Assembly: GCA_017429285.1 (NCBI GenBank)
Contig: JAFRPF010000001.1
Coordinates: forward strand, 40,299-104,298
Direction of reading: 5' to 3'
Length of the DNA stretch: 64,000 bases
Origin: Bacilli bacterium
Lineage (GTDB): Bacteria; Bacillota_I; Bacilli_A; RFN20; CAG-826
Shown: positions 1-64,000 of the stretch, one piece after another
Layout of the letters: every line of letters begins with the position of its first letter
Numbering within the stretch: the first letter of the stretch is position 1
Program-made: the position numbers and the translations under genes
Notes under the pieces: generated by a model
Told to the model about the DNA's origin: nothing
The model's database searches: none
The model's input: the letters and a program-made list of their open reading frames with translations, nothing else

Positions 1-168
1 CATATTAGAACAAACTAAAACAATGGTAAATAAAATTCCCATACCTAAAGCCGCCTCTAGCGTTTTGGTGGTCGCTAAAGCGGGACATGTACCGAGAATC
101 GAAACAAATAATGGATTCTCAATGACAATACCTTTTAGAAAATTCTGTTTAGTCTTTCCTTTAGCCAT
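1..168 (-). CDS. rnfE: Rnf electron transport complex subunit E, N-terminal part (runs off the window edge)
   Basis: Manual translation MAKGKTKQNFLKGIVIENPLFVSILGTCPALATTKTLEAALGMG matches the RnfE N-terminal motif (ENP..V..LG.CP.LA.T). Directly follows rnfG. Confidence 0.9.
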   Translation of the reverse strand, partial: MAKGKTKQNFLKGIVIENPLFVSILGTCPALATTKTLEAALGMGILFTIVLVCSNM

Positions 169-170
169 CT

Positions 171-713
171 TTATTCCTTCCATAATTCTTCCGCGGCGCT
201 TGTCGCTTCATTAATCATTTCTTTTACTAACTTTGCGCCAAATGTCGCACCGCATTTCACATCATCAACATCTCTTTCACCTTTGTTAACTAGAGAGATG
301 TAATTATCTTCTAAAGTTGTGTTATAAGTTTGTTCATCAACGACAATACTAATACCTTTAAAGGCGTGTGTCGTTTCATCAAAACCGACAATTAAGGTAA
401 TTTTTCCATAGGCATTTGAACCGTTAGTTCTAAAGGCATAACCTTGTTTATTGTTATCTTTATCGCTTACTTCATAATATTGTTCGACAGTCTTATAAAC
501 ATTAGCAAATGTATCCGCTTTAACATCGATTTTTTTAGAAATTAGGGCGTTTTTGCCATATATTTCACTAATTCCACTAGCGATTTTCTTCTCTTGGTTT
601 TTTTTAATACTGTCTTTAGTAATGATGTTCGCGCCACCGATTAATAAACCAGAGGCCATGGCAATCACACCTAATGTCACGGAGGCAACAATGTATTTTT
701 TCTTACTAGCCAT
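171..713 (-). CDS. rnfG: Rnf complex subunit G, FMN-binding
   Basis: N-terminal TM helix and a C-terminal CGAT flavinylation-type motif. Start moved to ATG at 713 (GGAGGT upstream). Lies between rnfD and rnfE. Confidence 0.85.
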   Translation of the reverse strand: MASKKKYIVASVTLGVIAMASGLLIGGANIITKDSIKKNQEKKIASGISEIYGKNALISKKIDVKADTFANVYKTVEQYYEVSDKDNNKQGYAFRTNGSNAYGKITLIVGFDETTHAFKGISIVVDEQTYNTTLEDNYISLVNKGERDVDDVKCGATFGAKLVKEMINEATSAAEELWKE

Positions 714-1827
714 GATAGACACCTCCGAAACGAATAACAATGAAAGTAATTAAAGCTGGAATGACCACTAATAAAGCCATACCGATAATCTTCTTTCTTG
801 TATAACGAGGGGAACTCCATTCGTAATGATCCAAAACAACCGCAAGCATATTGGCGATTAGAATAGAGAAACCGACACCTTCTGGTAAGGCGGCAAATAA
901 ACGTATAAAGACAGTAACAACTGCCGCAATCATGCCATACATAATTCTTGATGGGGAATTAATTGGGCTAGTGACTGGATCGGTTAACATAAATACGGCA
1001 CCGAATAAAACGCCACCACTTAAAAGATGATAAGCAGCATATTCAAAAACGTTGATATCAACTTTTAAGGCTAATAATGATAATCCAGCAGTTAAGATTA
1101 AAGCTAAGAATGTTCCTAAATAGGAAACAACAATTCGATAATCAATACTTCTTCTAATTAATAGATAAACTAGACCAACTAAAATTGTAATGGTATAAAC
1201 TTCACCAAGAGTGCCTGGAACTTTACCTAAAAATAGATTTAATAACGAATATTGATGGATGTTAGCGAAATATCCTTCGTTTAGTAAACCTAATGGAGTC
1301 GCTCCAGCCGCGGCATCTGGAATGGTGTAATACCAAGTTGAAACATTTGTTACATATTGTGAGCCAAAGCAGACTTTAGCAAATAACATGCCAACAACCG
1401 CTGGGTTAAAGATATTGCTACCTAATCCACCGAAGACTAATTTACCAAAAACGATACCAACTAAAGCCCCTACTATCACAGCGTATATTGGAGCACCAGC
1501 GGGCATTACTAAAGTAAAGATAACTGCTGATACGCAAGCGGACAATATATTATTTTGATTAAATTTGCCTTTATAAGAATAGATGAATCTTTCTTTTAAT
1601 GAATGCTTTTGTCCATCTTTAGGCATCATATTTTTTAATCCAACATAAACAAATTCTGAAGCCACCATAATAAAGACGGATAAGACGTAGAAGATTAATG
1701 TCTTAATTGGATAAACAACAAATGAAAAGATAAGCGTTGGTGCTAACGCGATTAAAACATCGAGCATCATTCTAGTGACGGTCGCTTTTCTTCTAATATG
1801 AGGTGAATTTTCCTTAGTTATAATCAT
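706..1827 (-). CDS. rnfD: Rnf complex subunit D
   Basis: Starts SPHIR..M.DVLIAL; contains KLVFGGLGSNIFNPA, the AGAT FMN site, GTLGE and TDPVTSP; multi-TM. Confidence 0.95.
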   Translation of the reverse strand: MIITKENSPHIRRKATVTRMMLDVLIALAPTLIFSFVVYPIKTLIFYVLSVFIMVASEFVYVGLKNMMPKDGQKHSLKERFIYSYKGKFNQNNILSACVSAVIFTLVMPAGAPIYAVIVGALVGIVFGKLVFGGLGSNIFNPAVVGMLFAKVCFGSQYVTNVSTWYYTIPDAAAGATPLGLLNEGYFANIHQYSLLNLFLGKVPGTLGEVYTITILVGLVYLLIRRSIDYRIVVSYLGTFLALILTAGLSLLALKVDINVFEYAAYHLLSGGVLFGAVFMLTDPVTSPINSPSRIMYGMIAAVVTVFIRLFAALPEGVGFSILIANMLAVVLDHYEWSSPRYTRKKIIGMALLVVIPALITFIVIRFGGVYHG

Positions 1828-3125
1828 AATTTTGCAAAAAGCTTCGCCCTTCTAACATAATCAGTCACATTAATCTTTGAAGTACATGAATAGGTGCATA
1901 AACCACATTCAATACATCTTAATGGATTAAGTTTTTTAATTCTTTCTTTATCTAATGTTTTCACGGCATTCATAATTTGTACTGGTTCTAAATGTACAGG
2001 ACAAGATAAAACACAGCTACCGCATCTCACACATGGCTCTTCTTGATAATCAGTTTTATCCAAAACGATAATTGAAGTCACGGTTTTAGTAATAATACAA
2101 TCATCACTTGGAACAGCCATGCCCATCATTGGGCCACCTAAAATAAAGACCTTTTCTTTATCAGGATTTTTATATCCTCCACACAGTGGAATTAAATCTC
2201 TTATAGAAGTTCCAACACGAACTCTAAAGTTCTTTGGAAACATAATACCATCACCAGTAACAGTAATATCTCTTTTAATAACGGGCATATTATATTTAAT
2301 AGCCTTATATAGACCCACGATCGTGGAAACATTGAAGTTAATAATGCCACGATTAGATGGAAGCTCACCTGGTTTTAACTGTATACCAGTTGCAGATTTA
2401 ATCATCTCCACTTCCCAACCTTGTGGGTAGAAATTGCCAACACAGCAAAGTTCGATACCACTACCTTCATATTCTTTAATGACTTGGGTATAAACTTCTT
2501 TAATGTCTTTATATTTAGATTTGATACAAATCTTCGCGTGTTTACACTTAAAAGCCTGCATCACATATTTAATGCCTTCCATGATACGATATGGAAATTC
2601 AAGCATTAAACGATGATCGGCGGTAATATATGGTTCACATTCGATACCATTAATAAGAATCATATTAATTGGTTTATCGGTTTGAAATTTAACGTATGTT
2701 GGAAATGAAGAACCACCTAAACCCACGAGAGCACAATCCTTTAAGATTTGAGTCATGTCTTCTTTTGTTAAAGAGGCAATTTCTTCTGGCGTTCTAATAA
2801 AACAAGATTTATCTAATGTATCTTTAAAATCGTTTTTGATTTTTATAAAATCAGTTAATTTACCATTTCTATGGTAATGCTTCTCTAAACCCACAAAGGT
2901 ACCAGAACAAGTCGCATGGATTGGTTGTTCAAAAAATGGACCATGACGCATACCAATCACTTGGCAAGAATCGACATGATCGCCTTCTTTAATATATAAA
3001 TCCGCTTTAGCGCATCTAGCGTTACTGGTAGCGATATATAAATATTCTGGTTTTGTAAATCTAATAGCAGGTAATCTACTAGTTAAATTCTTTGTATCTT
3101 TAATACCTTTTGTTTTCGCAATCAT
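1824..3125 (-). CDS. rnfC: Rnf complex subunit C
   Basis: GLGGSSFPT, INGIECEPYITAD and GGPMMG motifs; two 4Fe-4S motifs (CVRCGSCVLSCP, CIECGLCTYSC). Confidence 0.95.
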   Translation of the reverse strand: MIAKTKGIKDTKNLTSRLPAIRFTKPEYLYIATSNARCAKADLYIKEGDHVDSCQVIGMRHGPFFEQPIHATCSGTFVGLEKHYHRNGKLTDFIKIKNDFKDTLDKSCFIRTPEEIASLTKEDMTQILKDCALVGLGGSSFPTYVKFQTDKPINMILINGIECEPYITADHRLMLEFPYRIMEGIKYVMQAFKCKHAKICIKSKYKDIKEVYTQVIKEYEGSGIELCCVGNFYPQGWEVEMIKSATGIQLKPGELPSNRGIINFNVSTIVGLYKAIKYNMPVIKRDITVTGDGIMFPKNFRVRVGTSIRDLIPLCGGYKNPDKEKVFILGGPMMGMAVPSDDCIITKTVTSIIVLDKTDYQEEPCVRCGSCVLSCPVHLEPVQIMNAVKTLDKERIKKLNPLRCIECGLCTYSCTSKINVTDYVRRAKLFAKL

Positions 3126-3182
3126 TTTTTATACCAAATAGAGAATACCACAAAATACATTTCTTATCTATAAATAGTTAAG

Positions 3183-3220
3183 AAAAAAGATTGGCGTTTT
3201 CTAATAGTTTTTACCAATCT
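3183..3220 (-). terminator. Possible intrinsic terminator after the HD gene
   Basis: AGATTGG...CCAATCT inverted repeat with an A-run on the left (U-run on the minus strand). Confidence 0.5.
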
Positions 3221-3736
3221 TTATTTATCAAATAGTTTTTCAATTTGTTTTAAATATTTTTGTTCTCTTTTTTTCTTATATCTAGAAGAACAAACAATTT
3301 CTTTTATATAAATGGTTTTATCCGCTAGGGTGATAATTCTAGCTTCTTTACTGGAGGGAAAATGAGTGAAATTAATGGGCCACATATGAGTTTCGATGGC
3401 TTTTTTAACAGGTTCATGAATTCCAAAATCTCGAACGGCATTTTGAATTGCGATAGAAGGGTGCTTATAAAGGTGTTCATTCTTCTTTTCTTTTTCGACT
3501 CGCCAATCGTATAGATAATAGTCATGTAAAATTGCCGCAAGAAGTATTACTTCCAGATTACCTTTTTTGTGTCTTATCGCTCTTTTAATCGCTAGTTTTG
3601 TGACTTTAAAAGAGTGAATATAACAATTCGATCCACGATGCATCGGAATATTTTTCATTTTTAAAATCTTTTCATCGTGTAAAAAGGTTTGATATATCTC
3701 TTCTAATTTAGCTTTTAATTCGTTAGATATTTTCAT
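3221..3736 (-). CDS. HD-domain metal-dependent phosphohydrolase
   Basis: H..S..V, ILHDYY, HP and THMWP...ITLADK motifs. Confidence 0.85.
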   Translation of the reverse strand: MKISNELKAKLEEIYQTFLHDEKILKMKNIPMHRGSNCYIHSFKVTKLAIKRAIRHKKGNLEVILLAAILHDYYLYDWRVEKEKKNEHLYKHPSIAIQNAVRDFGIHEPVKKAIETHMWPINFTHFPSSKEARIITLADKTIYIKEIVCSSRYKKKREQKYLKQIEKLFDK

Positions 3737-3870
3737 CGTTAAGTATCATAAATATTTTTTGTTCATATTAAAAGAAATTAATTATCATAGAGGTTATAAA
3801 ATAAGCATATTGAGATTCCAATTCATTAACAATTTTAATAAGTTTTCTCATAGTATTGGCTTATATATTC

Positions 3871-3879
3871 TGATAAAAT
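3871..3879 (+). promoter_or_regulatory. Extended -10 promoter (TGaTAAAAT) for the 3989 ORF
   Basis: TGn-TAAAAT about 110 nt upstream of the ATG; predicted start site near 3886. Confidence 0.5.
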
Positions 3880-3917
3880 AACAATACAGTTATTTGCGGT
3901 CTTAACATATCATTCCG

Positions 3918-3988
3918 CTCCAGTGAAATATACTTCTTAGCTATTAATTATTCCCATAGTGGAGAAGTGTATAGAATGGAGTTTTTTT
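3918..3988 (+). promoter_or_regulatory. Long leader hairpin covering the RBS, followed by T7
   Basis: CTCCA (3918-22) pairs with TGGAG (3977-81), ATATACTTCT (3928-37) with AGAAGTGTAT (3963-72), and inner CTAT with ATAG. TTTTTTT follows, then ATG. Confidence 0.6.
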
Positions 3989-4264
3989 ATGTCGAAATTC
4001 GAAAAACATTTCCGTATTTATTTAGTCAGTGGTCATCCCGCCTACATAGTAGATGAAGAAGGTAATTTCTATTACTTCCATAGAGTTACTTCTTCTCCTA
4101 AAAGTGGTCATCACAAAAATATAGAGATTGACCCAAATCCAGATTCATCACGAGACACACCAATGTATATTGTAAAAATGGAACAAAAAGACAAAAAGAG
4201 CCGCTTTGGTAAAAAATTGAAATATAATATCGATATCGAGATTATAGGAAGAAAAAAAGATTAG
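3989..4264 (+). CDS. Small basic protein, probable PemK/MazF-like fold (putative toxin/RNase)
   Basis: Start moved to ATG at 3989 (GGAG upstream). The pattern GHPAYIV...YYFHRVTSS...KNIEI...PMYIV...KDKKSRFGKKL follows PemK-like strand order. Confidence 0.5.
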   Translation: MSKFEKHFRIYLVSGHPAYIVDEEGNFYYFHRVTSSPKSGHHKNIEIDPNPDSSRDTPMYIVKMEQKDKKSRFGKKLKYNIDIEIIGRKKD

Positions 4265-4380
4265 TCCAGTAGTTATCACTACAGCCGCCAGGGGTCTTTG
4301 AACCTCAGCTTATACTAATCTGTTTTCGCCATTCCCGTAGATTGGCTTATCTATAGATACCATTTCTGGTAGCGGGTATT
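4252..4380 (-). ncRNA. Structured 3' trailer of tRNA-Ala: two branched folds ending in a U-run
   Basis: Stems CCCG/CGGG and GATTAGT/ACTAATC each enclose two hairpins, one capped by GNRA (GAAA, GATA). T7 on the minus strand at 4258-4252. Confidence 0.4.
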
Positions 4381-4382
4381 TC

Positions 4383-4458
4383 TGGTGGATCTGAAGGGGA
4401 TCGAACCCTCTACCTCCTCCATGCCATGGAGGCGCTCTCCCAGGTGAGCTACAGACCC
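4383..4458 (-). tRNA. tRNA-Ala (GGC)
   Basis: 76-nt cloverleaf GGGTCTGTAGCTCA...GGTTCGATCCC...CCACCA. Anticodon stem CCTCC/GGAGG, loop ATGGCAT (A32-U38, typical of tRNA-Ala GGC). Confidence 0.97.
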
Positions 4459-4470
4459 ATAACGCTAATG

Positions 4471-4500
4471 ATTATAAAAGAAATATGGATTATATTTCAA
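4471..4500 (-). promoter_or_regulatory. Sigma-A promoter of tRNA-Ala
   Basis: TTGAAA-18-TATAAT just upstream of the tRNA. Confidence 0.65.
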
Positions 4501-4935
4501 CTATTTATTTAATTTAAACAGGCGATTACGAATATAGAGATATCTTTCAAATTTTTCTTGGCTAGCAAAATGTTCAACTCGTTTTTGTTCAGGACAATTT
4601 TCATAATCTAATTCGGTATCACCAAATTGTTCACTTGTTAAATCAAATTTTTGTCCATCAACAACATTAAAACAATGATAACCACCATCAGGAAGTTTAA
4701 CGCCTCTTACTTCTCCACCGAAGATATCTTGTACTAAAAATGCGGTAATAGAACATTGGCCTAATGTCATGTTCTCTTTACTCCATTCATTTCTATATTT
4801 AGGAGCGCAGCTAAATCTATCCCAAACTTTAGTCATTAATTCATATAAATGTTGCGGACTAATAACAAAAGAATAAGCGTCATTAATCGGCTTAATATTT
4901 TTGACATCATGACCATAAAATTTGAGATTTTCCAT
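4501..4935 (-). CDS. YunG-like conserved hypothetical protein
   Basis: GQCSITAFLVQDIFGGE...H.FN......DLTSEQF motif. Start at 4935 has a GAGGAG RBS. Confidence 0.7.
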   Translation of the reverse strand: MENLKFYGHDVKNIKPINDAYSFVISPQHLYELMTKVWDRFSCAPKYRNEWSKENMTLGQCSITAFLVQDIFGGEVRGVKLPDGGYHCFNVVDGQKFDLTSEQFGDTELDYENCPEQKRVEHFASQEKFERYLYIRNRLFKLNK

Positions 4936-5017
4936 GCAAAACTCCTCTTTTTTTATCATTTTAGTGTATTTTGCTTTAATTAAATAAGGCCGTTAAAGGC
5001 CCTAAATAAATAAAGGC

Positions 5018-5094
5018 TGGCGCGCCCGAGGCGATTCGAACGTCCGACTCCCTTCTTAGGAGGAAGGTACTCTATCCAGCTGAGTTACGGGCGC
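5018..5094 (-). tRNA. tRNA-Arg (CCU)
   Basis: 77-nt cloverleaf GCGCCCGTAACTCAGCTGGATAGAG...GTTCGAATC...CGCGCCA; anticodon loop CTCCTAA. Confidence 0.97.
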
Positions 5095-5103
5095 GTTTAC
5101 TAA

Positions 5104-6027
5104 CTATTTTGTTAGTCCTTGTTTAAAGAATAAGACGATATCTTTATAAACTTCTTCTTTACGATCTTCGTTTAAGATTTCGTGTCTTAATCCTTGATAA
5201 ATTTTGCTTTGAACATTGTTTAAACCATATTTATGATACATCTCAGTTAATTTCTTAACGGAAGCACCATAACCGGTAACTGGATCATCACTACCAGAGA
5301 TAATAAAGATATTAGTGTTAGGATTTAATTTCTCCAAGTTCTTAGCTTTATGAATTTGGTTCATGCCTTTTACAAATTCATAGCAGAAACCATTTCTTGG
5401 ACCAAATCCACAAAGTGGATCAGCAATATATTTATCGACATTTTCTTTATTAACAGATAGCCAATCAAATGCTGTTCTTGGATTAACAATTTTCTTATTG
5501 AAATTACCAAACATTAGTTTGTTTAATAAGCCCGCTTTTTCATCTCTATTTTTCTTATTAACAATTATCTTCGCTAATAAATAACCGGCGGGGACAGCGG
5601 GGTTTTTCGCACCACTACCACATAAGACAACTCTATCGCAGTGATCAGCATATCTTTCAATGTAGTCTTGGCACATGAATGAACCCATAGAATGGGAGAA
5701 GATAAAGACAGATTTTTTCGTACTCTTTTGTAATTCGGTAACTAATGTATCAACCGCTTTTACTTGTCTAGCAAAACCATTTGTTGGCCAGATACCTACT
5801 TTGCTCATATTATCCTTAACATTTTCGCCTTGTCCAAAAGCGTCAATCGCATAAACATTAAATCCTTCTTTATTTAAATATTTAGCGAATGCATCATAAC
5901 GGGAAGTATGTTCTTCCATACCTTCCATAATAACGACATTAGCCTCAAATGTTTTCTCTAACCAGCAAAGACCAAATAATTCATCGCCATTTCTAGAAAT
6001 TACTTTCAGTTTTTTTGCTTCACTCAT
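5104..6027 (-). CDS. Alpha/beta hydrolase, lysophospholipase/monoacylglycerol lipase type
   Basis: SHSMG nucleophile elbow, GSDDPV acid and RHEILNE His. Start at 6027 has an AGGAGA RBS. Confidence 0.85.
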   Translation of the reverse strand: MSEAKKLKVISRNGDELFGLCWLEKTFEANVVIMEGMEEHTSRYDAFAKYLNKEGFNVYAIDAFGQGENVKDNMSKVGIWPTNGFARQVKAVDTLVTELQKSTKKSVFIFSHSMGSFMCQDYIERYADHCDRVVLCGSGAKNPAVPAGYLLAKIIVNKKNRDEKAGLLNKLMFGNFNKKIVNPRTAFDWLSVNKENVDKYIADPLCGFGPRNGFCYEFVKGMNQIHKAKNLEKLNPNTNIFIISGSDDPVTGYGASVKKLTEMYHKYGLNNVQSKIYQGLRHEILNEDRKEEVYKDIVLFFKQGLTK

Positions 6028-6041
6028 AATCTTTTCTCCTA

Positions 6042-7058
6042 TCATTTATCATATCCATTTGGATTATTCTTTTGCCAATTCCATGAATCGCGGCATGCAT
6101 CTTCAATTGTTAAAGATGTTTTAAAGTTCATTTCTCGATATGCTTTCTCCGCATTAGCGTAATTTTCATCAACATCACCAGGTCTTCTTGGACAGATGAC
6201 ATAAGGAATTTTAATCTTATTAACTTTTTCAAAAGCGTGAACAAGCTCTAATACGCTTGTCCCTCTACCAGTACCTAAATTATAAATAACTAATCCTGGT
6301 TTTTCTTCTAGCTTTCTTAAAGCGCATAAGTGACCATAAGCTAAATCCACAACATGGATATAGTCTCTAACCCCTGTTCCATCAACGGTTTTATAGTCAT
6401 TACCATAAACATTTAAGTGATCCCTTTTACCCACAGCAACTTGAGTGATATATGGCATCAAGTTATTTGGGATGCCGTTTGGATCTTCACCAATAAGTCC
6501 ACTTGGATGAGCGCCGATAGGATTGAAATATCTTAAGATGGCGATATTCGCATCAGGATTTTCTTTCGCATAATCCTTTAAGATATATTCGATATCTAAT
6601 TTCGTTTGTCCATATGGGTTTGTACATCCACCCACCTTATCATCTTCTTTAAGTGGTACATGGTCTGGAACGCCATACACAGTAGCAGATGAAGAGAAGA
6701 CAATGTTATGAACTTTATATTCCTTCATGAGCTTTAATAAGACCTTGGAACTACCGACGTTATTAGAAACATATAGTTCTGGTTTTTGGACACTTTCCGC
6801 CACACTTTTTAATCCCGCAAAATGAATAACATCAGTAATCTTTTCCTTTTCAAAAACTTCCCTTAATTTAGGTTCATCTTGCACGGAAAGTTCGTAAAAT
6901 CTTGGCCTTTTGCCAGTAATTTTATAAATCCTTTCTAAAACTTCAGGTTTGCTGTTGCAGTAATTATCAACGATTACCACGTCATAGCCACGGTCTAATA
7001 AATTGACCACAGTGTGTGAACCAATGTAGCCGGTTCCGCCTGTCACTAAAATCGCCAT
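6042..7058 (-). CDS. galE: UDP-glucose 4-epimerase
   Basis: GGTGYIGSHT, YGQTK (YxxxK), LRYFNPIGAH and GVRDYIHV. Start at 7058. Confidence 0.96.
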   Translation of the reverse strand: MAILVTGGTGYIGSHTVVNLLDRGYDVVIVDNYCNSKPEVLERIYKITGKRPRFYELSVQDEPKLREVFEKEKITDVIHFAGLKSVAESVQKPELYVSNNVGSSKVLLKLMKEYKVHNIVFSSSATVYGVPDHVPLKEDDKVGGCTNPYGQTKLDIEYILKDYAKENPDANIAILRYFNPIGAHPSGLIGEDPNGIPNNLMPYITQVAVGKRDHLNVYGNDYKTVDGTGVRDYIHVVDLAYGHLCALRKLEEKPGLVIYNLGTGRGTSVLELVHAFEKVNKIKIPYVICPRRPGDVDENYANAEKAYREMNFKTSLTIEDACRDSWNWQKNNPNGYDK

Positions 7059-7059
7059 T

Positions 7060-8484
7060 TTATCTCTCCTTAAGCTCTTGGACAATTAGTTTATTTGTTA
7101 AAGCGGGGTTAGCTTTTCCTTGGGTTAGTTTCATCACTTGACCCACTAAGAAACCTACCGCTCTATCTTTACCATTTTTATAATCAATAATCGATTGAGG
7201 ATTATTATCTAAAACTTGTTTAACAATCGCTAAGATTTCACTTTCATTACTAATAAGTGTAGTGCCCATCGCTTTTACTAGTTCGTTAGGGTCAGCGTCA
7301 TTTTCTTGCATCTTCACAAAAATCTCACGAGCTTGCTTATTACTAACAGTTCCTTTTTCGATTAGTTTAATTAAGTCCGCTAAATGTTTTGGACTAACTT
7401 TAAACTGTTTAATCGATATATCTTCTTTATTTAATATCGCCTGAATATCTACTAATACCCAGTTAGCAGCTAATTTCGCATTTGCCCCATTAGCAACTAC
7501 TGCATCGAAATATTCACAGTTATCTTTATTAGATATCAATAGATTTGAATCATAATCATTTAATGATAATGATTTATATCTTTCTAGTTTCACTTCCGCT
7601 AATTCGGGAGAAGAAGAAATTGCATCTTCAATAAACTGTTTAGAAAGTTTAATTGGAGCGATATTTGGTTCAGTGAAATATTTATAATCAACTGCGTCGG
7701 TTTTAACACGCATCAAAACGGTTTCTTTTTTCGCTTCATCAAATCTTCTAGTTTCCTGTTGCACCACTCCACCAGAAAGTAAGACAGCTTCTTGACGTTT
7801 GATTTCAAAATCGATCGCTTTTTGAATGTTCACTAGAGTGTTTAAGTTTTTAATTTCCACTTTAGTACCGAAGACTTTGCTACCTACTGGCATAATTGAA
7901 ATATTGACGTCACATCTAAGTGAACCTTCTTCCATCTTTCCATCACTGACTTCTAAGAAGGAAACAATAGAACGAATCTTTTCAACATATTTCATGGCTT
8001 CTTCACCAGTTTTCATCTCTGGTTTAGAAACAATTTCCACAAGTGGAATGCCTGCACGGTTATAGTCTAATAAGGTGCAATCCCAAGAGTGAAGTTGTTT
8101 ACATGTATCTTCTTCCATATGAAGTCTTTCAATATTGATTCTTTTCTTTCCGGAAGAGGTTTCAATTTCTAAATATCCTTCACTACCGATTGGTCTTCTT
8201 TGTTGAGTAATTTGATATCCTTTTGGTAAATCACTATAGAAATAATTCTTACGATCAAACCAAAGTTCATCATCAATGCTCATATGTAAAGCGTGACACA
8301 CTCTAATCGCATTAATAACAGCTTGTTTATTAACTACAGGCATCGTGCCAGGAAAAGCCATATCTAAAGGAGCAATATTTGTATTTGGATCATCACCAAA
8401 AGTTACAGGAGAGGTAGAAAACATTTTGCTTTTTGTTTTCATCTCAACATGGATTTCTAAACCAATAACAGCTTCAAAATTCAT
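7060..8484 (-). CDS. gatB: Asp/Glu-tRNA amidotransferase subunit B
   Basis: IGLEIHVE, RKNYFYSDLPKGYQITQ and DYNRAGIPLVEIVS. Confidence 0.98.
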   Translation of the reverse strand: MNFEAVIGLEIHVEMKTKSKMFSTSPVTFGDDPNTNIAPLDMAFPGTMPVVNKQAVINAIRVCHALHMSIDDELWFDRKNYFYSDLPKGYQITQQRRPIGSEGYLEIETSSGKKRINIERLHMEEDTCKQLHSWDCTLLDYNRAGIPLVEIVSKPEMKTGEEAMKYVEKIRSIVSFLEVSDGKMEEGSLRCDVNISIMPVGSKVFGTKVEIKNLNTLVNIQKAIDFEIKRQEAVLLSGGVVQQETRRFDEAKKETVLMRVKTDAVDYKYFTEPNIAPIKLSKQFIEDAISSSPELAEVKLERYKSLSLNDYDSNLLISNKDNCEYFDAVVANGANAKLAANWVLVDIQAILNKEDISIKQFKVSPKHLADLIKLIEKGTVSNKQAREIFVKMQENDADPNELVKAMGTTLISNESEILAIVKQVLDNNPQSIIDYKNGKDRAVGFLVGQVMKLTQGKANPALTNKLIVQELKER

Positions 8485-8485
8485 A

Positions 8486-9943
8486 TTATTTGCCCTCCTT
8501 ACTTGATAGATTTTTTAGTCCTGTAATCTCTTGTAAACCTAAAGAGAAATTCAGAACCATTTGTTCATCAAAAGCACGACCGGTAATATTACCGCCGAAT
8601 GGTAAACCTTCTTTTTTACCTAAAGGTAATGTTAATGAAGGTAAGCCCGCAAAGTTACCAATCGCTAAGTAGTTATCCGCAATTAAATATTCATCAGATA
8701 ATTTATCTGCTGAGGCATTAAATAATGGCGCAGTTGTCGGTGCGGCAGGTAAATAGATAACATCATTATCTTTTAAGATTTCATTAACTCTATTAACGAT
8801 CAGACGACGGCATTTTTGAGCTCTTAAAAATACATCTTTTTGGTTTTCGCTTAATAATGAATAAGAACCAAGAATAAATCTTCTTCTAATTAGTTCCGAG
8901 AAACCATTAGTTCTAGCTTTGGTCATTACTTCTTGATAGTCACTGCCTTCATAGCGAGGACCAAATTTAATGCCATCTAAATTAGCGTTGTTACTTGTGG
9001 CTTCCGCACAAGAGATGATGAAATAAGTTGGAAAGATCGCTTTACATAATCTAATATCCATAGAGACATAGTTAATGATCGCGCCTTTAGCTTTAAGTTC
9101 ATCAACAGTTTTTAAATAAGTTTCTTTAATATACTGATCAGAAATTGAATCTAAAATTTCTTTAATAATCGCGACTTTCACGCCTGAAATGCAGGGTTTT
9201 AGGTTCTTAAAGTAGTTTTCAACAGGTTTAAATGAACTAGTCATATCTTTATCATCTCTACCCGCTAAAAGACCTAAGGTGATCGCACTATCTTCCACGC
9301 TTCTTGTGAAATAAGCCACATGATCTAATGAAGTGGCAAATGGAAATAAACCAAATCGAGAAATTCTTCCCCAGGTTGGTTTAAAGCCAACTAATCCAGC
9401 ATGGCTAGCTGGTTTTCTGACACTATCACCGGTATCACTACCAATACCTAAAGGAGCGATATTGCTACTTGTGGCGGCAGCGCTACCACAAGAAGAGCCG
9501 CCAACCATATGTTTATGAGATGGGTCATATGGGTTATATGTAAATCCTTTATGTCCAGTCATACCTGAACCACCCATTGCTAATTCATCTAAAGTGGTTT
9601 TACCAATTGGAATTCCACCGGCGTTAATTAAACGGACATAAACTTCACTAGAAAATACTGGAGTATAGCCATTTAAAATATTGCTTGATGCAGTTGTGGG
9701 AATATCTTTTGTGGAGAAATTATCTTTGATAACAAATGGAATTCCCCACATTAAATTATTCTTATCTTTATTTTTTAATGCTTCGACAGCTTCTAAAGCT
9801 TCATTTTCCGAGATATATTCAAAAGAATTATTAGTATCCGCTTTCGCTCTAGATAAGGCTTCTTTAGCAAGTTCTAAAGGTGTAACTTTACCATCTAATA
9901 AGGCTTGATGGATTTCATAAATATTTAAATCTAAATATGACAT
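8486..9943 (-). CDS. gatA: Asp/Glu-tRNA amidotransferase subunit A
   Basis: Amidase signature GGSSCGSAA...GSDTGDSVRKPA; located between gatC and gatB. Confidence 0.95.
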   Translation of the reverse strand: MSYLDLNIYEIHQALLDGKVTPLELAKEALSRAKADTNNSFEYISENEALEAVEALKNKDKNNLMWGIPFVIKDNFSTKDIPTTASSNILNGYTPVFSSEVYVRLINAGGIPIGKTTLDELAMGGSGMTGHKGFTYNPYDPSHKHMVGGSSCGSAAATSSNIAPLGIGSDTGDSVRKPASHAGLVGFKPTWGRISRFGLFPFATSLDHVAYFTRSVEDSAITLGLLAGRDDKDMTSSFKPVENYFKNLKPCISGVKVAIIKEILDSISDQYIKETYLKTVDELKAKGAIINYVSMDIRLCKAIFPTYFIISCAEATSNNANLDGIKFGPRYEGSDYQEVMTKARTNGFSELIRRRFILGSYSLLSENQKDVFLRAQKCRRLIVNRVNEILKDNDVIYLPAAPTTAPLFNASADKLSDEYLIADNYLAIGNFAGLPSLTLPLGKKEGLPFGGNITGRAFDEQMVLNFSLGLQEITGLKNLSSKEGK

Positions 9944-10239
9944 TATCCCACCACCTTTGGTAAACGAATTTGACCATCGACAACGTCACTAGCATTCTTT
10001 AATGCCACATCTCTATCTAATGGTTTTTGAGTAACATCTTCTCTTAAAAAAGAATTGGTGACATCGAAAGGAAATGTCATCGGTTCGACTTCATCAACAC
10101 CCGGAATTTCTCCGATTAATTCTAATTGACTCAAAATAGTATGAAACTCTTCAAGTAGAGTGTCATATTGTTTTTCATCCATTTCAAACATTAATTTTTG
10201 TGCGGCTTCTTCCAGCACGCTTTTGTTAACAGGTTTCAT
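9943..10239 (-). CDS. gatC: Asp/Glu-tRNA amidotransferase subunit C
   Basis: 98 aa with LREDV...N......I..PKV; first gene of gatCAB. Confidence 0.9.
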   Translation of the reverse strand: MKPVNKSVLEEAAQKLMFEMDEKQYDTLLEEFHTILSQLELIGEIPGVDEVEPMTFPFDVTNSFLREDVTQKPLDRDVALKNASDVVDGQIRLPKVVG

Positions 10240-10359
10240 ATCTTCTTGACCTTTTGACCGATAAGTATTTTAACACGATAGAATTTTTTTATATATAAAA
10301 ACATGAAGTAAATAATTTTTTACAACAAAATATTATTAATTTTGTTAACATATTAAGGT

Positions 10360-11211
10360 ATGAATGACTTACAAAAAAAGCAATTAGAAGTCTTAAAAGC
10401 CTTTATTAGAGTTTGTGATAAACACCACTTAAGGTATTTTCTCGTTGGTGGAACATGTTTAGGCGCTGCTAGACATGGAGGATTTATCCCTTGGGATGAT
10501 GACATAGATGTTGGTATGCCTAGAGAAGATTATGATAAATATCTTGAACTTCAAAATGAATATAACGGCACTCCTTATTTCATTCAAACTTGGAAAACTG
10601 ACCCACGTTATTGCTATAACTTTGCTAAATTAAGAGATTCCTCCACCACATTTATTGAATCCTATTTCTGGAAGCATCGTATTAATCATGGTGTTTGGAT
10701 CGATATCTTCCCTATCGACGGCATGTCACTAACAGATGATAAACCTAGAGATAAATACGCAAAACGTGTGAAATTTATTTGGAGACAAGTTTATTTAAGT
10801 TATGTTCCACAGCTAATTAGAAAATTCCACAAAGGAACATTCTTCCTAGATTTATTAATAAATATAGGAGCTATACTTTTCTATCCATTTGATATCGCTC
10901 ATTATCGTAGGAAAAGATGCGAAAAATATATGAGAAAAGTCCCATATGATAAAGCTGTTTTAGTGGCTAATTTATGTGGCACAAACGCTAAGAAAGAAGC
11001 GATGCCAAAATCTTTATTTGAAGAATTTACTAAAATCAAATTTGAAGATATCGAAGCTAGTGTTCCAAAAGATTATGATGCTTATCTAACTTACCTATAT
11101 CGTGATTGGAGAAAACTCCCACCTAAAGAACAACAAATTGGACATCATTACGATAAAGGTCTATCATTAACACAAGATTATAAATCTTACATGAGAGAAC
11201 ATAAAATTTAA
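10360..11211 (+). CDS. licD: LicD/fukutin-family CDP-alcohol phosphotransferase
   Basis: GGTCLGAARHGGFIPWDDDIDVGMPREDY and WIDIFPID. Confidence 0.9.
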   Translation: MNDLQKKQLEVLKAFIRVCDKHHLRYFLVGGTCLGAARHGGFIPWDDDIDVGMPREDYDKYLELQNEYNGTPYFIQTWKTDPRYCYNFAKLRDSSTTFIESYFWKHRINHGVWIDIFPIDGMSLTDDKPRDKYAKRVKFIWRQVYLSYVPQLIRKFHKGTFFLDLLINIGAILFYPFDIAHYRRKRCEKYMRKVPYDKAVLVANLCGTNAKKEAMPKSLFEEFTKIKFEDIEASVPKDYDAYLTYLYRDWRKLPPKEQQIGHHYDKGLSLTQDYKSYMREHKI

Positions 11212-11223
11212 GAGGAAATAGAT

Positions 11224-11937
11224 ATGAATTTTGCACTTATATTAGCAGCAGGTACTGGCTCAAGAATGGGTAATACCGATAAACCTAAACAATTCTTACC
11301 AATATACGGTAAACCTTTAATGGTGCACACGATTGAAGCTTTTGAAATTAATGATGAAGTTGATGCAATTATCATTTCCACAAATGAAGAATATATCGAT
11401 GATGTTAAAGTCATGTGTAAACAATATGATTTAGGTAAAGTTAAAGCCGTTGTCGCTGGTGGATCCACTAGACAAATCTCTGTTTATAACGGACTTAAAG
11501 GTGTTATAGGAGCTGGCGCTAAAGATGATGACATTATTGTCATTCATGATTCCGCTAGACCATTAATTAGTCAAAAGATTATTTCTGAAAATATTAAAGC
11601 CTGTAAAGAGTTTGGAGCGGTTGATACTGTTATCAAAGCTTCTGACACAATTGTTCATAGTGAAAAAGGTGAAAAGATCACCGATATTCCAAATAGAAGT
11701 GAATTATATCAAGGCCAAACCCCGCAGACATTTAAATTAGGAATTATCAGAAAAGCTCATGAAGCAGTTTTAGATAAAAACATTCCTAACGTCACAGACG
11801 ATACAAAATTAGTTTTGATGCTCGGTCAAGATGTCCACTTAGTGGAAGGCGATAAACTTAATTTCAAAATCACCACTTTTGATGATTTGATGATGCTTAA
11901 AGCTTTATTAAAGATTGGCAAATCTGAGGTTCTATAA
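11224..11937 (+). CDS. tarI: Ribitol-5-phosphate (IspD/TarI family) cytidylyltransferase
   Basis: LAAGTGSRMG, PKQFL, HDSARP, QGQTPQ and KITT; coupled to a tarJ-like gene. Confidence 0.85.
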   Translation: MNFALILAAGTGSRMGNTDKPKQFLPIYGKPLMVHTIEAFEINDEVDAIIISTNEEYIDDVKVMCKQYDLGKVKAVVAGGSTRQISVYNGLKGVIGAGAKDDDIIVIHDSARPLISQKIISENIKACKEFGAVDTVIKASDTIVHSEKGEKITDIPNRSELYQGQTPQTFKLGIIRKAHEAVLDKNIPNVTDDTKLVLMLGQDVHLVEGDKLNFKITTFDDLMMLKALLKIGKSEVL

Positions 11938-12977
11938 TGTTTCAAACAATTTATAAAGTTACATCTCCTGGAGTCTTAGAAGAATTTATTTCTAATGTTG
12001 AGATAGATTCTAATCATACTTTAGTTAAGGTTGATTATATGGCTATCTGTAAAGCGGACATCCGTTATTTTTTAGGTAACCGTGATCAAAATGTTTTAAA
12101 TCATAAATATCCTTTAGCTCCAATCCATGAAGCAGTTGGCCATGTCGTTAAAGATCCAACCGGAAAATATCAACCTGGAGATAAAGTGATTCTTATTCCA
12201 AATTCCGTGGAAGAAAAATATTTAAAAGATTTTGAAAATAGAAGATGCGCTAGAGAAGAACTAGGAAATAACTACGCGATTCATTCCACTTTTAGAAGTT
12301 CCACTACCGATGGTTTCTTAAAACAATTCTATTCTGCTGAACCTGACCTTTTAGTGAAATATGACAGCAAAATCCCTGCAAATCTTGCTGTTTTTAGCGA
12401 ATTATTATCAGTTTCAGTTGCGGCTTTAAGAAGAATTAATTTTAAAGAAACTAATCATGTCGCAATCTTTGGAGATGGCATTTTAGCTTATATCACCTAT
12501 ATCGCTTTTACCGCTTTACATCCTGAAACTAAACTGACTATTTATGGTGTCGATAAAAATAAATTAGCAATGTTTAAAGGTGCTATAGCACGTACATATG
12601 ATGAGTATAAAAACGAAAAATACGACACAATGATTGAAATTGTCGGTGGCAAATATTCCGCGGACGCTATTAATAAAATGATTGACTGGGCCACTGTCGG
12701 TGCGGATTTAATCCTTATGGGTGTCAGTGAAGAAAAAGTGCCTCTTAACACTAGATTAGTTTTAGAAAAAGGACTATCTTTAAAAGGCGTTACTAGAAGT
12801 GATAGAAAAGATTTTGAAACTGTCGCTAAATTATTAGAGGATAAAGAAGTTCGAAACAAATTAAAACCGATGGTTATCAGCGAAACTGAAATCAAATCTG
12901 TTATCGATATCTATCATTGTTATGAGGCAGATATAAATAATAAGACTATCATCGGTAAGAACTTGATGAAATGGTAA
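11937..12977 (+). CDS. tarJ: Ribulose-5-phosphate reductase (TarJ-like MDR dehydrogenase)
   Basis: AICKADIRY...P.APIHEAVG, GDG.LAY and RLVLEKGLSLKG.TRS; overlaps the tarI stop. Confidence 0.85.
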   Translation: MFQTIYKVTSPGVLEEFISNVEIDSNHTLVKVDYMAICKADIRYFLGNRDQNVLNHKYPLAPIHEAVGHVVKDPTGKYQPGDKVILIPNSVEEKYLKDFENRRCAREELGNNYAIHSTFRSSTTDGFLKQFYSAEPDLLVKYDSKIPANLAVFSELLSVSVAALRRINFKETNHVAIFGDGILAYITYIAFTALHPETKLTIYGVDKNKLAMFKGAIARTYDEYKNEKYDTMIEIVGGKYSADAINKMIDWATVGADLILMGVSEEKVPLNTRLVLEKGLSLKGVTRSDRKDFETVAKLLEDKEVRNKLKPMVISETEIKSVIDIYHCYEADINNKTIIGKNLMKW

Positions 12978-12980
12978 AAG

Positions 12981-12998
12981 AAAAGGGCATAGCCCTTT

Positions 12999-13000
<2 letters not shown>
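12981..13000. terminator. Bidirectional terminator between tarJ and ligA
   Basis: AAAAGGGC-ATA-GCCCTTTT. Confidence 0.8.
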
Positions 13001-17200
<4,200 letters not shown>

Positions 17201-17248
17201 ATATTGCTTAGCAATATAATAACATAATATTTGAAGCCTCTCAATTTA

Positions 17249-17683
17249 TTATTTTAGAAGTTTAGTTATGTAATTCTTTATATCTTTTGATCCCACTATA
17301 TTTTCATTAATTTTATGATTAACAACATGAAATAATGTGGGTGTTCCAAGTATACCTATATCTTCAATTTTATCTTTATCAATAACTTGTTCTTTATCAT
17401 CGATTAAAGGAATCTCTTTATCATAAATCACAAAATATGTTGGGCTTTGATAGTTATAAGAAAAATATATGATTTCATTTTTTATCTCATTACAATGACC
17501 ACATGTTTCAGAATAGATATATGCAAAATAATCACACTCTTGCTGATGGAATAAATCAACCCATTCAATATGATTCATTTGAGCATAATCATATGTAGAG
17601 GGAGAGGAGAAATTAAAAGAAGTCGTGTTAGGATTGCATGCTGTTAAGAATGAGATGATAAGAATAGATGCAAAAAATCTCAT
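17249..17683 (-). CDS. Thioredoxin-fold lipoprotein
   Basis: Lipobox LTAC, CGHC motif and GTPT cis-Pro loop. Confidence 0.7.
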   Translation of the reverse strand: MRFFASILIISFLTACNPNTTSFNFSSPSTYDYAQMNHIEWVDLFHQQECDYFAYIYSETCGHCNEIKNEIIYFSYNYQSPTYFVIYDKEIPLIDDKEQVIDKDKIEDIGILGTPTLFHVVNHKINENIVGSKDIKNYITKLLK

Positions 17684-17762
17684 AATTCCTCCTCTATATA
17701 TTAACTACCCTCATTTCTTAATTTTTTTCCTAAAATAATGAGAAAATGTTAAACTTTTTTAT

Positions 17763-18674
17763 ATGGAATTTAAAAAACCGAGAGAATCACTAGTTCAAAA
17801 CATCACTTTTATGGCGATGATGGCAGCGATAAATGTTGTCTTTGTGGTTCTTACAACATTAGTTCCTGTTTTAGTATTTCTCATTGTTTTTATTTTGCCT
17901 CTAACCTCAGTGCTCGTTACTTTACACTGCAAAAAGATTTATTTTCCAATTTATGCAGTGGCCACAATTGGGTTATGTTTGATATGTACTATTTGGAAAA
18001 TAGATGACACTATCTTTTATGTTATTCCATCAATAATTACGGGTTTTGTTTTTGGCCTACTAGTTCAATATAAAGTTCCATCTTTTTGGATCATAATAAG
18101 TACCACTATTATTCAAATCGGTTTTACATATGCCAGTATGCCCTTAATTAAATTTATGACCGGAAGAGATATTGTCGAAGTCTTTGCTTCTGCTTTTGGA
18201 ATACTAGATTTCAAATACTTAAACTATGTGGTTCCATGCTTCATATTCTTTATCGCGTTAGGGCAAGAAATAATTGCCTATTTTATAATTGCTGATGAGT
18301 TACCAAAATTTGGTTATGAACTCAACGAACCAAAGAACTTGCCGTTATCGTTATTTATCTGTTTGAACAGCGCTATCGTTTTATCGATTATATTCATCTT
18401 TATCTATGGACCACTTTCATATCTATTTATGCTATTCGCATTGCTATTAGCAATTTACTCCTTAATCTATCTAATTAAAGCTAATAAACCATGGATCTAT
18501 GCTAGCCTAGTTAGTGGTTTTATCTTAGCTCTATTCCTTTTTGCAATATGCTATCCATTAGTCAAAGAACCACTAGGTTTAGTATTTATAAATATTTATT
18601 TCTTTATCGTTTCAATTATTGTCTTTATCAATAATTATTTGTTTAAACAAAAGAATATAGCTACAATAAAATAG
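17763..18674 (+). CDS. Multi-pass membrane protein, probably DUF2232/YybS family
   Basis: About 300 aa with many TM helices and a YybS-like N-terminal pattern (ILPL....TL). Confidence 0.55.
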   Translation: MEFKKPRESLVQNITFMAMMAAINVVFVVLTTLVPVLVFLIVFILPLTSVLVTLHCKKIYFPIYAVATIGLCLICTIWKIDDTIFYVIPSIITGFVFGLLVQYKVPSFWIIISTTIIQIGFTYASMPLIKFMTGRDIVEVFASAFGILDFKYLNYVVPCFIFFIALGQEIIAYFIIADELPKFGYELNEPKNLPLSLFICLNSAIVLSIIFIFIYGPLSYLFMLFALLLAIYSLIYLIKANKPWIYASLVSGFILALFLFAICYPLVKEPLGLVFINIYFFIVSIIVFINNYLFKQKNIATIK

Positions 18675-18678
18675 ACTT

Positions 18679-19197
18679 ATGATTACGCTATTTAAAAACA
18701 TTGGAAGAGGCATTTTATACATCTTTGTATTACCACTTCTTTTGGTTGCTTTAGCAGTCTATGCCGTTGTGGCTATTTTCATATTCATTTATTTAGCGAT
18801 AAAAGGCTTGGTTTTATTCTTTTCCGGTAGAAGTTTATATGAAGATTTGCCAGAAGATATTGAAGCTAAAAAAAGGCTTGGTGAAAAACCAAGTGCTCAA
18901 CCAATGTCGATAGCGTCAGATCCATTAGGCTATCCATCAAATGACACGGCCACATCTACGGATCCATTTTATGTACCTGAATATCTAAAACCTAACGATG
19001 AACATGTTGAAGAAGTAGCAGAAGAAAATAGAAATGAACCTGAACCAGAATATCAACCAGAAGTGTCTATTAATATCAATCGTGAAGAGGAAATAAAAGA
19101 GGAAATTCCTCAAAAAAGTGTGCAAAAACGTGATATTTATGAAGATTTAGATGAAGATGACGACTCTGATTCTGGTATTCACATTAATTATGATTAG
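18679..19197 (+). CDS. Hypothetical membrane protein with an acidic low-complexity tail
   Basis: Long N-terminal hydrophobic segment followed by a Pro/Glu/Asp-rich region. Confidence 0.7.
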   Translation: MITLFKNIGRGILYIFVLPLLLVALAVYAVVAIFIFIYLAIKGLVLFFSGRSLYEDLPEDIEAKKRLGEKPSAQPMSIASDPLGYPSNDTATSTDPFYVPEYLKPNDEHVEEVAEENRNEPEPEYQPEVSININREEEIKEEIPQKSVQKRDIYEDLDEDDDSDSGIHINYD

Positions 19198-19211
19198 GGA
19201 GGCAAATAGGA

Positions 19212-19871
19212 ATGATGACCTTTATTTCATTATCTGAAAATGACAAAAGATTCCTTTTTGCAATCCTTTTAGTTTTCATCATTGTTTTAGTGCTTATTGG
19301 ATATATCGGCTACCTTGTAACTAGAATTATGAAATGGCAAGGTAAAAAGATGGACACTTTAGTCGCTGATCCTGTCATCACCCGTGTTATTACCGATAAA
19401 CATCACTTTATTTCTTACGCCAGAAAGAAAAATTGGAGATTGTTCTTTAAGCAATCTTATATTGGAATTTTGATCCTTCTTTTCGGTGTCATCATGCTTC
19501 TCATTAGAGATGGTGTTTATAAAGACTTTTCTTATAACCCATTTAACACTAAAGACGGATTTGGTTCATTAATCTTTGTATGGGATTATTCTGTGTGTTT
19601 TAAAAGAGATGGCGCTTCTTTAATCGTTCAATGGCCAAAACTTATTAATACACCTCACTTTGAAATTAAAGCCTGGGGTGGTTATTTATTTGCTATCTCT
19701 CTATTTGTAGGTGGAGCTTGGTATTTAGTGGCCCTTCAATCGTTAATTGCTAGAACATTTAGAATGTATTCCTTATCCAATACAGCATTTGAAAAAACCT
19801 TAAATGGTTTTAACCAAAACGTCGCTTATAATCCGAATAATATAAATACAAATAATGAGAATCAGCAATAA
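19212..19871 (+). CDS. Hypothetical membrane protein (3 TM)
   Basis: GGAGG RBS and three hydrophobic segments. Confidence 0.75.
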   Translation: MMTFISLSENDKRFLFAILLVFIIVLVLIGYIGYLVTRIMKWQGKKMDTLVADPVITRVITDKHHFISYARKKNWRLFFKQSYIGILILLFGVIMLLIRDGVYKDFSYNPFNTKDGFGSLIFVWDYSVCFKRDGASLIVQWPKLINTPHFEIKAWGGYLFAISLFVGGAWYLVALQSLIARTFRMYSLSNTAFEKTLNGFNQNVAYNPNNINTNNENQQ

Positions 19872-19896
19872 AAAATAGCCTTTAGGGCTATTGTTT
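19872..19896. terminator. Bidirectional terminator
   Basis: AATAGCC-TTTAG-GGCTATT between convergent genes. Confidence 0.7.
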
Positions 19897-20034
19897 TGTA
19901 AATATCCGAATCATTTCGTAAACAAGATAGGCCACTAGAGCAATATCTAACACAATGAGTAAGACGAACAAACGAAATCTTACTCTTTTTTTACGAAGTT
20001 CTAATTCCTCTTTGCTGACTGTGTTCTTTTCCAT
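19888..20034 (-). CDS. 48-aa single-pass membrane microprotein (not in the ORF track)
   Basis: MEKNTVSKEELELRKKRVRFRLFVLLIVLDIALVAYLVYEMIRIFTKQ; ATG lies 2 nt after the asnS stop. Confidence 0.7.
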   Translation of the reverse strand: MEKNTVSKEELELRKKRVRFRLFVLLIVLDIALVAYLVYEMIRIFTKQ

Positions 20035-20036
20035 AA

Positions 20037-21428
20037 TTAATATTTAATTGAACCAGAAGTACGTGGATAGGGTTGAACATCACGAATGTTTTGCATACCA
20101 GTCACATACATTAATAATCTATCGAAACCGATACCGAAACCAGAGTGACGGCAACCACCATAACGACGAGTGTCTAAATACCATTCTAGATCTTTATCGT
20201 TACCGAGTTCTTCCATCTTCTTTTTTAAGATATCATATCTTTCTTCTCTTTGAGAACCACCGACAAGTTCGCCAACCATTGGAACTAATAAGTCACATGC
20301 GGCGACTGTTTTACCATCATCATTTAAACGCATATAGAAAGCTTTAATCTCTTTTGGATAATCAGTTAAGAATAATGGTCCTTTCACCACTTCTTCAGTT
20401 AAATATCTTTCGTGTTCAGATTGTAAATCCATGCCCCATTCAATCTTAGAATTATCAAATTTATGACCATTCTTCACAGCTTCTTTTAATAATTCAATAC
20501 CTTCAGTGTATGGCATTCTTTTAAATTCAGAGTTAACAACATGGTTGAGTCTTTCTAATAAAGTTTTGTCAATCATGGTATTGAAGAAATTCATTTCATC
20601 TGGACATGATTTCATAACGTAATTAATACAATATTTCACGCAATCCTCGATTAAATCCATATTATCGGATAAATCTGCGAAAGCAATTTCAGGTTCCACC
20701 ATCCAGAATTCTGAGGCGTGTCTAACAGTGTTACTATGTTCCGCTCTAAAGGCAGGACCAAATGTATAAACATCTCTAAAGGCTAAAGCGAATGGCTCAA
20801 CATGTAATTGACCAGTAACAGTTAAATTAACTTTACGACCATAGAAATAATTTGGATCTTTAGTATCGTGTGTGGTGACATCAAAAACGTTACCCGCACC
20901 TTCACCATCATTAGTAGTAATTAACGGTGTATGAACATAAATGAATCCTCTTTCTTGGAAGAATTCATGAATGGCCATAGAAAGAACACTACGAACTCTA
21001 TAAACAGCTTGGAATGTATTAGCGCGTGGTCTAATATGAGCGATTTCTCTTAAGAATTCAAAGGAGTGTCTCTTCTTTTGAAGAGGATAATCATCATCCA
21101 CATCGCCTTCAAGTTCACATTCATTAACATGAATTTCAAATGGTTGTTTATTTTGAGGTGTTAAAACAACTTCTCCAACCACTCTTATAGCAGCACCTGT
21201 TCTTAAAGCGGTTAATGTTTCATAACCTTTTGATTCTTTGTTATAAACAAGTTGAACATTCTTAAAACATGTACCATCGTTAAATTCCACAAAGCCAATT
21301 GAACCATTATCACGGTTAGTTTTTACCCAACCTTCTAGTTCCACGACTTTGACTTGTTCTTTTTCTTCCTTACTTCCATTTAGAAGGATATCGAATAATT
21401 CGAAATTAGTTGTTTTCATAGGTTCCAT
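20037..21428 (-). CDS. asnS: Asparagine--tRNA ligase
   Basis: OB-fold domain, TVTGQLH.E, FRAEHSNTVRHASEFWMVEPE and GGSQREER. Confidence 0.97.
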   Translation of the reverse strand: MEPMKTTNFELFDILLNGSKEEKEQVKVVELEGWVKTNRDNGSIGFVEFNDGTCFKNVQLVYNKESKGYETLTALRTGAAIRVVGEVVLTPQNKQPFEIHVNECELEGDVDDDYPLQKKRHSFEFLREIAHIRPRANTFQAVYRVRSVLSMAIHEFFQERGFIYVHTPLITTNDGEGAGNVFDVTTHDTKDPNYFYGRKVNLTVTGQLHVEPFALAFRDVYTFGPAFRAEHSNTVRHASEFWMVEPEIAFADLSDNMDLIEDCVKYCINYVMKSCPDEMNFFNTMIDKTLLERLNHVVNSEFKRMPYTEGIELLKEAVKNGHKFDNSKIEWGMDLQSEHERYLTEEVVKGPLFLTDYPKEIKAFYMRLNDDGKTVAACDLLVPMVGELVGGSQREERYDILKKKMEELGNDKDLEWYLDTRRYGGCRHSGFGIGFDRLLMYVTGMQNIRDVQPYPRTSGSIKY

Positions 21429-21481
21429 AGTTAAATCCTCGTATCAATTATATCAATTTATATAATAAATGCATTTAATTA

Positions 21482-22495
21482 CTAAAATTTTTTATAGTCT
21501 TCAATAAACCAGTTTGGATCCACTCCAATATCTAATGGAGCGAATACTTTCATCTCATAAAGGTGTTCCGCTACTTTAGCGATCATCGCCGCTTGGTCAG
21601 TGCAGCACCACATCGGAGGGATAATAATTTTTATATTTCTTTTCTCCATCTCTTTTTTCATCTCACTTCTTAAGTAAGAATTCGCACTCACACCACCCGC
21701 TAAAATAACTTGTTTAACTTTAAATTCTTCCACCGCTCTTTTGGCTCTATCAATCACTAAGCCAACCGCTACATCTTGGAATGATTTACACATGTTAGCG
21801 ACATTAACTTTTTCACCTTTTTGCTGTAAATTATGGACCAAATTAATGATGTTGGTCTTAAGACCAGAATAAGATAAGTCATAGGTGTGTTCACCTTTTA
21901 ATGGGATAGGTAAATCATAGGTGTGTTCACCTTCTTTTGAAAGTTGATCAATTGGTAAACCACCCGGATAAGGTAGTCCTAATACACGCGCTACCTTATC
22001 ATAACATTCACCAATCGCATCGTCTCTAGTTTCACCAATTACTTTAAACTGCATTGGACCATTCATAATTACTAGTTCCGAATTGCCACCAGAAACAACG
22101 ACCGCTAAAAGAGGAAATTCTAATGGTTCAACGTATTCGTTAGCATATATATGCCCTGTTAAATGATGAACAGGGATAAGTGGTTTCTTATATAACATTG
22201 CTAAGGTTTTCGCGCATTGTAATCCCACATGAAGGGCACCTATTAAACCGGGTCCTCTAGTGACTGCGAAAGCATCAACATCTTCTAATTTAATATTCGC
22301 TTGTTCGATGGCTTCTTTTAAAACCACACCGATATTTTCAGCATGTAAACGAGAAGCGATCTCAGGCATAACTCCACCATAACGACGGTGGACTTCTATT
22401 TGAGTGCTCACAACATTAGAAAGGAGTTTGCCATCTTTAGTGATAGCAACAGAAGTTTCATCACAACTAGATTCAATCGCTAAGATTAAAGCCAT
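21482..22495 (-). CDS. tsaD: t6A threonylcarbamoyltransferase TsaD
   Basis: IESSCDETS, HHLTGHI, VSGG, DDAIGECYDK and CTDQAAMI. Confidence 0.97.
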   Translation of the reverse strand: MALILAIESSCDETSVAITKDGKLLSNVVSTQIEVHRRYGGVMPEIASRLHAENIGVVLKEAIEQANIKLEDVDAFAVTRGPGLIGALHVGLQCAKTLAMLYKKPLIPVHHLTGHIYANEYVEPLEFPLLAVVVSGGNSELVIMNGPMQFKVIGETRDDAIGECYDKVARVLGLPYPGGLPIDQLSKEGEHTYDLPIPLKGEHTYDLSYSGLKTNIINLVHNLQQKGEKVNVANMCKSFQDVAVGLVIDRAKRAVEEFKVKQVILAGGVSANSYLRSEMKKEMEKRNIKIIIPPMWCCTDQAAMIAKVAEHLYEMKVFAPLDIGVDPNWFIEDYKKF

Positions 22496-22496
22496 C

Positions 22497-22970
22497 TTAA
22501 TCCTCCACCTTTCTAATCATATATAAAGCATCTTCACCATTATCGTAATAATGTGGTTTGACAAGTTCTTCTTTAAAGCCATGTTTTAAATAAAAATTTA
22601 TAGCTTTAGTATTTCCTTTTCTTACTTCTAAAGTAAGAGTTTGAACTTTTTTAGCATAACAATCATTTATGATTTCATCCATCATCGCACTACCGAGTTG
22701 TTTTCTTTGTAGTTCAGGATGAACCGCAATTTGGACAATTGTCGCAGAATCAAATGTATGCCAATAATCACAAAATCCCACAACAGATTTAAGATTTTGA
22801 GTTTTCTCTTCTAATTCAATAACCCAGAAGTTACTGACTGGGTTTTCATGCATCTCGTATTTGATATGACTCTCTGGAAAAGGATTAGAAAAGCATAAGC
22901 CTTCAATTTCCATGATGGCAGGGATATCATTATCGGTCGCTTCTCTTACTGTGACGTATAAATAATCCAT
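22497..22970 (-). CDS. rimI: GNAT acetyltransferase, RimI type
   Basis: IAVHPELQRKQLGS, LEVR..N..AI.FY and YY.NGEDA; usual position between tsaB and tsaD. Confidence 0.9.
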   Translation of the reverse strand: MDYLYVTVREATDNDIPAIMEIEGLCFSNPFPESHIKYEMHENPVSNFWVIELEEKTQNLKSVVGFCDYWHTFDSATIVQIAVHPELQRKQLGSAMMDEIINDCYAKKVQTLTLEVRKGNTKAINFYLKHGFKEELVKPHYYDNGEDALYMIRKVED

Positions 22971-22972
22971 AA

Positions 22973-23557
22973 CTAATCCTTCATATAAATAGGTTTGACC
23001 GCTAAAGGATTAATAGAAGGCTCTTTAATCTTTTTAAGTTCTAATAATTCTCTAGCGATATCAGGTTTCTTACCTTCAATACCTAAATAAGACGTATTTC
23101 CACATAAAACAAAATGAGGATGCTCTTTGATAAATTCAAGCACCTTATCATTAGTCAAAATGCAATCACTAACGATGACTTTTTTATCTTCATAAACGCC
23201 GAAATAAGATCTACCACTTCTCGCATTAATGACACAAATTGAAGGGTTTTTGCGGTCTTTTTGACATCTTAATGAGCTTATTTCATATAATTTGGCATCT
23301 AAAACAGTAGCGATGGTTTTTGCTATTGTAATCGCAATTCTAACACCGGTATATGAACCAGGACCGACCGCAACTACAACCTCTTTAATATCATTTCTAG
23401 ACACTTGATATTTATCTAATAATTTATCTAATTCTGGAATCATATGCTCAGACTGTTCTTGCCAAGCCTCATAAGAAATGCTTTCTAAAAGAATATCGTC
23501 TTTGGCTAGACCGACTGTTAAAGAAGTGTTTGATGAATCTAATAAAATGGTGATCAT
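22973..23557 (-). CDS. tsaB: t6A biosynthesis protein TsaB
   Basis: LDSS, GPGSYTGVRI and NAR motifs. Confidence 0.93.
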   Translation of the reverse strand: MITILLDSSNTSLTVGLAKDDILLESISYEAWQEQSEHMIPELDKLLDKYQVSRNDIKEVVVAVGPGSYTGVRIAITIAKTIATVLDAKLYEISSLRCQKDRKNPSICVINARSGRSYFGVYEDKKVIVSDCILTNDKVLEFIKEHPHFVLCGNTSYLGIEGKKPDIARELLELKKIKEPSINPLAVKPIYMKD

Positions 23558-24012
23558 TATTTAATAATCTCCAAAAGAGAATCTTCTTTAGCTATAAATT
23601 TAATTTGACGTCTATCATCACCTAAATTAATAATTTCGACATTTAATGAATTATTAGGAATTAAATTTTCTATAAACATCGGCCATTCAATAACGGTAAT
23701 TCCGGTTTCATAGCCAATATATTCATCTAAGCCAATGTCAGTATTAATATCCGCTAAACGATATGCATCAATATGAATTAATGGTCGATCTCCTTTTAAA
23801 TAAATCTTCATGATGTTAAATGTGGGAGATTGAACGATTTCTTTAATATTTAATCCTTCCGCTAAGCCACGAACAAAAGTTGTTTTACCAGCCCCTAAAT
23901 CACCTGTTAAACAGATTACTGTTCCATTAGTAAATTTATCTGCTAATCTCTTAGCAAGATTCATGGTTTCTTCTTTACTGTTACTAATAACAACTTTTTC
24001 TAACATGGGCAA
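23557..24012 (-). CDS. tsaE: t6A ATPase TsaE
   Basis: GDLGAGKT, SPTF, HIDAYRL and IEWP. Confidence 0.95.
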   Translation of the reverse strand: MPMLEKVVISNSKEETMNLAKRLADKFTNGTVICLTGDLGAGKTTFVRGLAEGLNIKEIVQSPTFNIMKIYLKGDRPLIHIDAYRLADINTDIGLDEYIGYETGITVIEWPMFIENLIPNNSLNVEIINLGDDRRQIKFIAKEDSLLEIIK

Positions 24013-24024
24013 AATTTAAAGCCT

Positions 24025-24570
24025 CTATAAGGCTTTTTCTTCTTTCTTTTTCGTCATTTCAAGAAACTCTTGGAAATACTCTTGTATTTTTTGATCATCG
24101 AAAGGAAACTCTTTCTTTTTCATCTTCTCAATAATCAAAGAAGTGGTATATTTCAAAACCGTATCTAAATCATCGCCATATTTATATGTAGCACGGTGAT
24201 GAGCATATTCTTTTTCATCTAATACTTTTATTTCGTTATTAGTGAATAACTTAGTATCTAAATCGTAGTCGATATATAAAATCGTATCTTTAGAAATAAT
24301 AGAGGGGGAAGCAATGTTGCAATAATAACAAATGCCATCTTGTTTGATCATACAGATAGCGTTCCACCACTCCTTTTTAGAAAAGATAGTAACGGCTGGC
24401 TCTTTAGTAAACCAACGACGTCCATTACTTTCAATAACTTTCGCTCTTTTAGTCGCAGTCACGATAAAATCAGCGTTATTTTCTAACACTAAAGCGCGGT
24501 CCCAATAACGATGGAGACTGCCATTATGCTTAAAGCATTTAATACCGAACCAACGACCGACGATGGACAT
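24025..24570 (-). CDS. DUF402 family nucleotide phosphatase (YgaC/Ntdp-like)
   Basis: FKHNGSLHRYW, YYCNIASP and YIDYDLD...LDEKEY. Confidence 0.85.
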   Translation of the reverse strand: MSIVGRWFGIKCFKHNGSLHRYWDRALVLENNADFIVTATKRAKVIESNGRRWFTKEPAVTIFSKKEWWNAICMIKQDGICYYCNIASPSIISKDTILYIDYDLDTKLFTNNEIKVLDEKEYAHHRATYKYGDDLDTVLKYTTSLIIEKMKKKEFPFDDQKIQEYFQEFLEMTKKKEEKAL

Positions 24571-25616
24571 TATTTTTCCTTCTTATTATTTAATAAATCA
24601 AGAGCGTTAAAAGCTTGTAATAAATCATTAGCAAATTGTTCATTTGGTTCCTTTTGGAATTTCTTCTCAAAAGGTAAGGCCATAATGGCGTCATCATAAG
24701 ATAAATACATCGCAGAATGACCACTCCAAATAACAACCGAATAACCTAATAAATGCTTTTCAACAGCGACTTTTCTAATTTCTTTTAAGAAATCTTTGCC
24801 TAAATCAGAAGCAGGCTTATTGCCTTCTTTTCCGTATAAACGGAAATTAGGTTCTTCTACTAATACTTTTAAATCGTCGATATCAGTTGGCAAATCAACT
24901 GGCTTATCGTTAAAAGCACTTAAGATATAACGACCTTCAAAATGTAAATCGTTAGTGAATGATAAATATTTTCCAACGAACGCGGAAACTCTTTGTTTAC
25001 CGGTTCCACTATATAAGCCTAAATCGCCAACTTTAAAGGTTCTATCGTTAAATTTTCCATTAACAACATTACGAGAAGCAATATTAGTTAAATTCTTAAA
25101 TATCGCATCACTGACAGGATCAGATAATTCTAATTTCTCGTCTTTATCAACAGTAACATTTTGATATTTATTATCAGAGAAGTTACGAACATTCATCTGA
25201 TCGTTAACTACTTTAATATAAGCGCGAGTAGCATTAGGCATGGTGTTATGAGTAACGATGTAATAAGTAATCATTCCCACTAATGCAACACCAATTAAAA
25301 CCCAACCAGCAATTTTAAATCCAGAAGGTTTTAAGCCAATAAATATAACTGATGCCACCGCTAAAGCTAAAACAACACCCATCGCGATGTAGCTATTTCT
25401 TCTACTATTTTTATATTTTCTTAAGAAATCGATTCTAGCATCTTCGATGACTTGATCATAAGTCTTTTCACCAGGTACTGGTTTTTCAATAGCGACACCA
25501 CTTGGTAATAAATCATTTATATCTTGTTCAGGAAGAGGTTCTGTTTCTTGAGACACTTCTTCAGCTTTCTGATTTTCTTTTTCTTCACTAATAGTTTCTT
25601 TCTTTTCTTCTAACAT
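24570..25616 (-). CDS. Hypothetical membrane protein (2 TM plus a soluble domain)
   Basis: 348-aa ORF with an acidic N-terminus and two TM helices. Confidence 0.75.
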   Translation of the reverse strand: MLEEKKETISEEKENQKAEEVSQETEPLPEQDINDLLPSGVAIEKPVPGEKTYDQVIEDARIDFLRKYKNSRRNSYIAMGVVLALAVASVIFIGLKPSGFKIAGWVLIGVALVGMITYYIVTHNTMPNATRAYIKVVNDQMNVRNFSDNKYQNVTVDKDEKLELSDPVSDAIFKNLTNIASRNVVNGKFNDRTFKVGDLGLYSGTGKQRVSAFVGKYLSFTNDLHFEGRYILSAFNDKPVDLPTDIDDLKVLVEEPNFRLYGKEGNKPASDLGKDFLKEIRKVAVEKHLLGYSVVIWSGHSAMYLSYDDAIMALPFEKKFQKEPNEQFANDLLQAFNALDLLNNKKEK

Positions 25617-25700
25617 AATTAGGCCTCACTTCTAATAAATATATCACAATTAATTATTAATTAATACGGAAGATATTATTTGTCTAGCAATTTCGATTAA

Positions 25701-25729
25701 TTGCAAAAAGATTTTAATCGGCATATCAT
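25701..25729 (+). promoter_or_regulatory. Sigma-A promoter of the TPP leader
   Basis: TTGCAA-17-TATCAT. Confidence 0.75.
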
Positions 25730-25730
25730 A

Positions 25731-25817
25731 AATTCCGGGAGCTGAACGAAATTCGGCTGAGAGGGTTCTTCTTGGAACCGACCGTACCTGATCTAGGTAA
25801 TTCTAGCGGAGGGAATT
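25731..25817 (+). promoter_or_regulatory. TPP riboswitch aptamer
   Basis: GGGAGC...GGCTGAGA...ACCGTACCTGATCTAGGTAATTCTAGCGGAGGGA with P1 AATTCC/GGAATT; upstream of thiT. Confidence 0.95.
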
Positions 25818-25835
25818 TTTTATTTGATATTCCTT

Positions 25836-25863
25836 CCCTCATTATCACGAGGGTTTTTATTTT
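25836..25863 (+). terminator. Attenuator terminator of the TPP riboswitch
   Basis: CCCTC-ATTATCAC-GAGGG-TTTTT. The aptamer's GAGGGAA can pair with TTCCCTC as an antiterminator. Confidence 0.8.
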
Positions 25864-25879
25864 AAAAAAGGAGATTCAT

Positions 25880-26938
25880 ATGATTAAGACATCAAATTAC
25901 ATTAGAACAATTTGTGAAATCGGTATGTTTGCTGCGATCGGATTTGTTCTTGATGAATTACAAGGCATTTTATCTAAAGGCCTATTTATTAATGGTGGTT
26001 CAATTGGTTTTGCCATGATTGCCGTTATCATTATTGGATTTAGAAGAGGGTGGTTACCAGCTATCCTAACTGGTCTAATAATGGGATTATTTGATATCGC
26101 CACTAGCGCTTATATCATCCATCCAGCACAACTATTCTTAGACTATATCCTCCCATATGCTTTTGTGGGCTTGGGTTGCTTATTTAAAATACCGTTTGAT
26201 AAAACTGATGATAAAAAGAAAAAGATAATGTGGTTATCAATCGCTACTTTAGTAGGTGGCATTGCTAAATTCTTTTCTCACTATTTAGCAGGAGTCATTT
26301 TCTGGTCAGACCCATCTGGATTTGCTTGGAATCTAACCAATGTAAATGTCTACCTTTACTGCTTTATTTATAACATTGCTTTTATCGGTCCATCAATTAT
26401 TATTTCAGGCGCCCTATTAATCCTTGTGTATTTAAGAGTACCTTCAATATTTAATGTCAATTCGATTAAGACTGAAGAGCCACAAAGAGATAATTTAAAG
26501 ATATTTGATTATGCTTTTAATTCCACTCTTTTAGTGGGTGGATTATTCTGCTTCATCTGGTATTTAATCGATTATATAAAAAGCTTTGCTATCTATAAGG
26601 AAAACGGAACAATCGATTACAGTTTTAATCCAGATAGTATGTTAATTTTTATTCTTGCATTATTCTTAATTGTTTTAGCAGTTTTGTCATTTATTAGGAT
26701 TAAAAAAGGCAAATATTCTGAGTTATTTGGCTCTTCTGTTGCTTTATCAATAATATTAATGTCATTAATTTATGATATTAGTAGATTAATTAGAATGTAT
26801 GTTAAAGGCAAAGATCCAAAGATTTATTGGATTTGGTTTATAGTTGCTATCGTGATATCTTTATTATTTGCCAGAATTGTGATCTATTTTGCAGTTAATA
26901 AGAAGAAAGAAATTAACGAATCCAATCAACAGGCTTAA
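25880..26938 (+). CDS. thiT: ECF thiamine S-component ThiT with an extra C-terminal membrane domain
   Basis: GGSIG, LDYILPYAFVG, HYLAGVIFW and YN motifs; TPP riboswitch upstream; start at 25880 with an AAGGAG RBS. Confidence 0.85.
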   Translation: MIKTSNYIRTICEIGMFAAIGFVLDELQGILSKGLFINGGSIGFAMIAVIIIGFRRGWLPAILTGLIMGLFDIATSAYIIHPAQLFLDYILPYAFVGLGCLFKIPFDKTDDKKKKIMWLSIATLVGGIAKFFSHYLAGVIFWSDPSGFAWNLTNVNVYLYCFIYNIAFIGPSIIISGALLILVYLRVPSIFNVNSIKTEEPQRDNLKIFDYAFNSTLLVGGLFCFIWYLIDYIKSFAIYKENGTIDYSFNPDSMLIFILALFLIVLAVLSFIRIKKGKYSELFGSSVALSIILMSLIYDISRLIRMYVKGKDPKIYWIWFIVAIVISLLFARIVIYFAVNKKKEINESNQQA

Positions 26939-27584
26939 TCTTATTCTTTTTTAAGAAATCATTAGCCTGACGGAAATGATTATTATTAAACCATCCTCCA
27001 TGATTCGCCGCTAAAGGAGACGGGTGAGCCGACTCTAATATTAAGTGGGTAGGATTGTGGAGGAGTTTTTTAAACTTTCTCGCACTATTACCCCAAAGCA
27101 TAAAAACAATTGGATGACTTTGTTTGTCTAAAACTTCCATAACATCTTGGAAAAATAACTCATATTCTTTAATGTTATGACTCATCGGTTCATGAGCCCT
27201 AACACTTAATATGGAGTTAAGTAATAAAACACCTTGCTTTGCTAGATATGTTAAATCTCCATTATTAGTGGGGAAGCTTGTATCGTATTCATTCATTATC
27301 TCTTTATATATATTCACTAATGATGGAGGAACTTTAACAGATTCAGGAACTGAAAAGGATAAACCCATTGCTTGTCCTGGTTCATGATAAGGATCTTGGC
27401 CAATAATCACAATCTTAACTTTGTTAAGAGGAGTTAATTTAAAAGCATTAAATAATAACTGACGAGGTGGATAACAAATTGTTCTTTCATATTCTTTATC
27501 TAAAAATTTATGCAAATTAATAGAGTATTCTTTATCTTGAATGCTTTTAAAGAATTCTCCCCAAGTCTTTACAATTTTATCCAT
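26913..27584 (-). CDS. ung: Uracil-DNA glycosylase
   Basis: GQDPYH, GVLLLN and HPSPL. Confidence 0.97.
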   Translation of the reverse strand: MDKIVKTWGEFFKSIQDKEYSINLHKFLDKEYERTICYPPRQLLFNAFKLTPLNKVKIVIIGQDPYHEPGQAMGLSFSVPESVKVPPSLVNIYKEIMNEYDTSFPTNNGDLTYLAKQGVLLLNSILSVRAHEPMSHNIKEYELFFQDVMEVLDKQSHPIVFMLWGNSARKFKKLLHNPTHLILESAHPSPLAANHGGWFNNNHFRQANDFLKKNKIKPVDWIR

Positions 27585-27637
27585 AGCAAAATGATATCAT
27601 TTTTATAATTTATATAAAAAGGTTTATAATAAAAAAC

Positions 27638-28720
27638 ATGAAAACACTATTTGTCTTCAATCATCCAGCTCCATATAAAGTTAATGTTTTTAATGAATTA
27701 GATAAGATAACAAATATCGATGTCGTCTTTGAAAGATCATTTGCTAAAGATAGACCAGCTTCTTTTTATGAGAACAACGAATATAACTTCGAATGTATCT
27801 TCTTTAGAAAAGGATATTTTTCTCGCGAAAATACATTTTCTGGCGAATTAAAGAAATTCATCAAAAAGCATTATGAAAACTATGACACGATTGTGATGAA
27901 TGGTTATAGCACAATCGCTGAAATGCGCGCTATACGTTATATGATTAAACATGACATTCCATATATTCTTCAAATTAACGGGGGAATTATAAAGAAAGAC
28001 TTCCCGCTTAAAAAGAAATTAAAAACATATTTTATTTCTCATGCTTATCGATACTATTCACCTTGCCAAGAAGCGGATAATTATCTCATCCATTATGGCG
28101 CACTTCCTAAAAGAATTTTCCACTATCCGTATGGTAACTTTTTTGAGAAAGAAATATTAAAAACCCCATTAAAACCTGCTCAAAAACTAAAAATACGTCA
28201 TAAATGGGGACTTCCCACCAATAAACTTTTTGTTAATGCTTCCCAGTTTATTGAAAGAAAAAATAATATGCAGCTCATATCCATATTTAAAGGTAGAGAA
28301 GAAAGTCTTTTATTAATTGGTTCCGGTAAAGAAAAAGAAAAATATAAACAATATATAAAAGATAATAAACTAACGAATATCATCATTATGGATTTCAAAA
28401 AGAGAGACGAATTATTTGAAATACTTTCATGCGCTGATGCTTTTATCACTCTTTCTCATGAAGATATATTTGGCCATACCACATTAGAAGCAATGGCTAA
28501 TGGCTTACCAGTTATCTCATCTAACAAAGTGGTGTCTTCGTTAGATTTAATTGAAGATGGCAAAAATGGTTTTATAGTCGATAACAAAAGTAAGGATTTA
28601 ATTAATAGAGCGATCAATAATGTCGATAAATTATCACCAAAAAACGCTCTTGAAGTTGCTCATAGAAATACAATTGAAAATACCGCTAAAGCTTTAAAAG
28701 AATTAATAATGAAAAGATAA
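27638..28720 (+). CDS. Glycosyltransferase, GT4/GT-B
   Basis: DIFGHTTLEAMANGLPVI (EX7E-like C-terminal motif). Confidence 0.85.
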   Translation: MKTLFVFNHPAPYKVNVFNELDKITNIDVVFERSFAKDRPASFYENNEYNFECIFFRKGYFSRENTFSGELKKFIKKHYENYDTIVMNGYSTIAEMRAIRYMIKHDIPYILQINGGIIKKDFPLKKKLKTYFISHAYRYYSPCQEADNYLIHYGALPKRIFHYPYGNFFEKEILKTPLKPAQKLKIRHKWGLPTNKLFVNASQFIERKNNMQLISIFKGREESLLLIGSGKEKEKYKQYIKDNKLTNIIIMDFKKRDELFEILSCADAFITLSHEDIFGHTTLEAMANGLPVISSNKVVSSLDLIEDGKNGFIVDNKSKDLINRAINNVDKLSPKNALEVAHRNTIENTAKALKELIMKR

Positions 28721-29874
28721 TGAAAATTATTTACGTTACTACCGCTCAAGAAGAAAAAGATTATCGCTCTTTCATGAAATTATGGAAGATCTCTTTAAAT
28801 GCTTCTAATCAGAATTTCCATAACAAACTAATAAGAGCCTTATCTTTAGATAACCAAGTCGATGTCATATCAATAAGGCCTTTTTCAAGGCATAATTTAA
28901 AAATTAAAAAACTTGTTTCTGAAACAAAGAATGAGGAAAACATTACATGGCATTATCTAAAGAGATCTGGAAATAGAATAATAAGAAATATCAATTTAAC
29001 CGGTGAAATGAATAAAGCTTTCTCTTCGATTGATACGAAAGAGGCTATTATCCTTGTGGATACCATTAATCCTTCTTTATTAAGACAAGTTTTAAAAATA
29101 AACAAAAAGTATCATCTATCAATAATGGGAATATGTACAGATTCACCAAGCAATATTTCTAAAACTAATAGATCATATACATTGTATATACTAGATAAAA
29201 CCAAAGATTTTGATGGTTATATCGCTTTGACTGATGGGCTTAAGGATTTATATAATCCTAACAATAAACCATCCTATATTTTTGAAGGTTTAGTGGAAGA
29301 AAGAAAATTTTCGAAACACGAAGAAGACAAAAAGCCCTATCTCTTCTTTGGTGGCGCTTTAATGGAAAGATATGGAGTCTATAATTTGATCTCCGCTTTT
29401 AATGAACTAAATAATTCTGATATCGATCTATATATATGCGGTCATCATGGTGATAAACAAAAACTTAAAGAAGCATTTAATAAAAATCCTAACATTAAAT
29501 TTTTAGGTTTATTACCGGTGAATAAAGTAATGGAATATGAACATAATGCTTTAGCATGTATTAATCCTCGTCCATATTCTGAAGATTTAGATAGATTCTC
29601 TATACCGAGCAAGACACTTGAATATTTAGTAAGCGGTAGGCCAGTTATATCTGTTAAGAACACCAAATTAATGGAGAAATTCCCAAAAGATATTATTTGG
29701 ATAAAATCATCAGATAAAGATGATATTAAAGAAGGTATAAACAAAGTATTATCTATGACTGAAGTTCAAAGAGAAAACCTAGGTGAAGATGCAAAAAATA
29801 GAGCATTAAAGCTCTATTCATTAGAAAATATTGGTGGTAGCATCACTTCATTTTTGAAGCAATTCGTCAGATAA
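28720..29874 (+). CDS. Glycosyltransferase, GT-B (GT4-like)
   Basis: PSKTLEYLVSGRPVIS motif. Confidence 0.8.
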   Translation: MKIIYVTTAQEEKDYRSFMKLWKISLNASNQNFHNKLIRALSLDNQVDVISIRPFSRHNLKIKKLVSETKNEENITWHYLKRSGNRIIRNINLTGEMNKAFSSIDTKEAIILVDTINPSLLRQVLKINKKYHLSIMGICTDSPSNISKTNRSYTLYILDKTKDFDGYIALTDGLKDLYNPNNKPSYIFEGLVEERKFSKHEEDKKPYLFFGGALMERYGVYNLISAFNELNNSDIDLYICGHHGDKQKLKEAFNKNPNIKFLGLLPVNKVMEYEHNALACINPRPYSEDLDRFSIPSKTLEYLVSGRPVISVKNTKLMEKFPKDIIWIKSSDKDDIKEGINKVLSMTEVQRENLGEDAKNRALKLYSLENIGGSITSFLKQFVR

Positions 29875-31038
29875 AATTTTATTAACTTTTAATCCACATT
29901 TTTCAATAGAGAGATTGCTAAAATAATACTCTCTATTTTTAATACCCATTTCTTTTCTTTCTATAGTAGATAATGAATACATTTTATTTATAGCTTCCGC
30001 TACTGATTCTGGATTTGGTTTAGCAATTATATTTCCACCCGCGTTAATTAATATATCTTTGCCATCACCATCTAATACACCAATAATTGGTTTACCAAAG
30101 GCTAAAGACATCATTAATTTATTAGGAATTGTTTTGCCAACATATCCATATCCATCTAAGGAAACATATAATACATCAGCGGAGGCAAAATAAGATGCTG
30201 CTTTATTAGCGACGATTGGTCCATGGTATATAACTTTATCTTCTAAACTATATTTATTAATTAAACCTAATAATTCATTTGATTTAGGCCCCATACCAAT
30301 AACATGAAATTGAATATTGCTATTATTTATTTCTTTCATAGTTTCAGGAATAAGATCAATTAATTGAATTAATCCTAAGTTACCACAATAAAGAATATTA
30401 AATGGTTTGTTGTACTTATGAGGTTCAGCGTTATTTACTTCCACTAAAGAAGGCAACGCCACAAAGGAAGTATCAACATCAAGTTTTAAAACATCTTTGA
30501 AATAATCTTTATAAGAAGGTGAACCAATTATCACATGATCAACTTGAGAATATAGTTTTCTAGACCATTTATATAAAATCTTATAAGTTAAACTATTCTT
30601 TCTAACTGCATGAGTGGCAATAACGCTTTCTGGCCACAAATCAACACAGTGAACAACATGCTTCACGTGGTGTTTCTTTTTATAAATATTTCCAGCGGAT
30701 AGAATAGTCACTGGAGACATCGACATTGAATAGACAATATCGTATTTTTCCTTGCAATTCTTTGCCCATTTCTTAGAATTTGTCCAAAAAGATAGGTAAT
30801 TTCGAATAATAGATAAACGAGATTTTTTTCTTGGATATAAGTTAACACGATGAACCTTAACACCATGAATTTCTTGGTATTTAATATTCTTATATTCAGG
30901 AATAATTTCACCATACCCATAATTTGGTTTACCAGTTAAAACAGTAACATCGTTACCTAGTTTCACTAATTCTTCACAAATATTTGTTAGAACATTATTC
31001 TCTGGAAAGTAATATTGACAAACAACAAGTATCTTCAT
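29848..31038 (-). CDS. Glycosyltransferase GT4, WbuB-like
   Basis: ILVVCQYYFPE, LTGKPNY, DLWPES and IPNKL...LAFGKPII. Confidence 0.88.
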   Translation of the reverse strand: MKILVVCQYYFPENNVLTNICEELVKLGNDVTVLTGKPNYGYGEIIPEYKNIKYQEIHGVKVHRVNLYPRKKSRLSIIRNYLSFWTNSKKWAKNCKEKYDIVYSMSMSPVTILSAGNIYKKKHHVKHVVHCVDLWPESVIATHAVRKNSLTYKILYKWSRKLYSQVDHVIIGSPSYKDYFKDVLKLDVDTSFVALPSLVEVNNAEPHKYNKPFNILYCGNLGLIQLIDLIPETMKEINNSNIQFHVIGMGPKSNELLGLINKYSLEDKVIYHGPIVANKAASYFASADVLYVSLDGYGYVGKTIPNKLMMSLAFGKPIIGVLDGDGKDILINAGGNIIAKPNPESVAEAINKMYSLSTIERKEMGIKNREYYFSNLSIEKCGLKVNKILSDELLQK

Positions 31039-31129
31039 GCTCTCTATTTTATAGAGGCGTGATTTAAAATGCTATATCAAAATAAATAGTGTTTTTATCG
31101 GTGATAAAAAATATGTATGATTATAAGTA

Positions 31130-32662
31130 ATGAAAAACGACACGAGAATAAATGTTATCGTTAACATAATAAGGACATTTGTATTGACCTTATTATCTTT
31201 CATCACTTTTCCATGGGTTTGCCGTTATTTAGGTGATTCCGCCGTTGGTGCATATACTTGGGCCAATACATTTGTGGCTTATTTTTTAATCTTAGCAAAA
31301 ATAGGTATTCCAAATTTAGCGGTTAGAGAATGCGTTAAGGTTAGGGATGATAAAGAAAAGCTATCTAATAAAGTCCAAGCCTTCTTCATCTTACAACTGA
31401 TTGCAACAATGTTATCTTTCGGTTTAATGACCGCTGTTGTTTTCTCTGTTCCTGCTTTAAGGAATTCAAGTTCATTAATTTTTATATTATCAATCAACTT
31501 CTTAGCGGGCGCTTTCTCCTTTGAATGGGTATTCATTGCTTTAGAAAAGCAATTTTATATGTCAGTCCGCTCTATCGTCGCTTTAACATTAAGCGCGATT
31601 TTGGTTATCGTTTTTGTTACCAATCCAAGTGACTTATATATCTACGCATTAATCGCTGTAAGCGTTACTTTAATAACAACGATATCAAACTTATTCTATA
31701 TAAGAAAGTTTGTCTCATTTAAAAAGACGATGCCTTATGACTTTAAGCAATTTGCTAAACCACTATTTATACTATGTTCATTATCTTTAATCATTTCTTT
31801 ATATAACCAAACCGATACTTTCATCTTAGGATTCATCAATGAAGATAAAAGCGAAGTCGCTTCTTATTCTGTAGGTATTAAGGGTATTGATATCATCATT
31901 GGAATTATAGCTGGCCTATCAACCGTCTTTATTCCAAGAAGTGCCTATTATTATCAACAAGAAGATAAGAAATATTTCAAAAGACTAACTAAATATTCGA
32001 TGAATATTTGTTTCTTTATTGTGTTACCTGCCATTGTCACTATGGCGGTATTATCTAAACCAATTTGTTCCTTAATATCTGGTAATTTTGATTATCAAAC
32101 TTCATCGGGAAGTTATCAATCAGCACCGACGATATTAATTATCTTAGCATCTATGATGCTCACCTATTCTTTAGGCGATATTATATATGGTCAAATCCTA
32201 CTACCAATAAAAAAGGAAAAATATTATTTAATGGCAATTGGAATAGGAACTTTATTAAACATTTCTTTATCTTTAGTCTTAGGTGGTTTGCTTCCTAAAT
32301 ATGTTTCCTGGTTAACTCCTTCAGTAGGTGTTGCTATTGGAACCGCGATCACAGATTTATTGATTATCATTTTCCTAGTTTCCATTACTTGGAAATGGGT
32401 GAAAGAAGCTATCTTCAATAACAACACATTTAAACTATTAATCGCTAACCTAATAATACTTGGAGTAACAATTGGGTTATATTTCTTATCCAACACCATT
32501 TTTGCAAAATTTAGTTTAGCGGAATCCACTATCGCCATGCTTCAAATTGTCATCATTATTTTAATCGACGCGATTATATATCTCCTCTTCTTAGGAATTG
32601 TTAAAGAGGATTTGGTATATTCTTTTATAAGAAAAGATAAAAAGGAGATATCTAATGTCTAA
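31130..32662 (+). CDS. wzx: Polysaccharide flippase, Wzx-like
   Basis: LSFITFPWVCRYLG...G..TWANT...YF...AKIGIP; about 14 TM. Confidence 0.85.
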   Translation: MKNDTRINVIVNIIRTFVLTLLSFITFPWVCRYLGDSAVGAYTWANTFVAYFLILAKIGIPNLAVRECVKVRDDKEKLSNKVQAFFILQLIATMLSFGLMTAVVFSVPALRNSSSLIFILSINFLAGAFSFEWVFIALEKQFYMSVRSIVALTLSAILVIVFVTNPSDLYIYALIAVSVTLITTISNLFYIRKFVSFKKTMPYDFKQFAKPLFILCSLSLIISLYNQTDTFILGFINEDKSEVASYSVGIKGIDIIIGIIAGLSTVFIPRSAYYYQQEDKKYFKRLTKYSMNICFFIVLPAIVTMAVLSKPICSLISGNFDYQTSSGSYQSAPTILIILASMMLTYSLGDIIYGQILLPIKKEKYYLMAIGIGTLLNISLSLVLGGLLPKYVSWLTPSVGVAIGTAITDLLIIIFLVSITWKWVKEAIFNNNTFKLLIANLIILGVTIGLYFLSNTIFAKFSLAESTIAMLQIVIIILIDAIIYLLFLGIVKEDLVYSFIRKDKKEISNV

Positions 32663-33569
32663 TCCTAATTTAAAAGAGAACAAATTCAAAAGAGCATTAG
32701 TCTCTCCTTTTAGAAATATTGTTAAAGCTATTTCAAAGACCGCTTATGTCAAATATCAATATAAATATATCACTCATCATAAGTGTGATTTAACTAACCC
32801 AACTAGATATACAGAGAAGCTCCAATATTTGAGATTATTTGTCTATCCAAAAGATCCTTTAGTCGTTCAATGTGCGGGTCGTGCAGGAGTAAGAGAATAT
32901 CTCAAAAAACGCGGATTTATTGATAAATTAATCCCGATTTACGGAGTTTTTGATAAATTTAGTGATATTGATTTTGATAAATTACCAGATCAATTTGTGA
33001 TGAAGTGTACCCATGCTTGTGCCTTTAATTACATCTGCTATGACAAATCTAAAATTGATAAAAAAGCTCTAGAAAAGAAATTTAATAAATGGTTAAAAAC
33101 TAACTACGGTAAAAAGACCGTGGAGATGCATTACGCTCCTATCAAACCACAAATAATAATCGAAAAATTAATGCTCGAAGATGGAAAACTACCAACCGAA
33201 TATAAGATCCACGTCTTTAACGGCAAAGCTAGAAGTATGTATGTTGTTACTTCTCGTGGAGTGGATATTAGATATAACAACTATTACATCGATTGGACAC
33301 CATTTGATGGTTCCCAATTTAATGGTTGGAAAAAGACTGATTATCCGTTAAATAAACCCGATCACTGGAATGATATGATAGAGATGTCTGAAATCTTAGC
33401 GGAACCATTCCCATTTGTCCGTGTCGATTTATATAACATTAATGGAAAAATATATTTTTCAGAGATGACTTTTACCCCCGCCAAAGGAACACTCATCTTA
33501 GACGATGATAAGTGTGATTTTGAAATGGGTGAATGGTTAGATATCAATAAATATATTAATGCCAAGTAG
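32655..33569 (+). CDS. TupA-like ATP-grasp protein
   Basis: NPTRYTEKLQY, LPDQFVMKCTH, PQIIIEK, EYKIHVFNG and FVRVDLY...IYFSEMTFTP. Confidence 0.85.
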   Translation: MSNPNLKENKFKRALVSPFRNIVKAISKTAYVKYQYKYITHHKCDLTNPTRYTEKLQYLRLFVYPKDPLVVQCAGRAGVREYLKKRGFIDKLIPIYGVFDKFSDIDFDKLPDQFVMKCTHACAFNYICYDKSKIDKKALEKKFNKWLKTNYGKKTVEMHYAPIKPQIIIEKLMLEDGKLPTEYKIHVFNGKARSMYVVTSRGVDIRYNNYYIDWTPFDGSQFNGWKKTDYPLNKPDHWNDMIEMSEILAEPFPFVRVDLYNINGKIYFSEMTFTPAKGTLILDDDKCDFEMGEWLDINKYINAK

Positions 33570-34506
33570 TGTGTGGGAAGCTTACTTCATACACCATTAA
33601 GGCATGATAAACTTCTTCATCAACATATATAGGTTTGGCCTTGGTATTTTCAGGGTCATCCTTTTCCTCTTGGCTATATTTGCCGTTATAAATATTATCT
33701 ACGCTATATTGCATTGAGAAACCGCATAATCTATTCGTATCAAATTTCTCTAACGAGAAACCGAAACAAATATACATTTCCCATCTTCCAGCGTAAGGTT
33801 CTAAGAAGTGATCATCACCAGAGTTTGTGGGAACATTACTTATTTTATAAGTAATTGGTTGATATGTATACCCGGTATCATTTTTTAAATATAAACCAAT
33901 ATGAAGAGAAATATCAGAATAGCATGTTGGTAAATTTTGATCGTCTTTTTTAACTACTGATCCTTTAAAATTTGTCATGAAATAAGAGGCATCATTACTT
34001 TCTTTGGGAAGTAAAACACCCATACCTTTTTTCTGATCTTTATTATTTGGTTCGAGTTGAGTTCTAGCTTGTTGGAAATCACCATTGCAGAACATTTGTC
34101 CATCAAATAGTTTAGAAGTCACACCATATTTAAATGAGTCACTATATTTGGATAATTTCACATCCGGACCATAGGCTTTTAAATCCTTATTCTCAGGAAC
34201 ACTATCTTTATCATATGTATAAGCATAACTAGCCCACAAAGGTTCGACTTTATGGAAGTTATTATCATTTAATGATAAGAAAACGTTATTAGTTTCTTCA
34301 TCTAAAGCGACTTCGTCTTTTTTTGCGGTGATCTTATTCTTTTCTAAATTTGGATTAATCCCATCATTCCAAACGTTATAATAATTCTCTAAAAAATTCG
34401 TGGAATTATAAGGAATGCCATTATAAGTTTCTTTTAATCCATATCCACAAGCGGTAATAAGAATTGATGGAGCAATTAATAATAATTTAAATCTTGATAA
34501 TTTCAT
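33556..34506 (-). CDS. Hypothetical lipoprotein
   Basis: Signal peptide with lipobox ITAC; overlaps the stop of the upstream gene. Confidence 0.75.
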   Translation of the reverse strand: MKLSRFKLLLIAPSILITACGYGLKETYNGIPYNSTNFLENYYNVWNDGINPNLEKNKITAKKDEVALDEETNNVFLSLNDNNFHKVEPLWASYAYTYDKDSVPENKDLKAYGPDVKLSKYSDSFKYGVTSKLFDGQMFCNGDFQQARTQLEPNNKDQKKGMGVLLPKESNDASYFMTNFKGSVVKKDDQNLPTCYSDISLHIGLYLKNDTGYTYQPITYKISNVPTNSGDDHFLEPYAGRWEMYICFGFSLEKFDTNRLCGFSMQYSVDNIYNGKYSQEEKDDPENTKAKPIYVDEEVYHALMVYEVSFPHTTWH

Positions 34507-35929
34507 CGTCTTTTTCCTCCTTATTTTCTTGTGGTTTTTCTTCTTTAATCACTGGTTTAACTTTGTTAAATGCATATCCTAATAAGAACAAAACAATAAT
34601 TAAAGGTGAACTAGTAAAGAATGGAGATAAATTATTAGCGTTTATAAGTGGGTAATTATCAAAAAGAATTAAGGAGACGAATAAGAATCCTAATACGTAT
34701 CCCGCAATTTGATATCTATCCGCTTCTTCATCTTCCCCATGATCTATATAATTAAATAATTTCTTAATAGCGATAATAATGCCACCAAGGAAGAATAACG
34801 CACCAAATAATCCACTACTTTGTAAGTTATCAAAAATCCAGAAACCAGACAAAACTTGTTTCACGCCATTTTCATATTGATAAGCATATAAACCTACTGG
34901 AATACCAAATATTTTCTCTTTAGAGAATAAATCTTGAAGAATAGCGTTGATACTAATAGCGAAGCGGTTGGAATTAAATAATCGATCCATTAAAGCATTC
35001 TTACTAATCGCATTTCTTAAACCAGTTGTAAATCCCCAATTCTTTTGAGCGTTTAAAAACAAAATGATTATGGCAATAACAACAATCGCTCCAATAGCGA
35101 TCATCATCCAATTAAATACACCACGATATTGTTTTAATTTACCCGCTAAGATAATAATCGCAATTCCAACAATTAAAACTAAATCGCTTAATAAAGTTAA
35201 TTTAGAAATAGTAAATAATAAGGAAATAAAAGCTAATATAGATAATACTAAATAGATAAGGAAAACATTTCTATTTTCTTTATATTTAATAAAGAATGAA
35301 GGAATAACAGCGGTTAATAATAAGGATGGGAATAATGACCAATAGCCAATTGAAACTTCACTAATCTGGAAGCCATAAAGCATATAAGCCATCGAACCAA
35401 TCGGCACTAATGAGGCTTTGCCATCATAAACAAAATAAGAATTCTTATATATTAAGGTATAAAATGGCACGTAATAGACCATCGTCGCGATTAAGTTAAT
35501 TAAAACAAATATTCCTAACGCGGAATAAATAACAAGCAAAGCGGTTCTTATTTTAAATTTAGAAATATAAGTAGATAAAAATCCAGATAATCCAATGCAT
35601 GTTAAGCATATTGGAACAAATATTGATTCCGCCACACCAATCGCACCAACAGAGTTATAGTTAAATCTACTTAAAGCGGTTAATAAACCAAAAACAAATA
35701 TTGGAAATATAAAAAACGCAAAAGAAGATATTTGATCAACTTTAATTTGTCTAAAAGTCACTAAAAGTAATAGTAACATTAAAACCAAGGATAAAATTCC
35801 ATAAAGCAAGAAGGAATGGCCTAAATAAAAAGAGACGAAGGCTAACACTTCTAAACATAAAAAGCCAACGACTATTCCATAATTTGAAAAATCAAATCTT
35901 ACTTTTTTATTTACTGTTTCTTCAGACAT
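34487..35929 (-). CDS. Multi-TM protein, O-antigen ligase/Wzy polymerase-like
   Basis: About 12 TM with a large loop before the last TMs (R...IFG.PVG...FDNLQSSGLFG); next to wzx and glycosyltransferase genes. Confidence 0.55.
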   Translation of the reverse strand: MSEETVNKKVRFDFSNYGIVVGFLCLEVLAFVSFYLGHSFLLYGILSLVLMLLLLLVTFRQIKVDQISSFAFFIFPIFVFGLLTALSRFNYNSVGAIGVAESIFVPICLTCIGLSGFLSTYISKFKIRTALLVIYSALGIFVLINLIATMVYYVPFYTLIYKNSYFVYDGKASLVPIGSMAYMLYGFQISEVSIGYWSLFPSLLLTAVIPSFFIKYKENRNVFLIYLVLSILAFISLLFTISKLTLLSDLVLIVGIAIIILAGKLKQYRGVFNWMMIAIGAIVVIAIIILFLNAQKNWGFTTGLRNAISKNALMDRLFNSNRFAISINAILQDLFSKEKIFGIPVGLYAYQYENGVKQVLSGFWIFDNLQSSGLFGALFFLGGIIIAIKKLFNYIDHGEDEEADRYQIAGYVLGFLFVSLILFDNYPLINANNLSPFFTSSPLIIVLFLLGYAFNKVKPVIKEEKPQENKEEKDDEIIKI

Positions 35930-35966
35930 AACCTAATTATATTACATATAAAGAAATTTTAAGCAC

Positions 35967-35992
35967 AAAAAAAGCGGTGACCCGCATTTTTT
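35967..35992 (-). terminator. Terminator of the acidic microprotein gene
   Basis: GCGG-GTCA-CCGC followed by T7 on the minus strand. Confidence 0.75.
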
Positions 35993-35995
35993 GAA

Positions 35996-36139
35996 TTATT
36001 CTTCTGGTTCGAAGTAGAAGTCATCAGAAGTATATTCCATATTGAGATATTCATCAGCGGATTGATAAGCTTCAAGAATTTCAAGCTCTTCGTTTTCTGT
36101 TAATTCGTTACGATCTCTTGGTCCGAAATAATTGTCCAT
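35996..36139 (-). CDS. 47-aa highly acidic microprotein (not in the ORF track)
   Basis: MDNYFGPRDRNELTENEELEILEAYQSADEYLNMEYTSDDFYFEPEE; AAAGGAG RBS, TATAAT upstream and its own terminator. Confidence 0.75.
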   Translation of the reverse strand: MDNYFGPRDRNELTENEELEILEAYQSADEYLNMEYTSDDFYFEPEE

Positions 36140-36168
36140 AATGATTCTCCTTTACCATTATACTTTTG

Positions 36169-36198
36169 ATAACTATGTTTCTTCTTGCCCATAACTAT
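36169..36198. repeat. ATAACTAT direct repeat, 22-bp period (candidate operator)
   Basis: Copies at 36169-76 and 36191-98 in the promoter of the 47-aa gene. Confidence 0.5.
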
Positions 36199-36365
36199 AT
36201 CACTAAGTAATAATTCCTTTAAAGACATTTTTAAAAAAATTTAGACAGTGTATAAATTCAGTATATTTTTAGTAGACAGAAATATTGAATGAAACTATCT
36301 TCTTTATAAAATAAAGGGGTTCAAAAATTAGTTGATATATTTCTTTATTAAGGTATTATTAATCT

Positions 36366-36971
36366 ATGGACGAAATGAAGAGTAAAGAACAAATTATCGC
36401 TGATAATCTCGCCTATTATCGTAAAGCGGCTGGATTAACACAGCTTGAAATCGCTGATAAATTTAACTATTCCGATAAATCAATCTCTAAATGGGAAAGA
36501 GCGGAAGGTTTACCAGATGTTTTAGTGCTCAAATCTTTAGCGGATTTTTACGGCATTCAAGTCGATGACTTTTTTAATGAAGAAAAGAAGAAAACTCCTT
36601 TGACAAAAAAGAGTAAACACTACTTCATCGTCGGTTTAAGTGAATTATTACTCTGGTTAGTGTTCGCTGTCGCCTTTGTTTTGTTTGCTATTTCACCAAT
36701 TAAAGATGTTTTTCCTTGGTGGTTAATATTTATTTACGCTTCTGCCGCTTCATCAATTCTCGCGGTTGTTTGGTCTGGTGTTTACCATAATAAATTATTA
36801 CAACTTATCGCCACCTCTGGAATTATTTGGTTAAGTATTACATCTTTATTCTTAACACTATTATTAACTACCACGATGCCGATGCTTTGGCTATTATATC
36901 TTATTGGTATTCCCCTTCAAGGTTTAGCGGTGTTATGGTATTTCTTAAAAAGAAATTCACATAAAAAATAA
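36366..36971 (+). CDS. XRE/Cro-family HTH regulator with C-terminal TM helices
   Basis: NLAYYRKAAGLTQLEIADKFNYSDKSISKWERAEGLPD followed by about 4 TM helices. Confidence 0.9.
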   Translation: MDEMKSKEQIIADNLAYYRKAAGLTQLEIADKFNYSDKSISKWERAEGLPDVLVLKSLADFYGIQVDDFFNEEKKKTPLTKKSKHYFIVGLSELLLWLVFAVAFVLFAISPIKDVFPWWLIFIYASAASSILAVVWSGVYHNKLLQLIATSGIIWLSITSLFLTLLLTTTMPMLWLLYLIGIPLQGLAVLWYFLKRNSHKK

Positions 36972-36998
36972 AATCGGTTCATCGAAACCGATTTTTAT
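36968..36998. terminator. Bidirectional terminator
   Basis: AAAATCGGTT-CATCGA-AACCGATTTT. Confidence 0.8.
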
Positions 36999-37840
36999 TT
37001 AAGTCCATCATTGATATATAGAATACCAAGTGTCTTAGGACCACAGTGGGAAGTGATCGTCGCTTGCGCTACTGTTTCATAAATTGTTTTGAAGCCGCGT
37101 TTCTTTAAATGTTCTTTAGCGATCTGTACCATCTCTGGCGTGGCATGAGAATGAGTCACGAAGGCGATTGATAAATCAGGATTATTAAATTCCTCTAATG
37201 TGTCGCGACAATAATTATCGACACACTTTTCATTTTTACCACTATATTTCTTTTGTGGTGACATCTTTCCATTAGCCACAATAATTTGTGGTTTGATTCT
37301 GAATAAAGCAGCGGAGAACCTGGCTAAACCAGAGCATCTTCCACCTTTATGTAAATAATTCAAAGAATTAATCACAAAGCTAGCTTGAACATAAGGAACA
37401 CGAGCTTTAACTTTCTCAACAATCTCTTCTGGTTTTAATCCTTCATTAGCTAATTTACGCGCATAGATTGCTAACAAAGCAATACCTGTTGATAATGATT
37501 CAGAATCGATGACATAAACATTTTTCATAATAGAAGCGGCCGCCATCGCATTTTGGCAAGCAGAAGAAATACCACTACTTAATGAAATATGAATAACTGC
37601 GTCATGATTTCTTAATAATTTTGTAAAGTATTGATCAAATTGGAATTCGTTGACCGCAGCAGTCTTTGGTAAGATTCCTGTCTTATCAACATATTCAAAA
37701 ATCTCAGTGGGAGTGATATCTCCATCTAATCCACTTTTATCACCTAAAATAACAGTGAATGGAATAACACTGATGTCATATTCTTTTTGTAATTCTTTTG
37801 GTAAATCGAGGGTCGATTCAGTAGAAATGGCTATTTTCAT
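36995..37840 (-). CDS. DegV/FakB fatty-acid-binding protein
   Basis: STESTLDL, LSSGISS, LHKGGRC and HCGP. Confidence 0.92.
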   Translation of the reverse strand: MKIAISTESTLDLPKELQKEYDISVIPFTVILGDKSGLDGDITPTEIFEYVDKTGILPKTAAVNEFQFDQYFTKLLRNHDAVIHISLSSGISSACQNAMAAASIMKNVYVIDSESLSTGIALLAIYARKLANEGLKPEEIVEKVKARVPYVQASFVINSLNYLHKGGRCSGLARFSAALFRIKPQIIVANGKMSPQKKYSGKNEKCVDNYCRDTLEEFNNPDLSIAFVTHSHATPEMVQIAKEHLKKRGFKTIYETVAQATITSHCGPKTLGILYINDGLK

Positions 37841-37873
37841 TTCGTTAATCTCCTAATTAAATATTATAGTCAA

Positions 37874-38854
37874 TTAATTGACTCTCAAAAAGTCCTTAAT
37901 AGTCTGATCGTATTTTTCTAAGGCATTATTTCTAATATGCGAATGGCTTCCTTCAGTAAACCAAACAAACTTTTTATTCTTGCTCGGGCAAGCATCAAAT
38001 ACTTTAACGGCGTTCTCAGGAAGCGAATACTTATCATTTTTTGTATGGATAAATAAAACTGGAATATCAATCGTTTTAATATTATTGAGCGGTGAAGCTT
38101 TCTTAACCGATTGACCGGTGTACATCTTAAACCAGAACCATATTAAATAGAAAACTGGAAACTTCTTATGTCCTAAATCAACATAATGTCTTTCATAAGA
38201 TTCTAGGAAGTTAATAAAGACGCCATCGAAGACGATTTTTTCAATGAGCTGTTTCCCGTTTTTAAAATTATAAGCAATAGTACCAGCGCTTCCACCGACA
38301 CAGACGCAGTGTAAAACAAATTTTTCTTGTTTAAAATTATCGTGAATATAATTCATCCAAGCAACGATATCTTCGCCTTCTTTAATACCAACTGTGGAAT
38401 AATGGCCTTCACTAAAGCCATGACTTCTAGGATCAACAAATAATAAATTATATCCAGATTCTAAATAAGGCTTTGCGTAATAATAGGCGTAGATCAAACA
38501 CTCACATCTACCACATAAAAATGTCGCTGTTTTCTTATGACCGAAATCATAAAATTCACCCATTAATTTGAGCCCATCATTAATAATAGAAACTTCTTTT
38601 TTATATTTGGAGTATTGAGACATAAATTCAATACCTTCATCCCACATCTTCACCTGTTCAGGGTTATTAGGAGCAGAGCACACTCTTCCCCAACCTTCAC
38701 CCATCTTATTGCTAAGGGTGTGTAAATAAACTCTTCTAGCAATGGCAAAGACAAGCCAAATAGAAAATAAAAGAGAGGATAATAGGAAAATGGAAACGCC
38801 GATAATAACCCAGTGATACCATGTTAAATTAACTAAAATTAATGGCAAAAACAT
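37874..38854 (-). CDS. Membrane-anchored alpha/beta hydrolase (YqkD-like) with Cys at the nucleophile position
   Basis: N-terminal TM, DPRSHGFSEG, elbow LHCVCVGG, HTKND acid and GSH His. Confidence 0.8.
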   Translation of the reverse strand: MFLPLILVNLTWYHWVIIGVSIFLLSSLLFSIWLVFAIARRVYLHTLSNKMGEGWGRVCSAPNNPEQVKMWDEGIEFMSQYSKYKKEVSIINDGLKLMGEFYDFGHKKTATFLCGRCECLIYAYYYAKPYLESGYNLLFVDPRSHGFSEGHYSTVGIKEGEDIVAWMNYIHDNFKQEKFVLHCVCVGGSAGTIAYNFKNGKQLIEKIVFDGVFINFLESYERHYVDLGHKKFPVFYLIWFWFKMYTGQSVKKASPLNNIKTIDIPVLFIHTKNDKYSLPENAVKVFDACPSKNKKFVWFTEGSHSHIRNNALEKYDQTIKDFLRVN

Positions 38855-38874
38855 TGCAAAACCCTAATTTTTGT

Positions 38875-39813
38875 TTATTTTTTTGCTAAAACACTGGCTA
38901 AGAATTTTCTTTCTTCTTCACAGTCTTTACTGACTGGTCTATCCGCTAGGAAAAATAAGACTGCTAAACCTGGTCCGACATTCACACCGTTAGATTGACC
39001 TAAACGACACTTTAAGACGGTAGCCTTAGGAGCTACTTTATGAGCAATCTTCACAAATTCATCACATTGTTCTTCTCTAATAGAATGAGCACAGATAATT
39101 GTGGTTTTTTCTTCTTTTGTTAAATATTCTTTTAGGAATTCTTCCGCTACTTTATAGGAAGCTTTATATCCTCTAGCGTTACCTAAAACGCATGGCATAC
39201 CGGTTTCATTAGAGAAATCCGCCATTGGTTTAACACCAGCCATCGTTCCAAAGAAAGCTTTGGCTTTAGAGATACGTCCACTTCGATGAAGGAAAAATAA
39301 ATTATCTAAGACACCAACTTGATGTAAGCATAATTTTCTTTCTTCTAAGAAATTAAAGTTATCTTCTATACTCATGCCTTTACTTCTATTTTCGGAAGCT
39401 AAAACTGCTAGGATAGATATGCCCGCACTATATCTTTTGGAGTCAACGACATATAAATGTCTATTTGGATATTTTGCTTCAAGTTCATTTTTGGCTTGAA
39501 TAAATGCGTTATATGTTCCAGACATACCACTTGATAATGTGACCGATAAAACATCTTGTCCGTTTTTGAAATATTCTTCCACTCTTTGGGAGATTCTGAA
39601 TTGATTTGGTAAACCAGATTTGAAGTTCTCTTTTTTATCTAATCTTTTATAGAACTCTTCAAAGGAAATCGTTTCCCAATCGTAATCCGCATCATGATCG
39701 CTTCCGTCAGGATATAAGACGGTTCCTGGAACTGGATTTTCAATTCCATATTCTTTTCTTTGTTCCTTGCTTAAGTCCATGCAAGAATCTGTTAAAATGA
39801 CATATTTTTCCAT
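38875..39813 (-). CDS. DegV/FakB family protein, second paralogue
   Basis: TDSCMDL, LSSGMSGTY and LHRSGRI; C-terminal NVGPG in place of HxGPG. Confidence 0.88.
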   Translation of the reverse strand: MEKYVILTDSCMDLSKEQRKEYGIENPVPGTVLYPDGSDHDADYDWETISFEEFYKRLDKKENFKSGLPNQFRISQRVEEYFKNGQDVLSVTLSSGMSGTYNAFIQAKNELEAKYPNRHLYVVDSKRYSAGISILAVLASENRSKGMSIEDNFNFLEERKLCLHQVGVLDNLFFLHRSGRISKAKAFFGTMAGVKPMADFSNETGMPCVLGNARGYKASYKVAEEFLKEYLTKEEKTTIICAHSIREEQCDEFVKIAHKVAPKATVLKCRLGQSNGVNVGPGLAVLFFLADRPVSKDCEEERKFLASVLAKK

Positions 39814-40068
39814 TTACTTTAAATTCCTTTCAATGTAATCAATTACATCTTTTACATTAGTAAAATCATCAAAAGAGGAGTCTTGAAACTCAATATTAAA
39901 AGTTTGTTCAATAGAGATTGCTAAATAAAGAACACCGATTGAAGTTAAACCTAAATCGCTTCTTAAATCGCTTTCTTCACTAACATCTTCTAACAAACTT
40001 CCATTCGATGAATTAGCGAGTTTGATGAGCTCTTTTAACTTGTTAAATATTTCTAATCTAGTCATCAA
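39814..40068 (-). CDS. Acyl carrier protein
   Basis: 84 aa and acidic; L..DLGLTSI...L...IEQ.F.I phosphopantetheine motif (TS instead of DS). Confidence 0.85.
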   Translation of the reverse strand: MMTRLEIFNKLKELIKLANSSNGSLLEDVSEESDLRSDLGLTSIGVLYLAISIEQTFNIEFQDSSFDDFTNVKDVIDYIERNLK

Positions 40069-41578
40069 TATTCACCTTTCCCCTAATAATCTTCATCGCT
40101 GGAGTTCTTTTAAAATCTTCTTTTCTGATAACTATTTTACTGATACGTGAGAAAGAAGGTAACAAATTATTTATTTTTTTAATTTGTTCCTTTAAAAATT
40201 CTTCCTTATCGTTAACATCTAATTTCATCATTTCACCCATTCTTGGATAAACTGATAAAACTAATCTATTAGTGTTTTCCTCTAAATACACCATTGTGTC
40301 TTGAATGATATCTAATTCATCAAACTTATTTTCTAAATCAAATGGCGAAATCTTTTCTCCCGTAGGAAGAACGATAATTTCTTTAATTCTACCGACAATA
40401 TATAAAAATCCTTCTTCATCAAATCTTACTAGATCGCCAGTTTTAAAGAAGCCATCTTCTGAGAAAGCATTTTTATTTTCTTCTTCCTCACCATAATAAC
40501 AATCCATGACATTATCGCCTTTAATCCATAGTTCTCCATCGACGACTTTTAATTCTTGATGTGGATAAGGGAACCCAACGGAAGCGGGTTTATATTCACT
40601 ACGCGGATTACCAGAAACAAGGTTTGCGGATTCTGTTAAACCATAACCTGGTAAAAGAGTGATGTTATATTTCTTATATTCTTTAACAAGAAATGGAGCA
40701 ACCGTCGAAGCTCCGGCGATGATATAAGATAAAGAATCGCCTAACATATTTTTATTAAATTGTTTGGATAAGTTTAAACACATTTCTGCTAAAGCAGGAA
40801 CCATGACCATGACAGTCGGTCTAAAAACCGCGATATCTCTAAACATATCTTTATTATTTTGAGTAATAAATAAAGCACTACCGGTTTGTAAGGAAGTTAA
40901 TAAATTTCTCACTAATCCAAAAACGTGAGTTAACGGTAAAACTAATAAATATTTTTGTTTAAAGACATGTTTAATACCAAAGCAGCCGTTACAAGCGCCA
41001 CGACATAAAGCTTTATTATTTAGTAGTGCTCCTTTACTTTTTCCTGTGGTGCCACCTGTAAAAATAATTGAGGCAGGATCTTTAGGATTAACACTAACAC
41101 TAGGCTCCACTTTTTCGCTTGTGCTAGTGGCATCAATTAATGTCATTCTATGTGGAAAGTTAACTAAACCATCTACCTTTTCTTTTAATGAAGGATAATA
41201 CACCAAAGCCTTCATTTTGAATTTTATGGAGCAGCCAAATAAAGCTTCAGTGGGCAAAAAAGGAGGAAGTAAAACAGCCACTCCGCCTAATGTTTCAATC
41301 GCTAAGTAAGCCTTGACCCATTCCAAGCTATTAGGAGCAAAAACCCCTACAAAATCCCCTTTATTTATGCCTTTTTCCTTTAAAATCGCTCTAAAATGAG
41401 CAACTTCTAAATCTAATTGTTCATAGGTCCATGAACGAGAAATATCACTTAATGCGACATCTTTTTTAAACTCTTTAACGGAGTTTTCCCATAACTCACT
41501 TAAAGAATCAAAACACTTAATTCTTTCAAATTCTTCTTTAACTGTATAACTCACAAAATGATTTTCATTTACTAACAT
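40058..41578 (-). CDS. Long-chain fatty acid--CoA/ACP ligase (ANL superfamily)
   Basis: FTGGTTGKSKG, GYGLTE and FKTGDL...GRIKEIIV. Confidence 0.9.
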   Translation of the reverse strand: MLVNENHFVSYTVKEEFERIKCFDSLSELWENSVKEFKKDVALSDISRSWTYEQLDLEVAHFRAILKEKGINKGDFVGVFAPNSLEWVKAYLAIETLGGVAVLLPPFLPTEALFGCSIKFKMKALVYYPSLKEKVDGLVNFPHRMTLIDATSTSEKVEPSVSVNPKDPASIIFTGGTTGKSKGALLNNKALCRGACNGCFGIKHVFKQKYLLVLPLTHVFGLVRNLLTSLQTGSALFITQNNKDMFRDIAVFRPTVMVMVPALAEMCLNLSKQFNKNMLGDSLSYIIAGASTVAPFLVKEYKKYNITLLPGYGLTESANLVSGNPRSEYKPASVGFPYPHQELKVVDGELWIKGDNVMDCYYGEEEENKNAFSEDGFFKTGDLVRFDEEGFLYIVGRIKEIIVLPTGEKISPFDLENKFDELDIIQDTMVYLEENTNRLVLSVYPRMGEMMKLDVNDKEEFLKEQIKKINNLLPSFSRISKIVIRKEDFKRTPAMKIIRGKVNIDD

Positions 41579-42240
41579 TATTTATTACCTCTTTTATATA
41601 ACTCTTTTAACTCTTGTTCTTTATCAAATAGATATTTGGTGACTTCTTCGATTTGATTCATTCCAAGATTATCACCAAATTTCTCTTTTATATTTATCGG
41701 TTCACCAATGACAATTCTTTGCCTTTGAAAAATATTTTTTCTAATCTCGCGATATGTCGGAACGATTGGAACATTAGCTTGATAAGCCATCATGATTGCC
41801 CCACTTTTAAATGGTGACATCGGTTTATCATTTGAGAATGAAATATGACCTTCAGGGAAAATAACAATCATATTACCACCTTGTAATCGTAGTACAATTT
41901 CCTTAAAAGTGGATAAGCTTGGTTTTTCTCTATCTACTGGAATGCAACCAGAATTTCTATAAAACCATCTGGAAAATGGCTTAATAAATAATTCCTTCAT
42001 GACTACGAAGAACAATCTTCGATATGCGAATGCGCAGTGCAGAACCATGACGTCAGAATATAAAATGTGATTACTAATAATTAGGCAACCACCTTTTTGT
42101 TTCTTTTTTGCAAGTTCATTTTCGTATATCTTTTTGACTCTAAACCATAATAAAAATGGAATACCAAAAAATCTAAAGAGATCAAATAAAAAGTATTTGA
42201 AGTTTATAAAATGAGCTTGATACGGGTTCTTCTTTTTCAC
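41578..42240 (-). CDS. plsC: PlsC-type acyltransferase
   Basis: NHILYSD (HX4D), IPVDR and IFPEG; GTG start. Confidence 0.85.
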   Translation of the reverse strand: MKKKNPYQAHFINFKYFLFDLFRFFGIPFLLWFRVKKIYENELAKKKQKGGCLIISNHILYSDVMVLHCAFAYRRLFFVVMKELFIKPFSRWFYRNSGCIPVDREKPSLSTFKEIVLRLQGGNMIVIFPEGHISFSNDKPMSPFKSGAIMMAYQANVPIVPTYREIRKNIFQRQRIVIGEPINIKEKFGDNLGMNQIEEVTKYLFDKEQELKELYKRGNK

Positions 42241-42313
42241 ATGTATAATTATACTAAAAGTATAAAGTTTATAAAGTAAATAGTGTCAATATATGAACAA
42301 ATGTTCCTTTTTG

Positions 42314-43333
42314 TTAGAAAGAAGGAAACATTTTTCTAAATAGCCAAGCAAATAAAACGTTAAATGAAGCGCAGAAAATGACCACTAATGGAATGGTTAC
42401 ATTATAGTTACAGTGTAAAGTGGTTAAAAAGATTTCTAATAGACCATGACAGGTTCCCATTCTAATCGCCGTAAATAGTAGTTCTTTCCAAAGTCTTCTA
42501 AAGAAAGATTGGCTTGGATAAATATTATTTATTAATAGGAAATATATAAATAAACAAACAGTATAAGAGAAATAGGTAGTTTCTATAATAGAAAAGGAGC
42601 TATATTTCATTAAGGTAATCATCATGAACATTAATAAGGCATTACATAATAACGCGGGTATAGCGTGTAAAAAGATAATTGTTTGAATTCTAAATGTATC
42701 TTTAAAAGGTGAGAAATGACTTCTGGAATTACCATCTAAATAGATGGTTTCAATAGGAATGGTATATAAAGAAGCCTGCATGAGTTGAATTCTCACTACT
42801 TGGTTCATCTCATATTCATATCTATTACCTTTAATTTTTATTAAATCTGGTAAATATCTAATCGGGAATCCTCTTAATCCACATTGATCATCTTGAATAT
42901 ATTGTTTGGTTAGTAAAGACCTTGTGGTTTTGGAAAAATAATTTCCAAATTTACTTCTAAAAGGAACATCCTTTCCAAAGCTTCTCACCCCAAACACTAA
43001 TTGGTCAGTTTCCACTAATTTATCGTAAATACGATTGATATCTTTTAAAGAATGCTGTCCATCCCCATCAACGGTAATGACATATTTCGCCTCAGGATAA
43101 AAATTTAATAATTCTTTATATCCATATTTCATCGCCGCACCTTTACCTTTATTCTTTTCAAAGGAAAGGTATTTAACCTTATCTTTAATTTGATCAAAAA
43201 TTGGTTCAAATTCTTTTCCTGAACCATCATTAACCACTAAGATGTTAAAATCATCGTTAATTAATTCATCCACTACTTTTATAAGTAGTTCATCTGGTTC
43301 ATAACTAGGGATTAATATAATCGCATCTTTCAT
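42314..43333 (-). CDS. GT2 polyprenol-phosphate glycosyltransferase with a GtrA-like TM tail
   Basis: IPSYEP, VVNDGS, GKGAA, DGDGQH, DDQCGLRG and RYEYEMN; four C-terminal TMs. Confidence 0.85.
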   Translation of the reverse strand: MKDAIILIPSYEPDELLIKVVDELINDDFNILVVNDGSGKEFEPIFDQIKDKVKYLSFEKNKGKGAAMKYGYKELLNFYPEAKYVITVDGDGQHSLKDINRIYDKLVETDQLVFGVRSFGKDVPFRSKFGNYFSKTTRSLLTKQYIQDDQCGLRGFPIRYLPDLIKIKGNRYEYEMNQVVRIQLMQASLYTIPIETIYLDGNSRSHFSPFKDTFRIQTIIFLHAIPALLCNALLMFMMITLMKYSSFSIIETTYFSYTVCLFIYFLLINNIYPSQSFFRRLWKELLFTAIRMGTCHGLLEIFLTTLHCNYNVTIPLVVIFCASFNVLFAWLFRKMFPSF

Positions 43334-43361
43334 AAACTAATAATCATTTTATAAAAAATAT

Positions 43362-43389
43362 AAATAAAATACCACTTATATTAAGTGGC
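43362..43389 (-). terminator. Terminator downstream of tmRNA
   Basis: CCACTTA-3 nt-TAAGTGG followed by a T-rich tail on the minus strand. Confidence 0.6.
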
Positions 43390-43402
43390 ATAATATTCAT
43401 TT

Positions 43403-43796
43403 TGGTGGAGTCGAGGGTGTCGAAACCCTGTCCAGGGATGGCTCTTCAATAACATCTACAGTTTAGACGATATTGTGGTTTAACGTATATTCGTATATCG
43501 ACTCACTAGAATACGCGAGACTTTCTATATTTCGGTTAAAAGTAACAAGTCCACTCCTATAACCTATCCTTTTGGTATGACACCCCTACCAAGCGTGAAA
43601 GGCTAAAACCTTGGGGGATGCTCTGCCCGATTTAAAGAAACCGGAATCCTATGTCGGGAGCAATTATGCTAAGCAGAGAGATTGAGCTCTAGGAGCTCTC
43701 ATATAACTGTTGTCAGTTATTTTTGTTTTGATGATAACGTCATCGCTCGACTGCAGTTAGAGCCTAGCACATCTCTGTCGAATCCAATACGACCCC
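43403..43796 (-). ncRNA. ssrA: tmRNA
   Basis: 5' GGGGTCGTATTGGATTCGAC and 3' GGTTTCGACACCCTCGACTCCACCA. Resume context AATAACTG; tag (A)DNSYMRAPRAQSLCLA at 43714-43664. Confidence 0.96.
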
Positions 43797-43922
43797 ATGT
43801 GTTAGCAAAAAGTTGCGAGATAAATATAGCACTTTTCAAGCATTATAAAAACTATTTATTGTTAAACTATTTGAAAAATAGTCCTTATTACAATACAATT
43901 AACAAGCGAACGGAAGAAAAAT

Positions 43923-44984
43923 ATGAAACCAGAAAATAAAAGAAATATCAGAAATCTATTTGCCGGCTTAATCTCTAATGAAGCTGCAATCGATGGCGCG
44001 AAAAATTCCCCTTGGTGGATCGCAGTCATCTTATTTATCGTAGGAACATTCCTACCAATTATCCCTATTATGACCACTCAAAGTAAAACATATGGTGCAT
44101 CCTTTGTCAGTGGTTATAAATATGACTATGACCAAGCATTAGTCTCATGTGGTGTGGCTTTAAAGGCACAAAAATATGAATTTAAAGTGGAAGAAAAAAA
44201 TCTTATTGGAAAAGTCGATGGAGTCACTTTAGAAAACACTTGGTTTGACGATAAAGATTTAACTCCTATCTATTCATATGACGCTACTGTTAATGGTGTT
44301 ACCCACCGTGTATTAAATGTTTATTATTCTGATAGACCATATACTAGTAAAGCTAAAAACGGTATTACTGATATGATCAAAGCCTTGGATTTAAATTATT
44401 TAGGTTTTGATTCCACCGATAAATATAATGCTGAGGTTCATTCTGGTTATTATATTCCTTCTTATTTAATTCTTTATAAGACTGGTATGTATTCCAAAAT
44501 CTTCAAATTTAGAAGTAAGGCCGCCGCAAGTGCAACATATACTGGCTTAAATTGGAATCATACTCAATTTAATGAATTGTTGACATATACCACCACCACT
44601 AATGTGGAAGAAAATCTTAAAGATATTAACTATGTTAATGCTTCATTTGAAAACTGGAAGAATGTCTTTAATAGATCATATTTAGATCAAAAACTATCTA
44701 ACTTCTGGACAACCTCTGGAATGTACTGGGGCATCTGTGTTGGTTTAGGTATCTTCATGGGCTTCATGATGTGGTTATTAACACGTGGTAAACGTAATCC
44801 AAATAGAGGTCTAAACATTTGGGTCACCATTAAGATCTCCTGGTGGATTGATACCGCTCCTGGAATCCTCGGCATGGTCCTTGGCTTTATCTGGCCAGCT
44901 GCTGCGGGAATCGGATATATCGCTCTCATGGGCTTAAGAACAATGTGGTTATCCATGAGACAATTAAATCCAGTTGTGGAATAA
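43923..44984 (+). CDS. Hypothetical membrane protein (1 TM, large external domain, 3 TM)
   Basis: Hydrophobicity pattern; topology resembles DUF1189/MalA but no confident match. Confidence 0.75.
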   Translation: MKPENKRNIRNLFAGLISNEAAIDGAKNSPWWIAVILFIVGTFLPIIPIMTTQSKTYGASFVSGYKYDYDQALVSCGVALKAQKYEFKVEEKNLIGKVDGVTLENTWFDDKDLTPIYSYDATVNGVTHRVLNVYYSDRPYTSKAKNGITDMIKALDLNYLGFDSTDKYNAEVHSGYYIPSYLILYKTGMYSKIFKFRSKAAASATYTGLNWNHTQFNELLTYTTTTNVEENLKDINYVNASFENWKNVFNRSYLDQKLSNFWTTSGMYWGICVGLGIFMGFMMWLLTRGKRNPNRGLNIWVTIKISWWIDTAPGILGMVLGFIWPAAAGIGYIALMGLRTMWLSMRQLNPVVE

Positions 44985-45013
44985 AAAATAACGGTTCAAT
45001 CGAACCGTTTTTT
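44984..45013. terminator. Bidirectional terminator
   Basis: AACGGTTC-AATC-GAACCGTT flanked by A and T runs. Confidence 0.8.
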
Positions 45014-45353
45014 AATCCCCGTAATCTGAGCCACGGGATTTGTCTTCAACAAATATTTTAAGTGGATCAGTAATATCCGTTATTTCTAAAAATATATATG
45101 AATCATCTACTTCAGTTTGTGGATATTCAAAGTTACCCACAAAAACCACTTTCTTATTCTTTTTAGCGACTTCAATGATCCTTTCGATAATACGATTATA
45201 AGACTCTATAGGATGCCTATCTTTAAATCCTTTTAATTGTGTATAAAAGACTGGTTCAATATAAAAATCAGCATCATCTATAAAATAATGAGCGGAGAAT
45301 GGATTATTATTATCCTTAACTTCTTTTAGATGTTTGAATTCTTCGTAAATCAT
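45012..45353 (-). CDS. Hypothetical protein
   Basis: 113 aa; ATGA overlap with the rlmH stop. Confidence 0.75.
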   Translation of the reverse strand: MIYEEFKHLKEVKDNNNPFSAHYFIDDADFYIEPVFYTQLKGFKDRHPIESYNRIIERIIEVAKKNKKVVFVGNFEYPQTEVDDSYIFLEITDITDPLKIFVEDKSRGSDYGD

Positions 45354-45829
45354 TTGTGATAAGTCTCGTTTCTATTAATTTTAAAGGCGCGATAAATTTG
45401 TTCAAGTAAAATCAGTCTAGTCATCTGATGAAGGAATGTCATCTTACTTAAAGAAATAGAGTCGTTACATCTATTTTTAAGTTCCTCTGATAATCCATAA
45501 CTTCCTCCGATAACGAATGAAATATTAGAACCACCGATAACGAACTTTTTGATCAAAAAATCCGCAAATTCTACACTATTTAGTTCTTTTTTATTTAAAT
45601 CAAGGCCAATTAAGTATTCGTTTTCTTTAATTAATTTAAGGACTTTTTTGCCTTCATTATTAATAGCTAATTTAATATCGGATTCTTTAGGGTTGTCCAC
45701 TATTGGCTCATCGCTAACTTCGATAATTTCTATATTTGAGTAGGGTTTAATTCTTTCTAGATATTCATTAATACCGACCTTTAAATAGTTTTCTTTAATC
45801 TTACCGATTGCATAGATTTTAATCTTCAT
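45350..45829 (-). CDS. rlmH: 23S rRNA m3Psi1915 methyltransferase
   Basis: IGKIKE, FVIGGSYG and MTFLHQMTRLILLEQIYRAF...YHK. Confidence 0.96.
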   Translation of the reverse strand: MKIKIYAIGKIKENYLKVGINEYLERIKPYSNIEIIEVSDEPIVDNPKESDIKLAINNEGKKVLKLIKENEYLIGLDLNKKELNSVEFADFLIKKFVIGGSNISFVIGGSYGLSEELKNRCNDSISLSKMTFLHQMTRLILLEQIYRAFKINRNETYHK

Positions 45830-46580
45830 CTTTATGTCCTCCGATTAAAGAATTCCATTGATTAGCGCATCTCACATTATATTTATTTATATCAATACCG
45901 AAGTGCTTAAATATTTTTAAATATGCAGTAAGAGCAAGTTCAGGAGTATTAGCTTCTTCTGATAGATGAGCTAAAACAATTTCTTTTGTGTTATCACCAA
46001 CAATTTGACAAGCCGCTATCGCACTATCTTCATTACATAGATGGCCAACATCAGAAAGAATACGAGTTTTTAATTCATATGTTCTTTTTGTAGCAAGTAG
46101 CATCTTAATGTCGTGATTTGATTCTAAAATCAAATAAGTTGGGTTTTTAATATAAGGTAAATTCTCTTCACAGAAATATCCAGTATCAGTGATATAAACT
46201 AAAGTTTCCTCTCCCCCTTTTAATAAATACCCACAAGGGTTAATAGAGTCATGAGACACCATTAAAGGAGTTATTTCAATATCACCAATTTTAAATGTTT
46301 CAAAGATATTTATCTTATTGGTTAATGAGGATAAATTACCTTCTAAAGCATACATCTTTTTTGGTGATAAAAACTTCACACCTCTAATATGATCACTATG
46401 GTTATGGGTAAATATCGCTCCAGTTATATCGTTAACTGATAAATTTATTTCTTTTAAACGTGTCTCTAATAATTCAAAAGAAATCCCCATATCAATGAGG
46501 ATTACAGTGTTTTTATAGATAACCACACTAGCGTTTCCTTTAGAACCACTAGCCATAATATCAAAATACATATTAATCAA
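45819..46580 (-). CDS. walJ: Metallo-beta-lactamase-fold nuclease, YycJ/WalJ
   Basis: ASGSKGN, THNHSDHI, TDTG, ESNHD, GHLCNED and AHLSEEAN. Confidence 0.88.
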   Translation of the reverse strand: MINMYFDIMASGSKGNASVVIYKNTVILIDMGISFELLETRLKEINLSVNDITGAIFTHNHSDHIRGVKFLSPKKMYALEGNLSSLTNKINIFETFKIGDIEITPLMVSHDSINPCGYLLKGGEETLVYITDTGYFCEENLPYIKNPTYLILESNHDIKMLLATKRTYELKTRILSDVGHLCNEDSAIAACQIVGDNTKEIVLAHLSEEANTPELALTAYLKIFKHFGIDINKYNVRCANQWNSLIGGHKDED

Positions 46581-48072
46581 CTGTGATTTGGTTAGAAATC
46601 TCTTTCATTTTCTCTTCCCATTCTTTAGGAGGAGTATCAAATCTACCAAATTCTTTATAGAAGAATAATGGGACATTACCGGTTTGACCATTTCTATTTT
46701 TAGCAATGATCACATCAACATAAGAAGCGTCACCAGGCATTTGTTCCGCTAACATCTGTTGCTTTTGACCAAAGGAGAGCTTTGCTCTTTCTTCTTCAGT
46801 TAATTCCGACATCTTCTTATTTCCGGCTGTGTTTTTACTTTCTTTGCCATAGTCTTCACGATGCAAAAGCATAACCACGTCAGCGTCCTGTTCAATAGAA
46901 CCAGAATCTCTTAAATCGGATAATTGTGGTTTTCTACTTTGTTTTTCAACATCACGTGATAATTGTGATAAAGCCAAAACTGGAACTTTTAGTTCCATCG
47001 CTAATTGTTTTAAGGCTAAAGAAATCTTACGAACTTCTTCTTGTCTAGAATCGCTTCCTTTACCTTTTCCAGAAGTTTCAACTAAGCCTAAATAGTCGAC
47101 AACGATTAGACCTAATTCTGGAACTTGAGCTTGTAATTTTCTACTCTTAGCGATGATGTCCATCAATTTATTTCCTGGAGTATCATCAATATAAATTGGA
47201 GCACCACCAACACGTTTCACAGCATCGCCTAATTTAATTCTTTGTTCACCAGTTAATTTACCAGTGGAAAGAACTTGTAAAGGAATATATGATTCACTAG
47301 CGATTAAACGAGTCACTAATAATTCAGAAGCCATTTCTAATGAGAATATAGCCACAGGAACTTTCGCTCTAGTCGCCGCTCTATAAGCAAAATTTAAAGC
47401 CAAAGCGGTTTTACCAACAGCAGGTCTGGCCGCTAAGATAATTAAATTGCTTCTTTGGAAGCCTTGAGTCTTTTTATTGATACCTTCATAACCAGTATTT
47501 AAACCAGTGACATCATCTTCACCGAGTTCACGGGTGTTTTTAATAATTTCTTGAACTTCTTGAGCGACTTGTTCAGTTTTCTTAAAAGTAGAAATTCTTC
47601 TTTTTTCAGTCGCATCTTTAATCATCTCTTCGCTCTTTAAAATGAAATCGTTAATGTTTTCAATTTCTTCAGTGCGATATTGTTTATCGATTTGTCTAAT
47701 TGTCGCTAATAATTTTCTCAAGCAAGATTGATCATTGATAATAGCGATATAGTGATCTAAATTAGCGAATGCCACCATTGAATCACAACAAGTTTGTAAA
47801 TATTCCACTCCACCAATCTCTTCGAGAGATTTCATGTTTAATAATTCTTCAGCCACCGTTAAGGTGTCAACATCAACACCTCTATTAAATAAGACGGTAA
47901 TCGCTTCCATGATACGACGATGACGAGGAACATAAAAATCTTCAGTAGTTACAGAAGCTAAAACAGTATATAAAGCATCTTTGCTTAATAAGACACTACC
48001 GATAACAGCTTTTTCAGCTTCTTCATTATAAGGAAAGTCTTTTGCAACTTTAGCGCGTGACGTATTTTGCAT
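46573..48072 (-). CDS. dnaB: Replicative DNA helicase
   Basis: ARPAVGKT, FSLEM, VDYLGL, LSQLSR, DLRDSGSIEQDAD and KNRNG. Confidence 0.97.
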   Translation of the reverse strand: MQNTSRAKVAKDFPYNEEAEKAVIGSVLLSKDALYTVLASVTTEDFYVPRHRRIMEAITVLFNRGVDVDTLTVAEELLNMKSLEEIGGVEYLQTCCDSMVAFANLDHYIAIINDQSCLRKLLATIRQIDKQYRTEEIENINDFILKSEEMIKDATEKRRISTFKKTEQVAQEVQEIIKNTRELGEDDVTGLNTGYEGINKKTQGFQRSNLIILAARPAVGKTALALNFAYRAATRAKVPVAIFSLEMASELLVTRLIASESYIPLQVLSTGKLTGEQRIKLGDAVKRVGGAPIYIDDTPGNKLMDIIAKSRKLQAQVPELGLIVVDYLGLVETSGKGKGSDSRQEEVRKISLALKQLAMELKVPVLALSQLSRDVEKQSRKPQLSDLRDSGSIEQDADVVMLLHREDYGKESKNTAGNKKMSELTEEERAKLSFGQKQQMLAEQMPGDASYVDVIIAKNRNGQTGNVPLFFYKEFGRFDTPPKEWEEKMKEISNQITVD

Positions 48073-48524
48073 TATTTACCCTCCTCTGAAATGTGAACAT
48101 TAATAACACCGATAACACCTTTAAATAATTCGATTTTTAAATGATACATTCCAAATGAATCAAGAGGTCCTTTATCGATAAATTTTCTCTTATCAATAGT
48201 GATGCTATATTGACTTAATAATTTTTCTTCAATTTGCTTTAATGAGACATTACCAAAACATCTACCGTTACTACCACTTTTAAGGGTGAATTCTAAAGTT
48301 ATTTTCTCTAATTTTTCACTAATTAAGCGTGCTTCTGCTTGGTTTTTCTCAAATAATTGCTTTTCTTGTTCTTTTTGATTTGCCAATATTTGAGTGCTTG
48401 TTTTACTGACTTGAACGGCTAATTTACGAGGTAATAAAAAGTTAGCAGCATAGCCATCACTGACCTCTACTGTCTGATCTTTTTTGCCAACATTTTTGAC
48501 ATCTTTAAGTAAGATAACTTTCAT
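48072..48524 (-). CDS. rplI: 50S ribosomal protein L9
   Basis: MKVILLKDVKNVGK...VSDGYAANFL. Confidence 0.97.
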   Translation of the reverse strand: MKVILLKDVKNVGKKDQTVEVSDGYAANFLLPRKLAVQVSKTSTQILANQKEQEKQLFEKNQAEARLISEKLEKITLEFTLKSGSNGRCFGNVSLKQIEEKLLSQYSITIDKRKFIDKGPLDSFGMYHLKIELFKGVIGVINVHISEEGK

Positions 48525-48529
48525 ATAAA

Positions 48530-50584
48530 TTAGGCCTCAGTTCCAATTTCAAATTTACGACTTCTAGCATCCGCTGTCGCTTCGTTTAAGTGTTTCTGAA
48601 TAACGTTATAAATGGCTTCCTTAACGTCTTCAATTTTACTGTTATCGAACACAATAGCAGCACTGGAGAAATGTCCACCACCACCAAGTTTTTCAGCTAA
48701 TAATTGAACATTAACAGATCCATCGCTACGACAGGAAACTTTAATTTTCTTTGGACTTACATGAGCGCAAACAAAGCACACTTTATTGCCTTTAAATGAC
48801 ATACATAAGTTCGCGGCTTTAGAAATTTCAGAATCTTCGTAAATAGCATTATCTGAAGAGAATGCACAAACTACACCATAAGCGGGGTGTTCAAGATTTT
48901 GAACAAGTTCAGAAACGGTTTTATATTCTTCAAAGTCATCTTTTAAGAAATCATCCGCTAATGAATTATCAGCGCCATATTCTTTAAGAATTGTACAAGC
49001 TTCAAATGTTTTTAAACCAGTGGCTCTGCTCTTGAAGTGGTTGCTATCAAGGATAATACCAGAGAGCATAATAGTCGCATAAGAGGCTGGAAGTTTCACT
49101 CTTGGGTTGATAGAACAGAATTTAATAAATTCTGCTAATATTTCACTCGCTGAAGAAGCGGATGGATCAATATGGTCAAAGACTGGAGAATCGATATATT
49201 CTTCACCACGTCTATGATGATCGATGACAACAACTTTAGCAGATTTATCTAATAGATCTGGAGCCATGACCATATTTGGAATATGGACATCAACAACCAC
49301 TAATAAGGTGTTTGGAGTAATCAAATCTTCCGCACCAGAAGGAGCAACCATAATTTCATCAATTTCTTCTTTAGAGAAGGAAGAGTTAAATGCTGCTCTA
49401 GTTTTCACTTCTGTAGCTTTTAAATCAATAACGATACGACATTTCTTTTCGAGTCTAGAGGCAATGGCTTTAATACCTAAACATGCGCCTAAGGCGTCCA
49501 TGTCCATGTTGGTGTGACCCATAACTAAAACGTTAGAGGAACCTTTAATTAAACTCATTAAAGAGTCTGCCAAAACACGGTCTTTAACACGATTTCTTCT
49601 CTCTTGAGCTTCGCTCTTACCACCATAGAATTCCATTTCACTACCGTAAACAGCGACACACACTTGGTCACCGCCACGAGACATAGCGATATGTAAAGCT
49701 TCGTTAGCTAATTCATTTAATTTATTAACATCAGGGAATTCTCTAGCTAAACCAATGGATAAAGTTAATGGCATATCAGCAGCGCTACTAACTTGTCTAA
49801 CTTCATCAATGATGGAGAAGTTATCATCATGCATACGACAGTAATTTTTATAATTACAAAGCATGGAATAACTATCTTCTTTAATACGTCTAAGTAAGAT
49901 GTTGTATTTTTGTGAGAACTCAAAAATTTTATTTTTAACTTTTGTCGCGGTATCGTTAAAGTCGTCATCGCCTCTAATGACATCATCATAGTTATCGATC
50001 ATTAAAATACCGACAACAGGAGCTTGTTCACGAGAATAATTAAAGCTTTCTTCATAATCAGTAATATCTTTAAAAATCCATAAACCCGCTTCGATAAGAA
50101 GTTTGACGGAATAAGTTCTAGAATTAACTTTAATCTTACATTCTTTATCACCAGACATATTGGAATTAACATCTTTAAGAGCGACGAGCTCTGGTTGCCA
50201 CTCTAAAATGTTAGTGTCAATAATATCGATATGTCTTTCTTTAAATAAATCATTTGTCCAAAGGACATTATCGTTTTTATCAGTAACCGCTAAACCGATC
50301 ATCGCAAAGTTATAAGCTTCTTGAACGTCACTACCGATAACTTCTGCAGCATGTAAATCAGTCTTATGTCTAAGCGAAGCGATAGTCGCAGAAATAATCC
50401 AGACATAAATGCAATCGATGAAAACAAAAATAGATGCACCTAAAATCACCCATTGAGGTTCAATAAATTCTGCAAAATGGAATAAATTGGTGAAATAGAA
50501 AACTACAAATGTTGCAATAACAGCAACTTGTAGCAAGATTAAGATAAATGATAATACTTTGATAGTTCTAATTTTTTTACCCAT
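48530..50584 (-). CDS. gdpP: c-di-AMP phosphodiesterase GdpP
   Basis: Two TMs, PAS, degenerate GGDEF (RGGDQV), DHH (GH..MDMDA, IDHH) and DHHA1 (GGGGH). Confidence 0.93.
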   Translation of the reverse strand: MGKKIRTIKVLSFILILLQVAVIATFVVFYFTNLFHFAEFIEPQWVILGASIFVFIDCIYVWIISATIASLRHKTDLHAAEVIGSDVQEAYNFAMIGLAVTDKNDNVLWTNDLFKERHIDIIDTNILEWQPELVALKDVNSNMSGDKECKIKVNSRTYSVKLLIEAGLWIFKDITDYEESFNYSREQAPVVGILMIDNYDDVIRGDDDFNDTATKVKNKIFEFSQKYNILLRRIKEDSYSMLCNYKNYCRMHDDNFSIIDEVRQVSSAADMPLTLSIGLAREFPDVNKLNELANEALHIAMSRGGDQVCVAVYGSEMEFYGGKSEAQERRNRVKDRVLADSLMSLIKGSSNVLVMGHTNMDMDALGACLGIKAIASRLEKKCRIVIDLKATEVKTRAAFNSSFSKEEIDEIMVAPSGAEDLITPNTLLVVVDVHIPNMVMAPDLLDKSAKVVVIDHHRRGEEYIDSPVFDHIDPSASSASEILAEFIKFCSINPRVKLPASYATIMLSGIILDSNHFKSRATGLKTFEACTILKEYGADNSLADDFLKDDFEEYKTVSELVQNLEHPAYGVVCAFSSDNAIYEDSEISKAANLCMSFKGNKVCFVCAHVSPKKIKVSCRSDGSVNVQLLAEKLGGGGHFSSAAIVFDNSKIEDVKEAIYNVIQKHLNEATADARSRKFEIGTEA

Positions 50585-50679
50585 AAACGTATACCGGTTT
50601 CATTATAAATGAATTGAATTTTATAATAAATACTTTTTAAAGAAAGATAGAGAAATATTTCTCTAAAGAGCATAAAGGG

Positions 50680-51990
50680 TTATAAAGTAATCACGAATAA
50701 ACCTAATAACGCCATCGAAGCGGTTGGAATAGCGATAATTAATCCATATTTCACAAAATCAATAAATGAATATTTCACATCAAATTTATTTAGTAATGAT
50801 GAAAACATAATTCCTGCTAACGCACCAATCGGAGTTAAAAAGGCACCGATATTACTTCCGATCACGCTACCAAAGATAGCTTTATTATAAGCCAAACCTT
50901 CTAAACCATTTGGTAAATTAGAAAACAAAATACTCATCGGAATATTGTTAATTAAGTTTGAGGCTAATAAAGAAGAATAACCATAAACCCATATTGGGCT
51001 ACCTTGATTTAAAAACTTCGATATTTGTAAAGATATGCCTTGATAATTAAGTGCGACAACAATCACAAACATCGATAAGAAAAATGGAATAAGTGGATAA
51101 GGTAATCTTTTAAATGAACATGATAAATATTCCCAGTGTTTATGAGTGATTAATCTTATGATTAACGCTACTAATAATAGAATAGTCGCTGAGCTTAAAG
51201 ATATAAGCCACATCTCGATATTGATATAACTAGATATCACTAGAAAAACCAGACAAATAAATAAGATAGATATACCAATAATTAAGTCTAATTTGGATTC
51301 AATTTTATAATCTTCATCTGTTACTTCTATTGGGGTTTTTAGTTGTTTTCTAAATAACAAAAAGACAATAAATAATTCTGTCAAACCCGCAAATATTGTT
51401 GGTAACCACATCACTTTAAAATAGTCGATAAAACCTATACCAGCACTAGTGGCTAAATATATATTTGTGGGATTACCAATAATAAACATCATCGACCAGG
51501 TATTGGCCGCGGCAAATTCAGCGATTAAATATGGTAATGGATTAATTTTTGTGTTCTTTGCAAAGAAACAAATAAATGGGGTTAATGTCAATATGACTAT
51601 GTCATTAGATGTGAAAATAGTAAGGATAGAAGTTAGCAAATAAAAGATAAAAAATAAAACTAACTGATTGTTTTTAGCAATCTTTGTGGCTTTCACCGCT
51701 AGGAAGTGGAATAGGCCAATTTCATCTAAATAGATGGATAGGATTGTCATTGAGAAAAATAACACTAATATCTTTAAAGGATTAATCGCACTATTTGACG
51801 TTAGTTGTTTAAATACTTCTTGAATTGGTGATAAAGAAAAAGAAATAAGGATAATTGCACTTAATAAAGTGATCATCCAATATGTATCTAATTTAATCTT
51901 CCCTATTCTTATTTTCGGAAAGAAGATGATTGATATAGTCACTAATATAAAGGTAATAATGGAAATAATTAATGTTGCAACCATAAACAA
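50680..51990 (-). CDS. ArsB/NhaD-family anion permease
   Basis: FTSNDIVILTLTP, ANTWSM...GNPTNI, NNIP and GAFLTPIGALA. Confidence 0.85.
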   Translation of the reverse strand: MFMVATLIISIITFILVTISIIFFPKIRIGKIKLDTYWMITLLSAIILISFSLSPIQEVFKQLTSNSAINPLKILVLFFSMTILSIYLDEIGLFHFLAVKATKIAKNNQLVLFFIFYLLTSILTIFTSNDIVILTLTPFICFFAKNTKINPLPYLIAEFAAANTWSMMFIIGNPTNIYLATSAGIGFIDYFKVMWLPTIFAGLTELFIVFLLFRKQLKTPIEVTDEDYKIESKLDLIIGISILFICLVFLVISSYINIEMWLISLSSATILLLVALIIRLITHKHWEYLSCSFKRLPYPLIPFFLSMFVIVVALNYQGISLQISKFLNQGSPIWVYGYSSLLASNLINNIPMSILFSNLPNGLEGLAYNKAIFGSVIGSNIGAFLTPIGALAGIMFSSLLNKFDVKYSFIDFVKYGLIIAIPTASMALLGLFVITL

Positions 51991-52063
51991 ATAGAAATTA
52001 TGGACTTTTATTTTGAAAAATCAATAATTCTTTTATATAAATAAAAATCACCCTGAAGGATGA

Positions 52064-53734
52064 TTATAAAATATCGTCAGAAATTATCTTTTTGTTATGA
52101 GCGATATCATCACCAGTTGGTGAGATAATCGAATAACCAATATTTGTTAAGTGGTCCGCTACTCTTTCTAACTCACTTAATAGATTTGAGTGAAAAGGAG
52201 AAAGAACCATCTTGCACTCTTTCTTCTTAATTCTTTCAAAATGAGCGTCTGCTAATTTATCTTTTAAAATATCGGTTTCTTCTTCTAGAGATTTTAGTGT
52301 ATCTAAATCTGATATATCACCATCATTGAATGCTTTGTTAGCGACATCAAACATCTTTTTTAAGATATCGATAAACGATTCAAACTCTTTTTTAGCGACA
52401 TCGGAAAAAGCCAATTCTTCATTTTGAAGTTTTCTGTCCATCTCTAAAAAGTTATAAGCGTGATCACCAATTCTTTCGATATCGTTGATGACATGATAAT
52501 AAGATCCAATTCTTTGGTTATCATCAATATTCGCTTTGGAAGATAGAAGAATTAGATATTTACTAATCTCATTATTAATAAAGTCGATTGTTTCTTCTCG
52601 ATCTTCAATTTCTTTGGCTTTCGATAAGTCTTTATTAAAAATACAATCTAGGCCTAAAAATGTATTAGACTTCGCCATTTGAAACATCGATTCAATTTCT
52701 TTTTTCACCTGAATCATGGCAATAGAAGGAGTGTTTAATAAATTGTTATTGATGAAATGTAGTGACTGCATTTTCTTTTCTTGTTCACGGTCTTTAAATA
52801 ACTTATTTGCTAACTTCTCCACTGGTGTAACTAATGGAAGCATGATGGCAATATAAATCAAATTATAGATAACTGTAAAGAGAGCTAAAACAAGTCCAAC
52901 GCTCATGTTCAAACTATAGATGAAATTGAACAAAGGTTTAGATACCGCCCAGATGATTAAAGTACCAATTAAAGCCCCAAAAACACGGCAAATCACGGTT
53001 GAATAGGTCACTCTTTTCGCTAAAATATCGCTTTTAACCGCTGCTAAAATAGTCGGCATCAAAGCACCAATTGTGGCACCTAACACTAAATAAAAACCAG
53101 AAGGTAATAAGGATGAATTAGCGCCCACCATCACGATTACAATACCATTAGTCGCGCTACTAGATTGAGTAATCGCGGTTAATAAAGCGCCAATAACCAT
53201 CAGCAGTAATGGGAAGTTAATTGAAGAGATAAAACTCACTAAAGCGTTTTGAATAGTTTCATTATTAAAAGCGCCTTTCATAGCTTCTAAACCAAAGAAG
53301 AGAATACCAAAACCGACAAATATCTCACCTACACTTTTAATCGTGGTTGATTTAAAGAAACCAAGGATGAAACCAACAAAGGCCATCGCCATTAAAAATA
53401 TCGAAAATGAGAAAGAGGATAATGAAACTAATAAACCAGTAACAGTAGTTCCTAAGAATGCTCCAAGCATCACGGAGAAACCTTGAACGAATGTTAAAGC
53501 TCCAGCGCTTAAAAAGCCAACTACCATCACAGTAGTAGCACCACTTGATTGGATAATAGCGGTTGTTCCAGCTCCTATACCTGCGGCAACTAAACGTTTA
53601 TTTTTAATCTTCTTAAATAATTTTCTAATCGATTTGCCCGCGCTATCCTTTAAGCCATGGGACATCATGTTCATGCCGGTGACAAAGACCACTAAGCCAA
53701 CTAATAGTTCAATGATTACTTTAGTAATTTCCAT
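52064..53734 (-). CDS. Na+/phosphate cotransporter with PhoU domains
   Basis: Duplicated QSS motifs, GAFLGTT and DIERIGDH/ELERVADH. Confidence 0.92.
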   Translation of the reverse strand: MEITKVIIELLVGLVVFVTGMNMMSHGLKDSAGKSIRKLFKKIKNKRLVAAGIGAGTTAIIQSSGATTVMVVGFLSAGALTFVQGFSVMLGAFLGTTVTGLLVSLSSFSFSIFLMAMAFVGFILGFFKSTTIKSVGEIFVGFGILFFGLEAMKGAFNNETIQNALVSFISSINFPLLLMVIGALLTAITQSSSATNGIVIVMVGANSSLLPSGFYLVLGATIGALMPTILAAVKSDILAKRVTYSTVICRVFGALIGTLIIWAVSKPLFNFIYSLNMSVGLVLALFTVIYNLIYIAIMLPLVTPVEKLANKLFKDREQEKKMQSLHFINNNLLNTPSIAMIQVKKEIESMFQMAKSNTFLGLDCIFNKDLSKAKEIEDREETIDFINNEISKYLILLSSKANIDDNQRIGSYYHVINDIERIGDHAYNFLEMDRKLQNEELAFSDVAKKEFESFIDILKKMFDVANKAFNDGDISDLDTLKSLEEETDILKDKLADAHFERIKKKECKMVLSPFHSNLLSELERVADHLTNIGYSIISPTGDDIAHNKKIISDDIL

Positions 53735-53754
53735 ATGATTATTATTTCACAATT

Positions 53755-54489
53755 TTATAATATTTTCTCTAAAAATATCGGCAGTTGATATTTCCAACTT
53801 GGCCAATCGTGGATACTATTATGATCCCAGAAATGAAATTCAATATTAATTCCTTTTTCGTCAGCGATATTTCTTAATTCATAATTTGATTCGATAACCA
53901 AATATTCATACGCTCCTTCACCCACTACTGAAATCATCTTTCTTTGATTATATAAATCTATATAGTAATGATCCTTAGGCATATTAGCTAAATAATGAGT
54001 GGGTGAATTGTTATAAATGTTTTCATCCATATAATGGAAATAATTGCCGATACTATATTCCGCACTTAAAGCGATAAAACCAGCGAATAAATCAGGTCTT
54101 CTAAAGAAGTTATTGGAAGCATGTGTCCCACCCATCGACATACCGATAAGATAAGGCATACAAAATCCACCTTGTTTATCATAGATAAGTGGCATCGCTT
54201 CATTAACTAGATATTGGTGATACATCTCAAATTTATAACCGCACTGGGCTTTATCCCAACTTGATGAATTAATTGTCTCATCATCATTAGAATCTAAACA
54301 GAATAGTTTCATTCTTCCACCTTCGATAAAAGGAGATAAAACATCAATCATCCCGTTATTATAAAAATCATCGCTTTGTTTTCCTAAGCACGGAAAAGCA
54401 ATCACGGGAACCCCATAATGCCCATATATCTTGATATTCATATGACGATTTAATCTTTCACTAAACCAGGAAACTTCTTCATATTTCAT
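53755..54489 (-). CDS. Putative esterase (alpha/beta hydrolase)
   Basis: YGHYG.P, GMSMGG and HDWPSW. Confidence 0.85.
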   Translation of the reverse strand: MKYEEVSWFSERLNRHMNIKIYGHYGVPVIAFPCLGKQSDDFYNNGMIDVLSPFIEGGRMKLFCLDSNDDETINSSSWDKAQCGYKFEMYHQYLVNEAMPLIYDKQGGFCMPYLIGMSMGGTHASNNFFRRPDLFAGFIALSAEYSIGNYFHYMDENIYNNSPTHYLANMPKDHYYIDLYNQRKMISVVGEGAYEYLVIESNYELRNIADEKGINIEFHFWDHNSIHDWPSWKYQLPIFLEKIL

Positions 54490-54600
54490 ATAAAAAATAT
54501 TATCAAATTATTTATTAAATGATTAAGAAAACCTCTTAACGTGTCATTTACGAAAGAGGTTCTTTGGTTATTATAATTATAATTTAATCTTAAATTAGTT

Positions 54601-55449
54601 CTATTCTCCGATATAAATAAGTTCCATACCTTCATTACCGAATACGGTATTAACGTATGCCTGAGTATCGCAGAAAGATAAGCAACATTGTTTATTAAGT
54701 TCGCCTGTCGCCACTGTCTTTTGTTCTAACTCTGCATCAAAAGCACTCTTGCGAGCGTTGTATTCACTTCTGAGTCTATTACCATCGTCAGAGGTATCAT
54801 CTTCAAAGACGTAATAATATCTTCCTTCATCGCTTGCTTTGTCATATTCAAAATAAATGATGGTCTCAGAATCGGATTTCTGATAATATTTGAAATCTTT
54901 TACTTCTTCATTAGCAAAATCGTAACCGATTTCATAGAATAAAGGACTATAGTGTTCTGTGGTTTCTTCTTTGCTTTGGCCTTGTTTACTCTTTTGATAT
55001 CCAGAGAAGAACATTTTACCATTTACTTTGTCTAAAGAAGATTTCATGTCAACTTCTAATGCCATATATGAAGTTTGCGAACCCATCTTCACATTAAATT
55101 CACCATTAAAGTAAATAGGTTTAGCGGTCATATCGTAATTAGCCCTATCCATAACAGTACCTGTTAGATAGAAATAGATACCTGGTTGTCGAAGTTCAAA
55201 AGCCAAACTATCCGCAGACGCAGGCTGCCATCCTTTATGAACTGGGGAAGGATTTTGCGGCATTTTTGCTTTAGCAAGTTGAAGCATTTGATCGCCAGCT
55301 TTTTTAAATAATCTCGCATCATCATTCTCCGCTTGACTAGTTTCGGGCGTGCTTTCTTCCTGTTTAGAGCTACTACCTTTTTTCGGAGTACAACCCACTA
55401 ATAAAAATAGGGAAAGAATCGATACTCCAATCGTTAATTTGTTTTTCAT
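54601..55449 (-). CDS. Hypothetical lipoprotein
   Basis: Lipobox LVGC and a Ser/Glu-rich linker. Confidence 0.8.
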   Translation of the reverse strand: MKNKLTIGVSILSLFLLVGCTPKKGSSSKQEESTPETSQAENDDARLFKKAGDQMLQLAKAKMPQNPSPVHKGWQPASADSLAFELRQPGIYFYLTGTVMDRANYDMTAKPIYFNGEFNVKMGSQTSYMALEVDMKSSLDKVNGKMFFSGYQKSKQGQSKEETTEHYSPLFYEIGYDFANEEVKDFKYYQKSDSETIIYFEYDKASDEGRYYYVFEDDTSDDGNRLRSEYNARKSAFDAELEQKTVATGELNKQCCLSFCDTQAYVNTVFGNEGMELIYIGE

Positions 55450-55533
55450 AATAAAATCTCCTACTTGTAATATAGCAAGTAGTTTTTATCTAATCAACAT
55501 TTTTACTAATACGTTTTAACTTTTATAATTGTT

Positions 55534-56946
55534 TTATTTAAACATATGTGGATATTTTTTAAGCATAAAGTCTATGTCTTTATCACCACGTCCACTTAGA
55601 TTAACTAAAATTGATCCGCTTTTCATATTTCTAGCACATTTAATGGCATAAGCTAAAGCATGGGATGATTCGATCGCCGGAATAATACCTTCTAATCTAG
55701 ATAAAAGGAAGAAAGCTTCAGCGGCTTCATCGTCTGTCACATATTCATATTTCACTCTACCAACTTCTTTTAAGAAAGCATGTTCTGGACCGACCCCTGG
55801 ATAATCAAGTCCACTTGCAATGCTATAAGCATCACCAGGAGTACCGTCTTTATTTTGTAACACTAAAGAATTAAATCCATGTAATACCATTTCTTTTCCT
55901 AAAGTCATAGTGGCGCTATTTTTTCCAGGTTCTTCACCTTTTCCCATCGCTTCTACACCCACGATATTAACTGGTTCATTTAAAAATGCTTCAAACATTC
56001 CAATAGCGTTAGAACCACCACCGACACAAGCGGTAACAATATCTGGTAATTCACCAGTCATTTCTAAGAATTGTTCTTTCGCTTCTCTTCCGATAACTTC
56101 TTGGAAATCTCTCACCATTAATGGATATGGATGAGGTCCAACCGCACTTCCAATAACATAAAAAGCTGTTTTATATTCTTTAGCATAAGCTTCAAAAGCA
56201 GCATCTACTGCTTCTTTTAACGTCTTAGTGCCATGTTTAACTGGAATTACTTTCGCGCCAAGCATCTTTATTCTAGAAACATTCGGTGCTTGTTTTTCCA
56301 TATCTACTTCGCCCATGTATATTTCACACTCTAAACCGAAATAGGCTGCCGCCATAGCCACGGCGGTACCATGAGATCCAGCACCTGTTTCCGCAATCAA
56401 TTTCTTTTTACCTAAATACTTTGCTAATAGTGCTTGTCCCATCGCATTATTTAATTTATGAGCCCCACCATGATTAAGATCTTCTCTTTTTAAATATATT
56501 TGGACGCGACCTAAATAATTAGAAAGGTTTTGGCAGTGATATATAGGTGTGGGTCTGCCTTGATAATTCTTTCTAATTTCTCTTAATTCAGAAATAAATT
56601 TTGAAGATTTAGCAATTGTTTGATAACCATAATAAATTTCATCCATTGCCTTCTTTAAATTACTAGGCAAATAAGCACCACCATAACGACCAAAATATCC
56701 ATCATCACTCGGATATTGTTTACGATAATTTGTAAAATCGATGTTTATTCCCTTTAATGGTGAATCTTCAAATAATCTTTGTCCTTTAATACGACGGTCT
56801 AAAGGTTTAACGGCATTTTCTGGAATTAAATATTTATGTCCTTGTAATATCGCACCTTCAATGCGTTTCTCTTTTAAAAGAGATCTCACTCTTCTTTCGT
56901 TAATTCCAAACTTTTTAGAGGCTTCTGATACGGTAATATATTTCAT
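55534..56946 (-). CDS. trpB: Tryptophan synthase beta chain with an N-terminal HTH domain
   Basis: [12 protein letters not shown] (PLP Lys), [25 protein letters not shown] and LSGRGDKD. The N-terminal ~55 aa [21 protein letters not shown] is HTH-like. Confidence 0.92.
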
Positions 56947-57020
56947 ACCTTTAAATTCCTTTCGGTATATTCTTTATGCCTATTATAACCATTTATTTAT
57001 AAATATAAAATACAAATAAC

Positions 57021-57044
57021 AAAAAATGACTCATTTCGAGTCAC
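57021..57044 (-). terminator. Terminator after the putative 6S RNA
   Basis: TGACTC-GAAAT-GAGTCA-TTTTTT on the minus strand. Confidence 0.8.
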
Positions 57045-57049
57045 TAATT

Positions 57050-57175
57050 GTTTGTCAACCAGGTCAGCGCGCTCCTGGATCGCTGTGTACCACCTATTAA
57101 GGTGCGCCGTGGTCGTACGCTGACGTTTGCTCTCCAATATTTCTATCGCAGAGGACGTACATCTCCACCTTTGAC
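57050..57175 (-). ncRNA. ssrS: Probable 6S RNA (compact)
   Basis: GC-rich intergenic island. Closing stem GTCAA..AGGT/ACCT..TTGAC, inner TGTAC/GTACA, central bubble with a 3' hairpin CACCT-TAAT-AGGTG. TATAAT at 57187-82 predicts +1 at 57175; own terminator. Confidence 0.55.
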
Positions 57176-57215
57176 AAACAAATTATAAATTAAATATAAA
57201 TATTGGGATACTTTT

Positions 57216-57893
57216 TTATTTTATTTTTAAACTTTTTAAATAAACCTTATGTTCTTCGCTTACACGATATGATTCAACGGCTTTTTGAATAGCCTTATTG
57301 TGAGTGATTTTATCAAATCTTTTTTCTTCTATAGCTTTAATGAACAAATCATAATTTTTCGCTAATCCAGTAGCGAGATACCACGCTACCACCATCATGA
57401 CATAGTAATCATCGGCTTTTATTTCTTGGACTTTTAATAAGTGTTCTTCTTTAAATTCATCACCTAAGTAATAATTCATTAAACATTTAACCGCGTATCT
57501 AACTCGATATATTTCTTTGCTTTTCAGCCAAACATAAATTTCTTTAATTAATTTATCTAAATGTTTATATAAGTGTTTATTACATATCGTATCGCATACC
57601 AACCAATTACTAACATAAGGAAGAAAAGAATCCACTCTTTTAATAAATTCATCATAATCTTTTATATTTGAAAGAATAAACGCATGTAAGACGTTTTCCT
57701 CATGATATTTATGAGGTAAACAATCTAAGAATTCTTCTTTATCTTTTATATCTAATTCTTTCGCGTATTTCTTAAGAATTGGAAGACGAACCCCAATAAA
57801 TGTCTTCTCATCAACATTAGGAATTAAAGGCAAAGTAAAGTCACGATATTTTTGATCAGCTTGTGATAATAAATACTCTTGAATATTATTCAT
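57216..57893 (-). CDS. AlkD-family DNA alkylation repair protein
   Basis: FIGVRLP.L, YVSNWLVCD, YYV.M.VAWYLA and NKAIQKA.ES.R. Confidence 0.85.
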   Translation of the reverse strand: MNNIQEYLLSQADQKYRDFTLPLIPNVDEKTFIGVRLPILKKYAKELDIKDKEEFLDCLPHKYHEENVLHAFILSNIKDYDEFIKRVDSFLPYVSNWLVCDTICNKHLYKHLDKLIKEIYVWLKSKEIYRVRYAVKCLMNYYLGDEFKEEHLLKVQEIKADDYYVMMVVAWYLATGLAKNYDLFIKAIEEKRFDKITHNKAIQKAVESYRVSEEHKVYLKSLKIK

Positions 57894-57908
57894 GTCGTTA
57901 TTGTATCA

Positions 57909-57935
57909 AAAAAGTCGCCACAAAGGACGACTTTA
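57909..57935 (-). terminator. Terminator after the lipoprotein gene
   Basis: AAAGTCG...CGACTTT inverted repeat with an A-run on the left. Confidence 0.6.
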
Positions 57936-57952
57936 TAGTGTTTGTAACTAAG

Positions 57953-59236
57953 TTATTCGATATCTGGAAGAGTAACACTTGTTGAGCCAATATTTTTGAC
58001 TTTCACTGAGACTGAATAGATATGATCTTCTTCGCCTACAAATCCTGCTTCATAAGAAACATATGAATATGACTGAAGTTCATTATATAAGAATGCGATT
58101 TGGTATTCTTTACAAACATAGTCTGTGGTGTTTTTTGTATAAGCTGTATCTTCTTTTAGATTATAAACTCCATTATCTTTATCGAAATTGAATTGATTAA
58201 AAGAGAAATCGAGAAGTTCCGCTCTAAATTTAACGACATTTAAATAGTCTCCACTGCTAGGTATCGTGTACCATTCTTGTGTACTTTCAGAGAAGTAATA
58301 AACATCAAAGTCAATTTCATGAGTGTCTTCTTTATAACTGTCTTTATCAAATTTGTAATAATTATGATCAATTTGTTCTCCGTCTTTATCACAAATTAAT
58401 TCGTCAATCTTATCATTATCAAATTTAACAACACGTTGAGTTACTTCCCCACCAATATTGGACTCTATTTCAAGAGTGACATTTGATTCAAATTGGAATT
58501 TTGTATATTTAGAGACCCAGTCATTAAATGTGCCTGAATTGACATGTTTAATAAGTGGGAAACTAGCTGTTGTTGTGCCACGATTAATAGCTTTTAATTC
58601 AGCATTCATACCCATCATAGGTTGATCCTTAGGACCGAATTTAGCTTTATATGAATCTAGTTTACCATTTATGAATTGATAAGAAAGTTCGTTAATTAAC
58701 ATTTCATCATGGCCAACGCCTACTGTAACTGGTTCGATAAGATTATACGTTTTTGTTGCTTCGTCATAGGAAATTTTGTCGAAACCTACGACAAGAATAT
58801 ATGATGATTCAGTGCTTATTTCACCAACATCAAACATGCCACATTTATAATCTCCTCCGTAAAAATCTCCACCTGGTTCCACAGTGTAAGCCTGAGTATA
58901 AACCTTTCCCTCTGATAAAGTAGAATAATCGAACTTGAAGGAGTTACTAGGTGTTTCGGTGTCGCCGAAAGATGATTCCACAACATTATCAGCAATTTTT
59001 GTAATTAATGGAGCTTCATACATTCCCATAGCGGCTGTACCAGAATAAGTAACATTCTGGTGAATAAAGAAACCGCGATCAGTCATTTCAGCTTTATAAG
59101 CCTCTGCACTTATGACATTAGAATCTACTACTTCAGGTTCTGAACTTTCGGAGGATGATGATTTTTTATTTTTACATCCCACTAAACCTAATGAAGCACT
59201 TAATGAAATCATTAATAGAAGTTTAATTTTTTGCAT
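57953..59236 (-). CDS. Lipoprotein with an internally duplicated ~190-aa domain
   Basis: Lipobox LVGC and Ser-rich linker; halves align (FDKISYDEATKTYNL/FNQFNFDKDNGVYNL; NRGTTTASFP/NIGSTSVTLP). Confidence 0.8.
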   Translation of the reverse strand: MQKIKLLLMISLSASLGLVGCKNKKSSSSESSEPEVVDSNVISAEAYKAEMTDRGFFIHQNVTYSGTAAMGMYEAPLITKIADNVVESSFGDTETPSNSFKFDYSTLSEGKVYTQAYTVEPGGDFYGGDYKCGMFDVGEISTESSYILVVGFDKISYDEATKTYNLIEPVTVGVGHDEMLINELSYQFINGKLDSYKAKFGPKDQPMMGMNAELKAINRGTTTASFPLIKHVNSGTFNDWVSKYTKFQFESNVTLEIESNIGGEVTQRVVKFDNDKIDELICDKDGEQIDHNYYKFDKDSYKEDTHEIDFDVYYFSESTQEWYTIPSSGDYLNVVKFRAELLDFSFNQFNFDKDNGVYNLKEDTAYTKNTTDYVCKEYQIAFLYNELQSYSYVSYEAGFVGEEDHIYSVSVKVKNIGSTSVTLPDIE

Positions 59237-59407
59237 TTTAAATACCTGCCTTTAATACTTTTATCATAGCCTTAGTTTAAATAGAAAAATATCTATTTTA
59301 AATTATTTAAAATAAAATCTTGATGCAATCGAATAAATTATTATTTGTTAAATATCGCCCATTATTAAGCTGAAAGCAATTTAGTTTATAGGAAAACATC
59401 TTGCTTA

Positions 59408-60550
59408 TCATTTTTTATAAGAGATGGTCGATGGTCCATATTCTCCATATTCACAACCAACATTATAGACATTAATATCATCGATAAGTTTGCCTTTATG
59501 AAATAGTTGAATCCGCCCCACACCATTACCACCATTAAATAAACGGTTATGTAATTTCTTTCCGTTTGGGGCTTCATAATTAACAAGAAGCATATCCTCT
59601 TTTAAACAAGTTATATCAGTGATCATTTTATTATTCCAAGTCTTCTGTTCGACATGCCACACTATATGTGTATCTGTTTCATAACAATCAAATTTTGTTC
59701 TAGTATTTGTCCAGAATTTAGAGAAATTAAATTCATAGCATTTACCTTCATAGTAGAAAGCACTTAGTAATTTGCCTTCTAAGGCAATAAATCCAACTTT
59801 AGGACGGCCACCACCGATATCAAAGACACTGTTTTCTAGCTTTTTATTAGTGATATTACTTACCATATTGTTGCTAGATAACCAAACCCAAGGAGATGTA
59901 AAATCTTTACCCCAGTTCTTATCGGAATAGCCATAGCTATCTTCTTTTCTAACAATGTATTCTTCACCGTCCGCGATTATTGTACCTGAGAATCTAGATT
60001 TCATTCCTTCAGCGTGCCAAAACATTTCAAAAAGTTGAAGATGTCTAAATAGCCACCCCGCTCCATAACCAACATTAAAAGCGATATCTTTTTCTATTTT
60101 TAAATCCCATGAAATGGAACCATAATCGCACATATATTCAGGATGTTTCTCCGATTCTTCTTTAGAAATGGAAATATTTCCTCTACTTTGATACTCATCT
60201 AAACAACAATCATCCGCGCTTATTGAAAATGGTGCTTTATAATTAACTTTTATCTTTTTCCAGCCAAAGAAACGATGGAGTTGCTTAGCACCTTTCCCCC
60301 AGTAGCCGATTTTGACCATTAGGTATGATGGTTTGATACCGGCTTCTTGATTTTCTTTTAATTGACCAAATACGGGTTCTTCTCCACCTCTTTTTGGATT
60401 GATTAAAAAGAATTCTAAAAAGAATGGGCGTGGTTCACCTGTTTTTGCGTTATAGGCTGTAAAAGAATGCCACCACCAATCATAGCCTTTCTTTCCTTGC
60501 CCACCATATAATTGGCATCTATTTCTTTGTTGTGATTTTTTGTTAAACAT
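59408..60550 (-). CDS. Tocopherol-cyclase-like protein
   Basis: GYDWWWHSF, FFLEFF.INP and GYSDKNWGKDFTSPWVW motifs typical of the family; GGGAGT RBS. Confidence 0.75.
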   Translation of the reverse strand: MFNKKSQQRNRCQLYGGQGKKGYDWWWHSFTAYNAKTGEPRPFFLEFFLINPKRGGEEPVFGQLKENQEAGIKPSYLMVKIGYWGKGAKQLHRFFGWKKIKVNYKAPFSISADDCCLDEYQSRGNISISKEESEKHPEYMCDYGSISWDLKIEKDIAFNVGYGAGWLFRHLQLFEMFWHAEGMKSRFSGTIIADGEEYIVRKEDSYGYSDKNWGKDFTSPWVWLSSNNMVSNITNKKLENSVFDIGGGRPKVGFIALEGKLLSAFYYEGKCYEFNFSKFWTNTRTKFDCYETDTHIVWHVEQKTWNNKMITDITCLKEDMLLVNYEAPNGKKLHNRLFNGGNGVGRIQLFHKGKLIDDINVYNVGCEYGEYGPSTISYKK

Positions 60551-60575
60551 AGTTTTACTCCCGATTCATTATAAC

Positions 60576-60602
60576 AAAAAAGCCGTCCTATATGGACGAC
60601 TT
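60576..60602 (-). terminator. Terminator of the rpsF-ssb-rpsR operon
   Basis: AAG.CGTCC-TATAT-GGACG.CTT with an A-run on the left. Confidence 0.7.
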
Positions 60603-60622
60603 AATTGACATTGAACAAATTA

Positions 60623-60850
60623 TTAATCTTCAACATATGGGAGAAGAGCCATTGTTCTCGCACGTTTAATCGCGACGGCTAATTCTCTTTGATGTTTAGC
60701 ACAAGTACCAGTTCCTCTACGTGGAGAAATTTTTCCATTTGGAGTAATCATGGTCTTTAAAGTTTCAATATCTTTATAATCAATGAATTTTGATTTGTTT
60801 TTGCAAAACACACAGACTTTTTTGTGTGGTCTAACTTTTCTAAATGCCAT
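60623..60850 (-). CDS. rpsR: 30S ribosomal protein S18
   Basis: C.FC...IDYKD...[23 protein letters not shown]. Confidence 0.98.
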
Positions 60851-60868
60851 TTTTATTTTCCTTTCTTA

Positions 60869-61300
60869 TTAGAATGGAAGATCATCATCTGGCAAGTCTA
60901 ATGAATCAAGATTTTTTCCTTCATCAGCGGTATTTGGAACATCACTTTCAAATGTGATTTGTTCTTCACCTGCACCTTGAGCTTTTGGACCCAAGAATTC
61001 GACGCTATCACAGATAACTTCGATGACAGAACCTTTGGTTCCATCTTGACGTTGGAAACTGCGTTGATTTAGACGGCCATCGACGCCCACCAATGATCCT
61101 TTTCTCATGAATTTTGTTAAATTATCAGCGTTTTGTTGAAACACGGTGCAGTTAATAAAACTTGCGGTTTTACTACCATCTGGATTTTTTCCACGATTAT
61201 CAACAGCGATGGTAAATGAACAAACTGATGTACCAGAATTGGATCTTCTTAGTTCTGGATCGCGAGTTAAACGACCCACTAAAACTACATGATTAATCAT
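60869..61300 (-). CDS. ssb: Single-stranded DNA-binding protein
   Basis: INHVVLVGRLTRDPELR and a C-terminal DDDLPF. Confidence 0.98.
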   Translation of the reverse strand: MINHVVLVGRLTRDPELRRSNSGTSVCSFTIAVDNRGKNPDGSKTASFINCTVFQQNADNLTKFMRKGSLVGVDGRLNQRSFQRQDGTKGSVIEVICDSVEFLGPKAQGAGEEQITFESDVPNTADEGKNLDSLDLPDDDLPF

Positions 61301-61315
61301 TAAAGATTATCCTCC

Positions 61316-61606
61316 TTATTCTTGATCGGCGACGATTAAGAATCTTAAGACATTCGCATTATGTCTCACTTTACGGTTGAATTCGTAAAGAGCGACTTGC
61401 TCAGCACTAACTTTGAGGACGACATAATATCCTTTTGTTTCATCATCAATTGGATACGCGAGGTCACGTAATCCGAACTTTTCATCGACTTTTTCGATTT
61501 TAGCACCATTCTTTGTTAACAAAGCGGCTAATTTTTCTTGTTCAGCTTTACGACCTTCTTCGTCTAAGTTGGCTTTTAAAATGTACATAATTTCGTATTT
61601 GCGCAT
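61316..61606 (-). CDS. rpsF: 30S ribosomal protein S6
   Basis: MRKYEIMYI, G.RDLAYPI and GYYVV. Start at 61606 fits the GGGAGG spacing. Confidence 0.97.
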   Translation of the reverse strand: MRKYEIMYILKANLDEEGRKAEQEKLAALLTKNGAKIEKVDEKFGLRDLAYPIDDETKGYYVVLKVSAEQVALYEFNRKVRHNANVLRFLIVADQE

Positions 61607-61612
61607 TTTCAT

Positions 61613-61675
61613 ACCTCCCTATGGTCTTCTGGCTATTAATCGCTAATAGCAGAGAGTCTGCTTATATAAAAGCAT
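61613..61675 (-). promoter_or_regulatory. Probable S6:S18 autoregulatory mRNA leader
   Basis: ACTCTCT, then hairpin GCTATTA/TAATAGC, then AGACCATAGGGAGG. The pyrimidine tract can pair with the RBS, as in Firmicute rpsF leaders. Confidence 0.55.
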
Positions 61676-61740
61676 TATGTATTATACATATTAGATATTT
61701 GTTTAGCAAGCACGTATGTGCATATATGAGACAATTCAAT

Positions 61741-63126
61741 TTAAATTGTGTTTATTTCACGTTTGGGAAATATTTGATAGCCATATCTATGTTGATAAAT
61801 AAACATAAATGTCATTGTCATAGCCATAGATAAGAATTCCGCAACAATAATGGAAACCCAAATTCCATCCACACCCATAATTAAAGGTAAAACAAATACC
61901 GCAATAAGTTGAAAAACTAATGTTCTACAAAATGATATGAGTAATGATATTAATCCATTGCTAAGCGCGGTAAAAAAGGCAGAACCAAACATTGAAAAAC
62001 CGGCAAATAAATAGCAGAAAGAATATATCATCATCGCCTTTGAAGTAAGTTTATGAAGCTCTGGATAATCATTAGCAAATATATAGCTAAATGGATTAGA
62101 TAAAAATATTGAAGAAGTAGTCATAACTATTCCAACAATTCCCACAATAATTAGGCTTTTTCTTAAAATATTGGTCAGTTCTGCATGGTTTTTCGCTCCA
62201 TAGTTGTATCCGATGACCGGAGCAATTCCAACAGAATATCCAATAAAAATAGCAAAGAACACGAAACAGACATAAGCGATAATTCCATAAGCGGAAACAC
62301 CATTTTCGCCGAGGTATTTTAGTAGTTGAATATTAAAGACTATATTGATAATCGAACCTGCGACATTACTCGCAAATTCACTACTACCATTAATCGCAGC
62401 TTTTAAAACAATTTTTAGATCTTTTGCGGGTCTAGATAAATGAATTAAATGATTCCTACCAAAAGAAAAATAAATTAATGGCCCAACAAAAGAAATTAAC
62501 ATACCACTTAATGATGCAATAGCTGCACCAGCAACATTTAATTTCGCTACTCCGATTAATAGATAATCTAAAAGCATATTTGTTAAACCGGAAACCAAAG
62601 TAAATAAGAATCCATGAAAGCTTTTTTCATTAACAGAAAAGAAAGGATGAAAATATCCTTGCATGATATATAAAGAAATTCCACCAATCATAATTCGGCC
62701 ATAAAGGGTAGCCGAATCTATCATCTCTTTTGTGGTTTCTATAGAATTAATCGAAGCAAAAGCTTGAGCAATAGGTCTAACTAAAAAGAAAAATATGCCT
62801 GTTAATATCAAACCAATAACAAATGTGGAGATTGTTATTAACGTAAAAGCCCGATTAGCACCTTCTTTATCTTGTTCTCCAAGTTTTTTACTAACATAGG
62901 CGGCACCGCCACTGCCAAACATAAAGCCAACACAAGCCACAATCATGATGACTGGAAAGATTAAATTGACTCCTGCAAAAGCAGAGCTGCCCACATAATT
63001 AGAAATAAAAAAGCCATCAACAATCCAATAAATAGATGTAAATAGCATCATTAAAATTGGAGATATCGTAAATCTAAATATCTTTCGAAAAGTAAAATGA
63101 TCAGATAAATGTATCTTTTCCATCAT
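61741..63126 (-). CDS. MATE family efflux transporter
   Basis: IYWIVDGFFISNYVG..AFAGVNL, N.LLDYLLI and IAPVIGYNYGA; 12 TM. Confidence 0.92.
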   Translation of the reverse strand: MMEKIHLSDHFTFRKIFRFTISPILMMLFTSIYWIVDGFFISNYVGSSAFAGVNLIFPVIMIVACVGFMFGSGGAAYVSKKLGEQDKEGANRAFTLITISTFVIGLILTGIFFFLVRPIAQAFASINSIETTKEMIDSATLYGRIMIGGISLYIMQGYFHPFFSVNEKSFHGFLFTLVSGLTNMLLDYLLIGVAKLNVAGAAIASLSGMLISFVGPLIYFSFGRNHLIHLSRPAKDLKIVLKAAINGSSEFASNVAGSIINIVFNIQLLKYLGENGVSAYGIIAYVCFVFFAIFIGYSVGIAPVIGYNYGAKNHAELTNILRKSLIIVGIVGIVMTTSSIFLSNPFSYIFANDYPELHKLTSKAMMIYSFCYLFAGFSMFGSAFFTALSNGLISLLISFCRTLVFQLIAVFVLPLIMGVDGIWVSIIVAEFLSMAMTMTFMFIYQHRYGYQIFPKREINTI

Positions 63127-63153
63127 ATGTTATAGATTTTATAGGAAATGTAA

Positions 63154-63182
63154 GAAAAAAGGAATCAACTGATTCCTCTTTA
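63154..63182 (-). terminator. Terminator after lysS
   Basis: AGGAATC-AACT-GATTCCT with an A-run on the left. Confidence 0.75.
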
Positions 63183-64000
63183 TTATTTATCTCTCATAGT
63201 TGGGAATAAGATAACTTCCCTAATTTGAGCTTGGTTAGTTAATAACATAGTTAAACGATCAATACCCATACCAACACCACCGGTTGGAGCCATGCCGTAT
63301 TCAAGAGCTTCAATGAAGTCGACGTCCATATCGCTAGCTTCCTCGTCACCAAGTTCTTTAGCTTTTAGTTGATCCAAAAATCTCTGTCTTTGATCAATTG
63401 GGTCATTAAGTTCGCTATAAGCATTAGCGAGTTCCCTACCATTCACAAATAATTCAAATCTTTCAGTGAAGCGTGGATCTTTACCTTTTTTGGTTAAAGG
63501 AGATACTTCAATTGGGTAGGAATAAACAAATGTTGGTTGAATTAAATCATCTTGACATAACTCTTCAAAGAATTCATTCATTACATAACCTACAGTATTC
63601 TTGAATTTATCAAGGTGAATCTCGTATTTATCAGCTAAAGACTTAGCTTCTTCAAAAGAAGTGATTTTAGAGAAGTCAATTCCAGTCTTTTCTTTGATTA
63701 AATCGTTCATTGAAACCCATCTGAATGGAGATTTGAAATCAATTTCTTTATCTTGATACTTAACAATCGCGGATCCAGTCACGTTTTTAGCGACTGTACG
63801 AATCATTTTTTCGGTTAAAGCACCGATACCTCTTAAATCAGAGAAAGCTTGATAAATTTCAATAGAAGTAAATTCTGGGTTATGGCTTGCGTCCATACCT
63901 TCGTTTCTAAACATTCTACCGATTTCATAAACTCTTTCCATGCCGCCAACAATTAGACGTTTTAAGTTCAATTCTGTCGCAATTCTAAGGTAAAAGTCCT
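63183..64000 (-). CDS. lysS: Lysine--tRNA ligase, C-terminal part (continues past the window edge)
   Basis: [29 protein letters not shown] and GMGIDRL. Confidence 0.97.

Follow-up and report, generated by a model that had tools for sequence, protein, structure and literature searches.

What does a run of six co-oriented genes, encoding an acyltransferase, an acyl ligase, a carrier protein, two DegV proteins and a hydrolase-like enzyme, do in an uncultured rumen bacterium, and is it, as an initial annotation proposed, a self-contained route for exogenous fatty acids? The window, meaning the whole stretch of DNA analysed, is 64,000 nucleotides long. On balance we favor an Aas-like island for exogenous fatty-acid salvage and lipid re-acylation, present here in a trimmed, two-module form that would not be self-contained; the observations in the initial annotation are thus confirmed in part, and its interpretation is partly supported.

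Organization of the locus

ORF calls place six minus-strand genes at exactly positions 36995–42240, with the Pfam families originally proposed. The order is PlsC-family acyltransferase, ANL ligase, small carrier protein, DegV1, alpha/beta-fold enzyme and DegV2, and the first four are as tightly packed as described: the ligase gene overlaps that of the acyltransferase by 1 nt and that of the carrier protein by 8–11 nt, and the carrier-protein stop abuts the DegV1 start (gap of 0 nt). Gaps of 20 nt and 33 nt separate the alpha/beta enzyme from DegV1 and DegV2, respectively, and the reported terminator beyond DegV2 is evident as a clean hairpin and T-run.

Table 1. Features of the six-gene locus and its flanks.
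Feature	Position	Strand	Details
XRE-type HTH protein	36366..36971	+	PF01381 44.8 bits; hydrophobic C-terminal half; convergent
Intrinsic terminator	36970..36995	-	11-bp stem then T-run; common to convergent HTH gene
DegV2, more generic FakB-family protein	36995..37840	-	TIGR00762 212.8 bits
Internal promoter-like element	37860..37888	-	TATAAT followed by AGGAG ribosome-binding site; 5' of DegV2
Membrane-anchored alpha/beta-fold enzyme (HydB type)	37874..38854	-	326 aa; Pfam alpha/beta hydrolase
DegV1, FakB-family fatty-acid-binding protein	38875..39813	-	TIGR00762 175 bits, above 99.7 cut-off
Small carrier protein	39814..40068	-	83–84 aa; PF00550 (PP-binding) 37.9 bits; attachment serine S43
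ANL-superfamily adenylating enzyme, acyl-CoA-ligase-like	40058..41578	-	506 aa; PF00501 (AMP-binding) 212 bits
PlsC/LPLAT-family acyltransferase	41578..42240	-	220 aa; PF01553 94 bits
Promoter-like TTTATA-16-TATAAT	42248..42275	-	7 nt 5' of acyltransferase GTG start; weak evidence
GT2 glycosyltransferase	42314..43333	-	PF00535 57 bits; hydrophobic C-terminal third

The proposal of a single upstream promoter is not confirmed. Promoter-like matches in the region (33) do not exceed those in shuffled sequence (36.4 +/- 6.6), so that the element before the acyltransferase carries little weight; no Shine-Dalgarno sequence lies between it and the GTG start, and a second TATAAT, with AGGAG, precedes DegV2. 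A co-oriented GT2 gene lies 73 nt upstream of the acyltransferase, and a search of the interval found no terminator. The two genes adjoin in all relatives of the lineage and are only 3 nt apart in one (L026); with the missing terminator, this spacing suggests that the GT2 gene may be the first of the transcription unit. Its product resembles polyprenyl-phosphate sugar synthases, the best NCBIfam matches being PpgS, AglJ and PgfS, all far under cut-off. At the other end, the HTH gene is a conserved neighbor of the cluster in this lineage, lying next to DegV2 in L020, L021, L023, L024 and L029, and L055 has a homologue with 34% identity immediately 5' of its cluster; the HTH protein is a possible regulator.

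Bovine-gut libraries labelled metatranscriptomic (a kind guessed by the tool) contain all six genes; the signal consists of assembled contigs of a strain about 95% identical, and the libraries are unstranded and may contain DNA. In four of them word depth is 14–34 for DegV2 versus 0–5 for the other five genes, and DegV2 assembles as a separate, deeper contig (runs X2–X4). DegV2 is an extra gene and appears to be transcribed separately and more strongly, and its inclusion in one operon with the other five is doubtful on account of that contig.

The acyltransferase, ligase and carrier protein

The acyltransferase is hydrophobic at its N-terminus and carries the HX4D and (F)PEG motifs, with N57-H58-x4-D63, R74 and P129-E130 conserved at 98–100% among 128 homologues. 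It scores 86 bits against TIGR00530 (cut-off 103) and 75 bits against the Aas-type model PRK08633. The top NCBIfam matches of the ligase are long-chain fatty-acid CoA ligase models, all under cut-off; alignment A1 shows no variation in its P-loop (T174-K182) or at K496. Because acyl-CoA ligase models outscore Aas models (200 versus about 105 bits) and no equivalog cut-off is reached, the substrate and the preference for CoA or a carrier cannot be read from the sequence; the enzyme is a putative acyl-carrier-protein synthetase. The attachment serine of the carrier protein is conserved in 100% of 81 orthologues, and AcpP equivalog cut-offs are not reached (best 53 versus 70). None of the six proteins attains the curated Aas, AcpP, PlsC or FakB1 cut-off.

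The neighborhood was compared among 80 related loci, all from uncultured gut or rumen Clostridia and Bacilli and with differing flanks, and the ligase module is conserved. The acyltransferase gene is directly 5' of the ligase in 73 of 76 loci, the carrier protein directly 3' in 79 of 79, and a phosphopantetheinyl transferase (PPTase) gene lies within 1.5 kb in 64 of 73. Four orthologues (693–726 aa) are acyltransferase-ligase fusions with the domain order of E. coli Aas; the clusters that bear them also encode a didomain protein, adenylation plus carrier, that has 29.5% identity to the ligase, which indicates that related adenylation domains there do load carriers. The linkage supports a functional unit of acyltransferase, ligase and carrier protein that is conserved in two classes of bacteria, and from this, the fusions and the frequent PPTase we strongly infer that a dedicated carrier protein is loaded and the acyl group then transferred, much as the initial annotation proposed for exogenous fatty acids.

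The same genes could instead be housekeeping, a reading that we consider rather unlikely but the foremost alternative. The organism would be devoid of fatty-acid synthesis, its sole PlsC and sole ACP would be encoded here, and an AasS-like ligase would supply all acyl-ACP from rumen fatty acids for bulk phospholipid; some Erysipelotrichia indeed lack FASII. Consistent with this, and with the absences noted initially for the window, no fab, fakA, plsX, plsY or second plsC is among the Pfam matches listed for the window and about 10 kb on each side (~84 kb; several genes have no match). The PPTase gene is also dispensable in the lineage, being present in L021, L023, L025 and L029 and absent from the window, which fits service by a general AcpS. 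However, orthologous modules occur in diverse Clostridia families with a private Sfp/EntD-like PPTase, a pattern typical of accessory systems; the scores of the acyltransferase and carrier protein fall short of the PlsC and AcpP cut-offs; and the five genes other than DegV2 have little depth in the RNA-labelled libraries.

The DegV proteins and the Cys-type alpha/beta enzyme

Both DegVs are bona fide members of the DegV/FakB family. The PDB relatives of DegV1 are FakB/DegV structures, and it is the best match of the cluster DegVs of distant taxa (30–38% identity); it is the orthologue of the DegV placed before FakA in clusters of relatives. The top PDB match of DegV2 is B. subtilis DegV (3fys). 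The intervening enzyme has a Cys185-Asp274-His304 triad with a conserved G-x-C-x-G elbow, identifying the nucleophile as cysteine rather than serine, and a conserved G-R-C-E-C motif at the usual HG position. Serine is replaced by cysteine at the nucleophile in 38 of 39 family members and in all HydB-type orthologues, whereas neighboring HydA-type proteins retain HG and GxSxG. The AlphaFold model, a confident lipase/esterase-like fold (pLDDT 93.4), has an N-terminal helix at residues 12–47, its top Foldseek match is the esterase Pf2001 (E 1.7e-16), and a few family members match Pfam DLH. The original proposal of two acyl-transfer enzymes calls for qualification, as the second is this Cys-nucleophile protein, for which acyl transfer would be one candidate reaction.

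Related clusters are larger than that in the window. On one strand they carry FakA (TIGR03599 478 bits), DegV, an MFS_2 transporter and hydrolases. A PPTase, an additional adenylation-carrier protein and another acyltransferase are also encoded in these clusters. The window holds a trimmed version of this cluster, common in gut Firmicutes, without FakA, the carrier-protein transferase, the transporter, the additional adenylation-carrier protein or the other acyltransferase; tblastn with FakA, PPTase and MFS_2 queries gave no match in the window, and the description of the route as self-contained is not supported. The comparison shows two conserved modules, acyltransferase-ligase-carrier(-PPTase) and a Fak unit. 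The HydB orthologue sits after FakA in relatives, and the second module is a unit of its own, since the FakA clade nearest the cluster type is always found within HydA-DegV-(MFS_2)-FakA-HydB and the housekeeping FakA loci of Bacillus and Streptococcus have no HydB.

This arrangement bears on the suggestion, in the initial annotation, that the DegVs act as carriers passing fatty acids straight to the ligase in a FakA-independent, self-contained route. Although the window has no FakA and no gap separates carrier protein and DegV1, outside the lineage a single locus, itself truncated, has the cluster DegV without FakA; in every other lineage with complete flanks it adjoins FakA, or the MFS_2 gene alone lies between them. 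Such pairing argues for ordinary FakB-FakA coupling and, as DegV is missing from most ligase clusters (type A) and DegV2 is apparently transcribed separately, direct transfer to the ligase is improbable. A functional link between the two modules could also be wholly absent, the genes being neighbors by descent only: within the lineage the whole neighborhood is syntenic, unrelated flanking genes included, and DegV2 has its own promoter-like site. Yet distant Clostridia and Bacilli, whose flanks differ, again have DegV1-type and HydB-type orthologues within 1–7 kb of the ligase and on its strand, and mere descent looks very unlikely indeed.

Relationships to known systems

The biochemical precedents for an Aas-like salvage reading are E. 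coli LplT/Aas (PMC11416262) and OaaA/OaaACP (PMC13310621). In E. coli Aas (2-acyl-glycerophosphoethanolamine acyltransferase/acyl-ACP synthetase, paired with the lysophospholipid flippase LplT) an LPLAT domain precedes an ANL domain, the same order as the adjacent window genes, and HX4D is shared; identity is 29–32% for the ligase (window ligase 29%) with the synthetase domain and 26–30% for the acyltransferase with the transferase domain. Relatives of the window also have an in-cluster MFS transporter, but it is of the MFS_2 (GPH) type, unlike LplT. The window proteins score far under curated Aas models, and Aas uses the housekeeping ACP, whereas the cluster has its own carrier protein and usually its own PPTase. 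Moreover, LplT-Aas is stated to be known from Gram-negative bacteria only (PMC11416262), whereas the cluster hosts are Firmicutes.

The Firmicutes fatty acid kinase FakA/FakB is resembled in the DegVs and in the FakA of relatives' clusters, but cluster-type FakA, unlike housekeeping fakA, is always flanked by alpha/beta-fold enzymes, one with a Cys nucleophile. Vibrio AasS and Chlamydia AasC, likened here by function rather than by sequence comparison, parallel the proposed acylation of ACP with exogenous fatty acid by an acyl-CoA-ligase-like ANL enzyme, although they use the FASII housekeeping ACP. In Chlamydia a separate lysophospholipid acyltransferase gene adjoins that for AasC, as in the window. 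The Cys-type enzyme shares its elbow, triad and alpha/beta hydrolase fold with dienelactone hydrolase, the PHA synthase PhaC and Cys-type thioesterases, but differs in its N-terminal membrane anchor, the replacement of HG and its closest solved fold, a Ser esterase.

OaaA of gut Clostridia is a free-standing adenylation enzyme that charges a dedicated carrier protein with exogenous fatty acid (PMC13310621), and together with OaaC it is likened by description to the window's enzyme, carrier and transferase set acting on diet- or host-derived fatty acids. These fatty-acid-amide systems, or OlsA-type acylation, prompt a further reading, somewhat less probable than a housekeeping role, in which the acceptor is something other than a lysophospholipid, for instance the N-terminus of a lipoprotein, an amine or amino acid, or a glycolipid or lipoteichoic-acid anchor. 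This reading would accommodate the private PPTase of the dedicated carrier, the doubling in relatives of both the adenylation/carrier pair and the acyltransferase, and the weak matches of the acyltransferase to lyso-ornithine-lipid acyltransferases; the GT2 gene directly upstream in the lineage and the glycoside-type MFS_2 transporters, distinct from LplT, are likewise compatible with a glycolipid or some other acceptor. However, OaaC is an NRPS condensation domain forming amides with small amines, whereas the window has a PlsC-family O-acyltransferase tied to Fak genes, and no condensation domain or N-acyltransferase is among its listed domains. The usual substrates of PlsC-family HX4D enzymes are lyso-glycerolipids, and FakA/FakB, with which the module has tight linkage, belong to bulk fatty-acid incorporation.

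Proposed function

In the Aas-like salvage that we favor, the ligase would adenylate a free fatty acid and load its dedicated small carrier protein with it, as a thioester on the phosphopantetheine arm, from which the acyltransferase, at the cytoplasmic membrane face, would transfer it to a lipid acceptor, most likely a lysophospholipid or lysophosphatidic acid. DegV1, the Cys-type enzyme and DegV2 would be the remnant of a Fak unit, with the FakB-type DegVs drawing fatty acids out of the membrane; those of relatives would work beside the in-cluster FakA, and here FakA and the phosphopantetheinyl transferase would have to act in trans. The membrane-anchored Cys-His-Asp enzyme, its catalytic domain probably facing the cytoplasm, would probably act by way of an acyl-thioester intermediate, whether as a transacylase, a thioesterase or a lysolipase.

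Literature searches found no published description of such a cluster, in agreement with the initial annotation. If the proposal is correct, a salvage route so far described only in Gram-negative bacteria would operate in an uncultured rumen bacterium; the two-module island itself is widespread in uncultured gut and rumen Firmicutes.

Gene organization and expression

The six genes proposed in the initial annotation are all found as minus-strand open reading frames with recognizable Pfam families at 36995-42240, and that description of the locus is largely right as a whole. The genes are tightly packed: by their ORF coordinates the acyltransferase and ligase genes overlap by 1 nt and the ligase and carrier protein genes by 8–11 nt, the carrier protein and DegV1 genes abut, gaps of 20 nt and 33 nt separate DegV1 from the hydrolase and the hydrolase from DegV2, and a hairpin with a T-run lies 3' of DegV2.

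Features of the six-gene locus and its surroundings, in window coordinates
Feature	Coordinates	Strand	Family or content
Rnf complex operon	171-3125 and upstream		RnfC/D/G/E/A/B-like plus ApbE
Esterase-like gene	5104-6045	-	alpha/beta fold
Teichoic-acid or polysaccharide set	~10360-33569		LicD, IspD/TarI-like, ADH/TarJ-like, GT4s, Wzx-like flippase, ATP-grasp TupA
Membrane protein (480 aa) and predicted lipoprotein (316 aa)	33556-35929	-
XRE-type HTH protein	36366-36971	+
DegV2	36995-37840	-	DegV (Pfam)
Hydrolase (HydB type)	37874-38854	-	alpha/beta hydrolase (Pfam)
DegV1	38875-39813	-	DegV (Pfam)
Carrier protein	39814-40068	-	PP-binding
Ligase	40058-41578	-	AMP-binding with AMP-binding_C_3
Acyltransferase	41578-42240	-	PF01553
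Glycosyltransferase (GT2)	42314-43333	-
Terminator-like hairpin	43391-43369
tmRNA	43403-43796	-	Rfam RF00023
Membrane protein (353 aa)	43923-44984	+
Esterase-like gene	53755-54489	-	alpha/beta fold

The single upstream promoter suggested for these genes is not established. A TATAAT lies 7 nt from the GTG start of the acyltransferase gene, which has no ribosome-binding site, and DegV2 is preceded by both TATAAT and AGGAG, but promoter-like sites are no commoner here than in shuffled sequence, so that promoter calls rest on position and transcript contigs. The GT2 gene is co-oriented and lies 73 nt upstream of the acyltransferase gene with no terminator between them; in the relative L026 this distance is 3 nt. 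In four bovine-gut libraries labelled metatranscriptomic, assembled and unstranded contigs of a strain about 95% identical to that of the window cover all six genes. DegV2 lies on its own contig at a depth of 14–34, with 0–5 for the other cluster genes, but in run X1 a single contig takes in both DegV2 and the HTH gene convergent with it, and these RNA-labelled libraries may therefore contain DNA carry-over. By far the deepest contigs are those of the tmRNA (about 230–350), which is the only RNA found in a search that returned no riboswitch or leader RNA.

Genomic surroundings

Rumen MAGs labelled 'Bacilli bacterium' match the window (JBGUIX01 at 97% identity), as does a 542-kb metagenome scaffold (ERZ28654026 scaffold_4). 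With about 10 kb added on each side, the remainder encodes housekeeping and cell-envelope functions, including Rnf (locus L101), GatCAB, tRNA synthetases, DnaB and FtsH, together with LicD/TarIJ-like genes, glycosyltransferases and a flippase. Pfam matches across this region include none to the fab, fakA, plsX or plsY families, with several genes having no Pfam match, and tblastn with FakA, PPTase (phosphopantetheinyl transferase) and MFS_2 queries gives no match in the window. Bulk phospholipid synthesis in an organism lacking fatty-acid synthesis would be another way to read the locus; we consider it unlikely.

Several neighbouring genes are conserved. The XRE-type HTH protein has a hydrophobic C-terminal half and may be a membrane-tethered regulator; its gene converges on DegV2 with a terminator common to both and is kept beside the cluster in the lineage. 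In L055, a Ca. Fimimonas locus, the gene immediately upstream of the cluster encodes a homologue with 34% identity. The overlapping genes for a 480-aa polytopic membrane protein and a 316-aa predicted lipoprotein, whose leader ends in Cys, have no Pfam or NCBIfam match and are conserved beside the cluster throughout the lineage. On the other side, just upstream of GT2, is the tmRNA gene (109 bits; tag peptide DNSYMRAPRAQSLCLA) with a terminator-like hairpin behind it. Upstream of tmRNA and GT2 is a gene for a membrane protein of 353 aa that matches no family significantly and is conserved in the lineage at 49–56% identity. The window contains two further alpha/beta-fold esterase-like genes, the leftmost of which has a canonical Ser elbow (H-S-M-G).

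The acyltransferase, ligase and carrier protein

Ligase orthologues with 52–77% identity are present in at least 80 species-level genomes, all of them uncultured gut or rumen MAGs. The hosts are mostly Clostridia (Christensenellaceae, Oscillospiraceae, Ruminococcus, Lachnospiraceae, Ca. Scatosoma and others), with some Bacilli. A PlsC-family acyltransferase gene is directly upstream of the ligase gene in 73 of 76 loci, a carrier protein gene directly downstream in all 79, and a PPTase gene (ACPS or an LRAT-ACPS fusion) within 1.5 kb in 64 of 73. The acyltransferase and ligase form a single polypeptide at four loci, and in the fused orthologues P0078, P0098 and P0102 the acyltransferase precedes the ligase. 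The catalytic signatures are well preserved: HX4D, R74 and PEG are conserved among 128 acyltransferases, with HX4D invariant; the carrier protein serine S43, in D-L-G-x-x-S, is kept in all 81 orthologues; and the P-loop and K496 of the ligase are conserved.

The carrier protein, acyltransferase and DegV proteins pass general Pfam and TIGR domain cut-offs but miss those for AcpP, PlsC and FakB1. The carrier protein belongs to PF00550 (37.9 bits against a cut-off of 20.8) and does not reach the housekeeping AcpP equivalogs (TIGR00517, NF002148-51), its best score being 53.3 against 70 bits, with 40 against 70.45 bits for TIGR00517 itself. The acyltransferase, with its conserved HX4D and PEG motifs, scores 86 bits against the PlsC model TIGR00530 (cut-off 102.95), and its only relative in the PDB is Thermotoga maritima PlsC (5kym, E 1.2e-8).

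The best NCBIfam and PDB matches of the 506-aa ligase are CoA ligases. Fatty acyl-AMP ligases carry a characteristic insertion within the N-terminal domain, and their CoA pocket is blocked (PMC8460268); no entry so named is among the ligase's 60 best PDB matches. MenE and oxalate or malonyl-CoA ligase are rejected, with all scores below cut-off and an unfitting context. We also reject a Dlt-like D-alanylation system, as DltA is absent from the best 25 of the ligase's 103 NCBIfam matches and from its top 60 PDB matches, and no DltC model occurs among the 13 NCBIfam matches of the carrier protein.

In most related clusters, which we call type A, the gene set is extended by an adenylation-carrier didomain protein of 640 aa, another acyltransferase and an MFS_2 transporter. 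A further candidate role for the window locus, which we hold to be quite improbable, is to make a specialised acylated lipid. The transporters in related clusters are of the MFS_2/GPH type, in 658-aa and 450-aa forms, and are not LplT (e.g. L015 3238-5214; L064 14699-16090). MFSD2A, a eukaryotic lysolipid symporter, belongs to the same broad family, and a lysolipid is therefore a conceivable substrate.

In most related clusters the PPTase bears a fused N-terminal LRAT domain (NlpC/P60-like phospholipase/acyltransferase; L015 8240-9244, L064 11745-12785), a fusion of which we know no description. In four close relatives an ACPS-type PPTase gene sits between the carrier protein and DegV1 genes (L021 4390-4965, L023 11754-12329, L025 11754-12356, L029 8251-8826). 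It is missing from L022, L024 and L026 and from the window, where those two genes meet exactly at 39813/39814.

Relationship to Aas

The pairing of an acyltransferase with an adenylating enzyme resembles E. coli Aas, in which an acyltransferase is followed by an acyl-ACP synthetase: an LPLAT domain with HX4D lies immediately before an ANL adenylation domain, here as adjacent genes. The presence of a transporter partner in relatives is also part of the resemblance. True orthology is rejected despite the same architecture, as scores fall far below the cut-offs of 886–1349 bits for the curated Aas models NF005959, NF006386 and NF005291 (75, 37 and 35 bits for the acyltransferase, 102–107 bits for the ligase). 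Models of acyl-CoA ligases give the ligase higher scores than these, and BLASTP identities of the two proteins to E. coli Aas are 26–32%. The systems also differ in their partners. Aas uses the housekeeping ACP and LplT, whereas here a transporter is found only in the relatives, and it is of the MFS_2/GPH type; the window has no MFS gene, and hence no adjacent LplT (MFS_1) flippase. Given the shared architecture on the one hand, and the low identity and curated scores and different use of ACP and LplT on the other, the window module probably works like Aas without being a member of the Aas family.

Reviews credit Gram-negative bacteria with acyl-ACP and acyl-CoA synthetases, and name FakAB as the means by which Gram-positive bacteria activate exogenous fatty acids (PMC10146087). 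For lysolipid repair by LplT/Aas, identification is said to be confined to Gram-negative bacteria (PMC11416262). The atypical architectures discussed as largely uncharacterised include FAAL-like domains fused to lysophospholipid acyltransferases (PMC8460268), and in gut Clostridia the OaaA/OaaACP/OaaC system attaches exogenous fatty acids to dedicated carrier proteins (PMC13310621). Our literature searches found no published description of the six-gene cluster, in agreement with its first assessment as not a described system.

The Fak unit

Both DegV proteins have a full-length DegV (EDD) domain and clear family membership (TIGR00762, PF02645; 175 bits for DegV1 and 212.8 for DegV2, cut-off 99.7), and their top PDB matches are FakB/DegV structures. 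In type B clusters the carrier protein or PPTase gene is followed by those for a Ser-type hydrolase (HydA), a DegV, sometimes an MFS_2 transporter, a 545-aa protein and HydB, the type to which the window hydrolase belongs. The 545-aa protein is FakA (TIGR03599, 478 bits; Dak2, FakA-like_M and FakA-like_C domains). FakA is inside the cluster in 15 of 39 related loci, and outside the window's lineage the cluster DegV is paired with FakA in every locus save one truncated contig. We used 80 fakA loci as controls. Among them, FakAs most similar to the cluster type are always encoded in the order HydA-DegV-(MFS_2)-FakA-HydB, whether or not the ligase module is present; HydB is absent from the housekeeping fakA loci, such as those in Bacillus, Streptococcus and Enterococcus.

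The window DegV1 and hydrolase are orthologues of the DegV and HydB of this Fak unit. FakA, HydA, MFS_2, PPTase, the second adenylation-carrier protein and the second acyltransferase are absent from the window cluster, and DegV2, a more generic FakB, is extra. With the relatives' additional genes missing and the orthologous DegV and HydB kept, gene content points to a trimmed island that has gained DegV2. The initial interpretation thus stands in its acyltransferase-ligase-carrier core and its link to fatty-acid scavenging, but fails as a self-contained route, because so many of the relatives' components are missing. Its suggestion that DegV proteins feed the ligase is probably wrong, as the cluster DegV elsewhere comes with FakA. 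In our view, held with moderate confidence, the locus is best explained as an Aas-like module for salvage and re-acylation that is linked to a remnant of a Fak unit.

The Cys-type alpha/beta enzyme

The hydrolase has the fold of serine alpha/beta hydrolases (lipases and esterases) but not their G-x-S-x-G motif. Across 39 aligned family members the nucleophile elbow is H-(G/C)-x-C-x-G, with Cys185 in 38 and with Asp274 and His304 invariant. A conserved G-R-C-E-C motif occupies the position of HG in serine hydrolases, whereas the HydA-type neighbours retain both HG and G-x-S-x-G. The AlphaFold model (pLDDT 93.4) has one long N-terminal helix (residues 12–47) and an alpha/beta fold, and the nearest solved structures are esterase Pf2001 (E 1.7e-16), monoacylglycerol lipases and lipases. 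Many gut Firmicutes have a member of this Cys-elbow subfamily beside a FakA of one particular clade.

After the single N-terminal helix come the charged residues R40, R41 and K50, which by the positive-inside rule suggests that the catalytic domain is cytoplasmic; together with the Cys nucleophile this disfavours a role as an extracellular lipase. With this cysteine as nucleophile, catalysis probably passes through an acyl-thioester, as it does in transacylases, thioesterases, PHA synthases and dienelactone hydrolases. A bolder joint reading, which we think has little chance of being correct, is that this membrane-anchored enzyme would be a new kind of transacylase, taking acyl groups as a thioester from FakB-bound acyl-phosphate or acyl-carrier protein. 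The enzyme and the Aas-like module would then carry exogenous fatty acids into membrane lipid without PlsX or PlsY in uncultured gut Firmicutes, the DegV proteins perhaps feeding the ligase directly in the window's lineage, whose cluster has lost FakA.

Significance

Together with its relatives, at least 80 in number, the window locus shows an Aas-like module combined with a Fak unit in many uncultured rumen and gut Firmicutes. A carrier protein and a PPTase of its own belong to the module, the latter missing in the window, and the module occurs alongside a Cys-type alpha/beta enzyme not remarked on before. The components are small, and soluble or single-pass, so that the idea can be tested directly in vitro. 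If the chemistry proposed here is true, these bacteria would be able to incorporate dietary or host lipid by a second route, with a bearing on rumen lipid metabolism, on membrane building in reduced-genome gut bacteria and on the bypass of fatty-acid-synthesis inhibitors.

Follow-up and report, generated by a model that had tools for sequence, protein, structure and literature searches.

The reverse-strand gene at positions 37874..38854 of the window (the whole 64,000-nucleotide stretch of DNA analysed, from an uncultured rumen bacterium) encodes an alpha/beta-fold protein with a cysteine, Cys185, at its nucleophile elbow, an invariant triad acid and base, and an active-site region remodelled relative to that of its serine-bearing relatives; its conserved genomic partner is a DegV/FakB-type fatty-acid-binding protein. 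On the basis of these sequence features we tentatively propose, at slightly less than an even chance, that it is a Cys enzyme working through an S-acyl (thioester) intermediate in the fatty-acid kinase (Fak) pathway, where it would probably take an activated acyl group.

The cysteine at the nucleophile elbow

The open reading frame starts with ATG and codes for 326 amino acids. Its features, all on the reverse strand, are as follows.

37874..38854, reverse strand: gene for the 326-aa membrane-anchored alpha/beta-fold enzyme with triad Cys185-Asp274-His304 (ORF list, Pfam, AF2, Foldseek)
38714..38824, reverse strand: N-terminal membrane helix, residues 11-47, predicted N-out/C-in (AF2, K+R bias)
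38501..38509, reverse strand: Arg116-Cys117-Glu118 in the post-strand-3 loop, G-R-x-E in place of the H-G-Y-x-S of Ser relatives
38300..38302, reverse strand: Cys185 codon TGT, nucleophile-elbow residue (conservation, 5G59 alignment, AF2)
38288..38290, reverse strand: Ser189 codon AGC of GGSAG, rejected nucleophile candidate (within helix 187-196, poorly conserved)
38033..38035, reverse strand: Asp274 codon GAT, triad acid, in HTKND (invariant in 42/42 and 113/113; opposite the Asp of GRRDTL in Pf2001)
37943..37945, reverse strand: His304 codon CAT, triad base, in GSHSH (invariant in 42/42 and 113/113; opposite the His of APHVR in Pf2001)
37931..37942, reverse strand: Ser305-His306-Ile307-Arg308 (H-S-x-x-R), straight after the catalytic His (conservation)

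The AF2 model of the protein (pLDDT 93.5) consists of alternating strands and helices, and 1529 PDB fold matches were obtained with Foldseek at E <= 0.001, the best 50 of which were all alpha/beta hydrolases and the first of which was the Pf2001 esterase (E = 6e-17). An elbow at residues 184-187 and the residue order Cys185, Asp274, His304 agree with membership of the alpha/beta-hydrolase superfamily. Assignment to Hydrolase_4, or to a “serine aminopeptidase S33” type, is marginal: the Pfam profile scored 33.7 bits against a gathering cut-off of 27, a score carried by residues 257-306 only. Abhydrolase_1 reached 26.1 bits against a cut-off of 25.8. The domain fusions P0067, P0141, P0153 and P0174 were also scanned, but their extra parts were unrelated or domainless and look chimeric or mis-called.

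A sequence-only reading of this DNA had placed a Cys at the nucleophile-elbow position (TGT, 38302-38300), and alignment, family profile and the strand-helix elbow of the AF2 model all bore this out. The reverse complement of 38311-38290 reads CAC TGC GTC TGT GTC GGT GGA, giving H-C-V-C-V-G-G, and in the model strand 178-184 runs through Cys185-Val186 into helix 187-196. The small-x-nucleophile-x-small pattern of an elbow appears as C-V-C-V-G in the window and as G-x-C-x-G in 37 of 41 clade representatives, Gly187 being invariant in the clade alignment. When the family profile was compared with Pf2001 (5G59; E = 3e-23), Cys185, Asp274 and His304 fell in the columns of the GFSMG Ser, an Asp and a His, respectively. 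The acid (HTKND) and His (GSH) that had been described as retained are Asp274 and His304, neither of which varies in the 42 or the 113 sequences aligned.

Conservation was assessed in two sets, namely 42 homologues down to 30% identity and 41 full-length representatives of 50%-identity clusters. The Cys185 column holds Cys in 41/42 of the former, the lone exception (P0116) reading GISMG, and in 41/41 of the latter, far more often than chance would give; Ser occupies this column in each of the 72 next-closest relatives, and the Ser nucleophile by which a serine hydrolase is recognised is thus replaced by Cys in the clade representatives. A strain-specific inactivating change, which the earlier reading had named as an alternative, does not fit a Cys that is present clade-wide, while the motif that it had used for comparison, LHGxSMG, matches the consensus LHG[IV]SMGG of the 72 relatives.

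It is scarcely credible that Ser189 of G-G-S-A-G is the true nucleophile and Cys185 an incidental strand residue, a second alternative raised in advance. GGSAG does fit GxSxG, and a single-sequence phmmer alignment sets it on the GFSMG of Pf2001. This pairing is overruled by the family alignment, by the profile search, which puts Cys185 and not Ser189 on the Pf2001 Ser, and by the AF2 model, in which Ser189 lies three residues into the post-elbow helix 187-196. Moreover, no more than 25/42 and 10/41 sequences retain Ser189, Ala being the commonest residue, and the Ser of HG[IV]SMGG in the 72 Ser-type relatives aligns with Cys185.

The Cys co-varies with changes at Arg116, Glu118, His223, Ser305 and Arg308 in the active-site region. 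Arg116 is found in 40/41 and Glu118 in 37/41 representatives of the Cys clade, where Ser relatives have Tyr/Phe and Ser/Gly/Ala, respectively; Ser305 (41/41) and Arg308 (38/41) stand where the relatives carry Ala/Gly and mostly Tyr. The subclade of the window has further conserved cysteines (Cys59, Cys117, Cys119 and Cys183), which are not kept clade-wide, Cys59 being present in 22/41 and position 183 being Gly in 37/41. A rapidly built tree, many of whose forks have weak support, groups the Cys sequences in a single clade of 45 representatives, inside which 4 Ser sequences are nested. The change from Ser to Cys may have been a single evolutionary switch, although this tree needs 3 state changes rather than 1.

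The N-terminal membrane anchor of the sequence-only reading was recovered as AF2 helix 11-47, and a hydrophobic N-terminal span is present in 85/86 clade members. Mean K+R across the clade is 0.25 on the N side of the span vs 4.08 on the C side (C>N in 82/85), a charge bias that suggests a cytoplasmic catalytic domain.

Gene neighbourhood and host genomes

The genes surrounding the hydrolase in the window, given in the order of transcription, are the following.

42314..43333, reverse strand: GT2 glycosyltransferase (Glycos_transf_2, 3e-15)
41578..42240, reverse strand: PlsC-family acyltransferase (Pfam Acyltransferase, 7e-27; acyltransferase half of Aas models)
40058..41578, reverse strand: AMP-forming acyl ligase, putative acyl-ACP synthetase (AMP-binding, 2e-62; ligase half of Aas-type models)
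39814..40068, reverse strand: acyl carrier protein (ACP), 84 aa (PP-binding, 2e-09; NCBIfam ACP models)
38875..39813, reverse strand: DegV/FakB-type fatty-acid-binding protein, immediately upstream of the hydrolase (Pfam DegV, 1e-47; NCBIfam TIGR00762)
36995..37840, reverse strand: second DegV/FakB paralogue, directly downstream of the hydrolase and last in the operon (Pfam DegV, 7e-57)

The Aas models, which came from an NCBIfam search of the neighbour genes, are of the acyl-[ACP]--phospholipid O-acyltransferase type. A terminator-like hairpin lies at 36995-36970, at the end of the second DegV gene. In translation, the C-terminal third of the GT2 protein, past the GT2 match, is hydrophobic.

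The conserved partner of the hydrolase is DegV/FakB rather than the ACP or the ligase. The ACP and ligase neighbours had been offered as a clue to function, and they do share the operon here, but the ligase/PlsC/ACP cassette accompanies the hydrolase in only 23/37 genomes (ACP and ligase within 6.5 kb). We judge this clue the weaker one because 66/74 species genomes have a DegV gene no further than 400 bp from the hydrolase and FakA occurs in deep-branching operons. Among these deep-branching members (28-34% identity), P0157 sits in a DegV-FakA-hydrolase operon with a 2-bp gap and P0150 directly behind a DegV-FakA fusion; FakB and FakA were seen among their surrounding called genes, where neither ACP nor ligase was found. 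In Clostridia the hydrolase gene is divergent from a DegV-DegV-FakA-PlsX operon. None of the Ser paralogues examined adjoins DegV, nor were DegV or Fak neighbours found for P0159, the one nested Ser sequence whose surroundings could be read. In 35/37 genomes a GT2 homologue occurs no more than 6.5 kb away from the hydrolase. This genomic linkage to fakB/degV and fakA is what would be expected of a Fak-pathway accessory protein, a class that we propose here and not an established family, and by its gene context the hydrolase appears to belong first with the fatty-acid kinase system.

The host genome encodes FakA, PlsX and PlsY, together with one Ser paralogue of the hydrolase (GTSMGG). A ketoacyl synthase match was not found in it, and the host is therefore probably unable to make fatty acids. 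A ketoacyl synthase is likewise lacking in 17/28 other carriers and present in the remainder, so the hydrolase is only partly a marker of fatty-acid auxotrophy. A role in replacing PlsY was rejected, since PlsY is present in the host and was found in 26/28 carriers. The gene is accessory, being carried by only 7/81 genomes of the same order, and all 75 genome matches are MAGs or uncultured records.

Relation to known alpha/beta enzymes

The nearest sequence relatives are membrane-anchored Ser proteins of the Hydrolase_4 type (“YqkD-like”; E 1e-25 to 1e-17), with the consensus HGY-S ... LHG[IV]SMGG ... D ... GA-H. They share length, N-terminal helix, a DxRxHGxS motif, and triad order and spacing with the window protein, but have Ser at the elbow, Tyr/Phe instead of Arg after the conserved strand-3 Gly, and no H-S-x-x-R. 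Pf2001 of Pyrococcus furiosus is the best solved-structure match both by profile and by Foldseek (TM 0.65/0.76), its triad columns pairing one to one with ours at 22-24% identity; it differs in its elbow Ser and in a 275-residue chain too short for the N-terminal helix. Other profile and fold neighbours include TTL lipase, ABHD6 (7OTS) and monoglyceride lipases (MGL entries). ABHD6-type enzymes combine an N-terminal anchor with a cytosolic domain, and ABHD6 and the monoacylglycerol lipases, which work on membrane lipids, resemble the window protein in their single anchor and in an alpha/beta domain that faces the cytosol; they differ from it in using Ser as nucleophile, in being enzymes of eukaryotes or soluble enzymes of bacteria, and in showing no Fak linkage.

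Cys acyltransferases of the PhaC/BAAT type have an alpha/beta fold and a Cys-Asp-His triad, and form a thioester acyl-enzyme whose acyl group comes from a thioester donor and goes to an acceptor other than water. No PhaC family appeared in the Pfam or NCBIfam matches, nor among the fold matches listed, and PhaC and BAAT further differ in size, domain make-up and the absence of a Fak context, with no sequence or fold match to the window protein.

Dienelactone hydrolase uses Cys123-His202-Asp171 with Glu36, Arg81 and Arg206 (PMC4108320). It is alike in its alpha/beta fold and in a Cys nucleophile within a GxCxG(G) box, and its His202/Arg206 spacing equals that of His304/Arg308 here when compared by published residue numbers only (PMC4108320). 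The residues key to its catalysis include an acidic one, Glu36; Glu118 and Arg116 of the window protein sit in the post-strand-3 loop. The DLH family (PF01738) gave no match at E <= 0.01 for the window protein and was absent from the top 50 fold matches and the top 60 profile matches; neither a PDB profile search (E <= 10) nor one run on the C-terminal fragment by itself turned up a dienelactone hydrolase proper among the matches listed, one “DLH domain-containing protein” (7CWQ) appearing at E = 1.5. P0077, a member of the clade, exceeds the Pfam cut-off for DLH (26 vs 21 bits), through the Asp-His region only (profile positions 130-203). Dienelactone hydrolase is also soluble and acts on small lactones, and the resemblance looks convergent. 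Because neither PhaC nor dienelactone-hydrolase family membership was found, the Cys looks like an independent switch within a Ser-esterase lineage.

The neighbouring genes recall E. coli Aas and the split chlamydial acyl-ACP synthetase plus lysophospholipid acyltransferase, with a dedicated ACP adjoining; the likeness does not extend to the hydrolase. We know of no Cys hydrolase or DegV partner in Aas systems.

Proposed function and rival explanations

In the mechanism that we propose, a cytoplasm-facing alpha/beta enzyme would be tethered to the membrane by its single N-terminal helix, its partners being the FakB/DegV carriers and the FakA kinase that serve external fatty-acid uptake in largely auxotrophic gut and rumen Firmicutes. 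With Cys185 as catalytic nucleophile, assisted by His304 and Asp274, the covalent intermediate would therefore be a fatty-acyl thioester. The Cys185 thiolate may attack an acyl-phosphate formed on FakB by FakA, or an acyl-ACP supplied by the neighbouring ligase/ACP or by PlsX, while Arg116, His223, Ser305, His306 and Arg308 would grip the departing phosphate or phosphopantetheine. Release of the acyl group from Cys185 could then fall to an acceptor in the membrane, for instance a lyso- or glyco-lipid, or to water. The suggestion of the sequence-only reading, that the protein may be an acyltransferase or thioesterase and not a lipase, is plausible.

To our knowledge, the Cys-nucleophile alpha/beta enzymes characterised so far have activated acyl groups as their substrates: CoA thioesters for PhaC and BAAT, enol-lactones for dienelactone hydrolase. 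Cys-type thioesterase domains such as that of ObiF use carrier thioesters (PMC6668435). A literature search on FakB/DegV-linked hydrolases, Cys alpha/beta acyltransferases and GxCxG returned only PhaC, DLH, SAT domains and ObiF-type thioesterases. The clostridial fatty-acid-amide pathway (OaaA/ACP/OaaC, PMC13310621) was considered and set aside as a different system, in that it uses a condensation domain. Counterpoints to our proposal are that the closest solved structures are Ser esterases and lipases, which fit a simple deacylase equally well, and that every known acyl-phosphate step is accounted for, PlsY being present in 26/28 carriers and PlsX in the host.

In a bolder and quite unlikely version, the acyl-phosphate from FakA/FakB would have a third outlet, the present protein, in addition to PlsX and PlsY; Arg116 and Arg308 would hold the phosphate, and the Cys thioester would pass its acyl group to a non-canonical acceptor. 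Candidate acceptors would be a lysolipid, a protein or a glycolipid produced by the GT2 that is conserved alongside, and gut and rumen Firmicutes would, if this were true, possess an ACP-independent acylation route.

The main rival to our proposal, unlikely in our estimate, is a lipid deacylase upstream of Fak: an inner-face lysophospholipase or monoacylglycerol-lipase-like esterase would deliver fatty acids to the flanking FakB proteins, and might strip imported or resident complex lipids whose lyso-products are re-acylated by PlsC/ligase/ACP in a Lands-type cycle. The fold and profile neighbours, being esterases, lipases, ABHD6 and monoglyceride lipases, speak for it, as do the ABHD6-like arrangement of anchor and cytosolic domain, the fatty-acid auxotrophy of many carriers and the ligase and PlsC genes, which match both halves of the Aas lysophospholipid re-acylation models; in S. 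aureus, itself a Fak user, the lipase Geh acts on lipids (PMC10117073). Deacylation leaves unexplained, however, both the exchange of Ser for Cys and the changes at Arg116, Glu118, Ser305 and Arg308. Lipid esterases of this fold, as far as we know, use Ser, and Ser-type paralogues are already at hand both in the host genome and in the clostridial island that carries the Cys gene. Free fatty acids are, besides, already the main form of rumen lipid.

An acyl-ACP or acyl-CoA thioesterase, freeing fatty acid for conversion by FakB/FakA to acyl-phosphate and onward to PlsY as a valve between the ACP and acyl-phosphate pools, is an improbable reading. It would suit the ACP and ligase genes of the same operon (within 6.5 kb in 23/37 genomes), the DcsB thioesterase among the profile and fold neighbours and the precedent of Cys-type thioesterase domains (PMC6668435), but PlsX, which is present, already interconverts acyl-ACP and acyl-phosphate, the deep-branching members have FakB/FakA neighbours with neither ACP nor ligase among the called genes, and mere hydrolysis supplies no reason for a Cys. 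Very improbable, in turn, is a protein that does no Cys-dependent catalysis and instead brings FakB to the membrane, whether as a pseudoenzyme that binds lipid or serves as a scaffold, or as a sensor of thiol redox state. A physical partnership could underlie the close and conserved pairing with DegV, and the subclade of the window does carry extra cysteines. These are not clade-wide, however, and a triad at work is what one would read from Asp274 and His304 being invariant and Cys185 being present in 41/41, down to about 28% identity.

In Firmicutes, fatty acids from host and diet enter through fatty-acid kinase, whose outlets known to us are PlsX and PlsY. A conserved Fak partner with an unusual Cys nucleophile suggests that the bacteria that carry it use external fatty acids by way of an acyl-handling step not yet described. 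Its carriers here all belong to uncultured gut and rumen lineages, many of which lack a ketoacyl synthase and hence probably make no fatty acids of their own, and it exposes a testable gap in the picture of membrane building or remodelling in such bacteria. It would also enlarge the small set of Cys alpha/beta enzymes by an apparently independent, well-delimited Ser-to-Cys switch with co-evolved residues, which may help in understanding when the alpha/beta fold prefers acyl transfer to hydrolysis.

The hydrolase, its operon and its topology

The hydrolase is encoded by the fifth of six co-directional, tightly packed genes, and a GT2 gene precedes this run on the same strand at a distance of about 70 bp:

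42314-43333 (-), GT2
41578-42240 (-), PlsC-type acyltransferase
40058-41578 (-), AMP-ligase
39814-40068 (-), ACP
38875-39813 (-), DegV (FakB-type fatty-acid-binding protein), upstream of the hydrolase
37874-38854 (-), hydrolase, 326 residues
38302-38300 (-), TGT codon of Cys185, within H-C-V-C-V-G-G read from 38311-38290
36995-37840 (-), DegV, downstream of the hydrolase
36995-36970, terminator-like hairpin after the six-gene run

Convergent with the operon end lies a gene (36366-36971, +) for a 201-aa protein in which an XRE-type HTH is fused to a hydrophobic, seemingly membrane-spanning C-terminal half, and which could be a membrane-bound regulator. Beyond it, two overlapping genes without Pfam match occupy 33556-35929 (-). 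The mostly hydrophobic 480-aa translation of 34487-35929 (-) suggests many membrane spans, and the N-terminus of the 316-aa product of 33556-34506 (-) resembles a lipoprotein signal peptide ('LLLIAPSILITAC').

Pfam assignment of the hydrolase to the alpha/beta hydrolases was marginal (Hydrolase_4, 33.7 bits, cut-off 27; Abhydrolase_1, 26.1 bits, cut-off 25.8). An AlphaFold2 model built from a 42-sequence alignment was nevertheless confident (pLDDT 93.5, pTM 0.89) and showed a standard alpha/beta domain preceded by a single, extended N-terminal helix (residues 11-47). In the 85 Cys-clade members with a detectable span, mean Lys+Arg content was 0.25 in the 15 residues before the helix vs 4.08 in the 15 after it, the C side being the richer in 82; under the positive-inside rule, this excess would place the catalytic domain on the cytoplasmic side. 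The products of the neighbouring genes (DegV, FakA, ACP and ligase) likewise act in the cytoplasm.

Cys185 and the remodelled active site

Conservation, profile alignment and model provide three independent lines that point to Cys185 as the nucleophile. As the sequence-only reading had described, its codon sits at the elbow position and the acid (Asp274, in HTKND) and histidine (His304, in GSHSH) are retained. The nucleophile column is Cys in 41/42 homologues, down to 30% identity, the sole exception reading D-G-I-S-M-G, and Gly187, Asp274 and His304 are invariant across all 42. When 1.8 billion cluster representatives were searched exhaustively, 59 proteins matched at E <= 1e-30; of these, the full-length ones with intact Asp and His all carry Cys at this column, except four with Ser. 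All 72 next-closest relatives have Ser there, in LHG[IV]SMGG. The family profile matched the Pyrococcus esterase Pf2001 (5G59) with E = 3e-23, pairing Cys185 with the Ser of G-F-S-M-G, Asp274 with an Asp and His304 with a His. In the model, strand 178-184, Cys185-Val186 and helix 187-196 form the nucleophile elbow.

Ser189 of the nearby G-G-S-A-G, which might have occupied the elbow instead, lies three residues into helix 187-196 and is poorly conserved (25/42 homologues; 10/41 clade representatives). A single-sequence phmmer alignment did set GGSAG on the Pf2001 motif, but this placement is a local artefact, put right by the profile.

Most of the Cys clade has the canonical motif G-x-C-x-G; in the window subclade the first Gly is also Cys. 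This subclade has four more conserved cysteines, at residues 59, 117, 119 and 183 (WGRVCS, GRCEC, HCVCVG), near predicted active-site loops and not kept clade-wide.

When 113 representatives were placed in a quick maximum-likelihood tree, many of whose forks are weakly supported, the Cys sequences fell into one clade of 45 with four Ser sequences nested; the nucleophile states needed three changes vs about 33 with shuffled labels. Further residues co-vary with the Cys:

Table. Positions co-varying with the nucleophile (Cys clade; Ser relatives)
116: Arg 40/41; Tyr/Phe
118: Glu 37/41; Ser/Gly/Ala
223: His 35/41; Val/Gln/Glu
305: Ser 41/41; Ala/Gly
306: basic (His/Arg/Lys) 36/41; variable
308: Arg 38/41; mostly Tyr

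The segment that follows strand 3, a loop, has thus gone from H-G-Y-x-S to x-G-R-x-E, and S-x-x-R directly follows the catalytic His in the Cys clade. A strain-specific inactivating change, which the sequence-only reading had considered, is at odds with this conservation and co-variation; the Ser-to-Cys change appears instead to be a conserved active-site redesign.

Among the residues on which dienelactone hydrolase, the classic alpha/beta enzyme with a Cys nucleophile, relies are Glu36, His202 and Arg206 (PMC4108320), and Arg308 likewise stands four residues after His304 here. The window hydrolase does not belong to that family, however: Pfam gives it no DLH match at E <= 0.01, DLH is absent from its listed fold and profile matches, and the one relative that matches the DLH model does so in the Asp-His region only.

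Conserved partners and host physiology

Taking one genome per species, the carrier scan yielded 75 carriers, all of them rumen or gut MAGs or uncultured records, comprising Bacilli with ~1 Mb genomes and Clostridia (Oscillospiraceae, Acutalibacteraceae, Lachnospiraceae, Butyrivibrio). In 66/74 carriers the hydrolase has a DegV gene no more than 400 bp away, and in 47 it has two within 1.5 kb. Within 6.5 kb, a GT2 homologue occurs in 35/37 genomes and the ligase/PlsC/ACP cassette in 23/37. In the deepest-branching Cys members that could be placed, the Fak link is the only one kept: P0157 (28% identity) belongs to a DegV-FakA-hydrolase operon with 2 bp between FakA (fatty-acid kinase) and hydrolase, and P0150 (34% identity) directly follows a DegV-FakA fusion. 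This fusion is of 649 aa (DegV + Dak2 + FakA-like_M); the loci are L089:1705-3654 and L090:2492-5954. Of the nested Ser-bearing members, P0159 was the one whose surroundings could be read, the other Ser-bearing contigs being too short; neither DegV nor Fak genes lie beside it. The universal partner is thus the fatty-acid kinase system. The acyl role proposed in the sequence-only reading is plausible, but it had been argued from the ACP and ligase, which are the less constant neighbours.

In Clostridia, the hydrolase gene and a DegV-DegV-FakA-PlsX operon are divergently oriented within a larger lipid island. Further members of this island are two Ser-type hydrolases, GT2, a CE4 'polysaccharide deacetylase', an Sfp-type phosphopantetheinyl transferase, an AMP-ligase-ACP fusion, two PlsC, ACP and an LRAT-family (NlpC/P60-like) protein. 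An example is L025:391-14341 (Acutalibacteraceae MAG), with like layouts in L017, L021, L028 and L072. Since the GT2 and CE4 pair recalls hexosamine-glycolipid synthesis, an acylated aminoglycolipid is a possible product of the island.

The host, a rumen Bacilli MAG (1.26 Mb, 33.8% GC, 94.5% complete), encodes FakA, PlsX, PlsY and six DegV paralogues; no ketoacyl synthase was found in this 94.5% of the genome, so that its membrane is probably built from external fatty acids. Two ACPs, three AMP-ligases and four PlsC-like genes complete a scavenging set unusually rich for so small a genome. Among 28 other carriers, 17 lack ketoacyl synthase and 26 have PlsY, as does the host; the hydrolase is therefore neither restricted to auxotrophs nor a PlsY substitute. 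Found in 7/81 genomes of the host's order, from 5/41 genera, the gene is accessory. The host also has a Ser-type paralogue outside the window (C42:91986-92912; MHGHVSN ... GTSMGG ... GHCHS), with an N-terminal hydrophobic segment and no adjacent DegV.

Proposed function and alternatives

Alignments and model together show a predicted Cys-Asp-His triad on an esterase-type scaffold anchored at the cytoplasmic membrane face, its gene being linked to those of FakB and FakA. We consider it very probable, taking both points jointly, that Cys185 serves as the nucleophile and that the enzyme works with the Fak system. The covalent intermediate would be a fatty-acyl thioester, and we tentatively favour an activated donor, either acyl-phosphate from FakA/FakB or acyl-ACP, an acyl-transfer mechanism to which we give slightly less than an even chance. 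Three considerations lead us there. To our knowledge, activated acyl groups are the substrates of every characterised Cys alpha/beta enzyme (PhaC, BAAT, Cys-type thioesterases, dienelactone hydrolase). The positions that changed along with the Cys carry basic or polar side chains, which would be suited to a leaving group such as phosphate or phosphopantetheine, and Ser-type paralogues capable of plain ester hydrolysis share the same genomes and islands. The main rival, a lipid deacylase providing fatty acids to FakB, fits both the auxotrophy and the fold neighbours (esterases, lipases, ABHD6, monoglyceride lipases), but does not account for the redesign from Ser to Cys. We regard a pure thioesterase, or a role without catalysis, as less likely.

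A literature search on the Cys clade returned nothing. Cys-nucleophile alpha/beta enzymes are already known, and what we describe here looks like an independent switch within a Ser-esterase lineage, giving an uncharacterised clade, known from MAGs only, whose link to fatty-acid kinase is both conserved and specific.

Follow-up and report, generated by a model that had tools for sequence, protein, structure and literature searches.

A tryptophan synthase β-subunit with an N-terminal winged-helix head and candidate sites for that head in its own leader

Why a tryptophan synthase β-subunit (TrpB) should carry what looks like a DNA-binding head, and what that head might act on, is the question raised by a gene in a 64,000-nucleotide stretch of DNA (the window) from an uncultured, small-genome rumen bacterium (genome 1.26 Mb, 94.5% complete). 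A reading of the letters alone, hereafter the sequence-only reading, had noticed that an HTH-like N-terminus reads in frame into TrpB and had stated that canonical TrpB has no such domain. Both points hold: the 470-residue reading frame is open and begins with the HTH-like sequence, and the nearest unfused TrpBs begin at the equivalent of about residue 68. Since they start there, the added piece consists of a head (residues 1–48) and a tether (residues 49–67). The features of the gene are as follows.

55534..56946, minus strand: open reading frame with HTH head, linker and TrpB, 470 residues plus stop; orthologues have the same length.
56803..56946, minus strand: winged-helix head of excisionase/MerR type, residues 1–48 (HTH_17 match, AlphaFold2 model, Foldseek).
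56872..56898, minus strand: predicted recognition helix, residues 17–25 (ERRVRSLLK).
56746..56802, minus strand: tether, residues 49–67, conserved in sequence, predicted to be disordered and missing from the unfused sister TrpBs.
55537..56745, minus strand: complete TrpB1-type PLP enzyme, residues 68–470 (TIGR00263, catalytic columns, pLDDT >90).
56455–56457, minus strand: Lys164, the Schiff-base lysine; GGGSN is at residues 309–313 and SGRGDKD at residues 451–457.

The enzyme core has the PALP fold type II, and its residues 83–463 match the TIGR00263 trpB model with 540.8 bits against a cut-off of 392.45; the models for TrpB2 and TrpB-like proteins stay far under their own cut-offs (183 bits versus 519 for TIGR01415). 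The PLP lysine, the ETGAG.HG loop, GGGSN and SGRGDKD are all kept in the fused TrpB, and His163, Lys164, Glu186–Gly190, Gly309–Asn313 and Ser451–Asp457 are invariant columns in an alignment of 62 sequences. Judged from these intact motifs, the fused TrpB should be catalytically intact. Two clade-specific changes were observed in the fused TrpBs, Gln to Ser in ETGAGSHG and Thr to Gly in HGGAHK. When the whole 470-residue protein was predicted by AlphaFold2 with an alignment, the overall pLDDT was 90.7 and the TrpB core was confident (>90), while linker residues 50–60 had a pLDDT of 42 and are predicted to be disordered. Despite this predicted disorder, the tether has a mean pairwise identity of 0.71.

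The head itself was proposed by the sequence-only reading to be a winged helix of the excisionase/HTH_17 type, and the assignment is supported at the levels of both sequence and predicted fold. Residues 3–46 match Pfam HTH_17 (PF12728) with an E-value of 6.4e-5 and 23.6 bits, which is slightly under the gathering score of 27, but homologous heads in relatives exceed that score (30.5, 35.6 and 35.9 bits), and a precomputed PF12728 match exists in 8 of 120 orthologue clusters. In the AlphaFold2 model the head is a separate domain (pLDDT 82–89; 87.8 when folded by itself) comprising a strand, helices 6–13 and 17–25, and a β-hairpin at residues 33–42. Its best structural matches in the PDB, found with Foldseek, are λ Xis-DNA complexes (TM 0.74–0.76, r.m.s.d. 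1.6 Å, 31% identity), followed by the Xis proteins of HK022, Tn916 and Pukovnik, BldC, and the N-termini of MerR-family proteins including NmlR; at the sequence level only Tn916 Xis is matched, with an E-value of 0.11. With a mean pairwise identity of 0.71 compared with 0.84 for the core, the head is less conserved, yet clearly constrained. Within the predicted recognition helix, Arg18 and Arg21 are invariant across the head family. As the sequence-only reading had stated, Fic proteins carry a homologous module at their N-terminus; in relatives, the heads of Fic proteins and of M18 aminopeptidases are 41–53% identical to that of the fused TrpB.

The sequence-only reading had itself allowed for an assembly artefact or a fusion unique to one strain. 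A search with the head region alone recovered the fused architecture in at least 186 clusters at 90% identity, and the full-length fused architecture is present in more than 120 clusters at 84–100% identity. About 25 species-level rumen and gut metagenome-assembled genomes, labelled Bacilli, Erysipelotrichaceae or Bacillales, have the fusion, down to 67–71% identity. Contigs from other studies (X5 and X6, from related strains) span the leader, the head and TrpB; a rumen metatranscriptome contig from a relative covers the equivalent of positions 56740–56890, from head residue 19 to TrpB residue 68; and a stop codon lies immediately 5' of the start of the fused reading frame. In a maximum-likelihood tree of the TrpB core, 23 fused sequences form a single clade with a support of 100/99. 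Independent assemblies, DNA and RNA contigs that cross the junction, the clade and the upstream stop codon together leave an artefact of assembly or gene calling, or an accident of one strain, with a negligible probability. The fused clade is sister to unfused TrpBs of Clostridia within a Bacillota clade (100/100); these sister proteins are the nearest sequences (64–71% identity), and some are likewise encoded by a lone trpB with its own leader. Such a single, well-supported clade indicates one fusion event that was retained in several genera, and the fusion is old. Within the reach of its word index, the head-region search yielded this clade alone and no independent TrpB fusion elsewhere. Two Christensenella sequences (L047 and L048) that match from residue 19 onwards proved to be translated T-box leaders and not fusions. 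In public annotation the fused proteins are named tryptophan synthase subunit beta, and nothing more.

The enzyme is an orphan in all 14 fused genomes tested. No match to TIGR00262 (trpA) was found in the host genome or in 13 other fused genomes (0/14), with the positive controls matched in 14/14, and trpA is present in four of the seven closest unfused genomes. The host genome contains no trpC (indole-3-glycerol phosphate synthase, IGPS) and only a sub-threshold trpD-like match, and the genes beside the fused trpB are unrelated to tryptophan synthesis and different from species to species. It is because trpA and IGPS are missing and the neighbours are not trp genes that the fused TrpB is regarded as an orphan. 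The absence of trpA, trpC and trpD from the host makes it likely that the enzyme serves indole salvage, that is, the synthesis of tryptophan from environmental indole and serine in a tryptophan auxotroph. Such a use of indole is described for gut Bifidobacterium (PMC11085991) and for Chlamydia.

The part of the gene that bears on a regulatory role for the head is its leader, which contains the following elements.

56982..57009, minus strand: predicted sigma-70 promoter, with -35 TTTATA, a 16-nt spacer and -10 TATAAT (56987..56982).
56960..56968, minus strand: candidate site 1, ATACCGAAA, with a CCG core; it adjoins the Shine-Dalgarno sequence and lies at about +7 to +15 from the predicted transcription start.
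56957..56961, minus strand: Shine-Dalgarno sequence AAGGA, conserved, between the two sites.
56945..56953, plus strand: candidate site 2, inverted, ATACCTTTA; it reads GGTAT on the coding strand and overlaps the ATG (56946).

The -10 element is conserved in the orthologues, and the leaders share a fixed order of elements: TATAAT, AGGnAnAAAG, TATACCGA(A/T)AGG (site 1 plus Shine-Dalgarno sequence), a variable stretch, and GGTATG. In all 21 unique reference leaders the arms of the inverted repeat ATACC(G)-N14-GGTAT are 14 nt apart, even in L045, whose ATG is shifted by 2 nt; the spacer is 13 nt in the two related strains represented by X5 and X6. The block from TATACCGA to GGTATG is invariant, whereas neither its flanks nor the genes upstream of it are related from one species to another, and it is this difference that makes the repeat a phylogenetic footprint. 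TACCGA was recovered by de novo k-mer analysis in 18 of 20 fused-trpB leaders, which are orthologous and so not independent observations, versus 13 of 802 controls. Site 2 is a complete CCG site in L009, L011 and L116; in the main clade it does not have the G of the CCG core, and for that reason binding may be to one site only.

The operator proposed by the sequence-only reading was a different and shorter repeat, ATACC-GAAA-GGAAT. It is located as described, at 56968..56955 on the minus strand between the predicted -10 and the ATG, and its 5' arm is the conserved site; the 3' arm, GGAAT, is the Shine-Dalgarno region and varies among orthologues. The short palindrome was rejected as an operator on the ground that this 3' arm is not kept. 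Two other candidates fell away. A GC-rich block at 57025–57185 is not part of the leader but a separate element with its own promoter and terminator, and a genome of the same genus that has no trpB contains it too. A regulon reaching beyond trpB was likewise dropped: scans of the host genome located no other gene start with ATACC-N14-GGTAT, TATACCGAAAGG or ATACCGA[AT], no other gene-proximal site, and no intergenic enrichment of the leader motif (7/178). A T-box or riboswitch leader was likewise rejected: a search of positions 54000–60000 gave no Rfam match at E ≤ 1 except a chance match to a CRISPR-DR model; the RF00230 T-box leader scores above the Rfam threshold at four of ten sister loci (L047 and L049–L051).

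Further evidence comes from other genes that carry the same head. A profile search detected it in 58 of 201 genomes of the order, joined among others to Fic, M18 aminopeptidase, AdhE, galactokinase (GalK), AAA-ATPase/PD-(D/E)XK proteins, an N6 DNA methylase and a LuxR-type protein; it also occurs as stand-alone proteins of 60–160 residues and in tandem arrays. On the unrelated enzymes AdhE, GalK, M18 and Fic the tether is disordered and 10–20 residues long. A degenerate motif, [TA][TAG]CCGA[TA], for which the motif classes were set after the data had been inspected, lies upstream of 37 of 42 non-redundant head-bearing genes, as against 7% of 803 control genes of the host genome (p 1e-61) and 16% of neighbouring genes (p 9e-13). 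A separate de novo k-mer run returned TTGCCG in 14 of 22 non-TrpB head genes and in 10 of 802 controls; the de novo enrichments have p-values of 1e-19 to 1e-26. Literal 5-mer cross-tests between the TrpB and non-TrpB sets were weakly significant (p 0.004–0.03), because the site specificities differ between the sets; the feature that they share is the CCG(A) core.

The differences follow the predicted recognition helix, whose positions 19 and 22–24 change with the type of site. Helices of the ERS..NYC class go with TTGCCG, ERR..LC with TTCCG, and NERRVR..LL, the class of the fused TrpBs, with ATACCG. Where the helix of a Fic protein reads SERS(V/I)RNYC, its gene is preceded by the distal palindrome TTGCCG-N4-CGGCAA and, immediately 5' of the -10, by a proximal TTGCCGATAA. 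In a second Fic group (SERRIRxLC), (A/G)TTCCGATA is directly repeated three to four times with a spacing of about 21 nt, and the last copy adjoins the Shine-Dalgarno sequence as in trpB. The rule also holds in genes that were fetched later (AdhE L144, M18 L154, and in addition L150, L151 and L152). No clear site was seen at some head-bearing genes (M18 L016, GalK L147 and L148). In the host genome no other intact head-bearing gene was found; a decayed one on contig C30 still has an operator of the Fic type, but its frame is lost after six head codons. By their sites, other head-bearing enzymes in related bacteria appear to shut off their own genes likewise.

The leader footprint, the related sites at other head genes and the co-variation of helix and site make a strong comparative case, all of it computational, for autoregulation, and the suggestion of the sequence-only reading that the protein acts on its own promoter is thus probably right. 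The explanation that we consider probable as a whole is that the orphan TrpB has a self-targeted, DNA-binding head that would regulate its own gene negatively through the leader sites. The head, on its flexible tether, would recognize the CCG-core sequence ATACCGA(A/T)A just past its own -10 and transcription start, beside the Shine-Dalgarno sequence, and a second head would be placed at the weaker inverted copy over the start codon, 19 bp away. TrpB is normally a β2 dimer, so that two heads could reach both sites, and the two heads of one dimer may bridge sites 1 and 2. Occupied sites would block transcription and thereby hold the enzyme at a steady level. We infer DNA binding, the direction of the effect (repression rather than activation) and bridging by the dimer from this arrangement.

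The same leader can be read as RNA, with the repeat forming an mRNA hairpin (UAUACC/GGUAUG) that holds the Shine-Dalgarno sequence in its loop and the AUG in its stem, and thus controls translation or stability while the head acts elsewhere. Such a hairpin is the minimum-free-energy structure of the leader; in the host its stem is weak (-4.1 kcal/mol), but in some orthologues it reaches -7 to -11, L009, L011 and L045 have a longer one, and L046 builds a similar hairpin around the Shine-Dalgarno sequence from different letters. L038 and L116 have GUGCC, which preserves pairing through G·U; yet these variant arms (GTGCC in L038 and L116, and the arms of L046) are themselves sites of the CCG-core family. 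A covariation test of the hairpin was uninformative, the arms being invariant in the main clade; what is conserved is the sequence of the arms, without co-variation, and a spacer fixed at 14 nt. Data from outside the main clade are more telling. In the TrpB subclade of L045 and L116, inverted sites bracket the -10 (TATCGGCAA-TTTTATAAT-TATACCGAAA), and the 5' partner, lying upstream of the -10, is not transcribed, which rules out a purely RNA hairpin there. At Fic, M18 and AdhE genes the corresponding sites fall in promoter spacers and upstream DNA. These comparisons favour reading the sites as DNA, and we regard control by the hairpin as improbable.

If the sites are operators, the head could still do more than hold its own gene down. 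As an extension of autoregulation, and as the sequence-only reading had suggested for indole, serine or tryptophan, its binding might depend on what the enzyme is catalysing or has bound (indole, serine, tryptophan or PLP intermediates), so that transcription tracks tryptophan or indole. BirA and PutA are precedents for a trigger enzyme of this kind. RbkR is another (PMC5397151). The sister unfused trpB genes stand under T-box leaders that sense Trp-tRNA, which would lead one to expect a tryptophan-responsive replacement, and the tether, conserved in sequence as it is, might in one of two states lie docked against the enzyme. Speaking against such switching, the linker between head and enzyme is modelled with low confidence and probably flexible, the same head and kind of tether occur on unrelated enzymes and on non-enzymes, as fits a ligand-independent module, and the scans of the host genome located no further site-bearing target gene. 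We therefore judge ligand switching rather unlikely; given the flexible tether and the identical head on unrelated proteins, a generic, ligand-independent autoregulatory module is more economical than a metabolite sensor specific to TrpB. The head might also have no regulatory function and act as a tether to DNA or the nucleoid or through protein contacts, for example by activating TrpB in place of the missing TrpA. TrpB1 enzymes are mostly poorly active without TrpA (PMC11917138), and every fused genome tested is without it. But the model gives no confident docking of the head on the core, the linker is disordered, the head is also found on proteins that have no TrpA-like partner, and the candidate sites are specifically at the head genes' own promoters. 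A non-regulatory head is accordingly very unlikely, and negative autoregulation through the leader remains the preferred reading.

Enzymes such as BirA (biotin ligase and repressor) and PutA also have an N-terminal DNA-binding domain and repress genes of their own pathway, and the fused TrpB is like them in joining such a domain and an enzyme in one chain, here with its own promoter as the predicted target. The DNA-binding domains differ, being another kind of winged HTH in BirA, a ribbon-helix-helix in PutA and an Xis/MerR-type head in the fused TrpB. DNA binding by BirA and PutA is coupled to the state of the reaction, through biotinyl-AMP and the redox state of FAD, respectively; here the enzyme is a fold-type II PLP enzyme, for which such coupling is hypothetical. 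The MocR/GabR/PdxR regulators combine a GntR-type winged HTH with a PLP-dependent domain of the fold-type I aminotransferase-like kind and bind, as dimers, to paired sites near their own promoter. The fused TrpB shares with them the order of N-terminal HTH, linker and PLP-dependent domain, as well as paired (here candidate) sites near its promoter, but its head is of the Xis/MerR type rather than GntR, and its PLP domain is a bona fide fold-type II TrpB and not a degenerate sensor. It thus resembles BirA, PutA and MocR/GabR functionally and, since head type and enzyme fold differ, is a member of none of these groups.

For the head alone, the closest likeness is to the Xis proteins of λ, HK022 and Tn916 and to Streptomyces BldC, in structure (TM 0.70–0.76), in the arrays of direct or inverted repeats and in the existence of stand-alone forms; Xis and BldC are proteins of their own that bind DNA in an architectural or developmental role, whereas here the head is an N-terminal module of an enzyme with candidate sites at its own promoter. 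For the enzyme, it is to TrpBs that occur without a full trp pathway in host-associated habitats with indole, as in genital strains of Chlamydia trachomatis, in Bifidobacterium (PMC11085991) and in the case of plTrpB (PMC11917138). Chlamydia keeps TrpA as an allosteric partner of TrpB (PMC8376405) and represses through TrpR, a protein of its own; the fused clade has no TrpA, and its presumed repressor is part of the enzyme chain. Compared with the Clostridia trpB genes, which have an RNA leader (the T-box) at 4 of 10 loci, the fused clade has the head and candidate sites and no Rfam match. The HTH_17-headed Fic proteins share the homologous head and CCG-core sites at their own promoters, and differ in the partner domain and in the sites (TTGCCG or TTCCG versus ATACCG). 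Literature searches found no paper on an HTH-TrpB fusion, on HTH_17-Fic or HTH-galactokinase proteins, or on autoregulation by this head, and no report of a fold-type II PLP enzyme with a DNA-binding domain.

More interesting as a lead than the TrpB case is the wider pattern, in which many enzymes share a head and its sites can be read as a code. In its fullest form it would be a portable cassette of promoter, operator and a head of about 50 residues that makes any gene placed behind it self-regulating throughout the lineage, an order of gut and rumen Bacilli with small genomes. The cassette would have become attached to core metabolic enzymes (TrpB, AdhE, galactokinase, M18) and also to Fic, AAA-ATPase/nuclease and methylase genes; helix positions 19 and 22–24 would set the bases 5' of the invariant CCG, and at trpB it would have replaced the T-box of the sister genes. 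To this proposal as a whole we give slightly less than even credence.

The fused proteins expose a gap in annotation, in that the head is missing from their public names. Should binding be confirmed, they would offer a simple natural design by which a gene limits its own expression with no additional regulator, a candidate code for protein-DNA recognition, and TrpBs that have evolved for a long time without TrpA, which may be of use to engineers of stand-alone TrpB biocatalysts. Confirmed binding would also show a possible way in which salvage metabolism is controlled in gut bacteria with reduced genomes. Few enzymes also serve as their own repressor, and most of these are isolated cases; here a small head is found on many unrelated enzymes in very small genomes, with operators that are predicted to change in step with its recognition helix.

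The winged-helix head of the fused TrpB is also found on other proteins in relatives of the same order (loci L144, L147/L148, L154/L016/L017, L146 and L150), where it is joined to AdhE (921 aa), a galactokinase (467-470 aa), an M18 aminopeptidase (~493 aa), an N6 DNA methylase (690 aa) and a LuxR-type protein (408 aa). CCG-core sites are present in most of the promoters of these fusion genes themselves. Three database proteins of 270-325 aa (P0124, P0125 and P0129) consist of five to six tandem copies of the head with no other domain, and may bind repeat arrays. The remnant of a further head-bearing gene is located in the same genome outside the window, on contig C30 (~1190-1300). It carries a Fic-type operator, TTGCCGATATCGGCAA followed by TTGCCGATAGAGG, and 3' of this the codons ATG ATG GAA TAT ATT TCA GTA (MMEYISV), past which the frame decays and meets a stop within ~25 codons.

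The surroundings of the fused trpB in the window contain these additional features:
56970-56981: AGGnAnAAAG block, between the -10 box and site 1, the predicted head target
57025-57185, minus strand: GC-rich structured element of ~150 nt
57045..57025, minus strand: intrinsic terminator of this element
55514-55543: AT-rich hairpin that includes the stop codon of trpB (55534-55536)

The AGGnAnAAAG block is kept in nearly all fused-trpB leaders and is accounted for by neither the site model nor the Shine-Dalgarno sequence; it may be the transcript start or part of the operator. The leaders of the closest unfused trpB genes, at the Christensenella-type loci L047, L049, L050 and L051, hold T-box elements. 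What appear in six-frame translation to be N-terminal extensions at these four loci are these T-box leaders, which score above the Rfam gathering threshold.

The GC-rich element, set in a genome of 34% GC, has a TATAAT of its own ~7 nt upstream, gave no Rfam match at E ≤ 1 and is present in one copy in its own genome. A congeneric genome without trpB carries it at 97% identity; it occurs twice, at 76-78%, in a genome of another genus, and is found in a rumen metatranscriptome at greater depth than trpB. The element probably represents a small RNA gene not described before, with no relation to trpB. At the other end of the gene, the hairpin gives a weak chance match (E 0.49) to a CRISPR repeat model, there is no repeat array, and a terminator is more likely than a CRISPR repeat.

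Within the enzyme, two otherwise near-invariant TrpB motifs carry clade-specific changes, HGGAHK in place of HTGAHK (residues 160-164) and ETGAGSHG in place of ETGAGQHG (residues 186-193), which may be tied to activity without TrpA.
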